DNA of 64,000 bases from Polyangiales bacterium. GTDB taxonomy: Bacteria > Myxococcota_A > Polyangia > Polyangiales > Ga0077539. The notes below the pieces were generated by a model. It saw only the letters and a program-made list of their open reading frames with translations, was not told the origin of the DNA and ran no database searches. Below are positions 1 through 64,000 of this stretch, piece by piece. The stretch lies in assembly GCA_046351555.1 (NCBI GenBank), contig JAXLYI010000013.1:22845-86844 (forward strand), read 5' to 3'. Positions within the stretch are counted from its first letter, which is position 1. The number at the start of each line of letters is the position of its first letter. The translations under genes were made by a program, and so were the position numbers.

Positions 1-2711
<2,711 letters not shown>

Positions 2712-2763
2712 CACGTCGAGTCACCTTCCAGAAGGGAGAGAGGCCGCGGGGAGCGCTCCAGGG

Positions 2764-5004
2764 TCACGTCTCGGCGAGGACTTCCTGGAGCCGGTCGAGG
2801 TCGACGGGCTTGACGAGGTGGTCGTCGAAGCCCGAGGCGAGGGCGAGCTCGCGGTCGGACGGGCGGCCGTAGCCCGTCAGCGCGATGAGCCGCACCGGGA
2901 GGTCGGGGGCGCGCGCGCGGATGGCGGCGGCCACCTGGTGCCCGTCGAGCCCGGGGAGCCCGATGTCGACGAGCGCGACGTCGGGGCGGCGGGCGAGCAC
3001 GAGCTCCACGCCCGAGGGCCCGTCGTCGGCCGAGGCCACCGCGTGGCCCCACGACTCCAGGCAGATCTGCATCGACTCGCGGACGTCGGCGTTGTCCTCC
3101 ACCAGCACCACGCTGCGGCGCGGGCGCTCGGCGCGCGGCGGCGGCGGCGCCTCGGAGGCCGGCGCGGGCGCCCCGCTGATCGGCAGGCGCACTTCGAACA
3201 CGCTCCCGCGCGTGAGCCCCTCGCTGCGCGCGGTGACGGTGCCCCGGTGCAGCTCGACGAGGCGGCGGACGAGCGTGAGCCCGAGCCCGAGGCCGCCCTG
3301 CGAGCGGTCGGGGCGGCGGTCGGACTGGACGAAGAGCTCGAAGATGCGCGAGATCATCTCGGGCTCGATGCCGATGCCCTCGTCGCTCACGCGGATGACG
3401 GCCTCGGCCCCCTCGACCGCGCAGTCCACGCGGATCGGCGAGCCCGGCGGCGAGTAGCGGGCGGCGTTGTTGATGAGGTTGGCGGCCACCTGGGTGAGCC
3501 GCGTGGCGTCGGCGAGGAGCGCCACCTCGTGGTCGGGCAGCGAGACCGAGAGGTGCTGGTCGCGCTGCTGGAGGAGGGGCGCGCAGGTCTGGACGGCCTG
3601 GTCGACGATCGACGCGAGGGTGACGGGCGCGAAGCGGAGCTCGATCTTGCCGGAGGTGATGCGCGCGAGGTCGAGGAGGTCGTCGACGAGGCGCGCGAGG
3701 TGGCGCACCTGGCGGTCGATGGCGGCGGTGGCGCGGGCGGCCACGTCGGGCGTGGTCTCGGGGCGCCGCAGCACGTGGACGGAGTTGACGATCGGCGCCA
3801 GCGGGTTGCGCAGCTCGTGGGCGAGCATCGCGAGGAACTCGTCCTTGCGCCGGTCGTCCTCGGCGAGCGCCCGGTTGCGCACCGAGAGCTCGTCGATGAG
3901 CCGCGCGCGCTCGAGGGCCATCGCGACCTGGTCGCACACGACGCGGAGCACGGCGAGGTCGTCGGCGGCCACCGCGTCGCGCGTCGCGGTGCCGAAGGCG
4001 AGCGTGCCGAGAAGGTGCTCCTGCGCGAGCAGCGGGAAGCACGCGCACGCGCGCAGCCCGAGGCCGCGGGCGAGCGCGAGGGCGGGGTCGTTGGAGGACT
4101 GGACGCGCTCGGCGACGCGGGCGGCGCGGGTCTCGGCCACCTCGGCGGACAGCGGGCCGACCGGCGCGTCGACGAGCGCCTCCGCGGTCCCGGGGCCGCC
4201 GTGCGCGCCGAGGCGGAGGCCGGCGCCGTCGACGAGGTAGTTGCAGTACACCTCGAGCCCGAGGTGCTCGGCGAGCTGCCCGCAGAGGGTGGCGAGAAGG
4301 TCCTCGGGGCGCGGGCCGAGGAGCAGGCGGCCGGCGAGGTCGGCGAGGAGCTCGAGGCGTCGGTTGCTGGCCTGGAGGGCGGCCTCGGCGCGCTCGCGCT
4401 CGGCCACGGTGCGCGCGAGCGTCTCGGCCGCGCGGCGCTCCTTGATCATCTCCTCGCGGAGGCGCTCGGCCTCCCAGCGCTGGTTGGCCTCGGCGAGCTG
4501 GCGCTCGTACTCGCGCTTCTCGATCTCGCGCAGGAGCCTCCCCTGGCGCTTGATCTCCTCGGTCTTGCGGAAGAGGTCGACGAAGGCCGCCACCTTGGCC
4601 CGCAGCACGAAGGGCGAGATCGGCTTGAAGAGGAAGTCGACCGCGCCGAGCTCGTACCCGCGCGAGATCTGCTCGTCCGACCGGCTGAAGGCCGTGAGGA
4701 AGATGATCGGCATGTGCCGCGAGCGGTCGCGCGACCGGATGATCTCCGCGGTCTGGAAGCCGTCGAGCTCGGGCATCTGGATGTCGAGCAGCGCGAGCGC
4801 GAAGTCCTGCGCGAGGAGCCGGCGCAGCGCCTCCACGCCCGACTGCGCGCGCACGACGTTGAGCCCCGGGTCGTCGAGCAGCTCCTCGATCGCGAGGAGG
4901 TTCTTCCGGTTGTCGTCGACGACCAGGATGTCGACGCGCTCGGCGCGTTCGGGCGCCGGGGTCGAGACCTCGCTCACGTCGTTTCCGCGGTCCATCAGGG
5001 GCAT
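2764..5004 (-). CDS. Hybrid sensor histidine kinase (REC - coiled coil - GAF-like - HisKA - HATPase_c - REC)
   Basis: 746-aa track ORF. N-terminal receiver: [12 protein letters not shown]...[11 protein letters not shown]...FLFKP. H-box: [16 protein letters not shown]. ATPase motifs: [29 protein letters not shown]-terminal receiver: [10 protein letters not shown]...[12 protein letters not shown]...HLVKP. It ends 52 bp upstream of the poly-HAMP gene start on the same strand. Confidence 0.92.
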
Positions 5005-5224
5005 TCGGTGGCGCCGTTCCGCGCGGCCGCGCAGCGCGTTGGAAGGGCGGAGCGTCGGGCCGCGTGCGCGCGCGTCAAGCCGTCGGGCGGGCCAATTCCG
5101 CCGCGCCGACGGTTCCCTCGTCGGCGCGATCGAAGGGCGGCGAAACGGCCCGCGACGTCGGGGGGCGAACGCCGAAAATCTCCCCGCGTCGCGGCGCGGT
5201 GGTAGGGTCGCGAGTCACGACGCC

Positions 5225-6238
5225 GTGGACATCGTCACCGCCGCCGAGCAGGCCACCAAGGGCAAGCTCCTCCCCGTCTACCTCCTGGGCGGGGACGAGC
5301 GCCTCCTCATCACCCGCTGCGCCGACGCGGTGCGCCTCGCCGCGGTCGGCGGCGGCCCGCGCGGCCTCTCCGAAGACATCTTCGACGCGAAGCAGTCGAA
5401 CGCCGCGGCCATCGTGACGGCGTGCCGCACGCTCCCGATGATGTCGCGCCGTCGGCTCGTCACGGTGCGCGGCTGCGAGGACATGCGCAAGGCCGACCAG
5501 GAGGCGCTGCTCCCGTACCTCGAGAAGCCCGAGCCCTCGACGGTGCTGCTGCTCGTGGGCCCCGGCTTCGACCAGCGCGTGAAGCTCGCGCTCGCGGCGA
5601 AGGAGCGCGGGTGGTTCTTCCTCGCGAAGGCGCCGTCGGAGGGCGACCTGGTGCCGTGGATCGAGCGCGAGGCGCGCGCCGCGGGCGTGGCGCTCGGCGA
5701 GGGCGCGGCGGAGTCCCTGGCGCTCGCGGTGGGGGCCGACCTGTCGCTGCTCGCCGACGGGCTCGAGCGCCTCTCGCTCTACGCGGGCGGCGCGCCCGTC
5801 ACGGCGAAGACGGTCGACGACGTCATCACCCCGGTGCGCGAGATCCCCGCGTGGGACCTCGCCGAGGCCGTCGGGCAGCGCAACCTCCCGGCGTGCCTGG
5901 GCATCCTCGCGCGGCTCACGGCGCAGCGCCAGCACGCGCTGCCGACGCTCGGGCTCGTCGCGCGGCAGGTCCACCTCATCGCGAAGGCGCGGACGCACGC
6001 CGACACCCGCACGCCCGGCACGCTGGCCTCCGCGCTGAAGATCCACCCCTTCGCCGCGGACAAGGTCGGCCAGCAGGCGAAGCGCTGGTCGCCGGGCGCG
6101 ATCCAGCGGGCGCTGCGCGTGCTCGCCGCGACCGACGCGGCCCTCAAGGGGGCGAAGCGCGGCGACGAGCGGGTGATGGAGGAGTGCCTCATCGCCCTCT
6201 GCGGCGGCGCGGGGATGGGCGAGGCCGCGCTCCGGTAG
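5225..6238 (+). CDS. holA: DNA polymerase III delta subunit
   Basis: This is the 3' part of track ORF 4241-6238, trimmed to the in-frame GTG at 5225. The upstream part of that ORF is antisense to the hybrid kinase. The sequence VDIVTAAEQATKGKLLPVYLLGGDERLL...LLLVGPGFDQRVKL...IPAWDLAEAVGQRN is typical of HolA. Confidence 0.75.
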   Translation: MDIVTAAEQATKGKLLPVYLLGGDERLLITRCADAVRLAAVGGGPRGLSEDIFDAKQSNAAAIVTACRTLPMMSRRRLVTVRGCEDMRKADQEALLPYLEKPEPSTVLLLVGPGFDQRVKLALAAKERGWFFLAKAPSEGDLVPWIEREARAAGVALGEGAAESLALAVGADLSLLADGLERLSLYAGGAPVTAKTVDDVITPVREIPAWDLAEAVGQRNLPACLGILARLTAQRQHALPTLGLVARQVHLIAKARTHADTRTPGTLASALKIHPFAADKVGQQAKRWSPGAIQRALRVLAATDAALKGAKRGDERVMEECLIALCGGAGMGEAALR

Positions 6239-6288
6239 CGCGCGGTGGGCCGTTGCCAGCGGCCGCGAAATGCTCCATCACGCGGCGC

Positions 6289-7497
6289 GTGGACGACCCC
6301 CTGCCCCCGCTCCGCTTCGACGCCCCGCCGCTCGGCCTGCCCGTCGGGATGCGCGACATGCTGCCGGCCCGCGCGGCCCTGCGCCGCTCGCTCGCGCGCG
6401 CCGTGATGGGCGCCTTCGAACGACGTGGCTACGACCCGGTGGTGCCGCCGGCCTTCGAACGCGAGGACGTGCTTTTGCGGGGCCTCGGGCCGGGGGCCGC
6501 GTCGTCGCTCCTGCGCCTCGTCGACCCCGACTCGGGCGAGGTGCTGGCGCTGCGCCCCGACATGACGCCGCAGATCGCGCGGATCGTGGCGACCCACTAC
6601 CGCGGCGCGCCGTCGCCCGTTCGCCTCGCGTACGAGGGAACGGTGCTGCGCCGGCCGCGGGGCCGGGCGCGACGTCACCGCCAGGTCGCGCAGGCGGGCG
6701 TGGAGTGCGTGGGGGCTGCGTCGGTGGACGCCGACGCCGAGGTGGTCGCGACGGCGTGCGAGGCGCTGGCGGCGGCGGGCGTGGCCGACGCGCGCGTGGA
6801 GGTGTCGCACGCGGGCGTGCACCGGGCGCTGCTCGCGGCGGCGCCGGGCGACGCGCGGCAGGCGCTGGCCGAGGCGCTCGAGGCGCGCGACCGGGCGGCG
6901 TGGCGGCGGGCGCTGCGGGGCGCGCCGGCGGTGGCTGATGCGTTCGACGCGCTCGCGGGGCTGGCGGGCGGCGGCGCGGCGGTGGTGCGCGCGGCGGCGA
7001 AGGAGCTCGGGGCGCTGGTGCCGGCGCGGGTGTTCGAAGAGCTCGGCGCGCTGGTGGCGGCGCTCGACGCGGAGGGCGTCGCTGGGGTGCAGGTCGACCT
7101 CGCGGAGGCGCGCGGCGACGGGTACTACACCGGGGCGACGTTCGCGGTGGTGTGCGAGGGCGCGGGCGAGGCGGTGGCGTCGGGCGGGCGCTACGACGAG
7201 CTGCTCGCGCGCTACGGGGCGCCGGCGCCAGCGACCGGGTGCGCGGTGGCCCTGGAGACCCTGGAGGCCCTGGTGGCGCAGCGGAAAACGGAGGACCGGT
7301 CGCGGCGCGCGGTGGTCACCGGCGAAGCCTCCCGCCGCCGCCCCGTGGCCGCGGCGCTGCGGCGCGACGGGTGGCACGTCGCGGAGCTCGACGCCTGCGA
7401 CGAAGGAACGGCGCAGGCCTGGGCGAAGGCCCACGGACGCGCGCGCGTCTTCGCGGTCGACGTCGACGGGACGGTGAGCGAGGCGCTCGTTCCGTGA
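6289..7497 (+). CDS. Class-II aaRS-like protein, most likely the ATP phosphoribosyltransferase regulatory subunit HisZ (HisRS paralog)
   Basis: This is the 3' part of track ORF 5422-7497. The start is the in-frame GTG at 6289. Motifs: LPVGMRDMLPARAA, LRPDMTPQIARI, RLAYEGTVLRRPRGRARRHRQVAQAGVECVG, GGRYDELLARYGAPAPATGCAVALE. The choice between HisZ and HisS is not settled from sequence alone. Confidence 0.6.
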   Translation: MDDPLPPLRFDAPPLGLPVGMRDMLPARAALRRSLARAVMGAFERRGYDPVVPPAFEREDVLLRGLGPGAASSLLRLVDPDSGEVLALRPDMTPQIARIVATHYRGAPSPVRLAYEGTVLRRPRGRARRHRQVAQAGVECVGAASVDADAEVVATACEALAAAGVADARVEVSHAGVHRALLAAAPGDARQALAEALEARDRAAWRRALRGAPAVADAFDALAGLAGGGAAVVRAAAKELGALVPARVFEELGALVAALDAEGVAGVQVDLAEARGDGYYTGATFAVVCEGAGEAVASGGRYDELLARYGAPAPATGCAVALETLEALVAQRKTEDRSRRAVVTGEASRRRPVAAALRRDGWHVAELDACDEGTAQAWAKAHGRARVFAVDVDGTVSEALVP

Positions 7498-7522
7498 TAG
7501 TCTCGCGGGCGCTTCTCACCTG

Positions 7523-7606
7523 GCGAGGATGGCGAAATTGGCAGACGCACCAGACTTAGGATCTGGCGCCTTCACCGGCTTGCGGGTTCAAATCCCGCTC
7601 CTCGCA
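7523..7606 (+). tRNA. tRNA-Leu: tRNA-Leu, anticodon UAG
   Basis: Cloverleaf read by eye. The acceptor stem GCGAGGA pairs with TCCTCGC. The anticodon stem CCAGA/TCTGG carries the loop CTTAGGA (anticodon TAG). There is a long variable arm. The T arm is GCGGG-TTCAAAT-CCCGC and the discriminator is A. CCA is not encoded. Confidence 0.9.
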
Positions 7607-7646
7607 CCGAAACCGACGGCCGCCGTGCGGCCCCGACGCTCGCACG

Positions 7647-8081
7647 TTGTCCGCCGTCGCGCGCGGTCGTTGTGTTACCGTCGGGAGCGTGTCTTGCCGC
7701 GAGCTCCCCGACCTGGACGACGAGATCGTTGACCTGCAGCGCGAGCTGCTCGAGATGCTGCCCGACCACGTGCGCGACCTGCGCTCGGCGCTGACCCTGG
7801 CGTCGACCGACCAGGGCGCGCGCACGGCGGTGCAGCGCCTCGGCCACCGGCTCCGGGGCACCGGGGCGACGGTGCGCCTCGGGGCCATCGGCGAGGTCGG
7901 GCGCGCGATCGAGCAGTTCTCGGTCGGGCGCGCGCAGTGGACGAGCGGGGACGTCGCGCGGGTGTCGGCCGCGGTCGACGCGCTCGGCGCCTGGGCGGAG
8001 CGCGCGCTCGCGTCGGGCTGCGTCGACCAGGGCGGGCTGCTCGGCGACCCGCGCGTGAAGGCTCTGGCGGAGGCGTCGTGA
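7647..8081 (+). CDS. Hpt (histidine phosphotransfer) domain protein
   Basis: 144-aa ORF with an HxxKG-like motif, QRLGHRLRGTGATVRLGAIG (His codon at 7845-7847), in a predicted helical context. An alternative start is the GTG at 7689. Its stop TGA (8079-8081) overlaps the GTG start of the next gene. Confidence 0.6.
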   Translation: MSAVARGRCVTVGSVSCRELPDLDDEIVDLQRELLEMLPDHVRDLRSALTLASTDQGARTAVQRLGHRLRGTGATVRLGAIGEVGRAIEQFSVGRAQWTSGDVARVSAAVDALGAWAERALASGCVDQGGLLGDPRVKALAEAS

Positions 8082-9958
8082 AGGAGTGCCCCGAGTGCGG
8101 CCTGCCGGCCGGCGGCGACGCGCTGCGGTGCGGGCGCTGCGGCGCGACGCTCGGGGGCAGCTCGCTGGTCGACGGGCGCTACATGCTCGAGGGCGAGCTC
8201 GGGCGCGGCGCGATGGGCACGGTGTACCGCGCGCGCGACGTGACGCTCGACCGGCCGGCGGCGCTGAAGTTCATCACGCCGGAGGGGGCGCGCGACTCGC
8301 GCTTCCTCGAGCGCTTCAAGCGCGAGGCGGCGGCGCTGGCGTCGGTGCGGCACCACAACGTCGTCCACGTCTTCACGATGGGCACGCACGCGGGCACGCC
8401 CTTCTACGCGATGGAGTACGTCGAGGGGCGCGACCTCGAGGCGATCGTCCGCGAGCACAAGTCCCACGGCACGATGGTGCCCGTGTACGCCGCGCTCACC
8501 ATCCTCCGGCAGCTCGCGCTCGGCCTCGACGCGGTGCACCGCGCGGGCATCGTCCACCGCGACGTGAAGCCCGGCAACGTCGTCATCGAAGACCGCAGCG
8601 GCCGCCCCGTGCTCTTAGACTTTGGCCTCGCCCGCCCCGCGGTGCGCGACGCCGCGAGCGCGACGGTCACGGCGGGCACGGCGCCGTACATGGCCCCCGA
8701 GCAGATCGACCCGCGCGACGACGACGACGAGCTCGGCGCGCGCACGGACGTCTACGGCCTCGGCTGCACGGCCTTCGAACTCCTCACGGGCCGGCCGCCC
8801 TTCGTCGCCGACAACCTCTACGCCTTCTTCCAGAAGCACCTCCACGAGGAGGCGCCGAAGGTGTCGCGCTTCCGCCCCGAGCTCGCCTCGCTCGACCCGG
8901 TGATCGACCGCGCGCTCCAGAAGAGCCCGGCCGCGCGCTACGAGAGCGCGGCGGCCTTCGCGCAGGCCCTGGAGGCCGCCTCGCACGACTGGCGCGAGGT
9001 CGGGACGCCGCTGCCGCCGCCGTACACCGCGCCGCCCGCGCCGGCGGTCGCGTCGTCGTCCGGGGGGCGCGTGCTGCGGGTGCTCATCGTCGACGACGAC
9101 CCGATGTTCCGCCGCATCGCGCGGCGCGCGGCGGGCATCGCGACGCGCGGCCGCAGCGTGGACGTGGTCGAGGCCAACGCGGGCATCCGCGCGCTCACCG
9201 CCTGCGTCGAGCGGCCGCCCGACCTCGTCGTGCTCGACTACGACATGCCCGGCCCCAACGGGATCGCCACGCTCTCGGAGATGCGCGCGCTCCCGGGCGC
9301 CGCCCGCGCCGCGGTGCTGGTGGTGAGCTCGAGCGTCGGCGACATCGAGCGCTGGCGCTTCAGCGTGCTCGGGGTGAAGGACTTCCTCGACAAGCCGGTC
9401 GACTTCCCGGTCTTCGTCCGCACCATCGCGCGCATCGCCGAGCTGGCCGACCAGGACACCAACCCCGACGACGGCGGCGGCGCCGTTCCGCCGCGCCCGC
9501 GGACGCTGCCGCGCGAGGTGTTCCTGGCGCTCCTGGCGGTGGGCTGGGCCGACGGGCGGCTCGACGACGCCGAGCGCGACGCCGTCTTCGCCGCGGCCGA
9601 GGAGGCCCGCCTCGGCGAGTCCGACCTGCGCTCGCTGCGGGAGGCCGCGCGCTCGCGCGTCGAGCTCGACGAGCTCCACGTCGACCGGCTCCGCACCAGC
9701 GAGCGGGCCTACGTGTACGCGGTCGCCCGCTGGATCGCCCTGGTCGACGGCGAGCTCTCCGAGCGCGAGGTCGCGATGCTCCGCGTCCTCGCCTTCGCCC
9801 TCCAGATGAACTCCAACACCCAGGCCACCATCGAGGCAATGGTCGCCGAGGTGCTCGCCGACCCCACCGTCGCCGGCGACCGCCGCGCCGTGCTCACAGC
9901 CCTCCGCCGCGCCGTGAGCAAGCGCTACCAGACCGACCCGCCCCTCTCCACGGACTGA
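8078..9958 (+). CDS. Ser/Thr protein kinase fused to a receiver (REC) domain and a TerB-like C-terminal domain, with an N-terminal zinc ribbon
   Basis: Trimmed from track ORF 7937-9958 to the GTG at 8078. Zinc ribbon: CPECGLPAGGDALRCGRCG. Kinase motifs: GRGAMGTVYRARD, AALKFI, HRDVKPGNV, DFGLA, APYMAPEQ. REC: RVLIVDDDP...VVLDYDMPG (Asp codon at 9236-9238)...FLDKP. C-terminal region: WADGRLDDAERD and LVDGELSEREVAML, repeats of the TerB type. Confidence 0.85.
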   Translation: MKECPECGLPAGGDALRCGRCGATLGGSSLVDGRYMLEGELGRGAMGTVYRARDVTLDRPAALKFITPEGARDSRFLERFKREAAALASVRHHNVVHVFTMGTHAGTPFYAMEYVEGRDLEAIVREHKSHGTMVPVYAALTILRQLALGLDAVHRAGIVHRDVKPGNVVIEDRSGRPVLLDFGLARPAVRDAASATVTAGTAPYMAPEQIDPRDDDDELGARTDVYGLGCTAFELLTGRPPFVADNLYAFFQKHLHEEAPKVSRFRPELASLDPVIDRALQKSPAARYESAAAFAQALEAASHDWREVGTPLPPPYTAPPAPAVASSSGGRVLRVLIVDDDPMFRRIARRAAGIATRGRSVDVVEANAGIRALTACVERPPDLVVLDYDMPGPNGIATLSEMRALPGAARAAVLVVSSSVGDIERWRFSVLGVKDFLDKPVDFPVFVRTIARIAELADQDTNPDDGGGAVPPRPRTLPREVFLALLAVGWADGRLDDAERDAVFAAAEEARLGESDLRSLREAARSRVELDELHVDRLRTSERAYVYAVARWIALVDGELSEREVAMLRVLAFALQMNSNTQATIEAMVAEVLADPTVAGDRRAVLTALRRAVSKRYQTDPPLSTD

Positions 9959-9963
9959 ACGCG

Positions 9964-10002
9964 CGACGCCCCGTCGGCACGCGCGGGCGCCGCGGGGCGT
10001 CG
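9964..10002. terminator. Possible bidirectional hairpin between convergent genes
   Basis: cgacgccccg (9964-9973) pairs with cggggcgtcg (9993-10002) around a 19-nt loop. It lies between the kinase stop (9958) and the ssb stop (10027). There is no T-tract, so its function is uncertain. Confidence 0.3.
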
Positions 10003-10026
10003 TTCAGGCTGGCGTTCGAAGCGCGC

Positions 10027-10557
10027 TCAGAAGGGGATGTCGTCGTCGCTGCCGCCGCCACCGCCGCCGATGTCGTCGGGCGGGAAGTCGTTCGGGTCGC
10101 GCGCGGGCCCACGCGAGCCGCCGCCACCCCCGCCGCCGCGGTTGAAGCCGCCGCCGCCGCCACCGCCGCTGGAGTAGCCGCCGCCTCCCCCACCGCCGCC
10201 GCCACCGCCGCCGCCTTCACCGCGCCGACCGTCGAGGAGGATGAGGTTCTGCGCGGCGATGTCGGTCGCCCACTTCTTCACGCCGTCCTTGTCCTCGTAC
10301 GAGCGCGTCTCGATGCGGCCCTCGACGTAGATGCGGCTTCCCTTCGAGAGCAGCTTGTGGAGCGCCTCGGCGCGCGGGCCCCAGAGCACCACGTTGTGCC
10401 AGTGGGTCACCTCCTGGCGCTGCTTGTTCTGGTCGAGGTAACTCTCCGTCGTCGCCAGGCGCAGGGTCAGCTTCGAGCGCCCGTTGGGGGTCGACCGCAG
10501 CTCGGGGTCCTGCCCGAGGTTGCCGATCAGCATCGCCTTGTTGAGTCCGTCTGCCAT
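10027..10557 (-). CDS. ssb: Single-stranded DNA-binding protein
   Basis: The internal ATG at 10557 within run-on ORF 10027-11376 gives MADGLNKAMLIGNLGQDPELRSTPNG...WHNVVLWG. This is followed by a Gly-rich linker and the canonical acidic tip DDDIPF. Confidence 0.95.
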   Translation of the reverse strand: MADGLNKAMLIGNLGQDPELRSTPNGRSKLTLRLATTESYLDQNKQRQEVTHWHNVVLWGPRAEALHKLLSKGSRIYVEGRIETRSYEDKDGVKKWATDIAAQNLILLDGRRGEGGGGGGGGGGGGGYSSGGGGGGGFNRGGGGGGGSRGPARDPNDFPPDDIGGGGGGSDDDIPF

Positions 10558-10604
10558 GGGTCTCTCGTCCTTTGCGGTCGACGGTACCGCCCGCCCCCAG
10601 GGGA

Positions 10605-10620
10605 TGGCAATTCTCCGGCA
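10605..10620 (+). promoter_or_regulatory. Sigma-54-like -24/-12 element
   Basis: TGGCAATTCTCCGGCA has GG-N10-GC spacing and resembles the TGGCAC-N5-TTGCA consensus. It lies 55 nt upstream of the ATG at 10675. This is a single-site match by eye. Confidence 0.3.
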
Positions 10621-10674
10621 GCCGCCCGTGGACATACCTTGTCCGCGGCCCCGGGCGGTGGTATCGCGCCGTCG

Positions 10675-11418
10675 ATGATCGAGTTCCGCGGGATCCACAA
10701 GAGCTTCGGGCCGAAGGCCGTGCTGGCGGGGGTCGACCTGACGATCCGGGACGGGGAGGTGTTCTTCATCATCGGGTCGTCGGGGGCGGGCAAATCGGTG
10801 CTCATCAAGCACCTGATCGGGCTGCTGAAGCCCGACGCGGGGGAGATCATCCTCGACGGCGAGGACGTCTCGCGGCTCGACGAGCGGAGCCTCTACCGGG
10901 TGCGGAAGGTGTGCGCGATGGTCTTCCAGCACGCGACCCTCTTCGACTCGATGACCTGCGCGGAGAACGTCGCGCTCCCCCTGCGCAAGCACGGCGGGCT
11001 CTCGACCCGCGACGCGCTCGCCGAGGCCGGGCGGCGCCTCGCCCAGGTGCACATGGCAGAGTTCGCCGGGCGCTACCCCGCGGAGCTCGGCGACGGGATG
11101 CGCAAGCGGGTGGCGATCGCGCGGGCGCTCACCGTCAACCCCCGGTACGTGCTCTTCGACGAGCCCACCACGTCGCTCGACCCGGTGAGCGCGCGGCGCG
11201 TCGACCGGCTGATCCGCGAGCTCTCCGACACGCTCGGGGTCACCAGCGTGGTCGTCTCCCACGACCTCACGTCGATCTTCTCGATCGCGAGCCGCGTGGC
11301 CATGCTCTACAAGGGCTCGCTGCGCCTCGTGGGGACGCCCGAGGAGTTCCGCGCCAGCGCCGACCCGGTGGTCCACCAGTTCGTCCGCGGCATCGCGGAG
11401 GGACCGATGGAGGTTTGA
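10675..11418 (+). CDS. ABC transporter ATP-binding protein, MlaF-like
   Basis: The internal ATG at 10675 within run-on ORF 8086-11418 gives MIEFRGIHKSFG. Walker A: GSSGAGKS. Signature-like: ELGDGMRKRVAIARAL. Walker B: VLFDEPTTSLD. H-loop: VVVSHD. Confidence 0.9.
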   Translation: MIEFRGIHKSFGPKAVLAGVDLTIRDGEVFFIIGSSGAGKSVLIKHLIGLLKPDAGEIILDGEDVSRLDERSLYRVRKVCAMVFQHATLFDSMTCAENVALPLRKHGGLSTRDALAEAGRRLAQVHMAEFAGRYPAELGDGMRKRVAIARALTVNPRYVLFDEPTTSLDPVSARRVDRLIRELSDTLGVTSVVVSHDLTSIFSIASRVAMLYKGSLRLVGTPEEFRASADPVVHQFVRGIAEGPMEV

Positions 11419-11449
11419 CGGGAACTGTGGTTATCTCGCGCCCCAACCG

Positions 11450-12469
11450 ATGGCGGCGGAGCGCTCGATCGAGGTCAAGGTAGGCATGCTCATCCTGGTG
11501 GGCGTCGGGCTCCTGGCCGCGCTCATCCTCGTGATGGGGGGCGTGCATTTCGGCCGGCGCTTCACGGTGATGGTCGACTTCAACAACCCCGGGGGGCTGC
11601 AGCCCGGGGCCCCGGTGAAGATCGCCGGCGTGCGGGTGGGCTCGGTCGAGCGGATGGAGTTCCGCGGGGCGCGGGTCGACCCGACGACGGGCCGGGCGTC
11701 GCTCGTGCGCGTCCACGCCGAGGTGGAGGAGCGCTTCCGCCACGAGATCCACGCCGACGCGGAGTTCTTCATCACCACGCAGGGGGTGCTCGGCGAGCAG
11801 TTCCTCGCGATCGACCCGGGGAGCGCCGCGCAGCCCGCGCTGCGGATCGACCGCGCCGTCGAGGGCATCGACCCGCCGCGCCTCGACCTCTTCCTCGCCC
11901 GCGCCTACGCCCTGCTCGACGACACCGTCACCGCCATCCGCACCAACCGCCGCGAGCTCGGCGGCATGGTCGACGACCTCGCCGGCGTGCTCCACAACAC
12001 CAACGAGCTCCTGCGCCGCAACGGCCCGCGCATCGACGGCATCGTCGACAACGTCGACCGCACCGTCCGCGACGCCGACGGGCTCGTGCTCGCCGCGCGC
12101 GACCGCTACGTCGACGGCCCGCAGGCGCGCCGCATCCTCAACCGCGCGGAGGCCGTCCTCGCCTCCATCGAGCGCGACGTGCCGCCGCTCGCCCACGACG
12201 CCCGGCTCGCCGTCGCCCGCGTCGACCGCATCCTCCAGGGCGTCGGCGACCCGCAGATCCAGGACGTGCAGGCGACCCTCCGCGACGTGCGCGCGCTCGC
12301 CCAGCGGGCCAACGCGATCGCGGGCGACGCGCAGGTGGTCAGCGCGCGGGTGCGCTCGGGCCAGGGCACCGTCGGCGCGCTGCTGATGGACGAGGAGCTC
12401 TACGACGACCTCCAGGAGATGGTGCGCGACCTCAAGCACAACCCCTGGAAGTTCTTCTGGCGGGAGTAG
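11450..12469 (+). CDS. MlaD/MCE-domain protein
   Basis: 339-aa ORF with an N-terminal TM helix (VKVGMLILVGVGLLAALILV). The MCE core follows: FNNPGGLQPGAPVKIAGVRVGSVERMEF. The C-terminal region is long and helical. Confidence 0.8.
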   Translation: MAAERSIEVKVGMLILVGVGLLAALILVMGGVHFGRRFTVMVDFNNPGGLQPGAPVKIAGVRVGSVERMEFRGARVDPTTGRASLVRVHAEVEERFRHEIHADAEFFITTQGVLGEQFLAIDPGSAAQPALRIDRAVEGIDPPRLDLFLARAYALLDDTVTAIRTNRRELGGMVDDLAGVLHNTNELLRRNGPRIDGIVDNVDRTVRDADGLVLAARDRYVDGPQARRILNRAEAVLASIERDVPPLAHDARLAVARVDRILQGVGDPQIQDVQATLRDVRALAQRANAIAGDAQVVSARVRSGQGTVGALLMDEELYDDLQEMVRDLKHNPWKFFWRE

Positions 12470-12472
12470 CGC

Positions 12473-13738
12473 GTGGCTGAGAAGAACGCCCCCGAGGGAC
12501 GCCTCGGCCGCCTCGCCCGCCTCGCCGGCCTCGGCGTGCGCGCGGGGGCCAGCGCGGTGCTCTCGGGCGACGCCCACGAGGCCGCCGCGCGCCACGCCGC
12601 CGAGGTGCTCGGCAACCTCCGGGGCCTCGCCGCCAAGGTCGGCCAGATGGCCAGCTACGTCGACGGCGTCGTGCCGCCCGAGCACCACGGGGCCTACGAG
12701 GGCGCGCTCAAGGCGCTGCGCGCGGCGGCCCCCACCTCGTCGCCCGACGACGTCCGCCGCGTGCTGGCGGAGGAGCTCGGCGACGCGCCCGAGCGGCTCT
12801 TCGCGGAGTGGGACGCGGCGCCGATCGCGAGCGCGTCGATCGGCCAGGTGCACCGCGCCCGCCTCGACGACGGCCGCGAGGTGGCGGTGAAGGTGCAGCA
12901 CCCGGGCATCGACCGCGCGGTGGAGGCCGACCTCGACAACGCGTCGTCCCTCGAGCTGATGCTCGGCGCGATCGCCCCGCGGGGCCTGGAGACCAAGCGC
13001 GCGTACGAGGAGATCCGCGAGCGCTTCCTCGAGGAGCTCGACTACCGGCTGGAGGCCGACCGCACCGAGGCCTTCGCGCGCGTCCACGCCGGCGACGCGG
13101 AGGTGCGGATCCCCGCGGTGGTGCGCGAGCGCAGCGCGCGGCGGGTGATCACCACGGAGTTCGTGCGGGGCGTGTCGCTCGACGAGGCGGCGGCGCGGCC
13201 CGAGGCCGAGCGGGCGCGGTGGGCGGCGACGCTGTGGCGCTTCGTGTTCCGCGGCACGCTGGGGGGGCGGATGTTCAACGCCGACCCGCACCCGGGCAAC
13301 TACCTCTTCCAGGAGGGGGGCGGCGTGGCCTTCCTCGATTTCGGCTGCGTGCAGGAGATCCCCGAGGGCAACCACGCCCGCGCGCTCGCCGTCCACCGCG
13401 CCGCGCTCGACCGCGACGAGGCGCGCTTCCGCGACGCCGCCCGCGCGCTGCTCGAGTCGCGCCCGGGGCCCCACGAGACGCGCTCGGTGGCGTACGTGCG
13501 CGAGTGCTTCGCGCCGATCTTCGAGTCGCCGTACCGGGTCACGCGCCCCTACGTCGCGAACCTCGTCACCGAGATGCGCGACATCGGCCGCGCGGCCTTC
13601 AAGCGCGAGAGCAACGCCACCGGCCTCCCCGCGGGCATGGTCTTCATGAACCGCCTGCAGTTCGGCTTCTACTCGGTGCTCGCGCGCCTCGACGCGCCGG
13701 TCGACTACAACGCCGTCGAGCGCACATTCATCGACTGA
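12473..13738 (+). CDS. ABC1/UbiB (AarF) atypical kinase family protein
   Basis: 421-aa ORF with PIASASIGQVHRARLDDGREVAVKVQHPGI and NADPHPGNYLF, followed by FLDFG. These are hallmarks of the ABC1 family. Confidence 0.85.
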   Translation: MAEKNAPEGRLGRLARLAGLGVRAGASAVLSGDAHEAAARHAAEVLGNLRGLAAKVGQMASYVDGVVPPEHHGAYEGALKALRAAAPTSSPDDVRRVLAEELGDAPERLFAEWDAAPIASASIGQVHRARLDDGREVAVKVQHPGIDRAVEADLDNASSLELMLGAIAPRGLETKRAYEEIRERFLEELDYRLEADRTEAFARVHAGDAEVRIPAVVRERSARRVITTEFVRGVSLDEAAARPEAERARWAATLWRFVFRGTLGGRMFNADPHPGNYLFQEGGGVAFLDFGCVQEIPEGNHARALAVHRAALDRDEARFRDAARALLESRPGPHETRSVAYVRECFAPIFESPYRVTRPYVANLVTEMRDIGRAAFKRESNATGLPAGMVFMNRLQFGFYSVLARLDAPVDYNAVERTFID

Positions 13739-15125
13739 CCGCCGGCGCGACGACGTCTTCGAAGCGCACCGCGCCGTTGACCGTCAGCCGCACCCGCGCC
13801 GACGCGAGCCCGCGCGGCCAGCGGAGCTCCGCCGCGTACTCCCCGCGCCGCTCGGCCTCGCGCACGGGCCCGACGTACACGCCGCCGTCCACCTCGGCGC
13901 GCACGTCGGCGTAGGGGAGTGGCAGCCCCTCGGCGTCGCGGAGCGTCACCCCGAGCACGCCCGACCCCGCGGGGCTCACGTACACGCGGGTCTCGTGCAG
14001 GAGCGGCCCCGCGTCGCCGACGGGGATCGTGAAGTGGTGGACGGCCCCGCCCTCCGCGCCCGCCGCGCAGCGGAGCGCGTGGGCGCGGCCCGGCGCGAGC
14101 GGGAGCGCGCCGCTCACGCGGGAGAGCGCCATCCCGTCGACCGCGCAGTGGAAGCCCGGCGGCATCTCGACACGCGCGCGCTGACCGGGGACACCCGGGG
14201 CAGGCGCGCGGCCTGGCACCACCGCGGGGGCCGCCACCGTGAACGGCGCCGTCTCCGACGGTGCGCCGGGCACGCCGTCGCGGTTGAGCGCGCTCACCCG
14301 CACGAAGTAGCGCCCGGGGGCGACGCCGCGAATCACGACGCGCCGCGACCGCGCGGGCTCGGTGAGCGTGGCGACCCGGTCGCGGAAGACCTCGTCGCGC
14401 GCGATCTCCACCCGCCAGCGCCGCACGCCGCCCGCGGGGAGCGCGAACGTCCCGGCGACGTCGACCGGCGCGCCAGCGGTGACCACGCGGACGGGCGGGG
14501 GCCTACGCCACACCGGGCGGCCGGGCAGCGGGCGCGTCGACGGCGGCTCCCCCGTCGCGAACAGCGCCCCGCGGCGGGCGGTGACGAAGGCGGTTCCGTG
14601 CGGGGTGACCACGCGGACGCGCCCGCGCGACACGGCGACGCGGGTGTTGCGGCCGCCCGGGTCGGTGACGAGCTCGCCGTCGGCGCGCCCGAGCGCGAGC
14701 GACGCGGGCCCGGTCGAGAGCAGCGTCACGCGCGGCCCCCGCGGCGGCGCCTCCCCGACGCGGAAGCGCACGGCGCCGTGGCGGACGAGCGTGATGTAGA
14801 TGGGCGGGTGCCCCGCGCGCGCCGTGATGGGCGCGAGCACGACGGCGTCGGCGCGGCCCTCGAAGGTGAGCACCGTGCCGTTGCGGAGCGCCACCTCGGC
14901 GACGCCGCCGCGCCCGACGTGGACGCGCGTGCCGGCGGCGAGCGTGGCGTCGGCCGCGGCCGGCGGGGAGATCGCGACCTCCCCGCCGGAGAACGCGAGG
15001 CGCGCGGTGGGGGCGGGCGCGGTGGGCGGGTGGCGGCGCACGACCGCAGGGCGGCCAGGCGGCGCGGCCTGCGCCCACGCGGCGGACGTGAGCGAGAGGG
15101 CGCAGAGGAGGGCGAGGACGCGCAT
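13728..15125 (-). CDS. Secreted FecR-like / Ig-like domain protein
   Basis: Run-on ORF 13728-16463 trimmed to the ATG at 15125. Signal peptide: MRVLALLCALSLTSAAWAQA. FecR-like segment: GTRVHVGRGGVAEVALRNGTVLTFEGRADAVV. The upstream part of the run-on is antisense to the purA-like gene. Confidence 0.7.
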   Translation of the reverse strand: MRVLALLCALSLTSAAWAQAAPPGRPAVVRRHPPTAPAPTARLAFSGGEVAISPPAAADATLAAGTRVHVGRGGVAEVALRNGTVLTFEGRADAVVLAPITARAGHPPIYITLVRHGAVRFRVGEAPPRGPRVTLLSTGPASLALGRADGELVTDPGGRNTRVAVSRGRVRVVTPHGTAFVTARRGALFATGEPPSTRPLPGRPVWRRPPPVRVVTAGAPVDVAGTFALPAGGVRRWRVEIARDEVFRDRVATLTEPARSRRVVIRGVAPGRYFVRVSALNRDGVPGAPSETAPFTVAAPAVVPGRAPAPGVPGQRARVEMPPGFHCAVDGMALSRVSGALPLAPGRAHALRCAAGAEGGAVHHFTIPVGDAGPLLHETRVYVSPAGSGVLGVTLRDAEGLPLPYADVRAEVDGGVYVGPVREAERRGEYAAELRWPRGLASARVRLTVNGAVRFEDVVAPAVSR

Positions 15126-15281
15126 GGGTGGGCGGCGGGGTGCGGCGGCAACGCCGTCCCGCTGGAGAGGCAGAACGGCGCGCCCGGGCCGGTCCAGGAG
15201 GGCGCCGCGGGATTCAGCGTCCGAGGGCTGAACGTCCGCGGCGGTTGACCCGGCGGGTGCCGGCCCCCTACGACCGACGCC

Positions 15282-16631
15282 ATGGCAGCGACGCGCGAAG
15301 CCTACGTGGTGGTCGACCTGGGGTTCGGCGACGCCGGCAAGGGGACGCTCACCGACTTCCTCGTGCGGCGGCGCGGGGCGCACGCGGTGGTCCGCTTCAA
15401 CGGGGGCGCGCAGGCGGGGCACAACGTCGTCGCGCCCGACGGGCGGCACCACACCTTCGCCCAGTTCGGCGCCGGCACCTTCTGCGAGGGCGTCCGCACG
15501 GTGCTCGCGGCGCCGGTGGTGGTCCACCCGACGGCGCTGCTGGCCGAGGCCCGCTGGCTCGAGCGCGCCGGCGTGCGCGACCCGCTCGACCGCGTGTCGG
15601 TGAGCGCGTCGTGCCGCGTGGTGACGCCCTTCCACCAGGCCGCGTCGCGCCTGCGCGAGCTCGCCCGCGGCGACGCGCGCCACGGGAGCTGCGGCGTCGG
15701 CGTCGGCGAGGTGATGGCCGACGAGGCCGCCGGACACGGTGCCGTGCGCGCGGGCGAGCTCCTCGACGCGACGGCGCTGCGGCGCGCGCTCGCCGGGGTG
15801 CAGGCGCGCAAGCGGGCCGAGCTCGACGACATCGTGCGCGCGCTCCGCGGCGACGCGGGAGCAGCCGCAGAGGTGGAGGCGCTCGAGTCGGGCGAGGTCC
15901 CCGACCGCTGGATCGAAGCGCTCGCGCCGTGGCGCGCCCGTGGGCTCGGCGCGGGCGACGGGGGGCTCTCCGCGGCGCTCGCGGCCGACGGCTGCGTGGT
16001 GTTCGAAGGGGCGCAGGGCGCGCTGCTCGACGAGTGGCGGGGGTTTCACCCGCACACCACGTGGAGCACCTGCACCTTCGAAAACGCGCTCGACCTGCTG
16101 CGCGGCTACGACGGCGACGTCCGCCGGCTCGGGGTCGTCCGCTCGTACGCGACGCGCCACGGCGCCGGCCCCTTCCCCACCGAGGACGCCGCGCTGGCGG
16201 GGGCGCTCGACGAGCCCCACAACCCCGCGGGCGCGTGGCAGGGAGCCTTCCGCGTCGGGTGGTTCGACGTCGCGCTCCTCCGGTACGCGATGGAGGTCTG
16301 CGGCGGGGTCGACGGCCTCGCCGTGACGCACCTCGACCGCCTCGGCCGCGTCCCTCGATGGGGCGCGTGCGTCGCGTACGAAGGCATGGCGCCGTGGATC
16401 ACCGACGGCGCGCTCACGCCGGGCCCCCCGCGCGACCTCGCGTGGCAGGAGGCCCTGGGGCACGCGCTGCGAACCGCGGCACCGGTGTACGAAGCGCTGC
16501 CGGAGGGCGTGACGGCGGAGGGGTTCGTTCGGTGGCTGGAGGCGCGGGCGGGGGCGGCGGTGTGGGTGGCGTCGGAGGGGCCGCGCGCCGGGGACAAGCG
16601 GGTGCTCGGGGGCCCGGCGGCGCTGCGCTGA
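15282..16631 (+). CDS. Adenylosuccinate-synthetase-family paralog (divergent PurA-like)
   Basis: 449-aa ORF. It aligns by eye to the PurA motifs. The P-loop is GDAGKGT (canonical GDEGKGK). Other motifs: NGGAQAGHN, FEGAQGALLD, RSYATRHGAGPFPTE, VTHLDRL. The IMP and aspartate motifs are changed (see findings). Confidence 0.75.
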   Translation: MAATREAYVVVDLGFGDAGKGTLTDFLVRRRGAHAVVRFNGGAQAGHNVVAPDGRHHTFAQFGAGTFCEGVRTVLAAPVVVHPTALLAEARWLERAGVRDPLDRVSVSASCRVVTPFHQAASRLRELARGDARHGSCGVGVGEVMADEAAGHGAVRAGELLDATALRRALAGVQARKRAELDDIVRALRGDAGAAAEVEALESGEVPDRWIEALAPWRARGLGAGDGGLSAALAADGCVVFEGAQGALLDEWRGFHPHTTWSTCTFENALDLLRGYDGDVRRLGVVRSYATRHGAGPFPTEDAALAGALDEPHNPAGAWQGAFRVGWFDVALLRYAMEVCGGVDGLAVTHLDRLGRVPRWGACVAYEGMAPWITDGALTPGPPRDLAWQEALGHALRTAAPVYEALPEGVTAEGFVRWLEARAGAAVWVASEGPRAGDKRVLGGPAALR

Positions 16632-16637
16632 GGCGGG

Positions 16638-19466
16638 TCAGGCGGGCGGGGGGACGGTGCTCGTGCGGCGCGAGGCGGCCTGGGCGACGCCGAGCATCAT
16701 GGTGGCCTTGCGCGCGCCGGGGCCGGTGTCGGCGGGTGCGGCCGGCGCGGCGGGCGCGCGCGCGGCGGTGGGCGGCGGCGCGTGCATGAGCATGGTTCCC
16801 TTTTTCGAAGGGAGCGCGTGGGGCGCCGCGGGCGGGAGCGACCACGCGTCGGGGGTGACGTTGACGGGCTTCGAAGCCGGCGGCGGCGCGGCGGCGTGGG
16901 CGCCCGCCATCAGCATCGTCTGCTTGCGCGCGTCGGAGGACGTCTCCGGGCGCGTGGCGGGCGGCGGCGCGGCCTTCGCGGCGGGCGCGGCCTGCGTCGG
17001 GGGCCTCGCCACGAGCGGGCGGTGGGCGGCGATCGTCTGGGCGCTGGCGAGGGGCGCGACCTGCGGCGCGGGCTGGGGCGTCGGGAGCGACTGCGAGCGG
17101 CGGGCCTCGCGCTCCTCCTGGGCGCGGTCGAAGACGGCGAGCACCTTCTGGAGCGGCGCGGCGAGGTCGCGGGCGCTCTGGAAGCGGCGCGCCGGGTCGA
17201 CGTCGAGCACGCGGCGGAGCACGTCGTCGACGAGCGCGGGCACCTGCGGCGCGGCGGCGCGCACCGAGGGGGCGTCGCCGCTGCGGAGGGGCGACGTGAA
17301 GGGGAGCTCGCCGGTGAGCATCTCGTAGAGCGAGACGCCCACGGCGTAGAGGTCGGCGCGGTGGTCGACGTTGTGCCCCGCGAACTGCTCGGGCGGCATG
17401 TACGCGGGCGTCCCGGCGATGACGGAGGCCTTCGCGGCGCCGTCGACGGACTTCGCGAGGCCGAAGTCCATGAGCTTCACCAGGCCCGCGGCGGTGCGCA
17501 TCATGTTGGCGGGCTTCACGTCGCGGTGGATGATCTGCCGGCCGTGGGCGTACTCGAGCGCCTGGAGCACCTGGAGGGTGACGCGCAGGGCCTCGACGAC
17601 GGGGAGGCGCTTGCGCTCGGCGACGAGGTGGTCGACGGTGTCGCCCTCGACGAGCTCCATCGCGAGGAAGGTGCGGCCCTCGAGCGTGCCCACATCGTAG
17701 ATGGTGACGATGTTCGGGTGGTTGAGCTGCGCCACGCTCCGCGCCTCGCGCAGAAACATCTCGCGGAACTCCCGCCGCCCGAGCGCCTCGTCAGCGACGA
17801 ACTTCAGCGCCACGTCGCGCCCGAGCACCGTGTCCGTCGCCCGGTACACCACCGCCATCCCGCCGCGCCCGAGCTCGCCGTGGAGCTGGTAGCGCGTGGC
17901 CGCCCCCGCCGCCCCGGCCACGCTGGCGACGCCCGGCGCGCCCGAGGTCGCCCGCTGCCACGCGCGGATCTCCGCGGCGCGCGCGGCGGCGTCGCGGTAG
18001 CCCGGCGAGGCCTCCTCCACCGACTGGAAGTGCCCGAGCGCCGCGCCCCAGTCGCCCTGGGCCAGGCACGCGAGGCCCATCTTGTAGAAGACCTCGATGT
18101 TCTTGAGCGTGCAGGGGCCGTCGCCGGCGTAGCGGCGGAGCGCGTCGAGCGACGGGCCCTGGCGCGCCGCCTCCACCTCGGCGTCGTGCAGGAGCGAGCG
18201 GCGCTCCATGTCGCCCGCGCGCACCACCACCACGCTCGGCCCGCGCGCGTCGCCGGCCGCGGGCGGCAGGCTGCTGCGCCGCAGGTGGGCCGACGCGGCG
18301 CGGGCGGCCTCGAGGGCGAGCGCCTGCACCTCCTCGGGGCGGAGCTCCCCGCCGCCGACCTGGATGTTCTGCACCACCACGGTGGCGGGCGCGGCCTCGG
18401 GGCGCGCGGCGGGCGCGGGGGCGTCCTTCTCGGGCGTGTCGCGGCGGGCGCCGAGGGCGCGGACGCGCGCGTCGACGTCGCGGTAGCCGCCGACCGTGCG
18501 CTGGAGCGAGAGCATCACCTCGAGGGCGCGGACGCGGTCGCCGAGGCGCTCGAGCATCTCGCCGTAGCGGTAGAAGACCTCCGCGGTGTCGGCGGTCGGG
18601 GCGCGCGCGCCGGCGGCGTCCTCGAGCATCCGGAGCGCGGCGCGGGGCTCGAGGCGGGCGACGCGGTCGACGTAGGCCTCGACGCGGCCCTCCTTGCGCG
18701 CCATCTCCACCCACGCGGCGGCGGCGCGCTCCTTCATGCCCGCGAGCTCGTAGAGCTCGGCGGCGCGGTCGTGGTGGCCGCGCGCCGCGACGAGGGGCGC
18801 CGCGTCGCCCGGCGCGCCGAGCACGTTGGCGTAGAGGTGGATCGCCTCGTCGGTGAGCCCGGCGTCCCGGTAGATCTCCGCGGCGGCGCGGATGTCGCCC
18901 GCGGCGAGCGCCTCCTCGCCGGCGCGCTGCGCGGCCTGCTGGGCCTCGAGTCGGCCGGCGTCGTCGGCGGGGGCCTTCGCCTGGAGCGCGCGGTACTGCG
19001 CCCCGGCGCTCTTCGCCGGCGCGCGCGCGGGCTCGCGGGAGGGGTCGCGCGGCGGGGGCAAGCCGTCGCGCTCGGCCGCGGCGTTGAGCAGCTCCTGGGC
19101 CTTGGGGAGCTGGCCGACGCGCTCGTAGCAGGCGGCGGCCTTGCGCAGCTCGCCGCCGCGCTCGAAGAGCTCCGCGGCGAGCTTGTGGTGGCCGAGCCGC
19201 TGCGCCACCTGGGCGGCGCGCGCGGGCTCGTTGGCGCGGAGGAAGTACTCCTGCGCCTCTTCGAAGCGCTCGTGGCGCAGGCAGAGCATCGCGGCGTCGC
19301 GGTGGCGCCCGGCCGCGAGCAGCGCGTCGAGGCCCGGCGCGGCCTCCTCCTCCGACCTGTTGGCGGCGTTGCGCAGCGCGCGGGCCACGACGAGGACGCC
19401 GAGCACGATGCCGGCCACGATGAGCGCGAGCGCGGGGCGCTCGCCCAGCCTCTCCAGAAAGTTCAT
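16638..19466 (-). CDS. Membrane-anchored TPR-repeat Ser/Thr protein kinase
   Basis: 942-aa ORF. N-terminal TM helix: LALIVAGIVLGVLVVA. TPR-like repeats follow. Kinase motifs: GRGGMAVVYRATD, VALKFV, HRDVKPANM, DFGLAK, PAYMPPEQ. The tail is Pro/Ala-rich. Confidence 0.9.
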   Translation of the reverse strand: MNFLERLGERPALALIVAGIVLGVLVVARALRNAANRSEEEAAPGLDALLAAGRHRDAAMLCLRHERFEEAQEYFLRANEPARAAQVAQRLGHHKLAAELFERGGELRKAAACYERVGQLPKAQELLNAAAERDGLPPPRDPSREPARAPAKSAGAQYRALQAKAPADDAGRLEAQQAAQRAGEEALAAGDIRAAAEIYRDAGLTDEAIHLYANVLGAPGDAAPLVAARGHHDRAAELYELAGMKERAAAAWVEMARKEGRVEAYVDRVARLEPRAALRMLEDAAGARAPTADTAEVFYRYGEMLERLGDRVRALEVMLSLQRTVGGYRDVDARVRALGARRDTPEKDAPAPAARPEAAPATVVVQNIQVGGGELRPEEVQALALEAARAASAHLRRSSLPPAAGDARGPSVVVVRAGDMERRSLLHDAEVEAARQGPSLDALRRYAGDGPCTLKNIEVFYKMGLACLAQGDWGAALGHFQSVEEASPGYRDAAARAAEIRAWQRATSGAPGVASVAGAAGAATRYQLHGELGRGGMAVVYRATDTVLGRDVALKFVADEALGRREFREMFLREARSVAQLNHPNIVTIYDVGTLEGRTFLAMELVEGDTVDHLVAERKRLPVVEALRVTLQVLQALEYAHGRQIIHRDVKPANMMRTAAGLVKLMDFGLAKSVDGAAKASVIAGTPAYMPPEQFAGHNVDHRADLYAVGVSLYEMLTGELPFTSPLRSGDAPSVRAAAPQVPALVDDVLRRVLDVDPARRFQSARDLAAPLQKVLAVFDRAQEEREARRSQSLPTPQPAPQVAPLASAQTIAAHRPLVARPPTQAAPAAKAAPPPATRPETSSDARKQTMLMAGAHAAAPPPASKPVNVTPDAWSLPPAAPHALPSKKGTMLMHAPPPTAARAPAAPAAPADTGPGARKATMMLGVAQAASRRTSTVPPPA

Positions 19467-19484
19467 GGGTCTTCCCTCTCCCGG

Positions 19485-21557
19485 TCAGTCGGCCACGGCG
19501 AGGAGGGCCTCGCTCGCGGAGATCATCTTCCTCGCCATCAGCAGCGACGCGTACGACGCGAAGGGGACGAAGGTCCCCGCGGCGCGCGCGGCCCGCTCCA
19601 CCTCGCCGAGGGCCTCGCCGGCCATCAGCGCGTCGCGCGTCGCGTCGTTGAGCTGGAGCGACTCGACCACCAGCACGCGCCCCGCGTGCCCGGTGCCGCC
19701 GCAGGCGTCGCAGCCCACCGCGCGGGGCATCGCCGCGCTCGCGCCGCGCTCCATCAGCTTGCGGGCCACCAGGCTCTCGACGATGGCCTGCGGCGGCGCC
19801 TCGACGCGGACGCACTGCGCGCAGAGCCGGCGCAGGAGGCGCTGGACGAGCACCACGGCCACCGACTGGGCGATGAGCGTGCGGTTGCAGTCGAAGTTCT
19901 CGAGGCGCTGGAGGGCGGCGACGGCGTTGTTGGCGTGGAGCGAGGTGAGCAGCAGGTGGCCCGTCATCGCGGCCTCGAGGGCCATGTGGGCGGTGGCGGC
20001 GTCGCGCGTCTCGCCGACGGCGATCACGTCGGGGTCCTGCCGCAGCGCCGCGCGGAGCACCTGGGGGAAGCCGAGCCCGGCGCTCGCGTTCACCTGCACC
20101 TGCGTCACGCCCTGGAGGCGGTACTCGATCGGGTCCTCCGCCATGATCACCGAGGAGTCGGGCCGCGCCTTGCGCCGCTCGTGGATCATCGCGTAGAGCG
20201 TGGAGCTCTTGCCCGACCCGGTGCCGCCGCAGATGAGCACGCCGCCGTGGGGCCGCTGGATCGCCTTGCGCGCCACCGCCAGCACGTTGGGGTCGACGAA
20301 CACCTGGTCGAGCGGGCGCATCATCCCGCCGCCCTCGAGCACGCGGAGCACCACCTTCTCGCCGCGCCCCGTGGGCATCGTCGAGACGCGCAGGTCGAGC
20401 TCGCGGCCCCCGGCGCTCATCCCGACGCGGCCGTCCTGCGGGAGGCGCCGGTCGGTGATGTCGAGCCCCGCGAGGATCTTCACGCGCGCGACGATCCCCT
20501 TGCCGTAGGACGCCGGCACGAGCTCGGGCCAGTCCTGGAGCACGCCGTTGACCCGGAAGCGCACGCGAACCCCAGCGGCCTCAGGCTCGACGTGGATGTC
20601 GGACGCGCCGCGGGTGAGCCCGGCGGCGATGATCTTGTTGACCGCGCGGACCACCTCGTCGCCGATGACACGGGCGGCCTTCTCGGGCTCGCGCTCGCCG
20701 TCGGTCACGTCGAAGGCGAGCGACTCGGGGGCGATCGCACCGCCCTCGCCGCGGGCGCCGTCGCGCGCCGGGAGCTCGATGCGGAAGCGGACGAGCGCCT
20801 GGACGAAATCGTCGGCCCCGATCGCCACCACCTCGACGCGCACCTTCTGGAGCACGCGCTTGAGCTCGTCGAGGGCCTCGGCGTTGCGGGGGTTCACCAT
20901 CCCCACCGTGAGCACGTCGCCCGCGAGCCGGAGCGGGATCAGCCGGTGGGTCACGATCAGCCGCGGCGACACCGTGCCGATGACCTTGGGCGTCGGGTCG
21001 AACTCGCTCACCTCGACGAAGGGGGTCACCCCGGCGGCCGCGGCGGGCTCGGCGCGCGGCGGGGCCCCGAGCGCGTTGGTGCTCGACGGCGCGCGGAGGG
21101 CCGCCATCCCGAGCTGGATGGTGCGCGACGCGAGCCGCCGCGCGAGCGCGAGGGAGAACGCGGGCACCTTGCTCGCGAGCGTGTCGACGAGCTCGGCGCG
21201 GACGCGGAGCACCGCGCAGGGGCCCTCGGCCACGAGCGCGTGGGGCTGCGCGGCGCGGAGGAGCGCGGAGACCTCGCCGGCGTGGTCGCCGGGCTGGAGC
21301 GTCTCGACGGTGCTGGTGGCGCCCGTGACCGCGTGCGTGGAGAGCAGGCTCGCCTTGCCCTCGCGGAGGATCACCACGCCCTCGGAGGGGACGCCCGCTC
21401 GTAGGATCGTGCCGCCCGCGGAGAAGGCCAGCGCCTCCACGTGCGGCGCGACCCGCGCGATCACCGACGCGTCGCACCCCTTGAAGAGCGTCGCGCTCCG
21501 AAGGAACGCCTCCACCGCGAGGTCGTCGCGCGTCTGGATCCGGGCGGGTGCTTCCAT
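19485..21557 (-). CDS. GspE/PilB-family secretion ATPase with an N-terminal cNMP-binding-like domain
   Basis: 690-aa ORF. The N-terminus is CAP-effector-like: LFKGCDASVIARVAP...GDHAGEVSALL. A T2SSE_N-like segment follows: LIPLRLAGDVLTVGMVNP. Walker A: GGTGSGKSSTL. Other ATPase motifs: IMAEDPIEY, VGETRD, TGHLLLTSLHAN. Tetracysteine motif: CAQC...CDACGGTG. Confidence 0.9.
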   Translation of the reverse strand: MEAPARIQTRDDLAVEAFLRSATLFKGCDASVIARVAPHVEALAFSAGGTILRAGVPSEGVVILREGKASLLSTHAVTGATSTVETLQPGDHAGEVSALLRAAQPHALVAEGPCAVLRVRAELVDTLASKVPAFSLALARRLASRTIQLGMAALRAPSSTNALGAPPRAEPAAAAGVTPFVEVSEFDPTPKVIGTVSPRLIVTHRLIPLRLAGDVLTVGMVNPRNAEALDELKRVLQKVRVEVVAIGADDFVQALVRFRIELPARDGARGEGGAIAPESLAFDVTDGEREPEKAARVIGDEVVRAVNKIIAAGLTRGASDIHVEPEAAGVRVRFRVNGVLQDWPELVPASYGKGIVARVKILAGLDITDRRLPQDGRVGMSAGGRELDLRVSTMPTGRGEKVVLRVLEGGGMMRPLDQVFVDPNVLAVARKAIQRPHGGVLICGGTGSGKSSTLYAMIHERRKARPDSSVIMAEDPIEYRLQGVTQVQVNASAGLGFPQVLRAALRQDPDVIAVGETRDAATAHMALEAAMTGHLLLTSLHANNAVAALQRLENFDCNRTLIAQSVAVVLVQRLLRRLCAQCVRVEAPPQAIVESLVARKLMERGASAAMPRAVGCDACGGTGHAGRVLVVESLQLNDATRDALMAGEALGEVERAARAAGTFVPFASYASLLMARKMISASEALLAVAD

Positions 21558-21664
21558 GATGGCTCTCGCCCATCACAACGACCTGCCCAGGCTCGACCTT
21601 GAGACGAACCGGCCGCCAAGGTCTGATAGGCTCGCGACGTCCGCCCCTCGGACCGACCGCCCCG

Positions 21665-24424
21665 ATGAAACGCTGCCCGACCTGCGCACGCCCCGCGCCC
21701 GACGACCTCACCTTCTGCGTCGACGACGGCTCCCCCCTCGCAGCGACCCCCGTCCAGACCTTCGCCGACCTGAGCGCGGGCGAGCGCCGCGTCCCCATCA
21801 CACGCGCCCTCCGCCTCGCGCGCGGCCTCTGCGACGCGTGGTCGCGGGCGGGCGGGCGCGTTCCGCTGGCGACCGTCCCGCTGGAGGTGGAGGTCGGCGA
21901 GGGCGACCGCGTCTCCGTCACCTTCGCGCACGACGCCGCGCCAGCGACCACCGACGCTCGCGAGCTCGACCCGGCGGCACCCTACGCCGCGCCGGAGACC
22001 TTCCCCGGCGGCGGCGCGGTGACCGAGGCCGCGTCCGTCTACCACGTCGCGGCCCTCGTCCATCACCTCCTCACCGGCGCCCCGCCCTTCGACGGGAGCA
22101 CCACCGCCGCAGTCGCGGTGCGCAAGCTCCTCGAAGACCCGCCCTCCGCGCGCGCGCTCCGCGCCGACGTGCCCGAGGCGCTCGACGCGGCGCTCGCCCG
22201 CGCGCTCGACCGCGACCCCGCGCAACGCTTCGCCACGCTCGCCGAGCTCGCCGCGGCCTTCGACGCCGTCGCGCCCGAAGCGCCCGCGCCGCTCGCGCTG
22301 CCACCCGTACGCGCATCCGCGCCGCCCGCGCCGTTCGGGCCGCCTCCGTCGTTCGCATCCGCGCCGCCGCCCGGCGCGTTCGCACCTGCGCCCGCACCTG
22401 CGCCCGCGCCGCTCGGCGCCGCGCCGGCCGCCGCGGCCCCCGGCGCCGTCGCGCCGCCTCCCCTCACGCAGCTCGCGACCCCGCGGCGGGGCCCACCTCG
22501 GGCGCTGTTCGCGCTCGGGGGCGCGCTGGTGCTCCTGGCGGCGCTCGCGGGCCTCTCCGGGACGCTGACGCGCCGTCACCAGGACGCCGCCTCCGCGCGC
22601 CCGTCCGCCGACTACGCCGCCCCCACACCCGCGGTGCGAAACGCGCGGCGCGCGGAACCTCAACCCCCGAGCGCGCCCACGATCGCCCCCCCGATGCAGG
22701 GCGCGCAGTCGGAGCCCGTGCCCGCGCCCGCGGCGCCCGCCCCCGCGCCCATCGTGGCGCCGCACCCGCAGCACACCCGCGTCGCTGCGCGCGGAGGCCC
22801 CACCCGCATCGCGCGTTCCGCGCCGGCCGCCGGCGCGCGGATGGCACCCACCGCCGCGCGCGCGCCCATGGACGACTTCGGCGCCGTCGGGCGGGGCGGC
22901 GCAGGCGGAGGCCCCGACAACGCCACCGGCGACCCGCTCGCCCCCGCCGACACGCCCCCGCGCCCGCGCGTTCGTCCGCGGCCGCACACGCCCGCGCCCA
23001 CGACGCCGCCCGCGCTGCCGCCCACGGCGCCCGTCGAGGGGGAAGGCGCGCCCGCGACCCGCGCCACGACGCCGCCCCCGGCGCCGCCCTCCGTGGTCAC
23101 CCCAGAGCGGACGCCCGCGCCGCCAGCCCCCGCGCCGCCCGAGCAGTCCGAGCAGTCCGAGGGCCCGTCGCCGCTCCCGCTCGTCCTCGCGCTCGCCGCG
23201 GGCCTCGCGGGGCTCGCGCTCCTCGGCACGGGGCTCCTCCTCCGCCGACGCGCCGCGACCCCGCCCGCACAGCAGCCGCCCGCCTACCCGCCGCCCGTGT
23301 ACGCGCCGCCCGTGTACGCGCCGCCCGCGCCGCCGACCGCGCGCCCGGCGCACATCCCGGCGACGGCGGTGATCCCGACCGACGGCTCGGCCACCGTGCC
23401 CGACGCGCCCGTCTGGCAGGGGACGTCGCCCGACGCGCTCGCCCAGACGATCGCCGCGACGCCGCCGCCGAGCGGGGTCTGGTGCGCGCGCTGCGGGACC
23501 CCCTCGCCCGCCGACGCGCGCTTCTGCCCGACCGACGGCGCCGACCTCCGCACGCACGGCACCACCGTCGACCCGAACGCGCGCCCGCCCACCGACACGC
23601 GGCCCGACATGAAGCCCTTCGCGGTGGGGAAGTACCGCTGCGAGTCGCGCCTCGGTGAGGGCGGCATGGGCGTGGTGTACCGCGCGAGCGACGTGGAGAC
23701 GGGCGCCGCCTGCGCGGTGAAGGTGCTGCTCGTGCGGGGGCGCGCGGAGGGCCCGCTGGCCGAGCGCTTCCGCAAGGAGGCGCGGCTCGCGGCGGCCGTG
23801 CGGCACCCCAACTGCGTCGCCATCTACGACTACGGCGAGGTCGCGGGGCAGCTCTTCTACCTCGCGATGGAGCTCGTCGACGGGCGCTCGCTCGACGCCG
23901 CGCTCGAGGGCCGCGCGATGCCGCCGCCGCGCGTCGCGTCGATCGTCGGTCAGGTGTGCGCCGCGCTCGCGGCCGCCCACGCCGCGGGCATCGTCCACCG
24001 CGACCTCAAGCCGCAGAACGTGATGGTGCGCGACGGCGACGTCGTGAAGCTGGTGGACTTCGGCATCGCGCGCGACCTCAACGCCGCCAAGACCACCCTC
24101 GCCGGCGTCGTGGTGGGCACGCCCGCGTACATGGCCCCCGAGCAGGCGCGCGCCGAGGCCAGCGTCGACGGGCGGGCGGACGTGTTCAGCGTCGGGGTGA
24201 TGGCGTGGGAGCTGCTTACCGGGCGGCTGCCGTACGAGCCTGCGGGCAACGCGATCCAGCAGGTGGTGGCGCGCGCGACGCTGCGCGACTCGGCGCCACC
24301 GACGGGGGTGTCGCGCGCGGTGGACGACGCGCTCGCGCGGGCCACGGCGCCCGACCCGTCGCGGCGCACGCCGGACGTCCGCACGCTCGCCGCGGAGCTC
24401 GGCGCGGCGCTCCAGGCGGCGTAG
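21665..24424 (+). CDS. Bitopic Ser/Thr kinase with an N-terminal degenerate kinase remnant and two zinc ribbons
   Basis: Track ORF 21599-24424 trimmed to the ATG at 21665 (MKRCPTCARP). A C-lobe-only kinase-like segment follows: YAAPE...LLTGAPPF...RDPAQRF. Two TM helices flank a Pro/Ala-rich region. There is a second zinc ribbon: CARCGTPSPADARFCPTDG. A complete kinase domain follows: GEGGMGVVYRASD, AVKVLL, HRDLKPQNV, DFGIAR, PAYMAPEQ. Confidence 0.85.
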   Translation: MKRCPTCARPAPDDLTFCVDDGSPLAATPVQTFADLSAGERRVPITRALRLARGLCDAWSRAGGRVPLATVPLEVEVGEGDRVSVTFAHDAAPATTDARELDPAAPYAAPETFPGGGAVTEAASVYHVAALVHHLLTGAPPFDGSTTAAVAVRKLLEDPPSARALRADVPEALDAALARALDRDPAQRFATLAELAAAFDAVAPEAPAPLALPPVRASAPPAPFGPPPSFASAPPPGAFAPAPAPAPAPLGAAPAAAAPGAVAPPPLTQLATPRRGPPRALFALGGALVLLAALAGLSGTLTRRHQDAASARPSADYAAPTPAVRNARRAEPQPPSAPTIAPPMQGAQSEPVPAPAAPAPAPIVAPHPQHTRVAARGGPTRIARSAPAAGARMAPTAARAPMDDFGAVGRGGAGGGPDNATGDPLAPADTPPRPRVRPRPHTPAPTTPPALPPTAPVEGEGAPATRATTPPPAPPSVVTPERTPAPPAPAPPEQSEQSEGPSPLPLVLALAAGLAGLALLGTGLLLRRRAATPPAQQPPAYPPPVYAPPVYAPPAPPTARPAHIPATAVIPTDGSATVPDAPVWQGTSPDALAQTIAATPPPSGVWCARCGTPSPADARFCPTDGADLRTHGTTVDPNARPPTDTRPDMKPFAVGKYRCESRLGEGGMGVVYRASDVETGAACAVKVLLVRGRAEGPLAERFRKEARLAAAVRHPNCVAIYDYGEVAGQLFYLAMELVDGRSLDAALEGRAMPPPRVASIVGQVCAALAAAHAAGIVHRDLKPQNVMVRDGDVVKLVDFGIARDLNAAKTTLAGVVVGTPAYMAPEQARAEASVDGRADVFSVGVMAWELLTGRLPYEPAGNAIQQVVARATLRDSAPPTGVSRAVDDALARATAPDPSRRTPDVRTLAAELGAALQAA

Positions 24425-24433
24425 CGGGGGCGT

Positions 24434-25324
24434 TCAGGCGGGCGGCGGGGCGCTGGGGCGGGGCGCGGGCTTCGCGGCAGGCGCGGCGGGCTTCGCGGCG
24501 GGCGCGTCGGCGGGCTTCGTGGCGGGCGCGTCGGGCTTCGACGCATCGGCGGGCTTCGACGCGTCGGCGTCGGGCGCGGGCGCGTCCCCCTCGGTCGCGG
24601 GCGCCTTGCGCGCCGTGAGGGCGGCGTCGCGGGCGGCGAGCAGCGGGCGCAGCGCCTCGCGCGCGGCCTTCGTCGTCGCGGGGTCGCCCGGCGTCACCGT
24701 CGCGAACACCTGGACCACGTAGTCCGTGATGCACTGCTGCACCGCGCGGAGCAGCTCGCTGAGGTTGACGGCCTCGGGCTCGGCCGCCTGCGGCTTCGTC
24801 ACCCCGAGCGCCACGCCGTACTCGTCGAGCCGCGCGCGAACCTCGCGGACGAACGACGCCCCCGCGAGCTCGACGAGGTCGCCCTCGAGGCCGCGCTCAC
24901 GGAGTTCCTTGAGGCGCGAGGTGAGGGCGGCCCACTGGGCGCGGTAGGGGAGCTTGAGCACGAGGAGGCCGTCGGCGGCGATCACCGCGAGCACGGCGGC
25001 CGCGCGCGGGGCCTCGGGGTTCGACGCCTCCGGCATCGTCTGCCAGGGCTGGAGCCGCTGCACCATCGCCGACCACGCGCGGTCGATGGCGACGTCGAAG
25101 GGGCGCAGGTCGGCCGGCGCGGCGGCGTGCGTGCGGGCGCGGTAGCCGCGCTCGAGGGCGTCGCCCGACGCGCCGAGGGCCTCGAGCGCGCGGGCCATCG
25201 CGGGCGCCGGGGCGGGCGGTGCGGCGGCGAGGAGCGACGTGACGAGCGCGATGCCCGTCGCGGCGTCGACCTGCACCGCGCGAAGGCAGGTCATCAGGTC
25301 GAGGGTGGGTTCGCTGGCTTCCAT
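24434..25324 (-). CDS. Hypothetical protein with a Lys/Pro/Ala-rich C-terminal tail
   Basis: Track ORF 24434-25633 trimmed to the ATG at 25324 (MEASEPTLDLMTCLRAV). GC3 is near-saturated throughout. The tail reads KPADASKPDAPATKPADAPAAKPAAPAAKPAP. I recognise no family. Confidence 0.65.
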   Translation of the reverse strand: MEASEPTLDLMTCLRAVQVDAATGIALVTSLLAAAPPAPAPAMARALEALGASGDALERGYRARTHAAAPADLRPFDVAIDRAWSAMVQRLQPWQTMPEASNPEAPRAAAVLAVIAADGLLVLKLPYRAQWAALTSRLKELRERGLEGDLVELAGASFVREVRARLDEYGVALGVTKPQAAEPEAVNLSELLRAVQQCITDYVVQVFATVTPGDPATTKAAREALRPLLAARDAALTARKAPATEGDAPAPDADASKPADASKPDAPATKPADAPAAKPAAPAAKPAPRPSAPPPA

Positions 25325-25460
25325 AGGGGTGCGGCGGCTCCGGTGGTCGGGAGGAGGTCGGCGCGTCACCACGACGCGCGGCGTGTCCCGGTCACACGAT
25401 GAGTACGGCGCGCGCGGCGCGGGCGGGAGCGCGTCGCGGCGAGAAAGCGCGCGTGCCCGA

Positions 25461-25725
25461 AGGCCGCACAGCGGAGCGCGGAGAGGAGCGCGGTCGTCGC
25501 GCGCGCGGTGGGCGACCGCTTCGAAGAGGACCGCGGACATGCGCAGCGCGGCGGGGGACCGGCGAGGGGGAGGAGCGCGGACGTGCGCGAGGCGGCGGAG
25601 GACCGGTGGGATGGATGCGCGCGGTGCTCGCACGCGCGGTGGGGGACCGGCGGGGCAGAGGAGCGCGCTCGCGCACGAGGCGGTGGGGGACCGAGGGGGG
25701 AGAGGAGCGGGGAGGTCGGCGACGC
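25461..25725. repeat. Degenerate 43-44-bp tandem repeat array (about 5.5 copies) in non-coding DNA
   Basis: Unit starts are at 25505, 25548, 25592, 25636 and 25680. Each opens with GCGG-Y-GGGGGACCG and contains GAGGAGCGCG. A half copy lies at 25461-25504. Confidence 0.8.
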
Positions 25726-25822
25726 GGGGCGGGGGCTCAACCGACGTGCGCTGGGCTCACTTCGGTCAGAGAAGCGCGTTCGCGCGTACGAGTCGTGCTC
25801 CGCCCCGCCCGACGCCCCCGCG

Positions 25823-26226
25823 CTGGGGTTCGGAGTCGGCTTTGTCTCTCGGCGCGGGCCCGCTCGCGTCGCCTCCATCCCCGCTCGCCGAGCCTCGCGC
25901 GCTTCCCCTTCCTCCGCCGCAGGAAGCGGCAGAGGAAGGGCGCTGGCTCGTCGAAGATGCCCCGTCGCGGACCCGCGGATGCGACGAATGCGCGCCGCCA
26001 CGAACGCACGCGCGACGACGACACCTCCGCGCAGAACGCGCGCTTGGACAAGGGGATCGACGCGTCCCCGAGGCGCCCAGGCGAGGCGTGTCTGCGGCGA
26101 GTCCGGCGCCCTTCCTCTGCCGCTTCCTGCGGCGGAGGAAGGGGAAACGCGCGAGGCTCGGCGAGCGGGGATGGAGGCGACGCGAGCGGGCCCGCACCGC
26201 AAGACAAAGCCGGCTCCGAACCCCAG
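25823..26226. repeat. 404-bp foldback element: 121-bp inverted repeats (116/121 identical) around a 162-bp spacer
   Basis: The left arm (25823-25943) equals the reverse complement of the right arm (26106-26226), with 5 substitutions and no indels. I checked this block by block. A copy of cccccgcg lies at 25815-25822 and another at 26229-26236. No ORF with genome-typical codon usage lies inside. Confidence 0.85.
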
Positions 26227-26311
26227 GCCCCCCGCGTCGCGCCCTTGACGTCCCGGCGCATCGCCCGTAGGGTCCGCCGCCCGTTTTCCCCTATCGCCTC
26301 CCAGGAGCACC

Positions 26312-26539
26312 ATGCGCACGGACGTGACCCCTCGTGACATCCTCCTCGACCGCCGCATCGTCGAGCGCAACATCCGCAAGGGCGTCGTCACCCGCGAGGA
26401 GTACGAGCGCCACCTCCAGACGCTCCCCGACGTCGGGTCGAACGCCGAGCTCATCGCCGCGCGCCTCGGCGAGCGCGAGGAGGCCGTCGACGACGACGAC
26501 GACCTCGATGACGAGGACGACGCCGACGACGAGGGCTGA
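26312..26539 (+). CDS. Small hypothetical protein with a poly-acidic tail
   Basis: 75-aa ORF. An AGGAG Shine-Dalgarno-like motif lies 5 nt upstream of the ATG. GC3 is high. C-terminus: EEAVDDDDDLDDEDDADDEG. Confidence 0.65.
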   Translation: MRTDVTPRDILLDRRIVERNIRKGVVTREEYERHLQTLPDVGSNAELIAARLGEREEAVDDDDDLDDEDDADDEG

Positions 26540-26651
26540 CCCCTCCCCCGCGCCCCTCGCGCGCGGGCGGAACAATCCGACGCGCCCCCGGGTTGGGAGT
26601 GCGTCGGCGGCGTTGAACCCACCGCGCCCGCCGTGATACCGCGGACGGGCC

Positions 26652-26993
26652 ATGGCCAACGACCCCCACGACAACGCCCACGACGAGCACGAGCCGCCGC
26701 TGCCCACGCCGCACGGCGCGATGCCGCCCATCGACATGACGACCTTCTTCCTGTCGCTGTCGGCGTCGGCGCTCGTCCACATGGGCCTCGCGCCCGCCCC
26801 CGACGGCAGCGCCTCCCCGCCCGACCTCGCCCTCGCGCGCCAGAACATCGACATCCTCCTGCTGCTCCAGGAGAAGACGCGCGGCAACCTCACGGGCGGG
26901 GAGGAGCGGCTGCTCCACCAGATCCTCTTCGACCTGCGCATGCGCTTCATCGACGTCGCGAAGCGCGCAGGGGGAGCCCCCACCACGCCGTGA
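26652..26993 (+). CDS. DUF1844-like protein
   Basis: 113-aa ORF. FFLSLSASALVHMGL...DLALARQNIDILLLLQEKTRGNLTGGEERLLHQILFDLRMRF matches my recollection of the DUF1844 pattern. Its stop overlaps the start of the next gene. Confidence 0.65.
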   Translation: MANDPHDNAHDEHEPPLPTPHGAMPPIDMTTFFLSLSASALVHMGLAPAPDGSASPPDLALARQNIDILLLLQEKTRGNLTGGEERLLHQILFDLRMRFIDVAKRAGGAPTTP

Positions 26994-28225
26994 ACCGACC
27001 CGCCCTCGCCCTCGCCGCCCTCGCCGCCCTCGCGCTCCCGGCCGCCTCGTGCCGGCGAACGCGCCCCGCGGATGTGCCCGCGCGCCTCGAGCCCGTCGCG
27101 CCTCCCGTCAGTGCACCCGACGCCGGCCACGCGCCGACCCCTTCCCCGCCCGCCACGCCGCCGCCCGCGGTCGCGCAGGGCGACGGGGGCGCCGGGCCGC
27201 TGCCGGGGTCGCCGCGCACCTTCGCGCCGCTCGTGCGGGCGACGCGCGCGTCGGTGGTGAGCATCTTCGCCAACACGCGCCAGGTGGTGGCCTCGCCGTG
27301 GGGCTGGCAGGTGCCGCAGGAGCGCTACTCGCTCAGCAAGGGGACGGGCTTCCTCATCGCGGAGAACGGCGAGCTCCTCACCAACAACCACGTGGTCGAG
27401 GGGGCGGAGTTCATCCAGGTTCAGCTCGACGACGGGCGGCGCTTCGAGGCGTCGGTGCTCGGGCGCGACCCGCGGCTCGACGTGGCCCTGCTGCGCGTGA
27501 AGGCCCCGGGCGTTCGGCTCCAACCGGTGCGCCTCGGCGACAGCGACCGCCTGGAGGTCGGCGACTGGGTGATGGCGATCGGCAACCCCTTCGGCCTCTC
27601 GCAGACGGTCACGGTGGGCATCGTGAGCGCGGTCGGGCGGACGGGGCGCGAGGTCGACCTCGGCGCGGGCAACTTCGGCAACCTCCTCCAAACCGACGCG
27701 AGCATCAACCCGGGCAACTCCGGCGGGCCCCTGCTCAACCTCGAGGGCGAGGTCATCGGCATCAACGTGGCCGTGCGGCGCGAGGCGCAGGGCGTGGGCT
27801 TCGCGATCCCGATCAACATGGCGCGCACGGTGGTGCCGCAGCTCCGGCAGTACGGCCGCGCGATCCGCTCGTGGCTCGGCATCTCGCCGGGAGAGGTCAC
27901 CGAGCAGATGCTCGAGTTCATGAGCCTCCCCGACACGCACGGCGCGCTCGTGCGCGAGGTGGTGGAGGACTCCCCCGCGGTGCGCGCGGGCATCCGCCCG
28001 GGCGACGTCATCCGCCGCTTCGACGGCCACGACATCCTCGACCACACGCAGCTCCCCTGGCTCGCGTCGTCCGCGGGCGTCGGGCACCGCGCGCAGGTCG
28101 AGCTCCTCCGCGACGGCCGCCCGATGACGGTGGAGGTCACCCTCGCCGCGCTGCCCGAGCCCGCCGCCGTCCCCGTCGACCCGCGGCAGGGCATGGTCCC
28201 CATCCTGCCGCCCGGCATCCCCTGA
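26990..28225 (+). CDS. HtrA/DegP-family periplasmic serine protease with a PDZ domain
   Basis: Track ORF 26633-28225 trimmed to the GTG at 26990 (a GTGA overlap with the previous stop). It has a signal or lipoprotein-like N-terminus. Catalytic motifs: TNNHVV, DVALLRV, GNSGGPLLN. A PDZ-like C-terminus follows. Confidence 0.9.
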   Translation: MNRPALALAALAALALPAASCRRTRPADVPARLEPVAPPVSAPDAGHAPTPSPPATPPPAVAQGDGGAGPLPGSPRTFAPLVRATRASVVSIFANTRQVVASPWGWQVPQERYSLSKGTGFLIAENGELLTNNHVVEGAEFIQVQLDDGRRFEASVLGRDPRLDVALLRVKAPGVRLQPVRLGDSDRLEVGDWVMAIGNPFGLSQTVTVGIVSAVGRTGREVDLGAGNFGNLLQTDASINPGNSGGPLLNLEGEVIGINVAVRREAQGVGFAIPINMARTVVPQLRQYGRAIRSWLGISPGEVTEQMLEFMSLPDTHGALVREVVEDSPAVRAGIRPGDVIRRFDGHDILDHTQLPWLASSAGVGHRAQVELLRDGRPMTVEVTLAALPEPAAVPVDPRQGMVPILPPGIP

Positions 28226-29155
28226 ATGCGCCGCGGGACGGCCGCGCTCGCCGCGCTCGCCCTCCTCGCCGCGTGCGACCGCGCGCGGCCTCCACGCGCG
28301 ACCGCAACGCCGCCTGTCGTCGAGCGTGCGCCGGACGCGTCGCTCCGTGATGCGTCACCCGATGCGCCCGACGCGTCGCCCGCGCCGACGGGTCGCTGCG
28401 GGCTCTGGGAGGCGCTGGGCCGCGGCGTGTGGCGACGTCGCTGCGACCGCGCCGGGGGCCACGCGGCCGCGCTGCTGGCGGGCTGGGCGATCCGCGCGCC
28501 GGCCGCGCGCTCGTGGGCCGAGGCGCTCGACGACGCGAGGCTCGGCGCGCTCGGCGTGTCGACGCTCTTCGCGGTGGAGGGCCCGGCGCAGGTCGACTTC
28601 CGCGGCAAGGAGCTCGACGTCGACGGGCTCGTCCGCGCGCTCGACGGCGCGGTGGGGCCGCGGTCGTGGGCGCTGGTCGCGGCGCATTCGAGCGGGGCGC
28701 ACGTGGCGGCGACGTTGTTTCATCGGGCGTTCGCGCGGGGGGCGGCGCGGGGGCTGTCGGGGCGCGTGGTGTACGTCGACCTCGACGGCGACGCGGGCAT
28801 CGCCGGCGACCCCGAGCGCGACCTCCGCGCGGGCAGCGCGGCGGGGCTGCGGCGCGCGCTCTTCGTCGCGACGCGCGACGCCGCGCGCGGGCTCGACGGG
28901 TTCAGCCGCGCGGCGATGGTCGAGGGGGCGCGGCGCCTCCCGCGCGTGGGCGAGCTCTGGACGTACGACGCCGCCGCCGCGAACTGCGCGAGCGACGCCT
29001 GCGCCCACCTCGCGCTCGTCGACACCCGCCCCACCGCGCGCGGCAACGAGTCGTACGGGCGTAGCACCGCGGCGACGGTCAACGTCGCGTGGCTCGCGCG
29101 CGTCGAGCCGTGGCTCGCGGCGATCGCTTCAGGGGATGGGCGGGGGGCTCAGTAG
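28226..29155 (+). CDS. Putative lipoprotein, possibly an alpha/beta-hydrolase-like fold
   Basis: 309-aa ORF. Lipobox: ALALLAAC. VAAHSSGAHVA resembles a GxSxG nucleophile elbow. I recognise no family. Confidence 0.55.
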   Translation: MRRGTAALAALALLAACDRARPPRATATPPVVERAPDASLRDASPDAPDASPAPTGRCGLWEALGRGVWRRRCDRAGGHAAALLAGWAIRAPAARSWAEALDDARLGALGVSTLFAVEGPAQVDFRGKELDVDGLVRALDGAVGPRSWALVAAHSSGAHVAATLFHRAFARGAARGLSGRVVYVDLDGDAGIAGDPERDLRAGSAAGLRRALFVATRDAARGLDGFSRAAMVEGARRLPRVGELWTYDAAAANCASDACAHLALVDTRPTARGNESYGRSTAATVNVAWLARVEPWLAAIASGDGRGAQ

Positions 29156-30702
29156 GAGCGGACGGTGAAGCTGACGAGCGGGCGCGCGCCGGGCTGACCC
29201 GCGGGCGGCGGCGCGGGCGGCGGGGTCACCGCGCTCTGCGGCGTGCCCGCGGGCCGCTGCGCACCGAACTGAACGAGCGGCGGCGCGCCCGGCGCGGGGT
29301 ACGTCCCCGCGGGCTGCGGGTAGCCGTAGGGTTGCGGCTGGGGCTGCGGCTGCGGGTAGCCGTAGGGCGTCGGCTGGGGGTAGCCGTAAGGGGCGGCCTG
29401 CGGCTGCGGGTAGCCGTAGGGCGCCGGCTGGGCCTGGGGCTGCGGGTAGCCGAAGCCGGGCTGCGCGGGCGCGGCAGGCGGAGCGCCCGGGTGCGCGCCG
29501 AAGGTGACGAGCGGCGCACCAGGCTGAGGCGCACCGTAGGGCGCAGGCTGCGGCGCGGGCCCCCAGCCCTGCGCGGTGGAGGGCGCGCCGAGCGTGCCCG
29601 CGGGGCCGGGCATCGGCGCACCGAGCATCCCGGGCTGGCCGTTGGCAGGCGCGCCAAGCGTGCCGGGCTGACCCGCCATGGGCGCGCCGAGCGTGCCGGG
29701 CTGACCCGCCGTGGGCGCGCCGAGCGTGCCGGGCTGACCCGCCGTGGGCGCGCCGAGGCCCGGCGTCGGGGCGCCGAGCGTACCGGGACCGCCGGGCGCG
29801 GTCGCGCCCCACGAAGGCGCGGCCGCGGGCGCCGCGGGCGTGGGCTGGAGGGGCATCGGCGCGGGCGCGGGCGTCGGCGCGGCGACAGGCGTCGGCGCAG
29901 GGGGCGCAGGGGGCGGAGCCGGCGCGCCGGGGTCGCCGGTGAGGATCGTCCAGAGCGGCGCCTCGCCCGGGTCAGCGGGCGTCGTGGGGACGGGCGGCAC
30001 GTCGGCGACGGGGACGGTGTTGACGGGCGCGGCCGCCGTCGCGCCGCGGCGGTTGCGGTTGCGGCGGCCGCGCGCGGTGGTGGGCTCGGCGCCGAACATC
30101 GGGACGGCCGCGGGCGTGGGCTGCCCGAGTCCGACCACCGCGGGGCCCGGCGGCGGCGCGGCGGGGACGGGCGCCGCGGGCACCGCCCCCTGCGCGGGGG
30201 CCTCGACCGGCGCACCACCCGTGCGGTTGCCCGACGTGCGCTGCGTCGCGGTGCCGGTGACGGAGAGGAAGCCGGTGCTGGTCGCCACGTCCCACGAGAG
30301 CGAGAGGCTCAGGCGGTTGCCGCTGATCGTGCCCGAGCCGTTGCGGAGCGTGAGGTGCATCCGCAGCTCGCGCACCGAGTCGGTCATGGTGCACTCCTGG
30401 CCGGGCAGGAAGGTGACGGCGTTGGCGCCCGAGAGGTTGCCCTCGAGCACGCAGCGGTCGCCGCGCGAGTTGCTGACGTGGAAGGCGAGGTCGGCGCGGC
30501 TGCCGGGCCGGGCTTCAGCGCGCTCGTGGGTGGTGCGCGACTCGGTGGTCGAGATCGGCGACGTGACGTTGACCGTCGTGTTCGACGTGACCGAGTAGGT
30601 GCCGGCGAAGGCGCCGGGGCCACGCTGGGCCGCCGCGGGCGCCGCGAACAGCACCAGCGCGGCGAGGGCGGGGAGGGAGGAGGACAGCGCGCGGCGGCTC
30701 AT
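29149..30702 (-). CDS. Secreted protein with a beta-rich N-domain and Pro/Gly/Tyr-rich repeat tail
   Basis: Run-on ORF 29149-32892 trimmed to the ATG at 30702. Signal peptide: MSRRALSSSLPALAALVLFAAPAAAQ. The tail repeats are GAPTAGQPGTL (several copies) and PYGYPQPQ (several copies). Confidence 0.75.
   Translation of the reverse strand: MSRRALSSSLPALAALVLFAAPAAAQRGPGAFAGTYSVTSNTTVNVTSPISTTESRTTHERAEARPGSRADLAFHVSNSRGDRCVLEGNLSGANAVTFLPGQECTMTDSVRELRMHLTLRNGSGTISGNRLSLSLSWDVATSTGFLSVTGTATQRTSGNRTGGAPVEAPAQGAVPAAPVPAAPPPGPAVVGLGQPTPAAVPMFGAEPTTARGRRNRNRRGATAAAPVNTVPVADVPPVPTTPADPGEAPLWTILTGDPGAPAPPPAPPAPTPVAAPTPAPAPMPLQPTPAAPAAAPSWGATAPGGPGTLGAPTPGLGAPTAGQPGTLGAPTAGQPGTLGAPMAGQPGTLGAPANGQPGMLGAPMPGPAGTLGAPSTAQGWGPAPQPAPYGAPQPGAPLVTFGAHPGAPPAAPAQPGFGYPQPQAQPAPYGYPQPQAAPYGYPQPTPYGYPQPQPQPQPYGYPQPAGTYPAPGAPPLVQFGAQRPAGTPQSAVTPPPAPPPAGQPGARPLVSFTVRSY
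29582..29779 (-). repeat. 33-bp tandem repeat (about 6 copies) encoding an 11-aa GAP-x-GQPGTL unit
   Basis: The unit ggcgcgccgagcgtgccgggctgacccgccgtg starts at 29582, 29615, 29648, 29681, 29714 and 29747. The central three copies are nearly identical. Confidence 0.85.
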
Positions 30703-30876
30703 CTGGAGGATGGTGCTCCCGCGGCGGTACAGAATCAAACCCGGAGTGACACTTCCCATGACTCCTCGCTCCTTGCTGCAACGCGCCATGACCGGCAATG
30801 ATCCGTTGTACGTTCGCCCCCCCAGGGACGCTTCAACCCCCCGCGGCGGTCTGCGGATTGCACCCGTTGTCGCCGC

Positions 30877-32292
<1,416 letters not shown>

Positions 32293-32398
32293 CAGCCCGC
32301 CGCACGGGGCGGCGCGCGCGTGTCCACGGAGGCACTTCGCGCTCGACGCGCCCGCCGGTCGTTTCCTATCGTCCTCGGCCTCCGAGGGAACGACCGCC

Positions 32399-35300
32399 AT
32401 GCCCACCACGCTGCACCCCAACGCCGCGCTGAGCCTCGCCGCGCTCGCCGCGAAGTCCACCGCCACCGTCGACCTCCTCCTCACGCTCCGCGCCGAGAGC
32501 GGCAAGGGCCCCGGCCAGGGCGAGCGCCTCCCGCTGGTGGTGAGCGTCGTCCTCGACCGCTCGGGCTCCATGTCCGGCAAGCCCCTGCAGAAGGCCCTCG
32601 CCGCGACCGAGGTCCTCCTCGACGCGCTCGGCCCGCAGGACACCGTCTCGGTGGCGGCCTTCGACAACCGCGTGACCACGGTGATCGAGCCCGCGCTGCT
32701 CACCGACGTCGCTGCGGCGAAGAAGGCGCTCGCGAAGGTGCACGCCGGCGGCTCCACGGCCCTCCACGCGGGATGGGAGAAGGGCTGCAACCTCGCGCGC
32801 GTTCGTCCGAGCGAGCGCGTCATCCGTCGCGTGCTGCTGCTCACCGACGGCCAGGCCACCGACGGGATCACCGACCCGAAGGAGCTCGCCAATCAAGCCC
32901 GCGTGCGCGGCGAGGAGGGCATCGCCACCACCACCCTCGGCTTCGGCAGCGGCTTCAACGAAGACCTCCTCATCGGCATGGCGGAGGCCTCGGGCGGCAA
33001 CTTCTACTACATCGAGACGCCCGAGGAGGCCGTGCAGGTGTTCGCCATCGAGGGCGAGACGCTCACGTCCATCACGGCGGAGTCGGTCACCGTCACCGTC
33101 ACGCCGGCGATGAAGGGCGTCCGCGTGGTCGAGGCGCTCAACGGGCTGCGCTCGCGCGAGGTGGAGGGAGGCGGCCTGGAGGTGACGCTCGGCGACATCT
33201 ACCACGCGGAGGACAAGCTCCTCGCGGTGCGCCTGGAGGTGGAGGCCGGCGCGAAGCCCGCCGAGGGCGTCGAGCTGGTGAACGTCTCGTACGCCTTCAC
33301 CCCCGTGCCCGGCCCCGCCGACGCGCGGACCGAGGGGCGCCTCGCGGTGCGGGCCGCCGTCGGCAAGGCGCAGGTGCTCGCCGACCACGACACGCTCCGC
33401 ACGATCGCGCGGCTCCGCGTGGCGCGCGCCAAGGAGCGCGCGGTGGCCCTCTCCGACGAGGGCAAGCACGTCGAGGCCGCGGGCGTCTTTCGCGCGCTCG
33501 CGGGCGAGATGCGCGAGCGCGGTCTCGACGAGGAGTTCGACATGGCCGAGGAGGTGGCCCAGCTCGAGCACTTCGCCACCGGGCTCGACAAGGCGCCGCT
33601 CCGCAACGACGACCGCAAGATCCTCCGCGACCAGTCGTACCAGGGCCGCTCGCGCAACCGCTCCGACCTCACCGCGCGCGGCGGGGGCGGCGGGTCCGCG
33701 CAAAGCCTCCCCGTGACGGAGAGCGCGGGCTCGGGCGTCGAGCTGCTGTGCGTCCGTGAGGGCGGCAAGCTCGCGATGAAGATCGTCACGCCCGGCTACG
33801 AAGAAGACCTCAAGGTTCTCCTCCCGCGCGGCGTCCGCGAGGAGGGCGTTCGGTACGCGGTCGACAAGCTCGTCCCCTCGGCCAACGGGACCTTCTACCG
33901 CGTCGAGGGCGCGATCAAGCGGCTGAAGGGCGGCGTGAGCGCGGCGGTGCTCGCGGCGGCGGCACCGGGCGCGTCGCTCGCGGACCCGCTCAAGCTCGCC
34001 GAGCTCTTTTCGGGCGGCGGTGAGCCGTGGATGCCCGTGCTCAAGCCCGTGATCGAGGCGCAGCACGGCGCGCCGAACTTCATCGGGCCCGACCGCGACA
34101 AGGCCGTCGTGCCCGTGCGCGAGCTCACCTTCCAGGCGCTCAAGCCCAACCCCCCGCACCGCTGGCGCGTGGTGGTCTTCGGGCAGAACCCGTACCCCCG
34201 CGTCGAGTCGGCGACCGGGATCGCGATGTTCGACAACGCCTTCGGGAAGTGGGGCGATCCCCAGTTCGGCAAGGTGATCACCATCCGCTGCATCATCAAG
34301 GCGGCGACGATGTGGAAGTACAAGGTGCCCAAGGCCACCCCCATCGCCGACATGCGGAAGCTGCTCGCGGAGAAGAAGACGGTGCAGCCGCCGGAGTGGT
34401 TCCAGGCGATGCTGACGCAGGGGGTGCTGCTGCTCAACGCGGCCCTCACCGCGTCGAGCGACGGCGCGATGAGCACCGACCAGCACACGGGCTTCTGGCG
34501 GCCGGTGGTCGAGGCCCTCGTCGAGGAGATCCTCCGCGCCAAGCAGAACGCGGCCGAAGAAGACCGCGGGGTGGTGTTCGCGTGGTGGGGCGCGAGCGCG
34601 CGCAACCTCCGGTCGCTCGTCGAGCGGCTGCAGAAGAAGTACCCCGCAGTGAAGGTGAAGCACGTCGACCACTGCAACCCCGCGGCGCAGGGCGACATCT
34701 TCTGCGACGGCGACCACTTCGGCGCCGTCAACGCCGCGCTGAAGTCCGTGAAGGCCCCCGAGGTCGACTGGCTCCCGAGCGTCGGGTGGAACGCGAAGGT
34801 CGCGGGGGGCACGGCGTCCGCGGGCGCCGACGACAGCGAGCGCATGGGGGACTTCATCAACAAGACGATGGAGCTCCACAAGATGTACCTCGAGCGCCTC
34901 CAGGAGGTGCTCGAGGAGGCCAAGGAGATCCTCCCCGCGATCACGGGCGTGGGCGCGGCGCCGGCGCTTCCGTTCGCCGACGCGGTGCGGCCGCTGGCGG
35001 GCTCGGTGGCGGGCCTCGAGCACTACCTCGAGCGCTCGCGGAAGTACGCCGAGACGCAGCTCGCGCAGGGCGCGGCGAAGCTCTCCGCCGACGAGATCGC
35101 CGCGGTGTACCTCTACACCACCGAGTCGCCCTTCTACCGCAAGCTCAACGCCGCGCTCCGCCTGCCCGACCGCGCGCAGGCCGCGCCGTGGTTCTCGTAC
35201 CTGAAGCTCCTCCTGCGCGCGATCACGCAGCTCGAGGCGTACGACGGGAGCCTCTGGCGCGGCGTCGCGGCCGACCTCCGCAAGCAGTACCCCAAGGGCG

Positions 35301-35566
35301 AGACGATTACCTGGTGGGGCGTGTCGTCGTGCACGGCGAAGCGCTCGGTGGCGATGGGCTTCCTCGGGCTCAAGGGCAAGCGGACCCTCTTCGAGGTGAC
35401 CTCGCAGCGCGCGGTGAGCATCCGGCGCTACTCGGCGTTCACGGGCGAGGACGAGTACCTGCTCGCGCCGGGCACGCAGCTCGTCGTGGCCGACGTGAAG
35501 GCCGAGAAGGACGGGCTCGTCACCGTGAAGCTCAGCGAGAGCCCGGGGGCGCCGCTCGTGACGTGA
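32399..35566 (+). CDS. Multidomain protein: vWA domain - beta-rich/helical middle - family-1 UDG-like domain - R-S-E ADP-ribosyltransferase domain
   Basis: 1055-aa track ORF with very high GC3. The domain motifs are given in the three sub-features below. It has no signal peptide and no TM segment. Confidence 0.9.
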   Translation: MPTTLHPNAALSLAALAAKSTATVDLLLTLRAESGKGPGQGERLPLVVSVVLDRSGSMSGKPLQKALAATEVLLDALGPQDTVSVAAFDNRVTTVIEPALLTDVAAAKKALAKVHAGGSTALHAGWEKGCNLARVRPSERVIRRVLLLTDGQATDGITDPKELANQARVRGEEGIATTTLGFGSGFNEDLLIGMAEASGGNFYYIETPEEAVQVFAIEGETLTSITAESVTVTVTPAMKGVRVVEALNGLRSREVEGGGLEVTLGDIYHAEDKLLAVRLEVEAGAKPAEGVELVNVSYAFTPVPGPADARTEGRLAVRAAVGKAQVLADHDTLRTIARLRVARAKERAVALSDEGKHVEAAGVFRALAGEMRERGLDEEFDMAEEVAQLEHFATGLDKAPLRNDDRKILRDQSYQGRSRNRSDLTARGGGGGSAQSLPVTESAGSGVELLCVREGGKLAMKIVTPGYEEDLKVLLPRGVREEGVRYAVDKLVPSANGTFYRVEGAIKRLKGGVSAAVLAAAAPGASLADPLKLAELFSGGGEPWMPVLKPVIEAQHGAPNFIGPDRDKAVVPVRELTFQALKPNPPHRWRVVVFGQNPYPRVESATGIAMFDNAFGKWGDPQFGKVITIRCIIKAATMWKYKVPKATPIADMRKLLAEKKTVQPPEWFQAMLTQGVLLLNAALTASSDGAMSTDQHTGFWRPVVEALVEEILRAKQNAAEEDRGVVFAWWGASARNLRSLVERLQKKYPAVKVKHVDHCNPAAQGDIFCDGDHFGAVNAALKSVKAPEVDWLPSVGWNAKVAGGTASAGADDSERMGDFINKTMELHKMYLERLQEVLEEAKEILPAITGVGAAPALPFADAVRPLAGSVAGLEHYLERSRKYAETQLAQGAAKLSADEIAAVYLYTTESPFYRKLNAALRLPDRAQAAPWFSYLKLLLRAITQLEAYDGSLWRGVAADLRKQYPKGETITWWGVSSCTAKRSVAMGFLGLKGKRTLFEVTSQRAVSIRRYSAFTGEDEYLLAPGTQLVVADVKAEKDGLVTVKLSESPGAPLVT
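32528..33043 (+). other. vWA domain region of the 1055-aa protein
   Basis: MIDAS motif DRSGS at 32555-32569. Other vWA motifs: AAFDNRV, GGSTALHAG, LLLTDGQATDG, TTLGFGSGFNEDLL. Confidence 0.85.
34022..34772 (+). other. Uracil-DNA-glycosylase (family-1 UNG)-like domain region
   Basis: By-eye alignment to human and E. coli UNG. VVVFGQNPYP (34181-34198) aligns with VVILGQDPYH. TQGVLLLNAALT aligns with KQGVLLLNAVLT. VVFAWWGASA aligns with LVFLLWGSYA. HCNPAA (34670-34687) aligns with HPSPLS. DHFGAVNAAL...EVDW aligns with RHFSKTNELL...PIDW. Confidence 0.75.
35078..35545 (+). other. ADP-ribosyltransferase (R-S-E clade, exotoxin/ecto-ART-like) domain region
   Basis: The opening is LSADEIAAVYLYTTESPFYRKLNAALR. 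The Arg is in LWRGV (codon 35258-35260). The S-T-S equivalent is VSSCT (35321-35335). The ExE motif is GEDEYLL (Glu codons at 35447-35449 and 35453-35455). Confidence 0.75.
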
Positions 35567-35676
35567 CCACGCGCACCGTGCGCGTCGGTTGCGGAGTTTT
35601 CATTTTTCATTGACTCCCCCGGTCACTGCGAGACCATGCCCAACGATCGTCGATCGTTTTCAGGGGCGGGTGCGCA

Positions 35677-37248
35677 GTGGGCCGATTCGAACTCATCCTG
35701 TTGGCGAAGCCGCCGGCGCGTGGCGCGGGCGCGCCGGACGTAGAGCCCCCGCCGGGCGTGTACCGCGCGTCGTGGGCCTCCGCGCGCGGCGGGGCGTGCG
35801 AGCTGCCGCTCGTGCTGGGCGCGTTCGAAGAGCACGCCGAGGCGCGCGCGGCGCTCGACCGGCTCCACGACCTCGGCTGGGAGGTGTGCATCGTCGACCG
35901 GCGCGACACGATCCAGACATGGATCGACCGCGTCGGCGAGGCGCTGCCTCCCGCGCTCAAGAAGCGCCCCGCGCCGCCGGCGGACGCCGCGCCCGCCACC
36001 CCGCAGGCGGTCAAGTTACGCGCCCTCGACGATCGGTGGGGGGCGGAGCGGATCCGGCAACGCCTCCTGCAAGGGGCGGCGGTTCTGGTGGTGGCGGGGG
36101 GACTGGGGTTCGGGGTGGTGGCGACGATCCGGGCGCGCCGTGGGAGCGCCGCGCATGGCTCGCAGCCGACGGCGCTCCAGGCGCCCGCGGGCGGGCTCGG
36201 CGGCGCGCCCGTCGAGCAGGCGCTGGCGGGGCTCCTTGCTGGTGTGATCGGCGCCGCGCTCGCGCATGCAGCGGGGGTGCTCGTGGAGGGGCGCACGCGC
36301 GCGTGGCCCGCGTCCCGGCGACGTCGTCTGCGCCTCGGCGTGGCGGCGAGCGCGGGCGTGATCGCGCTGGGCGCGTCGGGCCCGGGGCTCCTTCGAAGCG
36401 CGCTCGGCCGCCCCGGGGCGAACACCACGTCGGCTTCAGCGCTCGCGTCCGGCGCGTCCACGGCGGGCCCCTCGGGCGCGGCGGGTGATGCGGGCGCACC
36501 GACCGCGTCCAACGGCGCGCCCGAGCACGTCGAAGGGCCCTTCGGGCAACTGATCCACGGGAGCGGGGCGTCGAGCGGGCGACCGTTCACGCAGCTCCTG
36601 TCGGGGTTTCGAAGCCGGCAGCAGAGTCAGTCGGGCGGCGCGGCCCCCGTTGCACCTGCGCCCACCGCGAACGCAGCCACCGCGCGCGAAGGCAACGCGG
36701 CGCCACCGTCCGAGCCGCGCGCCCGCGAGGCGTCACCGCAGGCGCGCGAACCGCACGGCGCCCACGGTTCGCAACGCCACGGGCAACGCCACGGGCACGG
36801 CCACCACCGCGCGCACGACGCGTCCTCTCAGGCGGCGAACGATGCGACGACGCGCGCGCCCGACGCGCGACCCGCGGAGCAGCGACCCGCGGAGCAGCGA
36901 CACGCGCCGACCGCATCACCGACGACCACCGCGGCGACGACGCCTGCTCGCGACGCAGGTGTGGCGCGCCCGAGCGCTCCCGCCACGCCGCCACCGATGC
37001 CGCAAGCCCCCGACACGACGTCTACCGCCGCGCAGGGAGCGCCGTCCGCGCCGTCCGCGTCGACCGAAGCGCAGCAGGCCGCGGGGGGAGGCGCGCCGGC
37101 TTCGAGCGCCGGGGCCGCGCCGCCCGTACCGCCGGGGGGTTCGCGCGGTTCGGGCAAGGACGCGTTGCGCTGGCTGCTCGGCGGGCTCGCGGTGGGGTTC
37201 TCGCTCTCGCCGCGCTGGCGGCGCATGGCCTCGGGAGGTGGGAAATGA
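35677..37248 (+). CDS. Membrane protein with a small N-terminal globular domain and a long low-complexity, His/Pro/Ala-rich region
   Basis: 523-aa ORF. TM-like segments: AAVLVVAGGLGFGVVATI, LAGLLAGVIGAALAHAAGVLV, LRLGVAASAGVIALGA, and a C-terminal LRWLLGGLAVGF. Its stop overlaps the next start (ATGA at 37245-37248). Confidence 0.6.
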   Translation: MGRFELILLAKPPARGAGAPDVEPPPGVYRASWASARGGACELPLVLGAFEEHAEARAALDRLHDLGWEVCIVDRRDTIQTWIDRVGEALPPALKKRPAPPADAAPATPQAVKLRALDDRWGAERIRQRLLQGAAVLVVAGGLGFGVVATIRARRGSAAHGSQPTALQAPAGGLGGAPVEQALAGLLAGVIGAALAHAAGVLVEGRTRAWPASRRRRLRLGVAASAGVIALGASGPGLLRSALGRPGANTTSASALASGASTAGPSGAAGDAGAPTASNGAPEHVEGPFGQLIHGSGASSGRPFTQLLSGFRSRQQSQSGGAAPVAPAPTANAATAREGNAAPPSEPRAREASPQAREPHGAHGSQRHGQRHGHGHHRAHDASSQAANDATTRAPDARPAEQRPAEQRHAPTASPTTTAATTPARDAGVARPSAPATPPPMPQAPDTTSTAAQGAPSAPSASTEAQQAAGGGAPASSAGAAPPVPPGGSRGSGKDALRWLLGGLAVGFSLSPRWRRMASGGGK

Positions 37249-37943
37249 AGATCGAATGGCGCGTCGCGCTCTGTTGCTGGCTCTGCGCCCTCGCGGCGCA
37301 CGCGCAGGACGCCGAGGAGCGCGCGGCGCTCGCGGCGCGGGGGCCCTCGCCCGAGGTGACGGCCGCGACGGTCGACCGCTTCGGCGAGTGCTACGCCGCC
37401 GAGGGTCACCCGCTCTCGGAGGTCGACCGGCTGCTGCTCCGCGAGGCGCTCTCGCCGCTCGCCCGCGTGGTCACGGCGTCGCTCGCGGAGGGGCAGTGCG
37501 CGGACGGCGGCGACGACGCGCGCTGCGCCGCGGCGGTGCGGAAGATCCCGTGCGGCACCTTCGCCAACCTCCTGCGGGCGCCCGACGCCGCGTCGGCGCC
37601 GGCGTGGGCGCAGGGCTACGCGCGCACGCTCACCGACCGGATCGCGCGCTGCTACGCCGCGGAAACCGGCGCCCCCCTGAGCGCGGAGGACGCCCGCGCC
37701 GTCGACGGGCTCCGCGGCGCCGTCGCGGGCTCCCTCGCCTCGCGCGCCGGCGACGAGGGCTGCGCGGTCGACGAGAACCAGCTCCCGGCCTGCGCGTTCA
37801 GCCTCCAGTCGGCGCCGTGCGACGCGCTCGCGCAGAAGCTCGGGGGCGACGCGGCCGGCGCGCCGGGGCGTCTCACCGAAGCGTGTGCGCGCGTGCTCCG
37901 CTGCGAGGCGGACGACGGCGACGCCGACGCGGCTGCGCCCTGA
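37245..37943 (+). CDS. Secreted Cys-rich hypothetical protein
   Basis: 232-aa ORF. Signal peptide: MKIEWRVALCCWLCALAAHAQD. About 14 cysteines are spread through the whole sequence. I recognise no family. Confidence 0.6.
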   Translation: MKIEWRVALCCWLCALAAHAQDAEERAALAARGPSPEVTAATVDRFGECYAAEGHPLSEVDRLLLREALSPLARVVTASLAEGQCADGGDDARCAAAVRKIPCGTFANLLRAPDAASAPAWAQGYARTLTDRIARCYAAETGAPLSAEDARAVDGLRGAVAGSLASRAGDEGCAVDENQLPACAFSLQSAPCDALAQKLGGDAAGAPGRLTEACARVLRCEADDGDADAAAP

Positions 37944-37992
37944 AGGCCCGCGGTGGACGGCGCGCGAGGGCCGTGTCATCCCACGCGCCGCC

Positions 37993-38826
37993 ATGGAAGA
38001 CCCCCTCCGCGACCGCATGAAGGCCCTGGAAGCCGTCGAGGCCGGGCGCCGCTTCGAACGCGGCGCGATCGTCGTCGCCCGCGTCGACGGCCGCTCCTTC
38101 AGCCAGTGGACGCGCGACCTCCCGCGCCCCTTCGACCCGCGCCTCTCGGCCCTCATGATCGACACGGCCCGCGCGCTCATGCACGAGACCGGCGCCCGCT
38201 TCGGCTACACCCAGTCCGACGAGATCACGCTCGTCCTCCACGCGGAGGGCGACGGCTCGATGCTGTGGTTCGACGGCCGCGTGCAGAAGACCGTCTCGCA
38301 GCTCGGCGCGCTGGCGACGGGCGTCTTCAACCTGCTCCTGCCCGACGCGCTGCCCGAGAAGGCCGCGCAGCGCACCCCGGCGCGCCTCCCGAGCTTCGAC
38401 GCGCGCGTGTGGACGGTGCCGTCGCGGGCGGAGGCGTGCGACGTGGTGCTGTGGCGCGCGCTCGACGCGACCCGCAACTCCGTCGCGATGGCCGCGCGGG
38501 CACGCTTCTCCCACCGCGAGACCGACCGCAAGGACACCGGCGCCCTCCGCGCGATGCTCGCCGCCGCGGGCGCGCCGTGGGAGGCGCTGCCCGAGGGGTT
38601 CCGCTACGGGACGATGCTGCGGCGGAGGCGCGTGGTGCGGCCCTTCCGCGCGGAGGAGATCGACGCGTTGCCGCCGCAGCACGCCGCGCGGCGCGACCCG
38701 ACGCTCGCGGTGGAGCGGGCCGAGGTGGTGGCCGACCCGCTGCCGCGCTTCGACCGCGTCGGCAACGCGGAGGCGGTGGTGTTCGAGGGGGCCGACCCGG
38801 TGCTCACGCCGCCCGCTGCCCCGTAG
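37993..38826 (+). CDS. Thg1-like protein (tRNA-His guanylyltransferase family, 3'-5' nucleotidyl transferase)
   Basis: Track ORF 37885-38826 trimmed to the ATG at 37993. VARVDGRSFSQWTRDLPRPFDPRL...GYTQSDEITLVL...FDGRVQKTVSQLGALATGVFN matches the Thg1/TLP core. Confidence 0.8.
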   Translation: MEDPLRDRMKALEAVEAGRRFERGAIVVARVDGRSFSQWTRDLPRPFDPRLSALMIDTARALMHETGARFGYTQSDEITLVLHAEGDGSMLWFDGRVQKTVSQLGALATGVFNLLLPDALPEKAAQRTPARLPSFDARVWTVPSRAEACDVVLWRALDATRNSVAMAARARFSHRETDRKDTGALRAMLAAAGAPWEALPEGFRYGTMLRRRRVVRPFRAEEIDALPPQHAARRDPTLAVERAEVVADPLPRFDRVGNAEAVVFEGADPVLTPPAAP

Positions 38827-38862
38827 CCACCTCCCCTCCCCCTGCGGCATCCTCTCGCCGCC

Positions 38863-40692
38863 ATGCCCCGTCCTTCGAAGCCTCGCGTCGCGCCGCAGCG
38901 CTGGTGGCCGCACCCCGCCAGCGGCACCGTGTGGGCCCTCGCCGCGCACCCCGACCACGACGCCCTCCTCGTCGGCAGCGACCAGCCCGGCGGCTCGCTC
39001 TGGGTGCTCGACGGCGAGCGCGCCCGGCCGCTCGGCGACGCCCCCGCGAGGCTCCGCGACGCCGCGTGGGTGGGCGCCTCGCGCGTGCTCCTCGCCGTCG
39101 AAGATCGCCCCGCCGGGCAGCCCTCCGGCCCCCTCCGCCTCGTCCTCCGCGACGTCGCGGGCGACGCGCCCGACCGGGTCCTCGCGGAGTTCCCCGATGC
39201 GGGGTACCGCACGACGCTCACCGTCGACCGCGCGGGCGAGCTCGCGCTCGTCAACACGAGCCACGCGATGCACCTCGTCGACCTCCGCGGCGGCGAGGGG
39301 TGGCTCTTCGAAGGCTTCGTCGGCGACCGCGCGGGCGTCGTCGGCGGCGCCATCTCCCCCGACGGAACGCTCGCCCTCGCCTCGCGCGCATCGGAGGAGC
39401 GCGTCCACCTCTACGACCTCGGCGCGCGCCGCCGCCTGCGCGTGCTGCCCGGCAACGTGTCCGGCGGCGTCGTCGCGGCGGCCTTCTCACCCGACGGCAC
39501 GCTCGCCGCCGCCCTCACGCTCTGCGACCGCCGCCTCGTCGTGTGGAGCCTCCCCGACGGCGACGTCCGCTTCGTGCGCAAGGGCCTCACCGACCTCCCG
39601 CCGGCCCTCGCCTTCTCCCCCGACGGCGCGCGCCTCGCCGTCTCCGAGCACGGGCACAAGCTCGTCGTCCTCGACACCGCCGACGGCGCCGTCGTCGCGC
39701 AGACGAAGACCCTCGACGGCTACGCCCTCCGCCTCGCCTTCGCGCGCGACGGTCGCTCGCTCTTCGTCGCCGACGACGCCGAGGTGCACGTCGTCACCTT
39801 CGCGGGCGAACGCCCCGCCGTCCCGCGGCCCCCGCCCACCGCGCCCGGCGCCTTCGAATCGCTCGTGGCGGGCAGCGATTTCACGTACCACACGGGCGGC
39901 TGCGTCGACGCCCGCGGCGACGCGTGGATCGTCGGGCAGAACGGCGACGTCCGCTCCTCGGCCGACGGCGGCCTCACGTGGCGGCGCGTCCCGCTCGGCA
40001 AGCGGCCGTACCTCCACGGCGCGTGTCAGGCCGCCGACGGCCCGCTCCACGTCTACGGCCAGGGCGTGATCGCGACCGTGCGCGACGGCGCGGTCACCCT
40101 CGACGCGCTCAAGGGGAAGCCCCACGTCATCGCGATGGCCTCGTCGCCGAGGGCCACCGTGGCCGCGAGCTACGACAAGCTCTTCCGCCGCGCGCCCGGC
40201 GACGCCGCGTGGGAGAGGCTCGACCCGCCCACGCTCCGGGGCGGCTGGCACCACGCGCTCGCGGCCGACGACGAGGGGTCGTTCTTCCTCGCGAGCGGGT
40301 CGTTCGACGAGGGCTTCGTCGCGCGCGCCGACGCGCGCGGCGAGGGGTGGGCGCGGGTGCTCACCGACGCGGGCGCGTGCTGGTGCGTGGCCTGCGACGG
40401 GGCGCGCGTGTTCGTCGGGGCCGACGGCGGCGCGGTGCTTCGAAGCGACGACCGCGGCGCGACGTGGCGGCGACTCGCGGCGACCGGCGCGACGGAGCCC
40501 GCGACCTCCCTCGTCGCGCGCGGCGAGGTGGTGTTCGCGGCCTTCGGGGACGGCACCGTGCGCCGCAGCGACGACGGCGGCGGGCGGTGGTCGCTCGCGC
40601 TCGAAGCCGACACGCAGAAGCTCCTCTGGACGCCGGGCGGGCGGGTGCTCGCCGTCGGCGACGGCGCGCTCTACGGCTGCGTCGCGCCGTGA
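38863..40692 (+). CDS. Beta-propeller protein (WD40/PQQ-like N-half, BNR/Ycf48-like C-half)
   Basis: 609-aa ORF. The N-half has repeated FSPDG-x-LA blades. The C-half has BNR-like repeats: SSADGGLTWRRV, RSDDRGATWRRL, RRSDDGGGRWSL. Confidence 0.7.
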   Translation: MPRPSKPRVAPQRWWPHPASGTVWALAAHPDHDALLVGSDQPGGSLWVLDGERARPLGDAPARLRDAAWVGASRVLLAVEDRPAGQPSGPLRLVLRDVAGDAPDRVLAEFPDAGYRTTLTVDRAGELALVNTSHAMHLVDLRGGEGWLFEGFVGDRAGVVGGAISPDGTLALASRASEERVHLYDLGARRRLRVLPGNVSGGVVAAAFSPDGTLAAALTLCDRRLVVWSLPDGDVRFVRKGLTDLPPALAFSPDGARLAVSEHGHKLVVLDTADGAVVAQTKTLDGYALRLAFARDGRSLFVADDAEVHVVTFAGERPAVPRPPPTAPGAFESLVAGSDFTYHTGGCVDARGDAWIVGQNGDVRSSADGGLTWRRVPLGKRPYLHGACQAADGPLHVYGQGVIATVRDGAVTLDALKGKPHVIAMASSPRATVAASYDKLFRRAPGDAAWERLDPPTLRGGWHHALAADDEGSFFLASGSFDEGFVARADARGEGWARVLTDAGACWCVACDGARVFVGADGGAVLRSDDRGATWRRLAATGATEPATSLVARGEVVFAAFGDGTVRRSDDGGGRWSLALEADTQKLLWTPGGRVLAVGDGALYGCVAP

Positions 40693-40696
40693 CCCG

Positions 40697-41548
40697 TCAG
40701 CGCGCCTCGTGGCGCAGCGCCCAGGCCTCGTACGCGGGGACGCCCAGCGCCGCGAGGCCCGGCAGGATCACCGCGTCGAGGCGCCCGTACCACGCGCGGG
40801 CGTAGCGGGCGGGGTCGATCACGCCGTGCGACGCGCCGGCGTACGAGTCCGCGTCGGGAGGCTCCTCGGGGAGCGCCGCCCCGTCGGGCCGGCGCGAGCG
40901 GCCGTGCACGCCCTCGTAGTGGGCGAAGGCGAACGCGAGGTCGACGCCGAGCCACTCGCGCTCGTCGTCGCTGAGCGCGGGGAACACCGTCCGCGCGAGC
41001 GCCCAGCCGAAGCGGTCGTGGAGCGACTCGTCGCGCACGAGCGCGTCCACCACCGCGGCCACGCACGGGTCGGTGGCCTCGCGGGCGAGCGCCTGGAGCA
41101 GCCCCACGCTCGCCGCCTCGCCGACGCAGAACATCGACGCCGTCCACCGCGCGACGAAGAGCCGCGCGGAGAGCGACGGGTCGGCGAGGCGGAGGTCTTC
41201 GTCGTCGACGGTGGCGTCGTCGCGGCCCCCGAGCGCCTCCGCGAGCCGCGCGCAGTGCTCGGTGTGGCGGGCCTCGTCGGCGATGAGGCGCGAGGCCGCG
41301 CAGCTCACCTCCAGCGGGAGCCCCGCCTCGGGCATCCGCGCGAGCAGCTCGGAGAACACCACCATCGACCGGTACTCCGCCGCCGCGCGCGCCGACCACG
41401 CCGCGCGCAACCGTTCGCGCGTCGCGTCGTCGAGCCCGTCGGTGCGCAGCGCGCCCCACGGGACCGCCGCGCGCCCGCCGTCCACCGCGCGGCGGTGGAG
41501 CGCGCGGAAGAGCTTCTCCTCCGTGCCGAGCGCGACCGGGCGCGCCAT
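40697..41548 (-). CDS. Ferritin-like / putative di-iron domain protein
   Basis: 283-aa ORF. AAEYRSMVVFSELL...IADEARHTEHCARL...DESLHDRFGW suggests paired ExxH-type helices. The family assignment is tentative. Confidence 0.5.
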   Translation of the reverse strand: MARPVALGTEEKLFRALHRRAVDGGRAAVPWGALRTDGLDDATRERLRAAWSARAAAEYRSMVVFSELLARMPEAGLPLEVSCAASRLIADEARHTEHCARLAEALGGRDDATVDDEDLRLADPSLSARLFVARWTASMFCVGEAASVGLLQALAREATDPCVAAVVDALVRDESLHDRFGWALARTVFPALSDDEREWLGVDLAFAFAHYEGVHGRSRRPDGAALPEEPPDADSYAGASHGVIDPARYARAWYGRLDAVILPGLAALGVPAYEAWALRHEAR

Positions 41549-41551
41549 CGA

Positions 41552-41959
41552 TCAGCCGTTGCCCGGCGGGACGCGGCGCGGCGGGCGGTTGATGGTGGGC
41601 CGCGTCGGGATGGGCGGGCGGTTGATGGTCGGCATCGGCGGGTTGAGGAGGCCCTGGTTCGGCACCGCGGCGTCGGGCTCGGTCGCCACGACGTTGTTCG
41701 CGGCGTCGAGCGGCGCGGCATCGGGCGCGGGCGGCGGCGCGGCGTCGGGCGTCGGGGTCGGCGGGTTGTTGATGGTCGGCGGGACGGGGTAGTTGATGGG
41801 GGGCTGCCGGACGGGGACGTTCACCGCGGGCTGCTGGCGCTCGCAGCCCTCCGCGCCGACGGCGGCGACCGCGACCGCGGAGAGCGCCGCGAGCCTCGCC
41901 CGCATCCGCTGGAGCCGCGCCTCGTCGACAGTCCCCGCAGGCTTCACATCGCGCTTCAT
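41552..41959 (-). CDS. Small exported Pro-rich protein
   Basis: Run-on ORF 41552-42889 trimmed to the ATG at 41959. It has a hydrophobic anchor (LAALSAVAVAAVGAEGC). Repeats: PTINNPP, PTINRPP, PTINRPP. It ends 3 bp upstream of the start of the previous feature (same-strand operon). Confidence 0.55.
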   Translation of the reverse strand: MKRDVKPAGTVDEARLQRMRARLAALSAVAVAAVGAEGCERQQPAVNVPVRQPPINYPVPPTINNPPTPTPDAAPPPAPDAAPLDAANNVVATEPDAAVPNQGLLNPPMPTINRPPIPTRPTINRPPRRVPPGNG

Positions 41960-42043
41960 GAACGCTGACGGTACCGCGGGCGCGCCGCGCGTGTCATGCG
42001 CCAACGTCCCCCGCGGGCGGGCGCTTCTGGTACACCCGCCGGC

Positions 42044-42910
42044 ATGAAGACCCCCCTCGGCGCGCTCGCGCTCACGGCCCTCCTCTCGACCTTCGGCTGC
42101 GCCACCTCGCGCGCGGGCGCCGACGACGCCCACACCGCCGCGATGGCCCGCGAGCACGCGAACGACTCCGCCCGCGCCAACGCCTCCGCGCAGGAGCCGC
42201 GGCAACCCGTGACCGCCGAGGACGTCGCCTACGGCGAGCTCGACGGCGCCCCGCTGCGCGGCTACCTCGCGCGGCCCGCGGCGTCGTCGGGGCCGCTGCC
42301 TGCGCTGGTGGTGATCCACGAGTGGTGGGGGCTCAACGACAACGTGCGGATGATGACGCGGCGCCTCGCCGGCGAAGGCTACCTCGCGCTCGCGGTCGAC
42401 CTCTACGGCGGCCAGTCGGCGTCGACGCCCGAGGCGGCGCGCGCGCTGATGCAGTCCGCGACCGCGGCGCCCGAACGGGGCGTGGCCAATCTCCGCGCGG
42501 CGGCGACCTTCCTCCGCGACGGGCGCCACGCGCCGAGGATGGGCGTGGTGGGCTGGTGCTTCGGCGGGGGCTGGTCGCTCCAGGCGGCGCTCGCCCTCCC
42601 CGCGCAGGTCGACGCGGCGGTGATGTACTACGGCCGTGTGGAGGCCGACCCCGCGCGCCTCGCCGCGCTCGACGCACCGCTGCTCGGGCTCTTCGGCGGC
42701 GCGGACACGGGCATCCCGGTGGAGGGCGTCCGGCAGATGGAGTCCGCGCTGCGGGGCCTCGGGCGCGACGTCACCATCCAGGTGTACGAGGGCGCGGGCC
42801 ACGCCTTCGCCAACCCGAGCGGCGAGCGCTACCAGCCCGCCGCGGCGGACGACGCGTGGCGGCGCACGGTGGACTTCTTCGCGCGCCACCTGCGGCCCGC
42901 GGGGGTGTGA
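42044..42910 (+). CDS. Dienelactone hydrolase family lipoprotein
   Basis: Trimmed to the ATG at 42044. Lipobox: LLSTFGC. Motifs: LVVIHEWWGLNDNVRMMTRRLAGEGYLALAVDLY, GVVGWCFGGGWS, GAGHAF. Confidence 0.8.
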   Translation: MKTPLGALALTALLSTFGCATSRAGADDAHTAAMAREHANDSARANASAQEPRQPVTAEDVAYGELDGAPLRGYLARPAASSGPLPALVVIHEWWGLNDNVRMMTRRLAGEGYLALAVDLYGGQSASTPEAARALMQSATAAPERGVANLRAAATFLRDGRHAPRMGVVGWCFGGGWSLQAALALPAQVDAAVMYYGRVEADPARLAALDAPLLGLFGGADTGIPVEGVRQMESALRGLGRDVTIQVYEGAGHAFANPSGERYQPAAADDAWRRTVDFFARHLRPAGV

Positions 42911-42911
42911 G

Positions 42912-44156
42912 CTACGCGAGGAGCGAGCGGGCGATCTGCGACACCTGGATCTCGTCGGTGCCGCCGTAGATCTGGAGCACCTTCGCGTCGCGGCAGAGCT
43001 GCTCGACCTGGTACTCCATCATGTAGCCGTTGCCGCCGAAGAGCTGGACGGCCTCGAGCGTCACCTCCATCGTGGCCTGCGCGCTGTAGAGCTTGCAGGC
43101 GGAGGCCTCCGCGAGGGTCATCGCGCGCCCTTCGGCGGCCAGCTCGATCTGGCGGAAGAGGAGGTTCTGGATGTTCATCCGGGCGACCTCCATCTTGGCG
43201 AGCTTGAGCTGGATGAGCTGGAAGTCGCCGATGGGCCGGCCGAACTGGACGCGCGTCTTCGCGTGCTCGGTGCAGAGCGTCAGGCACTGCTCGACGATGC
43301 CGAGCGCCATCGCGGCGACGAGGGTGCGCTCGGAGAGGAAGGTCTCCTTGGCGCCCTCGCGCGCGGCGGCGGTCTCGGTCTCGCCGATGAGCCGGTCGCG
43401 GCCCACGCGCACGTCCTCGAGGAAGAGCTCGCCCGTCGGCGACGCGTGCTGCCCCATCTTGCGCAGGGGCTTGCTCTGCACGAGGCCGGGCGTCCCCTTG
43501 TCGAGGATGAAGCTCACCACCTTGCGGTCGCGCGGGTCGTTGCCCTCGTCGAGCTTGCAGATGAAGATGATCGTGTCGGCGTAGGGGCCGTTGGTGATGA
43601 AGGTCTTGCTGCCGTTGAGCACGTAGTCGTCGCCGTCGCGGCGCGCGGTCGAGCGCATCGAGCCGAAGGCGTCGGAGCCCGACGAGGGCTCGGTGATCGC
43701 CCACGCGCCCACCTTGTCGAGCGTGAGCAGGTCGAGGGCCCAGCGCTCGATCTGGCGCGACGTGCCGCGCGAGGTGATCGCGCTCGCCGCGAGGCCCGCG
43801 CTCACGCCGAGCGCCGTGATGAGCCCCGGGCAGTAGCGCGAGAACTCGATCACCGGGATCATCCGCATCGCGAGCTCGCTGCCCGCGTCGGGGTTGGGGC
43901 CCTCGCGCTTCGGTCGCGACGCCGGGGCCTCGCCGCGCGCGGCGGCCTCCTCGCGACGACGGGCACGGGCGAGGTCGGCCTCGCCGCGGGCGCGGTTCAT
44001 GTCCGCGACGCCGAAGGTGGCGAAGAAGCTTCGGAGGATGTCGTAGGGGAGCGTCTCCTCGCGGTCGAGGGCCTCGCGCTTCGGCTTCACCTCGGCCTCG
44101 ACGAAGCGGCGGACGGCGTCGCGGACGGCGAGGTGGGTCTCGTTCCATTCGATCAT
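42912..44156 (-). CDS. Acyl-CoA dehydrogenase family protein
   Basis: Trimmed to the ATG at 44156 (MIEWNETH). Motifs: AWAITEPSSGSDA, LNGSKTFITNG, QLFGGNGYMMEY, IYGGTDEIQ. The N-terminal domain carries an insert of roughly 50 aa that is rich in charged residues. Confidence 0.88.
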   Translation of the reverse strand: MIEWNETHLAVRDAVRRFVEAEVKPKREALDREETLPYDILRSFFATFGVADMNRARGEADLARARRREEAAARGEAPASRPKREGPNPDAGSELAMRMIPVIEFSRYCPGLITALGVSAGLAASAITSRGTSRQIERWALDLLTLDKVGAWAITEPSSGSDAFGSMRSTARRDGDDYVLNGSKTFITNGPYADTIIFICKLDEGNDPRDRKVVSFILDKGTPGLVQSKPLRKMGQHASPTGELFLEDVRVGRDRLIGETETAAAREGAKETFLSERTLVAAMALGIVEQCLTLCTEHAKTRVQFGRPIGDFQLIQLKLAKMEVARMNIQNLLFRQIELAAEGRAMTLAEASACKLYSAQATMEVTLEAVQLFGGNGYMMEYQVEQLCRDAKVLQIYGGTDEIQVSQIARSLLA

Positions 44157-44371
44157 GGCGCCGGACGCTATCGCCGGAGACGTCCCCGACACAAGCGCCG
44201 CGGCGGGTTGCGCCGGCCGCCGCGCGAACGCCCGCGCGGGTTGTGTGGCCCCCCGCGCAAGGCAACCCGTGCGCGTCAAAAACACCTGGAATCGTGCTGT
44301 TTCCGCGGTGGCCGCGCGCTTGCTCAGGGGGCCCCCGCGGGCGCCGCTCACCACTGCCCGCCGGAGCCACC

Positions 44372-45988
44372 ATGAACACCACGTCCCCCCGCGTTCTCCC
44401 CGCCGCCCTCGCCCTCGCCGCCCTGTCGGGCTGCGGCGGCGACCCGTCGCTCGACCCGCCCGCCGCGCAGGGCGGGGCGCCGGCGATCACCTACGAGCAG
44501 TTCGTCGCGCGCAGCGTCGAGCGGCTGCCGGGCGGGGCGTACCGCGTCGAGCGCGACATCGTCGTCTCCACCGAGGCCGCCGTCCGCGCGTACTACGACG
44601 CCGCGATGACGCCGCCCGGCGCGCTGATCATCAACCGCGTCGGTCCGGCCTACTCGCTCGACGACAAGTGGGGCGCCGACGACCGCTGGGCGCTCACCTA
44701 CTGCGTGTCCAACGCCTTCGGGGCCAACCGCCCGCGCGTCATCGCCGCGCTCCAGCGCGCGATGCAGGCGTGGGAGGCCGCGGCGGACGTCCGCTTCGTC
44801 CACCTCACCGACCAGGACGCGACGTGCTCGCAGTTCAACACCAACGTGAAGTTCGACGTGAGCCGGGCGGCCGACGACTGGGCCGACGGCATCGCGTCGA
44901 TGGGCTTCCCGTCGACCGCGCGCAGCGACCGGCGCTTCATGCTGCGCTGGTCGGCCACGGACACGTACACCGACGAGTTCCTGACGGCGGTGGCGATGCA
45001 CGAGCTCGGGCACGGGCTCGGCTTCCGCCACGAGCACACCCGCAGCGCGCCCGCCGGGAGCGACTGCCGCGAGTCGAGCGACTGGCGCGCGCTCACGCCC
45101 TACGACTCCCTCAGCGTGATGCACTACCCCTTCTGCCCCGGCTGGAGCGACCCGAGCTGGCAGTGGAACTTCCTCACCCAGTGGGACATCGAGGGCGCGC
45201 AGTCGGTGTACGGCGCCCCCACCAACGTGCTCAACGGCCAGGGCGGCGCCCTCTACGCGCGCCGCCGCAGCACCGGCGAGCTCTTCCGCAAGACCAACGG
45301 CCTGTGGGTGAAGATCGGCGACGCGGGCCAGGGCTTCGTCACCGTCGGCGACACGCTCTACGGCCAGCGCCCCGGCCGCGGCGAGCCCGTCCGCTACAAC
45401 AGCGGCCAGAGCTGGACCATCATCGGCGGCCCCGCGGGCCAGATCTTCAACTGCGGCGGCGCCCTCTGCGCCACCGACCCCAACAACGGCAACGTCGCCC
45501 GGTACAGCGGCGCGGGCTCGTCGTGGACGGTCATCGGCGGCCCCGGCTCGCGCTTCGCCGCGACGAGCGCGAACGCCCTCTTCGGCATCACCCCGGCGCA
45601 GCACGAGGTCGCCCGGTACAACGGCGCGGGCGCCTCGTGGACGGTCGTCGGCGGCGGCGCGTCCGAGCTCTTCGGCGGCGGCTCGAGCATGTTCCGCCTC
45701 AACACCACGCGCGACGCGATCGAGCGCTACGCGGGCTCCGGCAGCACCTGGACGGTCATCGGGGGCCCGGGGCGGCAGTTCCTCCCGACGGGCTCCGCGC
45801 TCTACGCGCTGTCGCCCACCGCCGGCACCGTCCGCGTCTACGCGACCACGCAGTGGAACCCCATCGGCGGCGCGGCGGCCCGCCTCTACGGCTCGTACGG
45901 GCGCCTCTACGCCACCAACCCCACCGACGAGAGCATCTGGCGCTACGAGCCCGCCAACAACACCTGGTACGCCGAGGGCAAGCCCTGA
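44372..45988 (+). CDS. Lipoprotein metzincin (astacin-like) metalloprotease fused to a repeat beta-propeller, tachylectin/tectonin-like
   Basis: Trimmed to the ATG at 44372. Lipobox: LAALSGC. Zinc motif: HELGHGLGFRHEH. A later SVMHY may be the Met-turn. The C-half has about 6 repeats of ~40 aa ending in W-T-V/I-IGGPG. Confidence 0.75.
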   Translation: MNTTSPRVLPAALALAALSGCGGDPSLDPPAAQGGAPAITYEQFVARSVERLPGGAYRVERDIVVSTEAAVRAYYDAAMTPPGALIINRVGPAYSLDDKWGADDRWALTYCVSNAFGANRPRVIAALQRAMQAWEAAADVRFVHLTDQDATCSQFNTNVKFDVSRAADDWADGIASMGFPSTARSDRRFMLRWSATDTYTDEFLTAVAMHELGHGLGFRHEHTRSAPAGSDCRESSDWRALTPYDSLSVMHYPFCPGWSDPSWQWNFLTQWDIEGAQSVYGAPTNVLNGQGGALYARRRSTGELFRKTNGLWVKIGDAGQGFVTVGDTLYGQRPGRGEPVRYNSGQSWTIIGGPAGQIFNCGGALCATDPNNGNVARYSGAGSSWTVIGGPGSRFAATSANALFGITPAQHEVARYNGAGASWTVVGGGASELFGGGSSMFRLNTTRDAIERYAGSGSTWTVIGGPGRQFLPTGSALYALSPTAGTVRVYATTQWNPIGGAAARLYGSYGRLYATNPTDESIWRYEPANNTWYAEGKP

Positions 45989-46031
45989 CAACGGCGTTGA
46001 CCCCGCCGCGTGAATCGCGCTTCATCATGCG

Positions 46032-46613
46032 ATGACGCGCACCCTCGCCCTCGTCCCGCTCCTCCTCGCCTGCGCCTCCACCACCGCGCAGGGCCCGTCC
46101 CCCGCCACGCCCGCCACGCCGGCCACGTCGTCGGCCGAGCCCGCCGCGCAGTGCGTCGGCTCCGTCGCCCCGCCGCCCGCGGGCGCGCGCCCGGTCGACG
46201 ACCCCGCCCTCCTCGCGAGCGCGATCGGCGCCGACGGCGCGGGGAAGCTCTGCGCGGGCGCGGTGTACGAGGCGACGCAGCCGATCACCGTGTACCGCGT
46301 GTGGCAGCGCGACCGGGCCTACACCGAGATCGGGCGCTGGTGGTCGTTCGAGCGCCCCGAGGGGCCGCGCGAGGCGTACCGCGAGCGCAACGCCATCTGC
46401 ACGGAGTGGAGCGCGCTCGACGTCTGGTCGCGCTGCGAGATCCGCGCGGGCGCTCACTTCGTGGTGGGCCCCGGGCAGAGCGCGCGCTGCGAGGGCGGCG
46501 CGGTGATCGCCCGCTCGGCGACCAACCAGGTGTACATCGACAACGACACGCGGCAGAGCCGCGTCTTCGTCGAGCACTGCGAGCAGCAGGGCGCGTGGCC
46601 GCCCGCGCAGTGA
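46032..46613 (+). CDS. Hypothetical lipoprotein
   Basis: 193-aa ORF. Lipobox: LLLAC. GC3 is high. I recognise no family. Confidence 0.55.
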   Translation: MTRTLALVPLLLACASTTAQGPSPATPATPATSSAEPAAQCVGSVAPPPAGARPVDDPALLASAIGADGAGKLCAGAVYEATQPITVYRVWQRDRAYTEIGRWWSFERPEGPREAYRERNAICTEWSALDVWSRCEIRAGAHFVVGPGQSARCEGGAVIARSATNQVYIDNDTRQSRVFVEHCEQQGAWPPAQ

Positions 46614-46638
46614 CCGGCGATCGGCGCCGGCGCTTCGT

Positions 46639-47307
46639 TCAGCGGTAGGGGTGGCGCGACGGCAGCACGGCGCGCCGCTCCTGCGCGAGCAACACCACGA
46701 GCGCCGCCGCGCGGTCGAAGGCCGCGAGCCGTCGCCGCGTCGGGCCGCGCAGGGCGAGCGACGCGGCCACCGAGACGACGGCGACGGCGAGCCCGAAGTG
46801 CGTGCAGTGGATCGCCTCGGAGAGGCACCCGGCGATCAGCTCCGCCCGGCGCGCGGGGTCCACCGTCGGGCCGCCGCCATGACCGCCCACACACCCGAAG
46901 GGCATGACCATGCCGGTGATGGTCCCGAGGAGGCCGAGGAGCGCCGCAATCTGGCCTGCGGGGACGAGGTGGTCGACCCGCCCTTCGATGCGCGGGCGCT
47001 CGCGCAGCGCGACGCACTCCATCGCGCCGAGCACCTCGGCGTCATCCCCGTCGAGGCGGGCGATGCCCTCCACCAGCATCCGGCCGAGCGCCGTGGGGGC
47101 GCGGAGGCTCCAGGTCACGGCCTCCGCCACGCGCCCCTCGCGCACGAGCGCCGCCACGACGCCGAGGAGCGCGTCCTCGTCGACGCCCTCGCGCAGGTGG
47201 TACCGAACGCGCCCGACGGCGATGGAGAGGGTCGCGAGGAGGCAGGGGAGGATCGGCCACATGCCCCAGCCGCCCTCCCGCCAGTACATCGACAGCTCGT
47301 GCAGCAT
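46639..47307 (-). CDS. MotA/TolQ/ExbB proton-channel family protein (orphan)
   Basis: 222-aa ORF with three TM segments. LLGLLGTITGMVMPFG and SEAIHCTHFGLAVAV fit the family pattern. No ExbD/TolR partner lies adjacent. Confidence 0.7.
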   Translation of the reverse strand: MLHELSMYWREGGWGMWPILPCLLATLSIAVGRVRYHLREGVDEDALLGVVAALVREGRVAEAVTWSLRAPTALGRMLVEGIARLDGDDAEVLGAMECVALRERPRIEGRVDHLVPAGQIAALLGLLGTITGMVMPFGCVGGHGGGPTVDPARRAELIAGCLSEAIHCTHFGLAVAVVSVAASLALRGPTRRRLAAFDRAAALVVLLAQERRAVLPSRHPYR

Positions 47308-47474
47308 GACGCTGCGACACGCGGCCTACGGACGAGGTTCCGACCCGCCGCCCGCGCGGCGCGCGAGTTGTGAAGCGCACCGCGCGATCGGAGCAGGTGC
47401 GCGTTCGAGCGCGGCGTCGCCCTGCGCGTTTCTGGGCGGCACACGCGCTGCACCAGGACGTCGCGGAGGTCATC

Positions 47475-47993
47475 ATGAACAACCGAACGATCCGCTCGCT
47501 CTGCGCCACCCTCGTCGCGTCGGCCCTCGCGCTCAACGGCTGCTACGGCGCGCCGCCCGACGACGACGCCGAGAGCGCCCCGCAGGGCGCCCAGGGCGGG
47601 CCCCCCATCGACACCGACCCGTGCGTCTTCCAGGCTGCGCGCCCCGACCTGGCGATCGACAGCTTCGCCGTGCAGAACGTCAACGGCTACGCGCGGCTAC
47701 GCGCCGTGCTCCGCAACCGCGGCTGCGCCGACGCGCCGTACATGCCCTACGCGATCGTCGTGACGCTGCCGGGCGCGTCGAGCTACGGGGCCACCTGGGC
47801 CCCGACGAGCACCTATGCGCTGGAGCCCTACGTGGTCATCCCGCGGGGCCAGGTGCTCACCTTCGAACTCGACACCGGCTGGACGTACGCCGCGCTGAAG
47901 GCGCAGGGCGGCACGTGGCGCGTGGAGGCCGACGGCTTCAACCACGTCGTCGAGCTCTCCGAGTCGAACAACGTCTCCACCTTCGCCAACTGA
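47475..47993 (+). CDS. Lipoprotein with a CARDB-like domain
   Basis: Trimmed to the ATG at 47475. Lipobox: LALNGC. PDLAIDSFAV...LRNRGCADAP...VELSESNNVSTF resembles CARDB. Confidence 0.55.
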   Translation: MNNRTIRSLCATLVASALALNGCYGAPPDDDAESAPQGAQGGPPIDTDPCVFQAARPDLAIDSFAVQNVNGYARLRAVLRNRGCADAPYMPYAIVVTLPGASSYGATWAPTSTYALEPYVVIPRGQVLTFELDTGWTYAALKAQGGTWRVEADGFNHVVELSESNNVSTFAN

Positions 47994-48002
47994 GCGCGGC
48001 CC

Positions 48003-50042
48003 TCACCGCGCCCCCCGCACCAGCGCGAGCCACGCGCCGAGGGCCCCGGGCGCGTCGCCCTCCGCGGCGAGCCTCCGGGCGCGCTCGGCCGGCGTGCGCG
48101 GCGCCGCCGCCACCGGCTTCGGGTCGAACGAGCGCATCGCGTGGCGCGTGTGCGGCCACACCTCGGGGCTCGCCACCGCGGCCATGGGCGAGAGCAGCAG
48201 GACGGCCACCGCGAGCGCCGCGCAGGCGTGGGCCACCTGCGCGACGGGCCTCCGCTCGTCGCCGCGGAGCACCAGCACCGCCATCGCGAGCGCGCCGAGC
48301 GCGAAGCCCCACATCGACGCGGGCGCCTCGACGCCGAGCGCGTGCCCCGCGTTGAAGGGCACGTAGCCCTCGCGCAGGAAGGGGACCACCATCTCGAAGA
48401 AGGCCGCGTGGTAGTGCTCGGGGAGGTGCGGGTACACCGCGGCGATGAGCCCGGTGGCGGCGAAGGCGCAGAGCGTCGCGCCGGCGGCGCTCACCGTGGC
48501 GGCGCGGCGGAGCGCGGGGGCGGCGGCCGCGAGCGCGTCGAGGCCCGCGAGCGCGAGGAGGCCGAGCGCGGGGATGAGCGTGGCGAGGTAGCGCGGGCCG
48601 ATCTGCCAGCCGCCGCGCCAGTTGTTCATCGAGCTGATGAGGAAGGTGAGCGACGCGACGACGAAGACGACGGCGGCGGCGAGCGGGCGCTCGCGGCGGA
48701 CGGGCGGGAGCGTCACGCTGGCGAGCGCGGCGACCGCGACGGCGAGCGCGACCAGGGCGCGGCCGACGTCGCGCGTGGCGAAATCAGCGGGCGCGGCGCG
48801 CATCGCGAGGCCGAGGCGGGCGAGCGTCCACGCGGCGCAGACGGCGAAGACGGCGCGGGCGGCGGCGGTGAGGGCCGCGGTGGGCGGGCGCCACGCGAGG
48901 AGGGCGCCGAGGCCGACGGGCGCGAGCGCGAGCACGAAGGTGCAGGGGACGAGCCCGTAGGCCGGGTCGAACCACAGGTGGATCGCGGCGCCCCACGAGA
49001 ACGACCCGGCGCCGTAGAAGCCCTGCGACACCTCGGAGCGGAAGGTCGAGTTCTCGAGGAAGCTGTAGCCCGTCTTGAGCGGGTGGCCGAACGCGCGCTG
49101 GTGGTAGAGGAAGGCGAACGCGAGCGGGAGCGCGCCGCCGGCGCCCGCGGCGAGGACGCGGGCGGGGCGGCCGGCGGCGAGGGACTGGGCGACGATCCAG
49201 GCCGCGACGGCGGCGGAGGCGAGCGCGGCGGGGTATTCGAACACCGCGCACGACGCGCCGAAGAGGCCGGCGAGCAAGGCGAGGCCGAGGCCCGGCGTGG
49301 GGCCGCGCGCGTCGCGCTCGCGCAGGGCGGTGAGGCACATCAGGGCCGCGGCGAAGGCGCAGGCGTTGTGCGCGTGGCTCGCGAAGGTGAGGCCGTAGGC
49401 GTACACCGACGAGCCCGCCATCGTGCTGAAGAACACCGCCTCCCGCGCCGTCGCCGAGCGCGTCCGCGCCCCGAGGAAGCGGTGCCACGCCCACGCGAAC
49501 GCGAGCAGCGGCAGGAGGCACGCGCTCAGGCGCATCGAGTACACCGCGAGCGCGCGGTCGATCGGCGGGCGCACCCTCGCGGCGCGCGGGTCGGCGGGGC
49601 GGGTGTCGCGGCCGGTGATCTTCGTGAGGAGCCAGTAGCCGGGCACGGCGAGGAGGCTCGCGCCGGGGGCCTTGCCGCTGTAGAGCAGGTGCGCGGTGAG
49701 GCGTCGGTCGGCGGCGGTGGCGCGGCCGGCGCGGAAGCGGGCGAGCACGTCGTCGGCGACCCCCGCGGCGCGCAACACGTCGTCGGAGATGTGGCGGCGC
49801 CCGATCGCCTCGGCGAGCGGGGTGTCGCGGACGGCCTTGTCGTTGGTGTAGCCCCAGAGGGCCTCGACGCGGTTGATGGCGAAGGTGCCGTCGTCGACGA
49901 CGGCGGCGGTCATGTAGACGCGGACGTTCTCGTTCGGGTTGCCGACCACCGCGTGGTACGGGAAGACCCAGAGGTAGAGCAGGGCGAGGACGGCGACGGA
50001 GACCGCGGTGGTCCAGCGGGAGACGGGGCGGGCGTCGTGCAT
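48003..50042 (-). CDS. Polytopic membrane protein, putative GT-C-type glycosyltransferase
   Basis: Run-on ORF 48003-52487 trimmed to the ATG at 50042 (MHDARPVSRW). It has more than 10 hydrophobic helices. The first loop contains an acidic motif (AVVDDG). Its ATG overlaps the upstream gene's TGA by 1 nt. Confidence 0.6.
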   Translation of the reverse strand: MHDARPVSRWTTAVSVAVLALLYLWVFPYHAVVGNPNENVRVYMTAAVVDDGTFAINRVEALWGYTNDKAVRDTPLAEAIGRRHISDDVLRAAGVADDVLARFRAGRATAADRRLTAHLLYSGKAPGASLLAVPGYWLLTKITGRDTRPADPRAARVRPPIDRALAVYSMRLSACLLPLLAFAWAWHRFLGARTRSATAREAVFFSTMAGSSVYAYGLTFASHAHNACAFAAALMCLTALRERDARGPTPGLGLALLAGLFGASCAVFEYPAALASAAVAAWIVAQSLAAGRPARVLAAGAGGALPLAFAFLYHQRAFGHPLKTGYSFLENSTFRSEVSQGFYGAGSFSWGAAIHLWFDPAYGLVPCTFVLALAPVGLGALLAWRPPTAALTAAARAVFAVCAAWTLARLGLAMRAAPADFATRDVGRALVALAVAVAALASVTLPPVRRERPLAAAVVFVVASLTFLISSMNNWRGGWQIGPRYLATLIPALGLLALAGLDALAAAAPALRRAATVSAAGATLCAFAATGLIAAVYPHLPEHYHAAFFEMVVPFLREGYVPFNAGHALGVEAPASMWGFALGALAMAVLVLRGDERRPVAQVAHACAALAVAVLLLSPMAAVASPEVWPHTRHAMRSFDPKPVAAAPRTPAERARRLAAEGDAPGALGAWLALVRGAR

Positions 50043-52444
50043 CAGGGGCTTGGGGCGCCAGGCTCCCCCGCGGCGGCGGCGGGCTCGGCGACGTGCGGGA
50101 GCGCGAGGGCGCTCAATGCATACACCACGACGCCGAGGGCGAGGGAGACGGTGAAGCCGACGTTCATCGCGAGGAGGACGGCGAGGACGGAGCCGATGAC
50201 GCTCGCGCCGCCGTTGAGGCCCCAGCCCCAGGCCACGATGGACGGCCCCATCCGCAGGGCCACGCGCACGCCCGTCGGGAGGAGCATCCCCATGAGGAGC
50301 CCGGGCGCCGCGATCAGCACCGCCGCGATCACGATGCGCACCGGCAGGGCGAGGCCGAGGAGCGCGTGGAACACCGGCGTCAGCACGAGCGCGTACACCG
50401 CCAGCACCGCCGCGAGCGCGCCGACGACGCGGCGCACGCCACCCTGTTCGCCGAAGCGGTCGGTGACGAGGCCGGAGAGCGCGCTGCCGGTGCCCGAGGC
50501 GCCGAGGAGGGTCGCGAGCACCACCGCGAGCGCGTAGGTGGGGTGGCCGAGGAAGAGGACGAACTTCTGCATGAAGCCCATCTCGACGAGGATGAAGCCG
50601 AGGCCGAGGCCGAGGAAGTAGCCGAGGACGCGGAGCTTGTCGCGCGCCCCCTCGCGGAAGGCCGCCCGCTGGAAGAGCGCGAGCGGGAAGATGACCAGCG
50701 CGAGGGTGAACACCGTCGACGCCGCGAGGAGGAAGAGGAGGACGAAGATCCCGAGGTTGTTGAGCGGGACGGAGGAGAGGTCGGTGACGAGGGCGCGGAG
50801 GTCCTTCGCGCGGAGGTTGTAGAAGAAGAAGGGGCGGTCGTCGGTGGTGGGGGCCGCGTCGTAGTCGAGGCGCGCGAGGAAGTCCCGGGCGACCGGCGCG
50901 CGGAGGAAGCCCGCGAGGAAGGCGTCCTCGCCGGGGCGCTCGCGGCCGGCGAGGAAGAGCACCTGGAGGGAGTCCTCGGCGGCCCGCTGCTCGACGGTGG
51001 CGAGGTCGGCGTCGGTGAAGGGGCGGTTGCTCACCAGCATCGCCGTGCGGAGGGCCCCGTCGGCGGCGATGACGACGTGCCTGCGGACGTCGTCGGGGCG
51101 CACGCCGCGGCGCTCGAGGGCCTCGCGGGCGAGCGCGAGGAGGCGGATGAACTCCCGCTGCGCGTTGGGCGCGTACCAGCGGGTGATCGCGACGAGCCCG
51201 CCGGGCCGCAGGTGCCCGAGGAACTCCTCCAGCGCCTCCACCGTGTAGAGGTTGTTCTCCGAGCACGAGAACGCGCCCGACGACGACGCGGCCCACGTGT
51301 CGACCAGGGTGGCCTGGACGGTGGCGAACTGCTCGGGCGCGCGGCGCACGTAGCTCCGGCCCTCGTCGACGACCACGTGGACCCGCGGGTTGCGGTAGAG
51401 GTCGCCGGAGTACTCCGCGAAGCGCCCGCGCACCACGTCGTTGACGATGATCGGGTTGACCTCGACGCCCACCACGCGGGGCGCGCCGGCGCGCAGGGCG
51501 GAGATGACGTCGGTGCCGCCGCCGGGGCCGATGATGAGCGCCGTCCCGTCGTGGCGGAGGGCGTAGGCGAGGGCGGCGACGCGCACCTCGGGGATGCGCA
51601 GCGGCGCGCGCCAGCCGTCGGCGGCGATGGTGCCCGACCAGAGGCGCGTGGCGGCGTCGGCGTCGATGAAGATCCAGTGGTTGTCGGGCTCGCCGGAGAC
51701 GCCGACGGTGATCTGGGAGAAGGAGTTCCACCGCTCGAAGAGCACCTCGCGCTCGCCGAGGAACTTCGACGGGTTGCGCGCGACGCCGAAGCGCCGGGCG
51801 CCGTTCTCCTGCGCGCCGAGGGCGGCGAGGACGACGGCCGCGACGAGCCCCGCGCCCGCGAGGGCCCGCACGGAGGCCTTCGCCCGGTCGGGCATCGAGA
51901 GCGCGAAGAGCGCCGCGCCTGCAGCACCAACCGCGGCCGCCACCAGGATCGCGCCGGGCGCGCCGAAGAGCGACGTGGCGGGGATCACGCAGAGGCACCC
52001 GACCGCGGCGCCGCCGAGGTCCCACGCGTACACGGTGCCGATGCGCTTGCCGGCCCCCGCGATGGCGAGCGAGAGCGAGAAGCCCGAGCACAGGAAGGCC
52101 GCGGCCGCCGAGACGTAGAGGAGCTTCAGCTTCCCCATGTCCTCCCGCCACTGGTAGAGCCGGATCGGGTTGTGCACCGCGGAATGCAGCGCGAACACCG
52201 CCGCCCCCGCGAAGAGGAGCCCGAACGCCGAGGCCCACAGCCCCGTCCGCTTCGTGTCGAACACCCGCGGCAGGAGCGAGATGCCCACGCCCGACACCGC
52301 GAGCCCGAGCATCGCCAGCGAGATGACCATGAACGCGAAGTGGTAATAGAGCGTCACGCTGTAGATGCGCGTGAGCAGCAGCTCGACGGCGATCGTCGCG
52401 AAGCTCACCAGCCCGACCGCCACCGGGAACAACCTGGGGTGCAT
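50042..52444 (-). CDS. Membrane-embedded spermidine-synthase-like (class I SAM-fold) protein
   Basis: Track ORF 50042-52771 trimmed to the ATG at 52444 (MHPRLFPVAVGLVSF). Multi-TM blocks at the N- and C-termini flank a soluble domain: LIIGPGGGTDV...VGVEVNPII...LYRNPRVHVVVDEGRSY. Confidence 0.75.
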   Translation of the reverse strand: MHPRLFPVAVGLVSFATIAVELLLTRIYSVTLYYHFAFMVISLAMLGLAVSGVGISLLPRVFDTKRTGLWASAFGLLFAGAAVFALHSAVHNPIRLYQWREDMGKLKLLYVSAAAAFLCSGFSLSLAIAGAGKRIGTVYAWDLGGAAVGCLCVIPATSLFGAPGAILVAAAVGAAGAALFALSMPDRAKASVRALAGAGLVAAVVLAALGAQENGARRFGVARNPSKFLGEREVLFERWNSFSQITVGVSGEPDNHWIFIDADAATRLWSGTIAADGWRAPLRIPEVRVAALAYALRHDGTALIIGPGGGTDVISALRAGAPRVVGVEVNPIIVNDVVRGRFAEYSGDLYRNPRVHVVVDEGRSYVRRAPEQFATVQATLVDTWAASSSGAFSCSENNLYTVEALEEFLGHLRPGGLVAITRWYAPNAQREFIRLLALAREALERRGVRPDDVRRHVVIAADGALRTAMLVSNRPFTDADLATVEQRAAEDSLQVLFLAGRERPGEDAFLAGFLRAPVARDFLARLDYDAAPTTDDRPFFFYNLRAKDLRALVTDLSSVPLNNLGIFVLLFLLAASTVFTLALVIFPLALFQRAAFREGARDKLRVLGYFLGLGLGFILVEMGFMQKFVLFLGHPTYALAVVLATLLGASGTGSALSGLVTDRFGEQGGVRRVVGALAAVLAVYALVLTPVFHALLGLALPVRIVIAAVLIAAPGLLMGMLLPTGVRVALRMGPSIVAWGWGLNGGASVIGSVLAVLLAMNVGFTVSLALGVVVYALSALALPHVAEPAAAAGEPGAPSP

Positions 52445-52541
52445 GGCGCGGGAATCTATCCGCTCCCCGCCTCGCGACGTGTCCCAAAAGTTGCCGGTCG
52501 GCCGGGGGCTCGGGTCAGAATCTCCCCGGTCGTTCCCCGCG

Positions 52542-54113
52542 ATGCCCCGACGTCTCCACCCCTTCGCCCTCGCGCTCCTGGCGGGCGGCTGCGCCTCGAC
52601 GCCCCCGTCCGATCCGCTCCTGCCGGGCGATCTCGTCGGCCTGCCTGCGCCGCTGCGCGACCCCGATCCACCGCCACCGCCACCGCCGCCCCCCATCGCG
52701 CCGATCGCACAGGCACCCGCGCCGCCGCCCGCGCCCACCCCGCCGTCCGCGCCGCCTGAGCCTCCGGGCATCCGCCTGGTGGCGACGTCGTTCGCGACGC
52801 CGGTGTACCCGCGCGCCTCCTCGCGCGACGATCACGTGGGCTACCTGCGCGCCGGCACCGAGGTCGACGCCGAGCGCGGGCCGCTCTCGGGTGCGGGCTG
52901 CGGCGAAGGCAGCGGCCGCGGCTGGTACGCGCTGCGCGGGGGCGGCTTCGTCTGCGTGGGCCGCGGCGCGGAGCTCGCCACGGAGGTCTCGCGCGCCGAC
53001 CGCCGGCGCTTCCCGACGCCCGTCCGCGACGCCGCGATGCCGGTCACGTACGCGGTGGTGTACGAGCCCACCGTCCTCTTCCGCCGCCTCCCGTCGGCCG
53101 ACGACGAGCGGACCTACGCGCCCACCCGCTTCGACGCCGTCCCCATTCCCCCGCCCGGCGCGCCCGAGCCCGTCCCCTCGCCCGCGATCGCGCCGCTGCG
53201 CGAGACGATGGAGACGCTCGCGGGCGACCCCAGCTCCCCCGTGCTCCGTCGCATGACGCGCGGGATGTTCGTCTCGCTCGACCGGCAGATCCGCTCCACC
53301 TCGCGCACGCCCTACTGGCGCACGCAGGGCGGCGGCTTCGTCCGGGCGGCCGCCGTGTCCACGGTGGGCGCGCGCGCCTGGGGCGGCGTCCACCTCGACG
53401 AGTCCCATGTGCTGCCGCTCGCGTTCACGGTGAGCTCGGAGTCGCAGCGCTTCCGGCAGGTCGACGGCGGCGCGTTCGTCGCGGACGGGCGCCTCCCACG
53501 GCTGGCAGCCTTCGCGCTCACCGCAGACGCCCCAGTCCCGTCGCGCGGGGACTTGTTCTACCGAACGCGCGAGGGCTTCTTCGTGCGCGGCCGACACTCG
53601 AGCGTGATCGAAGCGACGTCCCCGCCCGCCGGCCTCGCCCCGGGCGAACACTGGGTCGACGTCAACCTCGACCGCCAGGCCCTGGTGGCCTACGAGGGCG
53701 AGCGCCCGGTGTTCGCGACGGTGGTGTCGACGGGGCGGCGCGGCCGGGGTGAGGCCAACTTCGAGACGGTGCGCGGGGACTTCCGCGTCGAGGCCAAGCA
53801 CCGCACGACCACCATGGACGGCGACACCCCGAGCGGCGGCGTCTACTCGATCGAGGACGTGCCGTGGGTGATGTACTTCCACGGCTCCTACGCGCTGCAC
53901 GGGGCCTTCTGGCACGACGGCTTCGGGCGCCGGCACTCGCACGGCTGCGTCAACCTCTCGCCCCCCGACGCGCGCTGGCTCTTCGGGTGGACGGAGCCGC
54001 GCGTCCCCGACGGGTGGCACGGCGCCGTCGCCACCGCCGGGCGCCCGGGCACCCGCGTGATCGTGCACGACGACCGTCGAGACCCCGCCGAAGGCCCCGA
54101 GGGCGCCCGCTGA
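52542..54113 (+). CDS. L,D-transpeptidase (YkuD) domain lipoprotein
   Basis: Trimmed to the ATG at 52542. Lipobox: LLAGGC. It has a poly-Pro linker. YkuD catalytic motif: YALHGAFWHDGFGRRHSHGCVNLSPPDARWLF. Confidence 0.85.
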   Translation: MPRRLHPFALALLAGGCASTPPSDPLLPGDLVGLPAPLRDPDPPPPPPPPPIAPIAQAPAPPPAPTPPSAPPEPPGIRLVATSFATPVYPRASSRDDHVGYLRAGTEVDAERGPLSGAGCGEGSGRGWYALRGGGFVCVGRGAELATEVSRADRRRFPTPVRDAAMPVTYAVVYEPTVLFRRLPSADDERTYAPTRFDAVPIPPPGAPEPVPSPAIAPLRETMETLAGDPSSPVLRRMTRGMFVSLDRQIRSTSRTPYWRTQGGGFVRAAAVSTVGARAWGGVHLDESHVLPLAFTVSSESQRFRQVDGGAFVADGRLPRLAAFALTADAPVPSRGDLFYRTREGFFVRGRHSSVIEATSPPAGLAPGEHWVDVNLDRQALVAYEGERPVFATVVSTGRRGRGEANFETVRGDFRVEAKHRTTTMDGDTPSGGVYSIEDVPWVMYFHGSYALHGAFWHDGFGRRHSHGCVNLSPPDARWLFGWTEPRVPDGWHGAVATAGRPGTRVIVHDDRRDPAEGPEGAR

Positions 54114-54178
54114 ACGGCCATTCATTCGCCCCGCGGCGGTGGTAGTCTTCGCGCGGTTCAGGAGGACCCACGAAGGCC

Positions 54179-55348
54179 ATGCACACGCCCTACACCGAAG
54201 CCCACGACATGTTCCGCAAGACGGTGCGCAACTTCGCCGAGAAGGAGCTGCGCCCGGAGATGGAGAAGTGGGAGGAGGAGGAGATCTTCCCGCGCGAGGT
54301 CTTCCAGCGCGCGGGCGAGCTCGGCATCTTCGGCGCGCACTACCCCGAGGAGCACGGCGGCTCCGGCGGCGACTACTGGTTCTCGATCGCGAAGGCCGAG
54401 GAGCTGCCGCGCTCCGGCTCCGGCGGCGTGCCGATGGCCCTGCTCGTCCAGAGCGACATGGCCACGCCCGTCATCTCCGACCTCGGCACGAAGGAGCAGA
54501 TCGAGGAGTTTCTCAAGCCCGCCCTGCGCGGCGAGAAGATCGCGGCGCTCGGGGTCAGCGAGCCGGGCTGCGGCTCGGACGTGGCCGCGATGCGCACGTG
54601 GGCCCGCAAGGAGGGCGGCGACTACGTCATCAACGGGTCGAAGACCTTCATCACCAACGGGACGCGCGCGGACTTCATCACCCTGATGCTCAAGACCGAC
54701 CCGGCGGCGGGCCATGCGGGCATCTCGATCGTCACCTTCCCGACGGACGTCCGCGGCTTCCACGTGAGCAAGAAGCTCAAGAAGGTGGGCAACTGGTCGA
54801 GCGACACCGCCGAGCTCTTCTTCGAGGACTGCCGCATCCCCCAGCGCTACCTCCTCGGCCAGGAGGGCGAAGGCTTCCGCTACCTGATGCAGAACTTCCA
54901 GAGCGAGCGGCTGATCGGTTCGGCCTCGGCCATCTCCGGCGCGAAGCTCACGATGGAGGAGGCCATCGCGTACGGCGGCGACCGCCAGGCCTTCGGCAAG
55001 CCGATCATCAAGCGCGAGGTGTGGCAGCACAAGTGGGCCGACGTCGCGACGAAGATCGAGGCCGCCGAGGCGCTCGTCTACCGCGCCGCCGACCGCTACA
55101 ACCACGAGCGCTACGTCGCGAAGGAGGACGTCTCGTTCGAGACGACGAAGCTCATCTCGATGGCGAAAGTGTTCGTCGGCGACGTCGCGGGCGAGGCGGT
55201 GGACACGGCGCTCCAGTTTCACGGCGGCTGGGGCTACATCGAGGACTTCCGCGTCGGGCGCGCGTGGCGCGACCAGCGGCTCTTCCGCATCGGCGGCGGC
55301 ACCTCGGAGACGATGCGGTACTACATCGCCAAGCTGATGGGGCTGTGA
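54179..55348 (+). CDS. Acyl-CoA dehydrogenase
   Basis: 389-aa ORF. Motifs: GVSEPGCGSDVA, INGSKTFITNG, QFHGGWGYIEDF, IGGGTSETM. Confidence 0.92.
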   Translation: MHTPYTEAHDMFRKTVRNFAEKELRPEMEKWEEEEIFPREVFQRAGELGIFGAHYPEEHGGSGGDYWFSIAKAEELPRSGSGGVPMALLVQSDMATPVISDLGTKEQIEEFLKPALRGEKIAALGVSEPGCGSDVAAMRTWARKEGGDYVINGSKTFITNGTRADFITLMLKTDPAAGHAGISIVTFPTDVRGFHVSKKLKKVGNWSSDTAELFFEDCRIPQRYLLGQEGEGFRYLMQNFQSERLIGSASAISGAKLTMEEAIAYGGDRQAFGKPIIKREVWQHKWADVATKIEAAEALVYRAADRYNHERYVAKEDVSFETTKLISMAKVFVGDVAGEAVDTALQFHGGWGYIEDFRVGRAWRDQRLFRIGGGTSETMRYYIAKLMGL

Positions 55349-55352
55349 CCCC

Positions 55353-57086
55353 GTGAAGCTCCGGACGCGGCTCGCCCTGACGCTCCTCGTCTGCGGGCTC
55401 GTCCCCCTCCTCGGCGCCGGCGCCCTCGCCCGCGCCGCCCTGCGTTTCCGCTACGCCGAGCTCGAGGGCCCGCGCCGCGAGGCCGCCCTCGCCCGCGTCG
55501 AGCGCACCCTCGAGGGCCGCGCCCGCCGCACCCGCCAGATGCTCTCGCGCTTCTGCGCGCACGACTACCTCGTCGACCGCACGCTGCTCCAGTTGGAGAC
55601 CGGGCAGTTCAGCGACACCGCGCAGGCCGAGCTCGCGGCGGTTCTCCCCGAGGTGGCCCGCGCGATGGGGCTCGACGCGCTCGCGCTCGTCCGCGCCGAC
55701 GGGCTCGTGCTGGCGAGCGCCCACTACCCCGGCCAGGCCGGCTCCCGCGACCCTGCCGCGTACGACCGCGCGGCGCGGGCGGGCGACCGGGCGGGCTGGG
55801 TCCGCACGGTTCGGGTGCGCGAGGCTTCGGGCCCCACCGACCGACTCGTGCTGGAGGGCGGCTGCACGCGACGTCGCGGCGCGGCCGCGGTGGCGGTCTC
55901 GGGCGGCGAGGTGGTCGACGACGCGCTCCTGCGCGAGATCGCGGGCGACGACGACCTCGGCGTCCAGCTCGTCCGCGGCGACGCGGCGGGGCTCGCGGGC
56001 GGCGCGCGGCGGGTGCTGCCGCTGCGGGGCTTCGACGGCGCGCCGGTGGCCTCCGTGGTGCTCGAGGCTCGCGACGGCGCCCTCCGCGCGCTCCTCGCCG
56101 ACCTCGACCGTCTCACGCTGGTGAGCGCGCTCGCCGCGACGCTGGTCGCCCTCGCGCTCGCGGTGCTGCTCGCGCCCCGGCTCGCGCGGCCGATCCGCGA
56201 GGTGGCCGACGCCGCCGACCGAATCGCCGCGGGTGAGCGCAACGTGCAGATCGAGGTGACGGCCGACGGCGAGGTGGGACGTCTCGTGGCGGCCTTCAAC
56301 CGCATGACCCGCGAGCTGCGCGAGGCCGACACGCGCATCCGCCGCGCGGTGCGGGCGGCGGCGTGGCGCGACATCGCCCGCCAGATGGCCCACGAGATCA
56401 AGAACCCCCTCACGCCGATCCGCATGGCGGTGGAGATGCTGCGCAAGGCCCGCGAGCGCTCGCTCCCCGACTTCGACGAGCTCTTCGAAGAGGAGACGCG
56501 GATCGTGCTCGACGAGGTGGAGCGACTGCGACGTCTGGTGGAGGACTTCTCGCGCTTCGCCCGCGCGCCGAAGCCCCGGCCCGAGCCCCTCGCGCTCCCC
56601 GAGGTGGTGGCCCACGCGAGCGAGCTCCACGCGCGCGCCGGCGTCGCCGTGACCCACACGGTGGAGGGCGGCGCGGAGGGCTTCCCGCTGCTCCGCGCCG
56701 ACCGCGACCAGCTCACCCAGGTGCTGGTGAACCTCATCGCCAACGGCGCCCACGCCGCCGCCGAGCGCGCGGAGAAGGCCCCCGCGCGCGGCCCCGCGGA
56801 GGTGACGGTGACCGTGGCGCGGGCGGGCGACGGCTTCGCGAGCGTGACGGTGGCGGACAACGGCGGCGGCATCCCCGCCGAGGTGATGGAGCGTCTGTTC
56901 GAGCCCTACGTGACGACGAAGCAGGGCGGCACGGGCCTCGGGCTCGCGATCACCTACCGCATCGTGACCGACCACGGCGGGACGCTCACGGTCGACACCT
57001 CGCCCGCGGGGACTCGCTTCACCGCGCGGCTGCCGTTCGCGGGTCCCTCGTCGCTCGACACCGCCACCTCGCCCGAGACGGGGTGA
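55353..57086 (+). CDS. Sensor histidine kinase (periplasmic sensor - HAMP - HisKA - HATPase_c), NtrY-like
   Basis: 577-aa ORF with a GTG start. Two TM helices. HAMP: LARPIREVADAADRIAAG...LVAAFNRMTREL. H-box: MAHEIKNPLTPI. ATPase motifs: NLIANGAHA, DNGGGI, GTGLGLAI. Confidence 0.9.
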   Translation: MKLRTRLALTLLVCGLVPLLGAGALARAALRFRYAELEGPRREAALARVERTLEGRARRTRQMLSRFCAHDYLVDRTLLQLETGQFSDTAQAELAAVLPEVARAMGLDALALVRADGLVLASAHYPGQAGSRDPAAYDRAARAGDRAGWVRTVRVREASGPTDRLVLEGGCTRRRGAAAVAVSGGEVVDDALLREIAGDDDLGVQLVRGDAAGLAGGARRVLPLRGFDGAPVASVVLEARDGALRALLADLDRLTLVSALAATLVALALAVLLAPRLARPIREVADAADRIAAGERNVQIEVTADGEVGRLVAAFNRMTRELREADTRIRRAVRAAAWRDIARQMAHEIKNPLTPIRMAVEMLRKARERSLPDFDELFEEETRIVLDEVERLRRLVEDFSRFARAPKPRPEPLALPEVVAHASELHARAGVAVTHTVEGGAEGFPLLRADRDQLTQVLVNLIANGAHAAAERAEKAPARGPAEVTVTVARAGDGFASVTVADNGGGIPAEVMERLFEPYVTTKQGGTGLGLAITYRIVTDHGGTLTVDTSPAGTRFTARLPFAGPSSLDTATSPETG

Positions 57087-57227
57087 ACGCCCCTTTTCCG
57101 CGGCGGACGGGATATGTCTCCCCGGCGTTGCGCCGGACCGCCGCCGTGCGCAAGAATCCACGGCCCGGCAGTATCCCCCTGGACGGAGCGCTCGCCGGCG
57201 CCGTATCCCCTCCGCCGGAGTGAGCCG

Positions 57228-60200
57228 TTGGTCGCGCTCGTCGATGTCGTTGCCACCCCCGATCACGTGGACGAGCGCCTCGCCCGCGCGCTCGACGGCA
57301 CGATCGACGCCCCGCCCATGGCCGCGGCCCTCGCGCCCGGCACCCTCGCGTGGCCCGCCCTCGTCGCGCGCGTGCTGGCCCTCGTGGCCCCGCACGTCGC
57401 CGTCGCCCCGCCCGACGTCGAGCGCCTCTGCCTCGCCGACGCGGTGCGCGCCGTCCTCCCCGAGTACGACCCGGCCTTCACCGAGCGCGCGAACACGGTG
57501 GAGTCCTTCGCCCGCACGCTCTCCGTCCTCCGCGCCCACGAGGTGAGCCGCGAGGCCCTCGACGCTGCCCTCGTCGCCACGGGCGACCGCGACGAGAGCG
57601 CCCGCACCCGCCTCCGCATCCTCGCCGCCGTGCTCGACGACCACGACCGGCGCCTCCGCCGCGCGGGCCTCGTCGCCGGCGACGCCGCGGAGTCCGCCGC
57701 CGCCAAGGCGCTCGGCACCGCCCACGGCCGCCTCCCCCGCGAGCTCGGCGTCGACGGCACCCTCCGCGTCTGGCACCTCGCGTCGCTGCCGCCCGCGCGC
57801 GTGGCCTTCCTCACCGCCCTCGCCCGCTGGCTCTCCGCGCACGGCGCCACGCTCGACGCCCACGTCGTGTGCGAGCCGCGGCGGATGAAGCTCCCGCTCA
57901 CCCTCGACCGCGCCCTCCGCGCCTTCGAAGCCGAGGAGAACACCCGCCTCGAGCTCTCCTACGGCCTGCGCGACCCGTCGGCCCCGCCCGCCGCGCCCCC
58001 CATCGCCCGCTGGGTCAACGCGCTCGCCACCGGCGGCCGCCAGCCCGACGCCGCGCAGGCCGCGGGCGCCGCGTCGAGCATCACGTTGGCGGAGGCGCAG
58101 GGGCCCGACGAGGAGGCCCGCTTCGTCGCCGCCCGCGTCGAGCGCTGGATGCGCGCGGGCGTCGGCGCCCACGAGATCGCCGTGGTGCTCCGGCGAACCA
58201 CCGAGGACAACATCGAGACGCTCGGGCGCTGCCTCGACGACGCGCGGATCCCGTGGATCGACACGCGCGACGCGCCGCTCCTGGCCTCGCCGGTGGCGCG
58301 CGCGCTGCTCGGCCTGCCCCGCGTGGTGGCGCGCGGCTGCGAGCGCGAGGACGTCCTCCGCGCCCTCGCCGTGCTCCAGGGCAACGCCCCGCGCGGCAAC
58401 GAGCCGGCCCCCTGGCGCGTGGCCGACGCGCTCCGGGCGATGGACGTCGAGAGCCTCTTCGACACGCGCCTGCCCGAGCTCTGCGCGCGCGCCCGCAAGC
58501 GCGGGACGAGCGTCGCGGTGCTCGCCGCGGTCGAGGCCCTCGCCCGCGACCTCTGGCAGCTCGCCCAGGACGGGACCGCCGCCGAGCACGTCGCCCGCCT
58601 CGAGCTCATCGCCCTGCGCGCCGGCGGCGACGGGCGCTTCCTCGAGGAGTCGCGCGCCGTCGTGTCGAGCGCGGGCTTCGACGCCGGAGCCCACGCCATC
58701 CTCCGCGCCCTCGCCCGCGACGAGCGCGGCGTCGCGGCGGCCGCCGAGCTCCTGCGCGACCTCCCCGCGGTGGCGAAGGCCGCCGGGCGCGAGGGGCGGA
58801 TGAGCGCGGGCGAGTTCGGCGAGCTGGTGCTCGACCTCGCGCGGGTGCGCTCGCTCGGGCCCCGCCGTCGGCCGCACGGCGGCGCGGTGGAGATCGTCGA
58901 AGCGCGCGACGCGGTGGGGCGTGATTTCGCCGCGGTGGTCGTCCCGGGGATGCACGAGGGTGGATTTCCCGCGCGCCGCGACGACGAGGCCCTCTGGGGC
59001 GACGCCGAGCGCCTCGCGGTGGGCCGCGCGCTCGGCCGCCCCGTCGAGCGGACGAGCGCCCGCGAGGAGGAGACGCTGCTGCTCCTCGCGGTGATGGCGT
59101 CGGCGCGCGAGGCGCTCGCGGTGAGCCACGCGTGGCACGACGCCGGCGGCCGGGTGCTCGCCCCGTCTCCCTTCTTCGGCGACCTGCGGCGGACGGCCGG
59201 GGTCACCGTCGAGCGCGTCGGGCGCGACCCCCTCGCCCGCTCACGACGCGTCCCACCGCGCGGCCCCGAACGAACGCTCCGGCACCAGGCGGGGCTCCCC
59301 GAGGAGGCCGCGGCGGCGCTCCCCGCGACCACGCGCGAGGCGCTCCGCTCGGTGCGGGCAAGGGCGGCGGTGGAGCGGTCGCGGCAGGAGTTCTTCGCGC
59401 GGCGCGGGGGCGGCGCGGGGCGCTACACGGGCCGGCTCGACCACGACCCGCACCTCGTCGAACGCCTGCGCCTCGCGGAGTGGGCCGGGCCTCGACGTCC
59501 GCTCGCGGTCACCACGCTCGAGCGCGCGGCGCGGTGCGGGTACAAGGCCTTCGCGTCGGAGGTGCTCCGCATCGAGGAGCGCGTCGACGAGGCCGAGACG
59601 CTCGACGACAAGGGCCGCGGGCACCTGCTCCACAAGCTCCTGGAGTCCGGCCAGGACGCGCTGCGCGACACTGTCGGCGGGCCCGCGGAGGCCCGGCGCG
59701 CGGCGATCGCGCAGGCGCTCGACGAGGCGGGGGCGGAGTTCTCCGAGCACGAGTCTCGGCTCAACGCGGCGCTGCTCGACGCCGACCTGCGCGCGGTCCG
59801 CCGGCAGGTGGAGGCGTGGCTCGAGCGACGGATGAGCGACCCCGACGGGTGGCAGATGGTCGAGAGCGAGGTGGCCTTCGGACCGCGAAAGAAGTGGCCC
59901 GCGCTGGAGGTGCCGGTCGAGGGCGGCGAGACGGTGGTGATCCACGGGCGCATCGACGGCGTCGAGCGGGCGGGGCGCAACGTGCGGGTGGTGGAGTTCA
60001 AGTCGGGCCGCGGCGACGGCTTCCGCAAGCGGCTGCAAGACGCGGCGCTCGACACGCAGTTCCAGATGGTGGTGTACGCGGCGGCGCTCGAGCGGGCGCG
60101 GCGCGCGGGCGTGATCGACGGCGACCCCGACACCCTCGACGGCGTGTACGTGGGCTTCCGCGACATGAGCGAGCACGGCCTCCGCGACGCGCTCGCGAAG

Positions 60201-60425
60201 CCCCGGCGCAAGGGCCCCGCCGTCGACGTGCAGGCGCTCGTGCGCGAGGGGGCGGACGGCGGCGGCGCGCTCGGGGACTCGGTCCGGCGCGTGGTGCTCC
60301 CGCTCCGCCAGGGGCACTTCGAACCGCGGCCGAGGGACTGCGACTTCTGCCAGTTCCGCTCGCTGTGCCGGGTGGAGACGCACGACGGCGACGACGACGG
60401 CGACGGGGCCGAGGGCCCGCGATGA
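57228..60425 (+). CDS. AddB-like helicase-nuclease complex subunit (C-terminal PD-(D/E)XK nuclease with an Fe-S cysteine cluster)
   Basis: Track ORF 57114-60425. The first 38 codons have atypically low GC3, so I prefer the TTG at 57228, though this start is uncertain. Nuclease motif: GRIDGVE...VRVVEFKSG. Terminal cysteines: CDFCQFRSLC. Its stop overlaps the next gene's ATG. Confidence 0.75.
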   Translation: MVALVDVVATPDHVDERLARALDGTIDAPPMAAALAPGTLAWPALVARVLALVAPHVAVAPPDVERLCLADAVRAVLPEYDPAFTERANTVESFARTLSVLRAHEVSREALDAALVATGDRDESARTRLRILAAVLDDHDRRLRRAGLVAGDAAESAAAKALGTAHGRLPRELGVDGTLRVWHLASLPPARVAFLTALARWLSAHGATLDAHVVCEPRRMKLPLTLDRALRAFEAEENTRLELSYGLRDPSAPPAAPPIARWVNALATGGRQPDAAQAAGAASSITLAEAQGPDEEARFVAARVERWMRAGVGAHEIAVVLRRTTEDNIETLGRCLDDARIPWIDTRDAPLLASPVARALLGLPRVVARGCEREDVLRALAVLQGNAPRGNEPAPWRVADALRAMDVESLFDTRLPELCARARKRGTSVAVLAAVEALARDLWQLAQDGTAAEHVARLELIALRAGGDGRFLEESRAVVSSAGFDAGAHAILRALARDERGVAAAAELLRDLPAVAKAAGREGRMSAGEFGELVLDLARVRSLGPRRRPHGGAVEIVEARDAVGRDFAAVVVPGMHEGGFPARRDDEALWGDAERLAVGRALGRPVERTSAREEETLLLLAVMASAREALAVSHAWHDAGGRVLAPSPFFGDLRRTAGVTVERVGRDPLARSRRVPPRGPERTLRHQAGLPEEAAAALPATTREALRSVRARAAVERSRQEFFARRGGGAGRYTGRLDHDPHLVERLRLAEWAGPRRPLAVTTLERAARCGYKAFASEVLRIEERVDEAETLDDKGRGHLLHKLLESGQDALRDTVGGPAEARRAAIAQALDEAGAEFSEHESRLNAALLDADLRAVRRQVEAWLERRMSDPDGWQMVESEVAFGPRKKWPALEVPVEGGETVVIHGRIDGVERAGRNVRVVEFKSGRGDGFRKRLQDAALDTQFQMVVYAAALERARRAGVIDGDPDTLDGVYVGFRDMSEHGLRDALAKPRRKGPAVDVQALVREGADGGGALGDSVRRVVLPLRQGHFEPRPRDCDFCQFRSLCRVETHDGDDDGDGAEGPR

Positions 60426-63400
60426 CCGCCGCGTCGACGTCCTCCACCTCGGGCCGCGCGCGGCTGCTCGCCTTCGAGCGCAACGCCGTCGTCCGCGCGG
60501 GCGCTGGCACCGGCAAGACCGAGGCGCTCTCCACCGTGTACCTCCACCTCGCCGCCGGGCTCTGCTCGCCCGCGACGTGGCCCCGCGGCGGCGTCCCCCC
60601 CGAGCGGATCGTCGCGATGACCTTCACCGAGAAGGCCGCCCGCGAGATGCGCGAGCGCATCACCGAGGCCGTCTCCCAGCTCGCCGTCGAGCGCCTGCCG
60701 CGCGAGCTCGAGTCGCCCGACGCGCGCGCCCGCCTCGACGCCGCCCGCCGCTGGGGCGCCGCCCGCGGGGTCACCGGCGCCGTCGTCGCGCGCGTCCTCT
60801 CGCTCGCCGACAGCGCCGCCGCCAACGGGCGCCCGCTCCCGCCGCCCGAGGCGTGGCAGCGCGTCGCGTGGAGCCTCGGGAGCGCGCAGATCGGCACCTT
60901 CCACAGCTTCGCCGCGGGCGTGCTCCGGCGGGCCGCCGTCGACCTCGGGCTCGACCCGGCCTTCGGCGTCGTCGAAGCCGAAGACGCCGACCGGCTCCTC
61001 CGCGCCGCCGCCCTCGCCGCCCTCTCGGAGGCCGCCCGCCGCGACGTGAACGCCGTCGTCGAGCTCATGGCCGCCGGCGGCGGGCTCGGCGAGCACGGCG
61101 ACCGCGGGCTCGTCACGCTCCTCGCCGACCTCGTCCGCCAGCTCGACGAGGACGGCGTGCGCGCGGACGACGTCGCCGTCGCCCCCGCGGTCGAGCCCAC
61201 CGACCTCCGCGCGTACATCGCCGCCCACACGCTCAAGGAGTTCGCCGAGGCTTGCGCGACGACGCCCGCGCTGCGCGACGACGGGACGGCCCAGCGCGTC
61301 CACGACCTCGCCCGCCGCGTCGAAGACCTCCCCCCGATGACCACCCCCGAGCTCGCCCTCGAGCGCGTCCGCGCCCTGCGCGACTTCACGAAGGGCCGCC
61401 AGGGGCTTCCGCCGCGCAACCGGACGCGCAAGCTCGAACCGACCGCCGAGCGCGCTCGCGAGGCCCTCGCGCTCCTCCTCCAGGACGCGCTCTCGGTGGT
61501 GTCCGTGCGCCTCGCCGAGGCCGCGCGGGGCATCGTCGCCGACGCCCAGCGCCGCTACGAGCGCGCCAAGCGGGCCCGCGCCGCCGTCGACTACGCCGAC
61601 CTCATGCGCCTCCTCCGCGACGGCCTGCGCGAGCGCCCGGCCCTCCGCCGCGAGTGGAAGGCGCGCTACGACGCGGTGCTGGTCGACGAGTTCCAGGACA
61701 CCAACCGCGTGCAGCGCGACCTGCTCTACCTCCTGCGCGAGCGCCGCGACGCCGAACGGCTCCTCGCGCCGGGCCAGTCGCTCACCGCCGCCGAGCTCGA
61801 GCCGAGCGGGCTCCTGGTGGTCGGCGACGCCAAGCAGTCGATCTACGCCTTCCGCGGCGCCGAGGTCGCTGTGTTCCTCGCCACCGAGCGCGACCTCGCC
61901 GACGCCGGCGGCGACCGCCTCGAGCTCACCGACAGCTTCCGCGCCGTCGACCGCGTGCTCGAGGCGATCAACCCCGTCACCGAGGCGCTGCTCACCGGCG
62001 CGGAGGTTCACGCGACGGGGCTCTACGACCGGGCGCGCGACACGCTCGTCGCCACCTCGCCCGGCGACGGCGAGACGCGCGTCGAGCTGCTCCTCGTCCC
62101 CGAGGGCAAGGCCGACGAGCAGCGCCGCGCCGAGGCCGAAGCGATCGCCCGGCGCATCACCGAGCTCGCCACCTCGCAAGGCGCGCCCGCGGGGTGGCGC
62201 CCGCCGCGCATGGACGAGATCGCGATCCTCGTCCCCTCGTGGTCGCACCTCGAGCCGATCAAGCGCGCCCTCCAGGTGCGCGGCGTCCCCTTCACCCTCC
62301 GCGGCGGCCCTGGGTTCTGGGACCGCCGCGAGGTCGACGACCTCGTCGTTCTCCTCCGCTTCGTCGCGCAACCATCCGACCGGCTCTCGCTCGCCGCGCT
62401 GCTCCGCGGGCCGCTGGTGGGCCTCTCCGACGCGGGCCTCGCCCACCTCTTCGCGGAGGCTTCGGGGCTCGACGACCTGCTCGACCCGCCGGCCTCGCTC
62501 CGCGCCGCGCTCGACCCCGACGACCGGGCGCGCCTCGACGAGGCCCGCACCTCGCTCCGCCGGCTCGTCCGCTTCGGGCCCACCCTCGGGCCCCACGGCG
62601 TGCTCCGCCAGTGCCTCGCCGAGCGCGGCTATGCGGCCGTGCTCGCGGCGCTCCCCTTCGGCGCGCAGCGGGTGGCCAACGTCGACAAGCTCCTCGGCAT
62701 CGCCGCGGCGGCCGAGCAGCGCGGCGGCGACGAGGCCGACCTCGCGGGCTTCGTCCGCCACGTCGACCGGATGCGCGAGGCCGCCCAGCGCGAGAGCGAG
62801 GCCGACGTCGAGGACGCCGTCACCGGCAGCGTCAACGTGATGTCCATCCACGCGGCGAAGGGGCTCGAATGGCCCGTGGTGTTCGTCGCGCAGACGGCCC
62901 ACCGCGGGGTGCCGCGGGTCGACCGCGTCCTCCTCGACGAGCGCGGGCGCCTCGTCGCGCTGCCCGGCGGCGTCGAGGTGCCAGACGGCTTCCGCGAGCT
63001 CCGCCGGCGCGCCCACGCGGCCGAGGAGGACGACGCGCGGCGGCTGCTCTACGTCGCCCTCACCCGCGCCCGCGACCTGCTCGTGGTGAGCGGGCCCGAC
63101 GGAGACGTCGAGGGCCCGTGGCCCGTTCTGCGCGCGGCGCTCCGCGCGGAGGCTCCCTTCCGCGTGCGGGTGATCGAGCCGGGCGCCGCGGCCCCGTCGC
63201 TCCCGGTGCGCGCCCGCACCGAGGCCGCCGAAGACGAAGCCGTCGTCGCGGAGGAAACCCGCGCGGAGGAGGCCGCCCCGCCGCGCCGGCGCCTCGCGCT
63301 CGCGTCGGCCACGGTGCAGGACGTCGCGTGGTGCGCGCGGCGCTTCCACGTGCTCCACGACCTCGGCCTGCGCGAGCACACCGGCGCGTGGAGCGAGGCG

Positions 63401-64000
63401 GCCGCGGCGGGCGACGTCGTGCGACGCGTGCTCGCGCAGACGGCGGTCGACGCGGTGGTGAGCGACCCCGACGGCGCGCTCGCAGGCGCCGCGGCGGCTG
63501 CCGGTGAGCAGCGGGAGGGCGCGGTGGCCGAGGCCGCGCGGGCGGCGCTGCGGAGATTCGCCAACTCTCCTCTCGGGCGCGCGCTGGCGGAGGACCCGGC
63601 GCGGCTGTTGGGCGCCTCGCTGCCGTGGGCGGCGCGGCTGACGGAGGGCGCGCTCGACGTGAGCGTGACGGGCCACGCCGACCTCGTGGTGCGCGGCGAC
63701 GCCGTCGGGCGCGACGGGCTCGTGGTGGTCCGCCTCACCACCCTGCCCGACCGCGACGAGCGCGCGCTGCCGGGCGCCGACCCCGAGCTCGACCTCCTGC
63801 TCGCGTGCGTGGCCCTCGCGCGCCGCTTCGCCGCGGGCGGGACGCGCGCGCCGGTGGCCCCGGCGGTTCTGCCACTCGGCGAGGAGTCGCGCGGCGAGCT
63901 CGCGTTCGTCCACGTGGTGGGCGCCGAGGCGGTGGAGGTGCGGGCGCTCGAGGCCGTCCGCGCGATGCTCCAGGCGCGCGAGGCGGGCCGCTGGGACGCG
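60422..64000 (+). CDS. UvrD/AddA-like helicase (helicase-nuclease subunit A), 5' 1193 codons; it continues beyond the window end
   Basis: It is not in the track because it has no stop in the window. The ATG at 60422 gives MTAASTSS. Walker A: AGAGTGKTE. Other motifs: MTFTEKAAREM, VLVDEFQDTN, VVGDAKQSIYAFRGA, MSIHAAKGLEWPVVFV, YVALTRARD. The long minus-strand ORF 59423-63913 is its shadow. Confidence 0.85.
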   Translation, partial: MTAASTSSTSGRARLLAFERNAVVRAGAGTGKTEALSTVYLHLAAGLCSPATWPRGGVPPERIVAMTFTEKAAREMRERITEAVSQLAVERLPRELESPDARARLDAARRWGAARGVTGAVVARVLSLADSAAANGRPLPPPEAWQRVAWSLGSAQIGTFHSFAAGVLRRAAVDLGLDPAFGVVEAEDADRLLRAAALAALSEAARRDVNAVVELMAAGGGLGEHGDRGLVTLLADLVRQLDEDGVRADDVAVAPAVEPTDLRAYIAAHTLKEFAEACATTPALRDDGTAQRVHDLARRVEDLPPMTTPELALERVRALRDFTKGRQGLPPRNRTRKLEPTAERAREALALLLQDALSVVSVRLAEAARGIVADAQRRYERAKRARAAVDYADLMRLLRDGLRERPALRREWKARYDAVLVDEFQDTNRVQRDLLYLLRERRDAERLLAPGQSLTAAELEPSGLLVVGDAKQSIYAFRGAEVAVFLATERDLADAGGDRLELTDSFRAVDRVLEAINPVTEALLTGAEVHATGLYDRARDTLVATSPGDGETRVELLLVPEGKADEQRRAEAEAIARRITELATSQGAPAGWRPPRMDEIAILVPSWSHLEPIKRALQVRGVPFTLRGGPGFWDRREVDDLVVLLRFVAQPSDRLSLAALLRGPLVGLSDAGLAHLFAEASGLDDLLDPPASLRAALDPDDRARLDEARTSLRRLVRFGPTLGPHGVLRQCLAERGYAAVLAALPFGAQRVANVDKLLGIAAAAEQRGGDEADLAGFVRHVDRMREAAQRESEADVEDAVTGSVNVMSIHAAKGLEWPVVFVAQTAHRGVPRVDRVLLDERGRLVALPGGVEVPDGFRELRRRAHAAEEDDARRLLYVALTRARDLLVVSGPDGDVEGPWPVLRAALRAEAPFRVRVIEPGAAAPSLPVRARTEAAEDEAVVAEETRAEEAAPPRRRLALASATVQDVAWCARRFHVLHDLGLREHTGAWSEAAAAGDVVRRVLAQTAVDAVVSDPDGALAGAAAAAGEQREGAVAEAARAALRRFANSPLGRALAEDPARLLGASLPWAARLTEGALDVSVTGHADLVVRGDAVGRDGLVVVRLTTLPDRDERALPGADPELDLLLACVALARRFAAGGTRAPVAPAVLPLGEESRGELAFVHVVGAEAVEVRALEAVRAMLQAREAGRWDA

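Follow-up and report, generated by a model that had tools for sequence, protein, structure and literature searches.

A vWA, UDG-like and ADP-ribosyltransferase fusion protein as a proposed variant of reversible ADP-ribosylation systems

Introduction

The 64-kb stretch of DNA analysed here, referred to as the window, contains a complete open reading frame (32399..35566) in which a vWA domain, a domain resembling family-1 uracil-DNA glycosylase (UNG) and an ADP-ribosyltransferase (ART) are joined in one polypeptide, raising the question of what a glycosylase-derived domain might do beside a predicted NAD+-dependent enzyme. An initial annotation, made from the sequence alone, knew of no described protein with this architecture and proposed that the UNG-derived module may target or gate the ART. 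We have extended this annotation by investigating the domains of the protein, its relatives and their gene neighbourhoods.

Results

The open reading frame begins with ATG, has a GC3 of 97% and encodes 1055 aa comprising a vWA module, a small beta domain, a UDG-like (UNG-derived) domain and an ART; all features described below lie on the forward strand. The protein has no signal peptide-like N-terminus and no predicted TM segment, the maximal hydrophobicity of any 19-residue window being ≤1.44. Full-length orthologues from Myxococcota, Gemmataceae and Acidobacteria form 39 clusters at 54–98% identity, with the signature residues invariant in all, and for this reason sequence comparison confirms a genuine protein, above chance. 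The architecture is not unique, as ∼39 vWA-fusion clusters exist and the UDG-like and ART core is present in many Actinobacteria. The motif coordinates of the initial annotation (DRSGS, GQNPYP, HCNPAA, R954, VSSCT and EDE) are all exact, and its three domain identities are upheld by Pfam (vWA, ART), NCBIfam and hhalign (UNG-like) and AlphaFold2 with Foldseek. Among full-length orthologues, conservation is highest in the UDG-like domain (mean pairwise identity 0.76, 37% invariant columns) and lowest in the beta-sandwich (0.41), the ART having a value of 0.63.

The N-terminal beta strands and vWA domain (aa 1–222; 32399..33064) match Pfam VWA PF00092 (E 3.7e-17), with 4fx5, ArnB (8s05) and VWA2 (5a8j) as Foldseek matches of the AlphaFold2 model. 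The MIDAS motif D53-R-S55-G-S57 (32555..32569) is completed by T120 and D150, all five residues being invariant across the 39 orthologues. A beta-sandwich domain (aa 225–322; 33071..33364), defined by AlphaFold2 secondary structure and aligning with the ArnB and Sec23/24 sandwich, is followed by a four-helix domain (aa 330–418; 33386..33652; AlphaFold2 model and Foldseek), and Foldseek superposes the N-terminal ∼430 aa on ArnB, VWA2 and Sec23/24 (E 1e-17; TM 0.65–0.70 on the target). A conserved Arg/Ser/Gly-rich linker (aa 419–446; 33653..33736; 36% invariant columns) comes next, its motif RK.LRDQSYQGR beginning in the preceding helix and continuing as R.R.DL..RG.GGGSA..L, with low pLDDT at residues 424–429. 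The small five-stranded beta domain (aa 447–510; 33737..33928) has no Pfam match. Outside the fusion, the vWA module also occurs in about 900 ∼610-aa proteins, which carry two copies of the small beta domain, each preceded by the Arg/Ser/Gly linker; residues 1–510 form a distinct ArnB-like module of very wide occurrence. As in ArnB and VWA2 of Sulfolobus, the Sec23/24 trunk and Catenulispora 4fx5, vWA, beta-sandwich and helical domains superpose, with MIDAS intact here. Unlike ArnB-type proteins, however, the module continues into the linker, the small beta domain and enzymatic domains, and no ArnA-like FHA partner gene adjoins it.

The UDG-like domain (aa 530–795; 33986..34783) is related to UNG by several independent measures. 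NCBIfam UNG models match it with E 2.4e-18, yet at 66.8 bits, below the cut-off of 162; hhalign against a true UNG profile gives a probability of 99.7% (E 3e-25). Its best PDB sequence match is the unconventional family-1 UNG of Nitratifractor salsuginis (5x3g/5x3h; E 4e-10 for 5x3g), on which it superposes in Foldseek with TM 0.74, using an AlphaFold2 model of aa 520–1055 (pLDDT 87.6); pLDDT is low in the pocket loops in both AlphaFold2 models. The two share the fold, the motif G-Q-x-P-Y-P-R-x-E-S-A-x-G, the LLLN Asn, an inserted helix (IRCIIKA against LRNFIKMA) and a short loop past the last strand. Within the family, PYPR.ESATG, LLLN, NPAA and the pocket residues are nearly invariant.

In GQNPYP (34181..34198), Asn597 stands in place of the UNG water-activating Asp, which on the family alignment is lost, as the initial annotation had recognised. 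No domain-fused member (ART, WWE, Macro, SAP, zf-PARP or kinase) has Asp at the equivalent position, which is occupied by N, S, T, C, Q or A, Asp being limited to stand-alone Nitratifractor-type proteins and true UNGs; 5x3g, the nearest solved relative, and the stand-alone relatives retain GQD and HP. In the remnant of HPSPLS and the Leu-intercalation loop, H758-C-N760-P-A-A (34670..34687), both hhalign and MAFFT place Asn760 on the UNG catalytic His, with five Leu-loop residues deleted; His758 takes this position by gapless reading only and His755 by HMMER. N-P-A-A is nearly invariant across the family and H758 varies, and the catalytic His is most probably also replaced, by Asn760. Of the uracil-pocket residues previously listed as kept, Gln596, Tyr599, Phe611 and the invariant Asn680 of LLLN (34436..34438), equivalent to the UNG uracil-reading Asn, are retained, whereas the HPSPLS His is doubtful. 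With the Asp lost, the His probably lost and the pocket kept, we read the domain as a probable non-excising reader, predicted to bind rather than excise and in this respect unlike Nitratifractor UNG. The serine 'pinch' residues with which UNG grips the DNA backbone are mostly not conserved by alignment reading and the Leu loop is shortened, making canonical base flipping from duplex DNA uncertain; the active Nitratifractor-type clade is also short-looped.

As the initial annotation noted for MUG and SMUG, UDG superfamily families 2 and 3 function with Asn at the water-activating position. The domain might likewise be an active glycosylase using Asn, in the manner of MUG/TDG and SMUG1, within a bifunctional repair enzyme combining base excision with an ADP-ribosylation signal, an idea in keeping with its strong conservation, its intact pocket and the activity of 5x3g. 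Nevertheless, variation at position 597 amid invariant neighbours is unexpected for a catalytic residue and NCBIfam scores lie far under the UNG cut-offs. Since Asn probably also occupies the second catalytic position, the initial annotation left more room for residual UNG-type excision than is likely, and we consider a bifunctional repair enzyme improbable.

A long connecting helix and helical lead-in (aa 809–858; 34823..34972; AlphaFold2 models) joins the UDG-like domain to an ART of the R-S-E clade (aa 859–1047; 34973..35539), which matches Pfam PF01129 (E 2.7e-12; 46.9 bits, above the gathering cut-off of 22.3) and, by PDB sequence search, Tre1 (E 9e-5). Foldseek matches are Tre1 (TM 0.8), Vis, C3, HopU1, ART2.2 and XopAI. 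The catalytic triad is intact, as initially stated: Arg954 (35258..35260) is invariant; in the S-T-S element, here VSSCT (35321–35335), Ser976-Ser977 (35324..35329) includes an invariant S977 and a nearly invariant S976 (≥90% of the 39 orthologues); and in the ExE motif, Glu1017-Asp-Glu1019 (EDE, 35447..35455), neither Glu varies among the 39 orthologues. All ART-bearing relatives retain ExE. The domain thus resembles the Arg-specific R-S-ExE mono-ARTs (PF01129; Tre1, Vis, ART2.2, HopU1 and the C3-like fold; TM up to 0.8), with R, S-x-S-type and ExE elements invariant or nearly so; unlike these, it is predicted to be intracellular and lies behind a UNG-derived domain. As the nearest ART structures are the toxins or effectors Vis, Tre1, C3, HopU1 and XopAI, the protein could be exported or injected against another cell's proteins, in the way of C3, Vis, Tre1 or type III effector ARTs, with the other domains serving delivery or host targeting. 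This is very improbable for a protein that lacks a signal peptide-like N-terminus and TM segment, whose N-terminus folds as part of the vWA module, near which no secretion-system, PAAR/Rhs or immunity genes are found, and whose actinobacterial stand-alone counterparts are paired with an intracellular-type macrodomain.

About 68 species loci in Actinobacteria encode the UDG-like and ART core as a protein of its own, always with a macrodomain gene directly upstream, divergent or fused; best-segment identities of the core between Myxococcota and Actinobacteria are 62–68%. The core (aa ∼520–1055) is a unit both ancient and strongly conserved. This cross-phylum identity, together with the UDG-like domain being the most conserved, argues for a functional ligand binder with a universal ligand. 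A macrodomain gene lies directly upstream of the core in 69 loci, being divergent in 58, with a median of 275 bp separating aligned starts, and on the same strand in 10, five of which are in frame and stop-free and form a Macro-UDGl-ART fusion. Independent gene calls in two actinobacterial genomes agree with this arrangement. The macrodomain partner is seen in nearly all relatives other than the vWA fusions; none was found within the 64-kb window or in the sequenced flanks of the myxobacterial and planctomycete vWA-fusion orthologues, except at one further locus (L013), where a separate macrodomain gene lies just upstream of the vWA fusion.

Other fusions in the UDG-like clade are, in eukaryotes, WWE-UDGl, WWE-UDGl-ART (Amoebophrya), SAP-UDGl-ART, zf-PARP-UDGl-FHA-PBZ (dictyostelids) and UDGl-kinase, the zf-PARP and PBZ fusions belonging to a more distant eukaryotic branch at 25–33% identity. 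The partners in these other fusions read ADP-ribose or bind DNA or DNA nicks. Unlike Nitratifractor UNG, the domain is never alone in the present branch, being fused to ART, Macro, WWE, SAP or vWA. It has been joined repeatedly to domains that write, erase or read ADP-ribose (ART, Macro, WWE, PBZ) as well as to domains that bind DNA (SAP, zf-PARP). These recurrent fusions fit the earlier suggestion of an NAD-dependent ART targeted or gated by a UNG-derived reader.

The closest UDG-like relatives are joined almost exclusively to ART, Macro and WWE, which could instead mean that the pocket binds a small NAD+/ADP-ribose-related or uridine-type ligand rather than nucleic acid, acting as an allosteric sensor or processing an N-glycosidic ADP-ribose conjugate. 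Loss of the catalytic pair, shortening of the DNA-intercalation loop and the mostly unconserved pinching serines are consistent with such a ligand, and N-glycosidic bonds would be common to UDG and NAD+ chemistry. Against it, DNA and chromatin are indicated both by SAP fusion within the close clade and by the zf-PARP, PBZ and FHA fusions of the wider clade, and every uracil-contacting UNG position is kept or turned into a hydrogen-bonding Asn. We know of no UDG superfamily member that binds such ligands, and regard a small-molecule pocket as quite unlikely.

Upstream of the open reading frame lies an NtrC-type sigma-54 activator gene (30877..32292; Pfam), as the initial annotation reported; this gene is upstream in only 7 of ∼15 vWA-fusion loci, being conserved in some myxobacterial loci only, and is probably not part of the system. 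No sigma-54 consensus was found in the gap between the two genes, in agreement with the earlier reading. Instead, the gap contains a promoter-like element resembling a sigma-70 −35/−10 pair, CTCGAC(G) and TATCGT with an 18-nt spacer (32342..32372), and although it scores under the threshold of a simple consensus scan, neither CTCGAC nor the TA of the second hexamer varies across 8 orthologous upstream regions, some of them from NtrC-less loci. No MoxR, VMAP or other ternary component, nor any other partner gene, was detected in the window. No conserved neighbour other than the macrodomain gene was found among the compared loci. The flanks are housekeeping or metabolic in two actinobacterial genomes (one has the kynurenine pathway and purA, the other RecQ).

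An ART beside a macrodomain is similar to the writer/antitoxin pairs of DarT-DarG type (reviewed in PMC8120803), and an N-terminal vWA followed by C-terminal effectors is the grammar of MoxR-vWA ternary conflict systems, themselves enriched in multicellular bacteria (Kaur et al. 2020, PMC7159879). The protein could thus be an anti-phage or abortive-infection effector that uses its UDG-like domain to sense a phage UNG inhibitor or foreign DNA that contains uracil or is otherwise unusual, the response being gated by the vWA module and the cell poisoned by the ART; the actinobacterial macrodomain would be an antitoxin. Myxococcota, Actinobacteria and Gemmataceae are taxa of multicellular kind and both folds are found, separately, in phage proteins. 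However, PADLOC returned no match and no anti-phage signature, the window lacks linked MoxR, VMAP, iSTAND or FtsH, and the vWA is of ArnB type. The flanks in the two actinobacterial genomes are housekeeping or metabolic, the macrodomain is the sole conserved neighbour and the sigma-70-like promoter is conserved. Cross-phylum conservation is also very high and the effector is fixed, never swapped, unlike in fast-evolving conflict genes. An anti-phage effector is therefore unlikely, and the UNG-inhibitor decoy and phage-sensing roles suggested initially have no contextual support. As in DarT-DarG, relatives have a macrodomain gene in tight linkage with the ART gene or fused to it, and comparative context points to nucleic acid; the differences are an R-S-E ART instead of PARP-like DarT, divergent order instead of an operon, the extra UNG-derived domain, the housekeeping flanks, and the lack of a macrodomain gene in the 64 kb around the present version.

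Discussion

From the domain identities, residue substitutions, conservation, gene neighbourhoods and domain fusions observed here, we tentatively favour a mechanism in which an active ART is directed or gated, in PARP1-like fashion, by a domain that reads pyrimidines or lesions and does not excise them, with the ArnB/Sec23-24-like vWA module in the macrodomain partner's place. The protein would be a cytoplasmic three-module NAD+-dependent ADP-ribosylating enzyme. The ligand would be a uracil-like base, either flipped out or unpaired, at a lesion in DNA or within single-stranded nucleic acid; its binding may localise or switch on the ART, leading to mono-ADP-ribosylation of a nearby acceptor. 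ExE would favour arginine, on a DNA-bound protein or the enzyme itself, nucleic acid also being possible. The dedicated macrodomain protein, adjacent or fused, would in most lineages reverse or read this mark, and the vWA module with the small beta domain may bind a partner peptide and regulate or position the enzyme.

The macrodomain partner of the relatives differs from the ARH/DraG-type hydrolases that reverse Arg-ADP-ribose in Tre1-Tri1 and DraT-DraG. To our knowledge no macrodomain cleaves Arg-ADP-ribose; a conserved macrodomain eraser is therefore a poor fit with an Arg-specific ExE ART, and the acceptor could be acidic or else a phosphate or base, or binding could be all that the macrodomain does. 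Also against the reader-directed ART are the mostly unconserved pinch serines, the short Leu loop and the low pLDDT of the pocket loops, the restriction of zf-PARP and PBZ partners to a distant branch, and the window's lack of a macrodomain, MoxR or other partner gene.

If the reader-directed ART is true, PARP1-like logic has been assembled from different parts. In common with PARP1-type DNA-damage sensors, a module reading lesions would be linked to a writer of ADP-ribose, surrounded by macro, WWE and PBZ readers or erasers, and eukaryotic UDG-like relatives carry zf-PARP, FHA and PBZ. The catalytic domains are not homologous (R-S-E here, H-Y-E in PARP1), a disabled glycosylase would take the place of zinc fingers as the sensor, and a mono-transferase is predicted, so that the likeness is one of analogy only. 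We found no account of the UDG-like and ART core in the literature open to searching, and consider the vWA-UDG-like-ART protein a variant of reversible ADP-ribosylation systems for which that literature yielded no published description.

The macrodomain partner, the most informative context, and the ArnB-like nature of the N-terminal 510 aa had been missed in the initial annotation. The vWA-fusion clusters themselves carry automatically given names, either 'uracil DNA glycosylase' or 'NAD(+)--protein-arginine ADP-ribosyltransferase'.

Architecture of the vWA-UDGl-ART protein

The protein encoded at 32399-35566 on the forward strand permanently joins an intact R-S-ExE ADP-ribosyltransferase (ART) to a domain that derives from uracil-DNA glycosylase (UNG) and is under strong constraint. 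The ORF begins with ATG and specifies 1055 aa. Its third codon positions are 97% GC, in a window of 75% GC, and it is the sole long ORF hereabouts that combines a coding signature with deep conservation. None of the long ORFs beside it, at 29089-30801, 35677-37248 and 37953-40805, matches a Pfam family, and these may be shadow ORFs in DNA of 75% GC. Independent profile searches recovered each of the vWA, UNG-like and ART modules proposed in the initial annotation, whose motif coordinates were exact in every case. Residues 520-1055, modelled with AlphaFold2 (pLDDT 87.6, pTM 0.75), matched both UNG and R-S-E ART structures in Foldseek, a check suggested in the same annotation.

More than three modules are visible in the whole-protein model (pLDDT 79.5). 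N-terminal strands and the vWA domain (aa 1-222) are followed by a beta-sandwich (aa 225-322), a four-helix domain (aa 330-418), a conserved Arg/Ser/Gly-rich linker (aa 419-446), a small five-stranded beta domain (aa 447-510), the UNG-derived domain (aa 530-795), a long helix (aa 809-840) and the ART (aa 859-1047). The small beta domain, of ~64 aa, is covered by no Pfam family, and the pocket loops of the UDG-like (UDGl) domain are of low confidence in both models. A cytoplasmic location appears likely, because in the model the N-terminus is folded into the first domain and a hydrophobicity scan detected no window of transmembrane level. That the protein is an exported toxin is a reading to which we attach almost no credence.

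Pfam VWA matches aa 50-211 (E 3.7e-17) and the MIDAS motif (DxSxS...T...D) is complete, D53, S55, S57, T120 and D150 being invariant in the 39 orthologues, which are clusters of full-length vWA-UDGl-ART proteins. By these defining features the target is a member of the vWA family. It also displays the features of the ArnB/Sec23-24-like subtype, in which a vWA with full metal site precedes a beta-sandwich and a helical domain, and Foldseek superposed aa 1-~430 on the Catenulispora vWA protein 4fx5, archaeal ArnB/VWA2 (8s05, 5a8j) and the Sec23/24 trunk. Mean pairwise identity of the vWA domain among the 39 orthologues is 0.64. The N-terminal ~510 aa (window 32399-33928) constitute a separate evolutionary unit, the same module occurring in about 900 proteins of ~610 aa from cyanobacteria, Chloroflexi, Archangium (myxobacteria) and Acidobacteria (for example the related proteins P0040, P0118 and P0090, and the loci L085-L087). 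These proteins terminate in two tandem copies of the linker and small beta domain, and in the target the UDG-like+ART unit stands where the second copy is found. No conserved neighbour of the genes for the ~610-aa proteins was detected at the two loci examined.

The UDG-like domain

Sequence homology to family-1 UNG and the UDG alpha/beta fold are both present in the target. Five NCBIfam UNG equivalog models match aa ~570-792 (best E 2.4e-18), with a best score of 66.8 bits that lies far under the curated cut-off of 162, and a Pfam search returned no PF03167 match at E<=1. Alignment of the UDG-like family profile to true UNGs with hhalign gave a probability of 99.7% (E 3e-25) and phmmer against the PDB gave E 4e-10. 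Foldseek placed the Nitratifractor salsuginis UNG 5x3g (TM 0.74 on target) first, followed by classical UNGs. This closest solved relative, which we take to be the 'unconventional family-1 UNG' of Li et al. 2017, has in common with the target family a PYPR.ESA.G motif and an inserted helix, indicating that the UDG-like domain descends from the Nitratifractor-type 5x3g branch. The domain is the best-conserved part of the target, with a mean pairwise identity of 0.76 and 37% invariant columns in the 39 orthologues.

The uracil-pocket residues Q596, Y599, F611 and N680 align with UNG and are invariant in the 39 orthologues. As annotated initially, the water-activating Asp of GQDPYH is absent, the target motif reading GQNPYP, and the Leu intercalation finger is lost, MAFFT and hhalign both revealing a loop that is shorter by 5 residues and reads NPAAQGD. 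Position 597 is Asn in 38 of the 39 orthologues and Ser in the other. In the wider family the position is occupied by N, S, T, C, Q or A and never by Asp in members with fused domains; GQD is retained in stand-alone Nitratifractor-type relatives and in true UNGs. The equivalent of the catalytic His differs with the alignment, being Asn760 by hhalign and MAFFT, His758 by a gapless reading and His755 by HMMER. His758 had been identified with the His of HPSPLS, an assignment that is not sustained by MAFFT and hhalign. Across the family, N-P-A-A varies hardly at all. Both UNG catalytic residues have probably been replaced by Asn, because these two alignments put the near-invariant Asn760 on the His and His758 varies in the wider family. 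UNG mutants with such changes keep substrate binding while excision is abolished or crippled.

A domain with Asn at the Asp position could still be an active glycosylase of the Asn type; this is distinctly improbable, as the variability of the position amid invariant neighbours argues against a catalytic Asn of the MUG/SMUG kind. The DNA-gripping serines of UNG are, like the Leu finger, poorly kept in the target family. That the domain serves as a small-ligand sensor, or processes NAD/ADP-ribose-type molecules, is considered unlikely. Judged from its sequence, the target retains the fold and pocket of UNG but neither the Asp, the Leu finger nor a score at the curated cut-off, and is not a family-1 UNG in the functional sense. 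The UNG-derived domain has an intact pyrimidine pocket, from which the catalytic Asp is gone and the His is probably gone as well.

The ART domain

Pfam ART PF01129 matches aa 891-1046 with 46.9 bits, above the gathering score of 22.3. The best structural matches in Foldseek include Tre1 (TM 0.8), Vis, C3, HopU1, XopAI and ART2.2. The Arg, Ser-x-Ser and ExE elements noted initially are intact: R954, S977, E1017 and E1019 are invariant in the 39 orthologues and S976 is nearly so (at least 90%), in a domain whose mean pairwise identity is 0.63. The R-S-E elements are also retained in every ART-bearing relative, eukaryotic ones included. By its defining sequence features the target belongs to the R-S-E (cholera-toxin/ecto-ART) clade, and its ART looks active. 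Characterised ExE ARTs are mostly arginine modifiers.

Distribution of the core and its macrodomain partner

Full-length vWA fusions form ~39 clusters with 54-98% identity. Among their hosts are Urbifossiella limnaea (Gemmataceae), MAGs of Polyangiales and other Myxococcota, and Blastocatellia, and automatic annotation calls the proteins 'uracil DNA glycosylase', 'VWA domain-containing protein' or 'NAD(+)--protein-arginine ADP-ribosyltransferase'. When one genome per species was scanned, at least 519 relatives were returned. Architecture was taken from the best 80, in which the UDG-like+ART core (aa ~520-1055) is present at 62-68% identity as a ~530-aa protein. Hosts of the stand-alone core are Streptomyces, Kitasatospora, Nonomuraea, Micromonospora, Dactylosporangium, Nocardia, other Actinobacteria and a Gemmataceae MAG. 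The number of clusters detected by exhaustive HMMER search among 1.84 billion representatives was 57 at E<=1e-30 and 166 at E<=1e-10.

The core travels with a macrodomain in most lineages. Directed tblastn located a macrodomain gene directly upstream of the core in 69 loci, divergent in 58 with a median of 275 bp separating the aligned starts and on the same strand in 10. Five of the latter, in Streptomyces/Kitasatospora loci, are in frame without a stop and encode Macro-UDGl-ART; in the remaining locus, L013, a separate macrodomain gene lies upstream of a vWA fusion. The gene, of ~225 aa, is found around 7000-8000 in the loci L016-L084, at 7779-8456 in L088, 8147-8824 in L090 and 3211-3795 in L013. 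In Streptomyces sp. NBC_00158 and Micromonospora zhanjiangensis, independent gene calls show the core and a 225-aa PF01661 protein to be divergently encoded. The partners have 56-90% mutual identity and keep the N..G.MDGG.D motif and the N...GG.D ADP-ribose-binding signature. Their profile gave only weak matches against the PDB (E 1e-4 to 1e-2), spread over macroH2A, DarG, YmdB and Poa1p, and pointed to no single known macrodomain class.

All-vs-all ORF clustering of 85 loci did not yield the macrodomain as a cluster of its own because it was absorbed into the target cluster through the fused forms, and the partner was found by directed tblastn. The same clustering revealed no further conserved neighbour of the core. 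tblastn detected no macrodomain within the 64-kb window, and none was found in the flanks of other vWA-fusion loci except L013; the target in the window thus lacks the linkage of an ART-macrodomain pair.

In two actinobacterial genomes the flanks of the core are housekeeping genes, the kynurenine pathway and purA in one and RecQ and NYN in the other. In the Streptomyces locus L088, Trp dioxygenase, kynureninase and a hydrolase (4648-7753) adjoin the macrodomain gene, an arrangement seen in a single genome. Kynurenine-pathway genes are part of de novo NAD+ synthesis. In the Micromonospora locus L090, also a single genome, RecQ and an NYN/OST-HTH protein (5125-8045) adjoin it.

Relatives of the UDG-like domain are found together with ADP-ribose readers and also with proteins or domains that bind DNA or DNA nicks. 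The UDG-like domain is fused to WWE alone and occurs as WWE-UDGl-ART in Amoebophrya, SAP-UDGl-ART is present in the same clade, and protist transcriptomes (haptophyte, dinoflagellate and others) contain further ART fusions of the clade. In a more distant branch, of 25-33% identity, the domain is joined to zf-PARP, FHA and PBZ in dictyostelids, with zf-PARP-UDGl-FHA-PBZ and zf-PARP-UDGl-FNIP in Acytostelium and Cavenderia, and to a TKL kinase in Thecamonas. The catalytic Asp is missing from all of the eukaryotic relatives (P0253, P0256, P0263, P0267, P0295, P0298 and P0303), which are unnamed or generically named. Two giant-virus proteins in BFVD aligned with the UDG-like+ART model, A0A3G4ZWG2 (Edafosvirus, 1428 aa, 'ankyrin repeat protein') over 509 columns and A0A481YV43 (Marseillevirus, 723 aa, 'NADAR domain protein') over 234. 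Both may be further viral fusions of UDG-like/ART folds with domains of the ADP-ribose system.

Genomic neighbourhood of the target

The NtrC-type activator annotated at 30877-32292 is real by Pfam. An NtrC gene lies upstream of the target in the window and in L002, L003/L004, L006, L009 and L010, and is absent from that position in L001, L008, L011, L012, L014 and L020. A conserved ~290-aa gene without Pfam match sits between the two in L002, L006, L009 and L010, which represent one myxobacterial sub-lineage. The initial annotation found no sigma-54 promoter in the 106-bp gap, and our search for TGGCAC-N5-TTGCW in the GG-N10-GC register agrees, detecting none in the gap, the window or the orthologous upstream regions; the defining linkage of a sigma-54 regulon is absent from the target in the window. 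A different promoter-like element is conserved in eight orthologous upstream regions (window, L002, L003, L006, L008, L009, L012 and L020), whether or not NtrC is adjacent. It comprises an invariant CTCGAC (32342-32347 in the window), then 18 nt, then a hexamer that opens with an invariant TA (32367-32372). The element looks like a sigma-70-type -35/-10 pair, and it could be a regulator binding site. A simple sigma-70/terminator scan returned no promoter at its threshold and terminators at chance level only.

The window also encodes an HtrA-like trypsin-PDZ protease (26633-28225), a WD40/BNR beta-propeller protein (38863-40692) and at least three Ser/Thr protein kinase paralogues (8168-8803, 17151-17894 on the reverse strand and 23630-24400). 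In L002 (2898-9914), L009 and L010, and not in L006, a MoxR-type AAA+ gene, a 1170-aa protein and histidine kinases precede the NtrC gene and the target. Within the window tblastn detected no counterpart of the MoxR-type gene, the 1170-aa protein, the ~290-aa gene of L002 or a rhomboid gene, the only matches being to Ser/Thr kinase paralogues.

PADLOC returned no match for the target protein, and no defence-system match was found in the window. Neither a MoxR homologue nor VMAP, iSTAND or FtsH was present among the target neighbours, and the window has no MoxR, so that the target lacks the linkage to a MoxR AAA+ and to a third component, be it VMAP, iSTAND, FtsH or a beta-propeller, that characterizes MoxR-vWA ternary systems. 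Function as an abortive-infection or anti-phage toxin is doubtful, since a defence signature is missing, the flanks are housekeeping genes, evolution is very slow and the effector is never swapped.

Proposed role of the core

The reading that we favour, tentatively and at somewhat less than an even chance, is that a non-excising UDGl reader localises or activates the ART. The UDG-like domain would read a uracil-like base or lesion in DNA without excising it, and this reading would localise or activate the ART, whose mark the macrodomain would then reverse or read. In the window lineage, the ArnB-like vWA, through its MIDAS and perhaps the Ser-rich linker, would regulate the enzyme or bind a partner, replacing the adjacent macrodomain. 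No macrodomain is known to cleave Arg-ADP-ribose, and therefore the acceptor may not be arginine. The proposed logic resembles PARP1 in that lesion sensing is coupled to ADP-ribose writing. More tentative still is a broader proposal, that core and macrodomain constitute an undescribed, ancient ADP-ribosylation signalling system in which a disabled glycosylase senses a lesion or base for the writer. Such a system would be a counterpart, in bacteria and protists, of the PARP1 logic, extending from Actinobacteria and Myxococcota to alveolates and haptophytes, with the window protein as a variant in which the ArnB-like vWA scaffold has taken over regulation.

With respect to known reversible ADP-ribosylation systems, the putative novelty is the disabled glycosylase as specificity module. 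We found no UDG-ART or UDG-macro association described in the searchable full-text literature, including the Aravind and Mikoc/Ahel reviews; an earlier mention is possible. If correct, the favoured reading would represent the first DNA-glycosylase fold reused as a non-catalytic sensor steering ADP-ribosylation, and a new bacterial route from base damage to a reversible protein or nucleic-acid mark. Uracil arising by cytosine deamination is a heavy burden in genomes of 70-75% GC. The favoured reading would also offer a candidate endogenous role for the ADP-ribosylation that has long been observed in Streptomyces and myxobacterial development and is poorly explained. It would further provide tight binders of uracil or lesions, evolved in nature and non-cleaving, of possible use as reagents. 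As the core is widespread and paired with a macrodomain in most lineages, the hypothesis is directly testable in tractable Streptomyces or Myxococcus. That a widespread, macro-linked UDG-like+ART core has been left unstudied would surprise specialists in ADP-ribosylation or base-excision repair.

Gene disruptions and annotation

In Streptomyces sp. NBC_00158 an in-frame TGA occupies the codon of the invariant Cys631 (L088 8980-8982; SIR*IIKAA) and is also present in L089, assembled independently from the same strain; in the annotation the gene is divided into two products, of 118 aa and 418 aa. Selenocysteine was considered and rejected as the likelier reading, and the TGA is probably a nonsense mutation, because only one species among the 87 loci has it. 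A frameshift near aa 731 in Micromonospora zhanjiangensis (L090 ~9640-9660) similarly yields products of 222 aa and 322 aa. The internal Met of GIAMFDN is taken as the start in many database entries, and the entries listed with this and related UDG-like+ART annotation problems are P0141, P0149, P0150, P0152, P0155, P0156, P0160, P0162, P0186 and P0202. The split or shortened genes carry the public labels 'uracil-DNA glycosylase' or 'ADP-ribosyltransferase domain-containing protein'. Thus, the UDG-like+ART fusion is often hidden in public annotation because genes are split by frameshift or begun at the internal Met.
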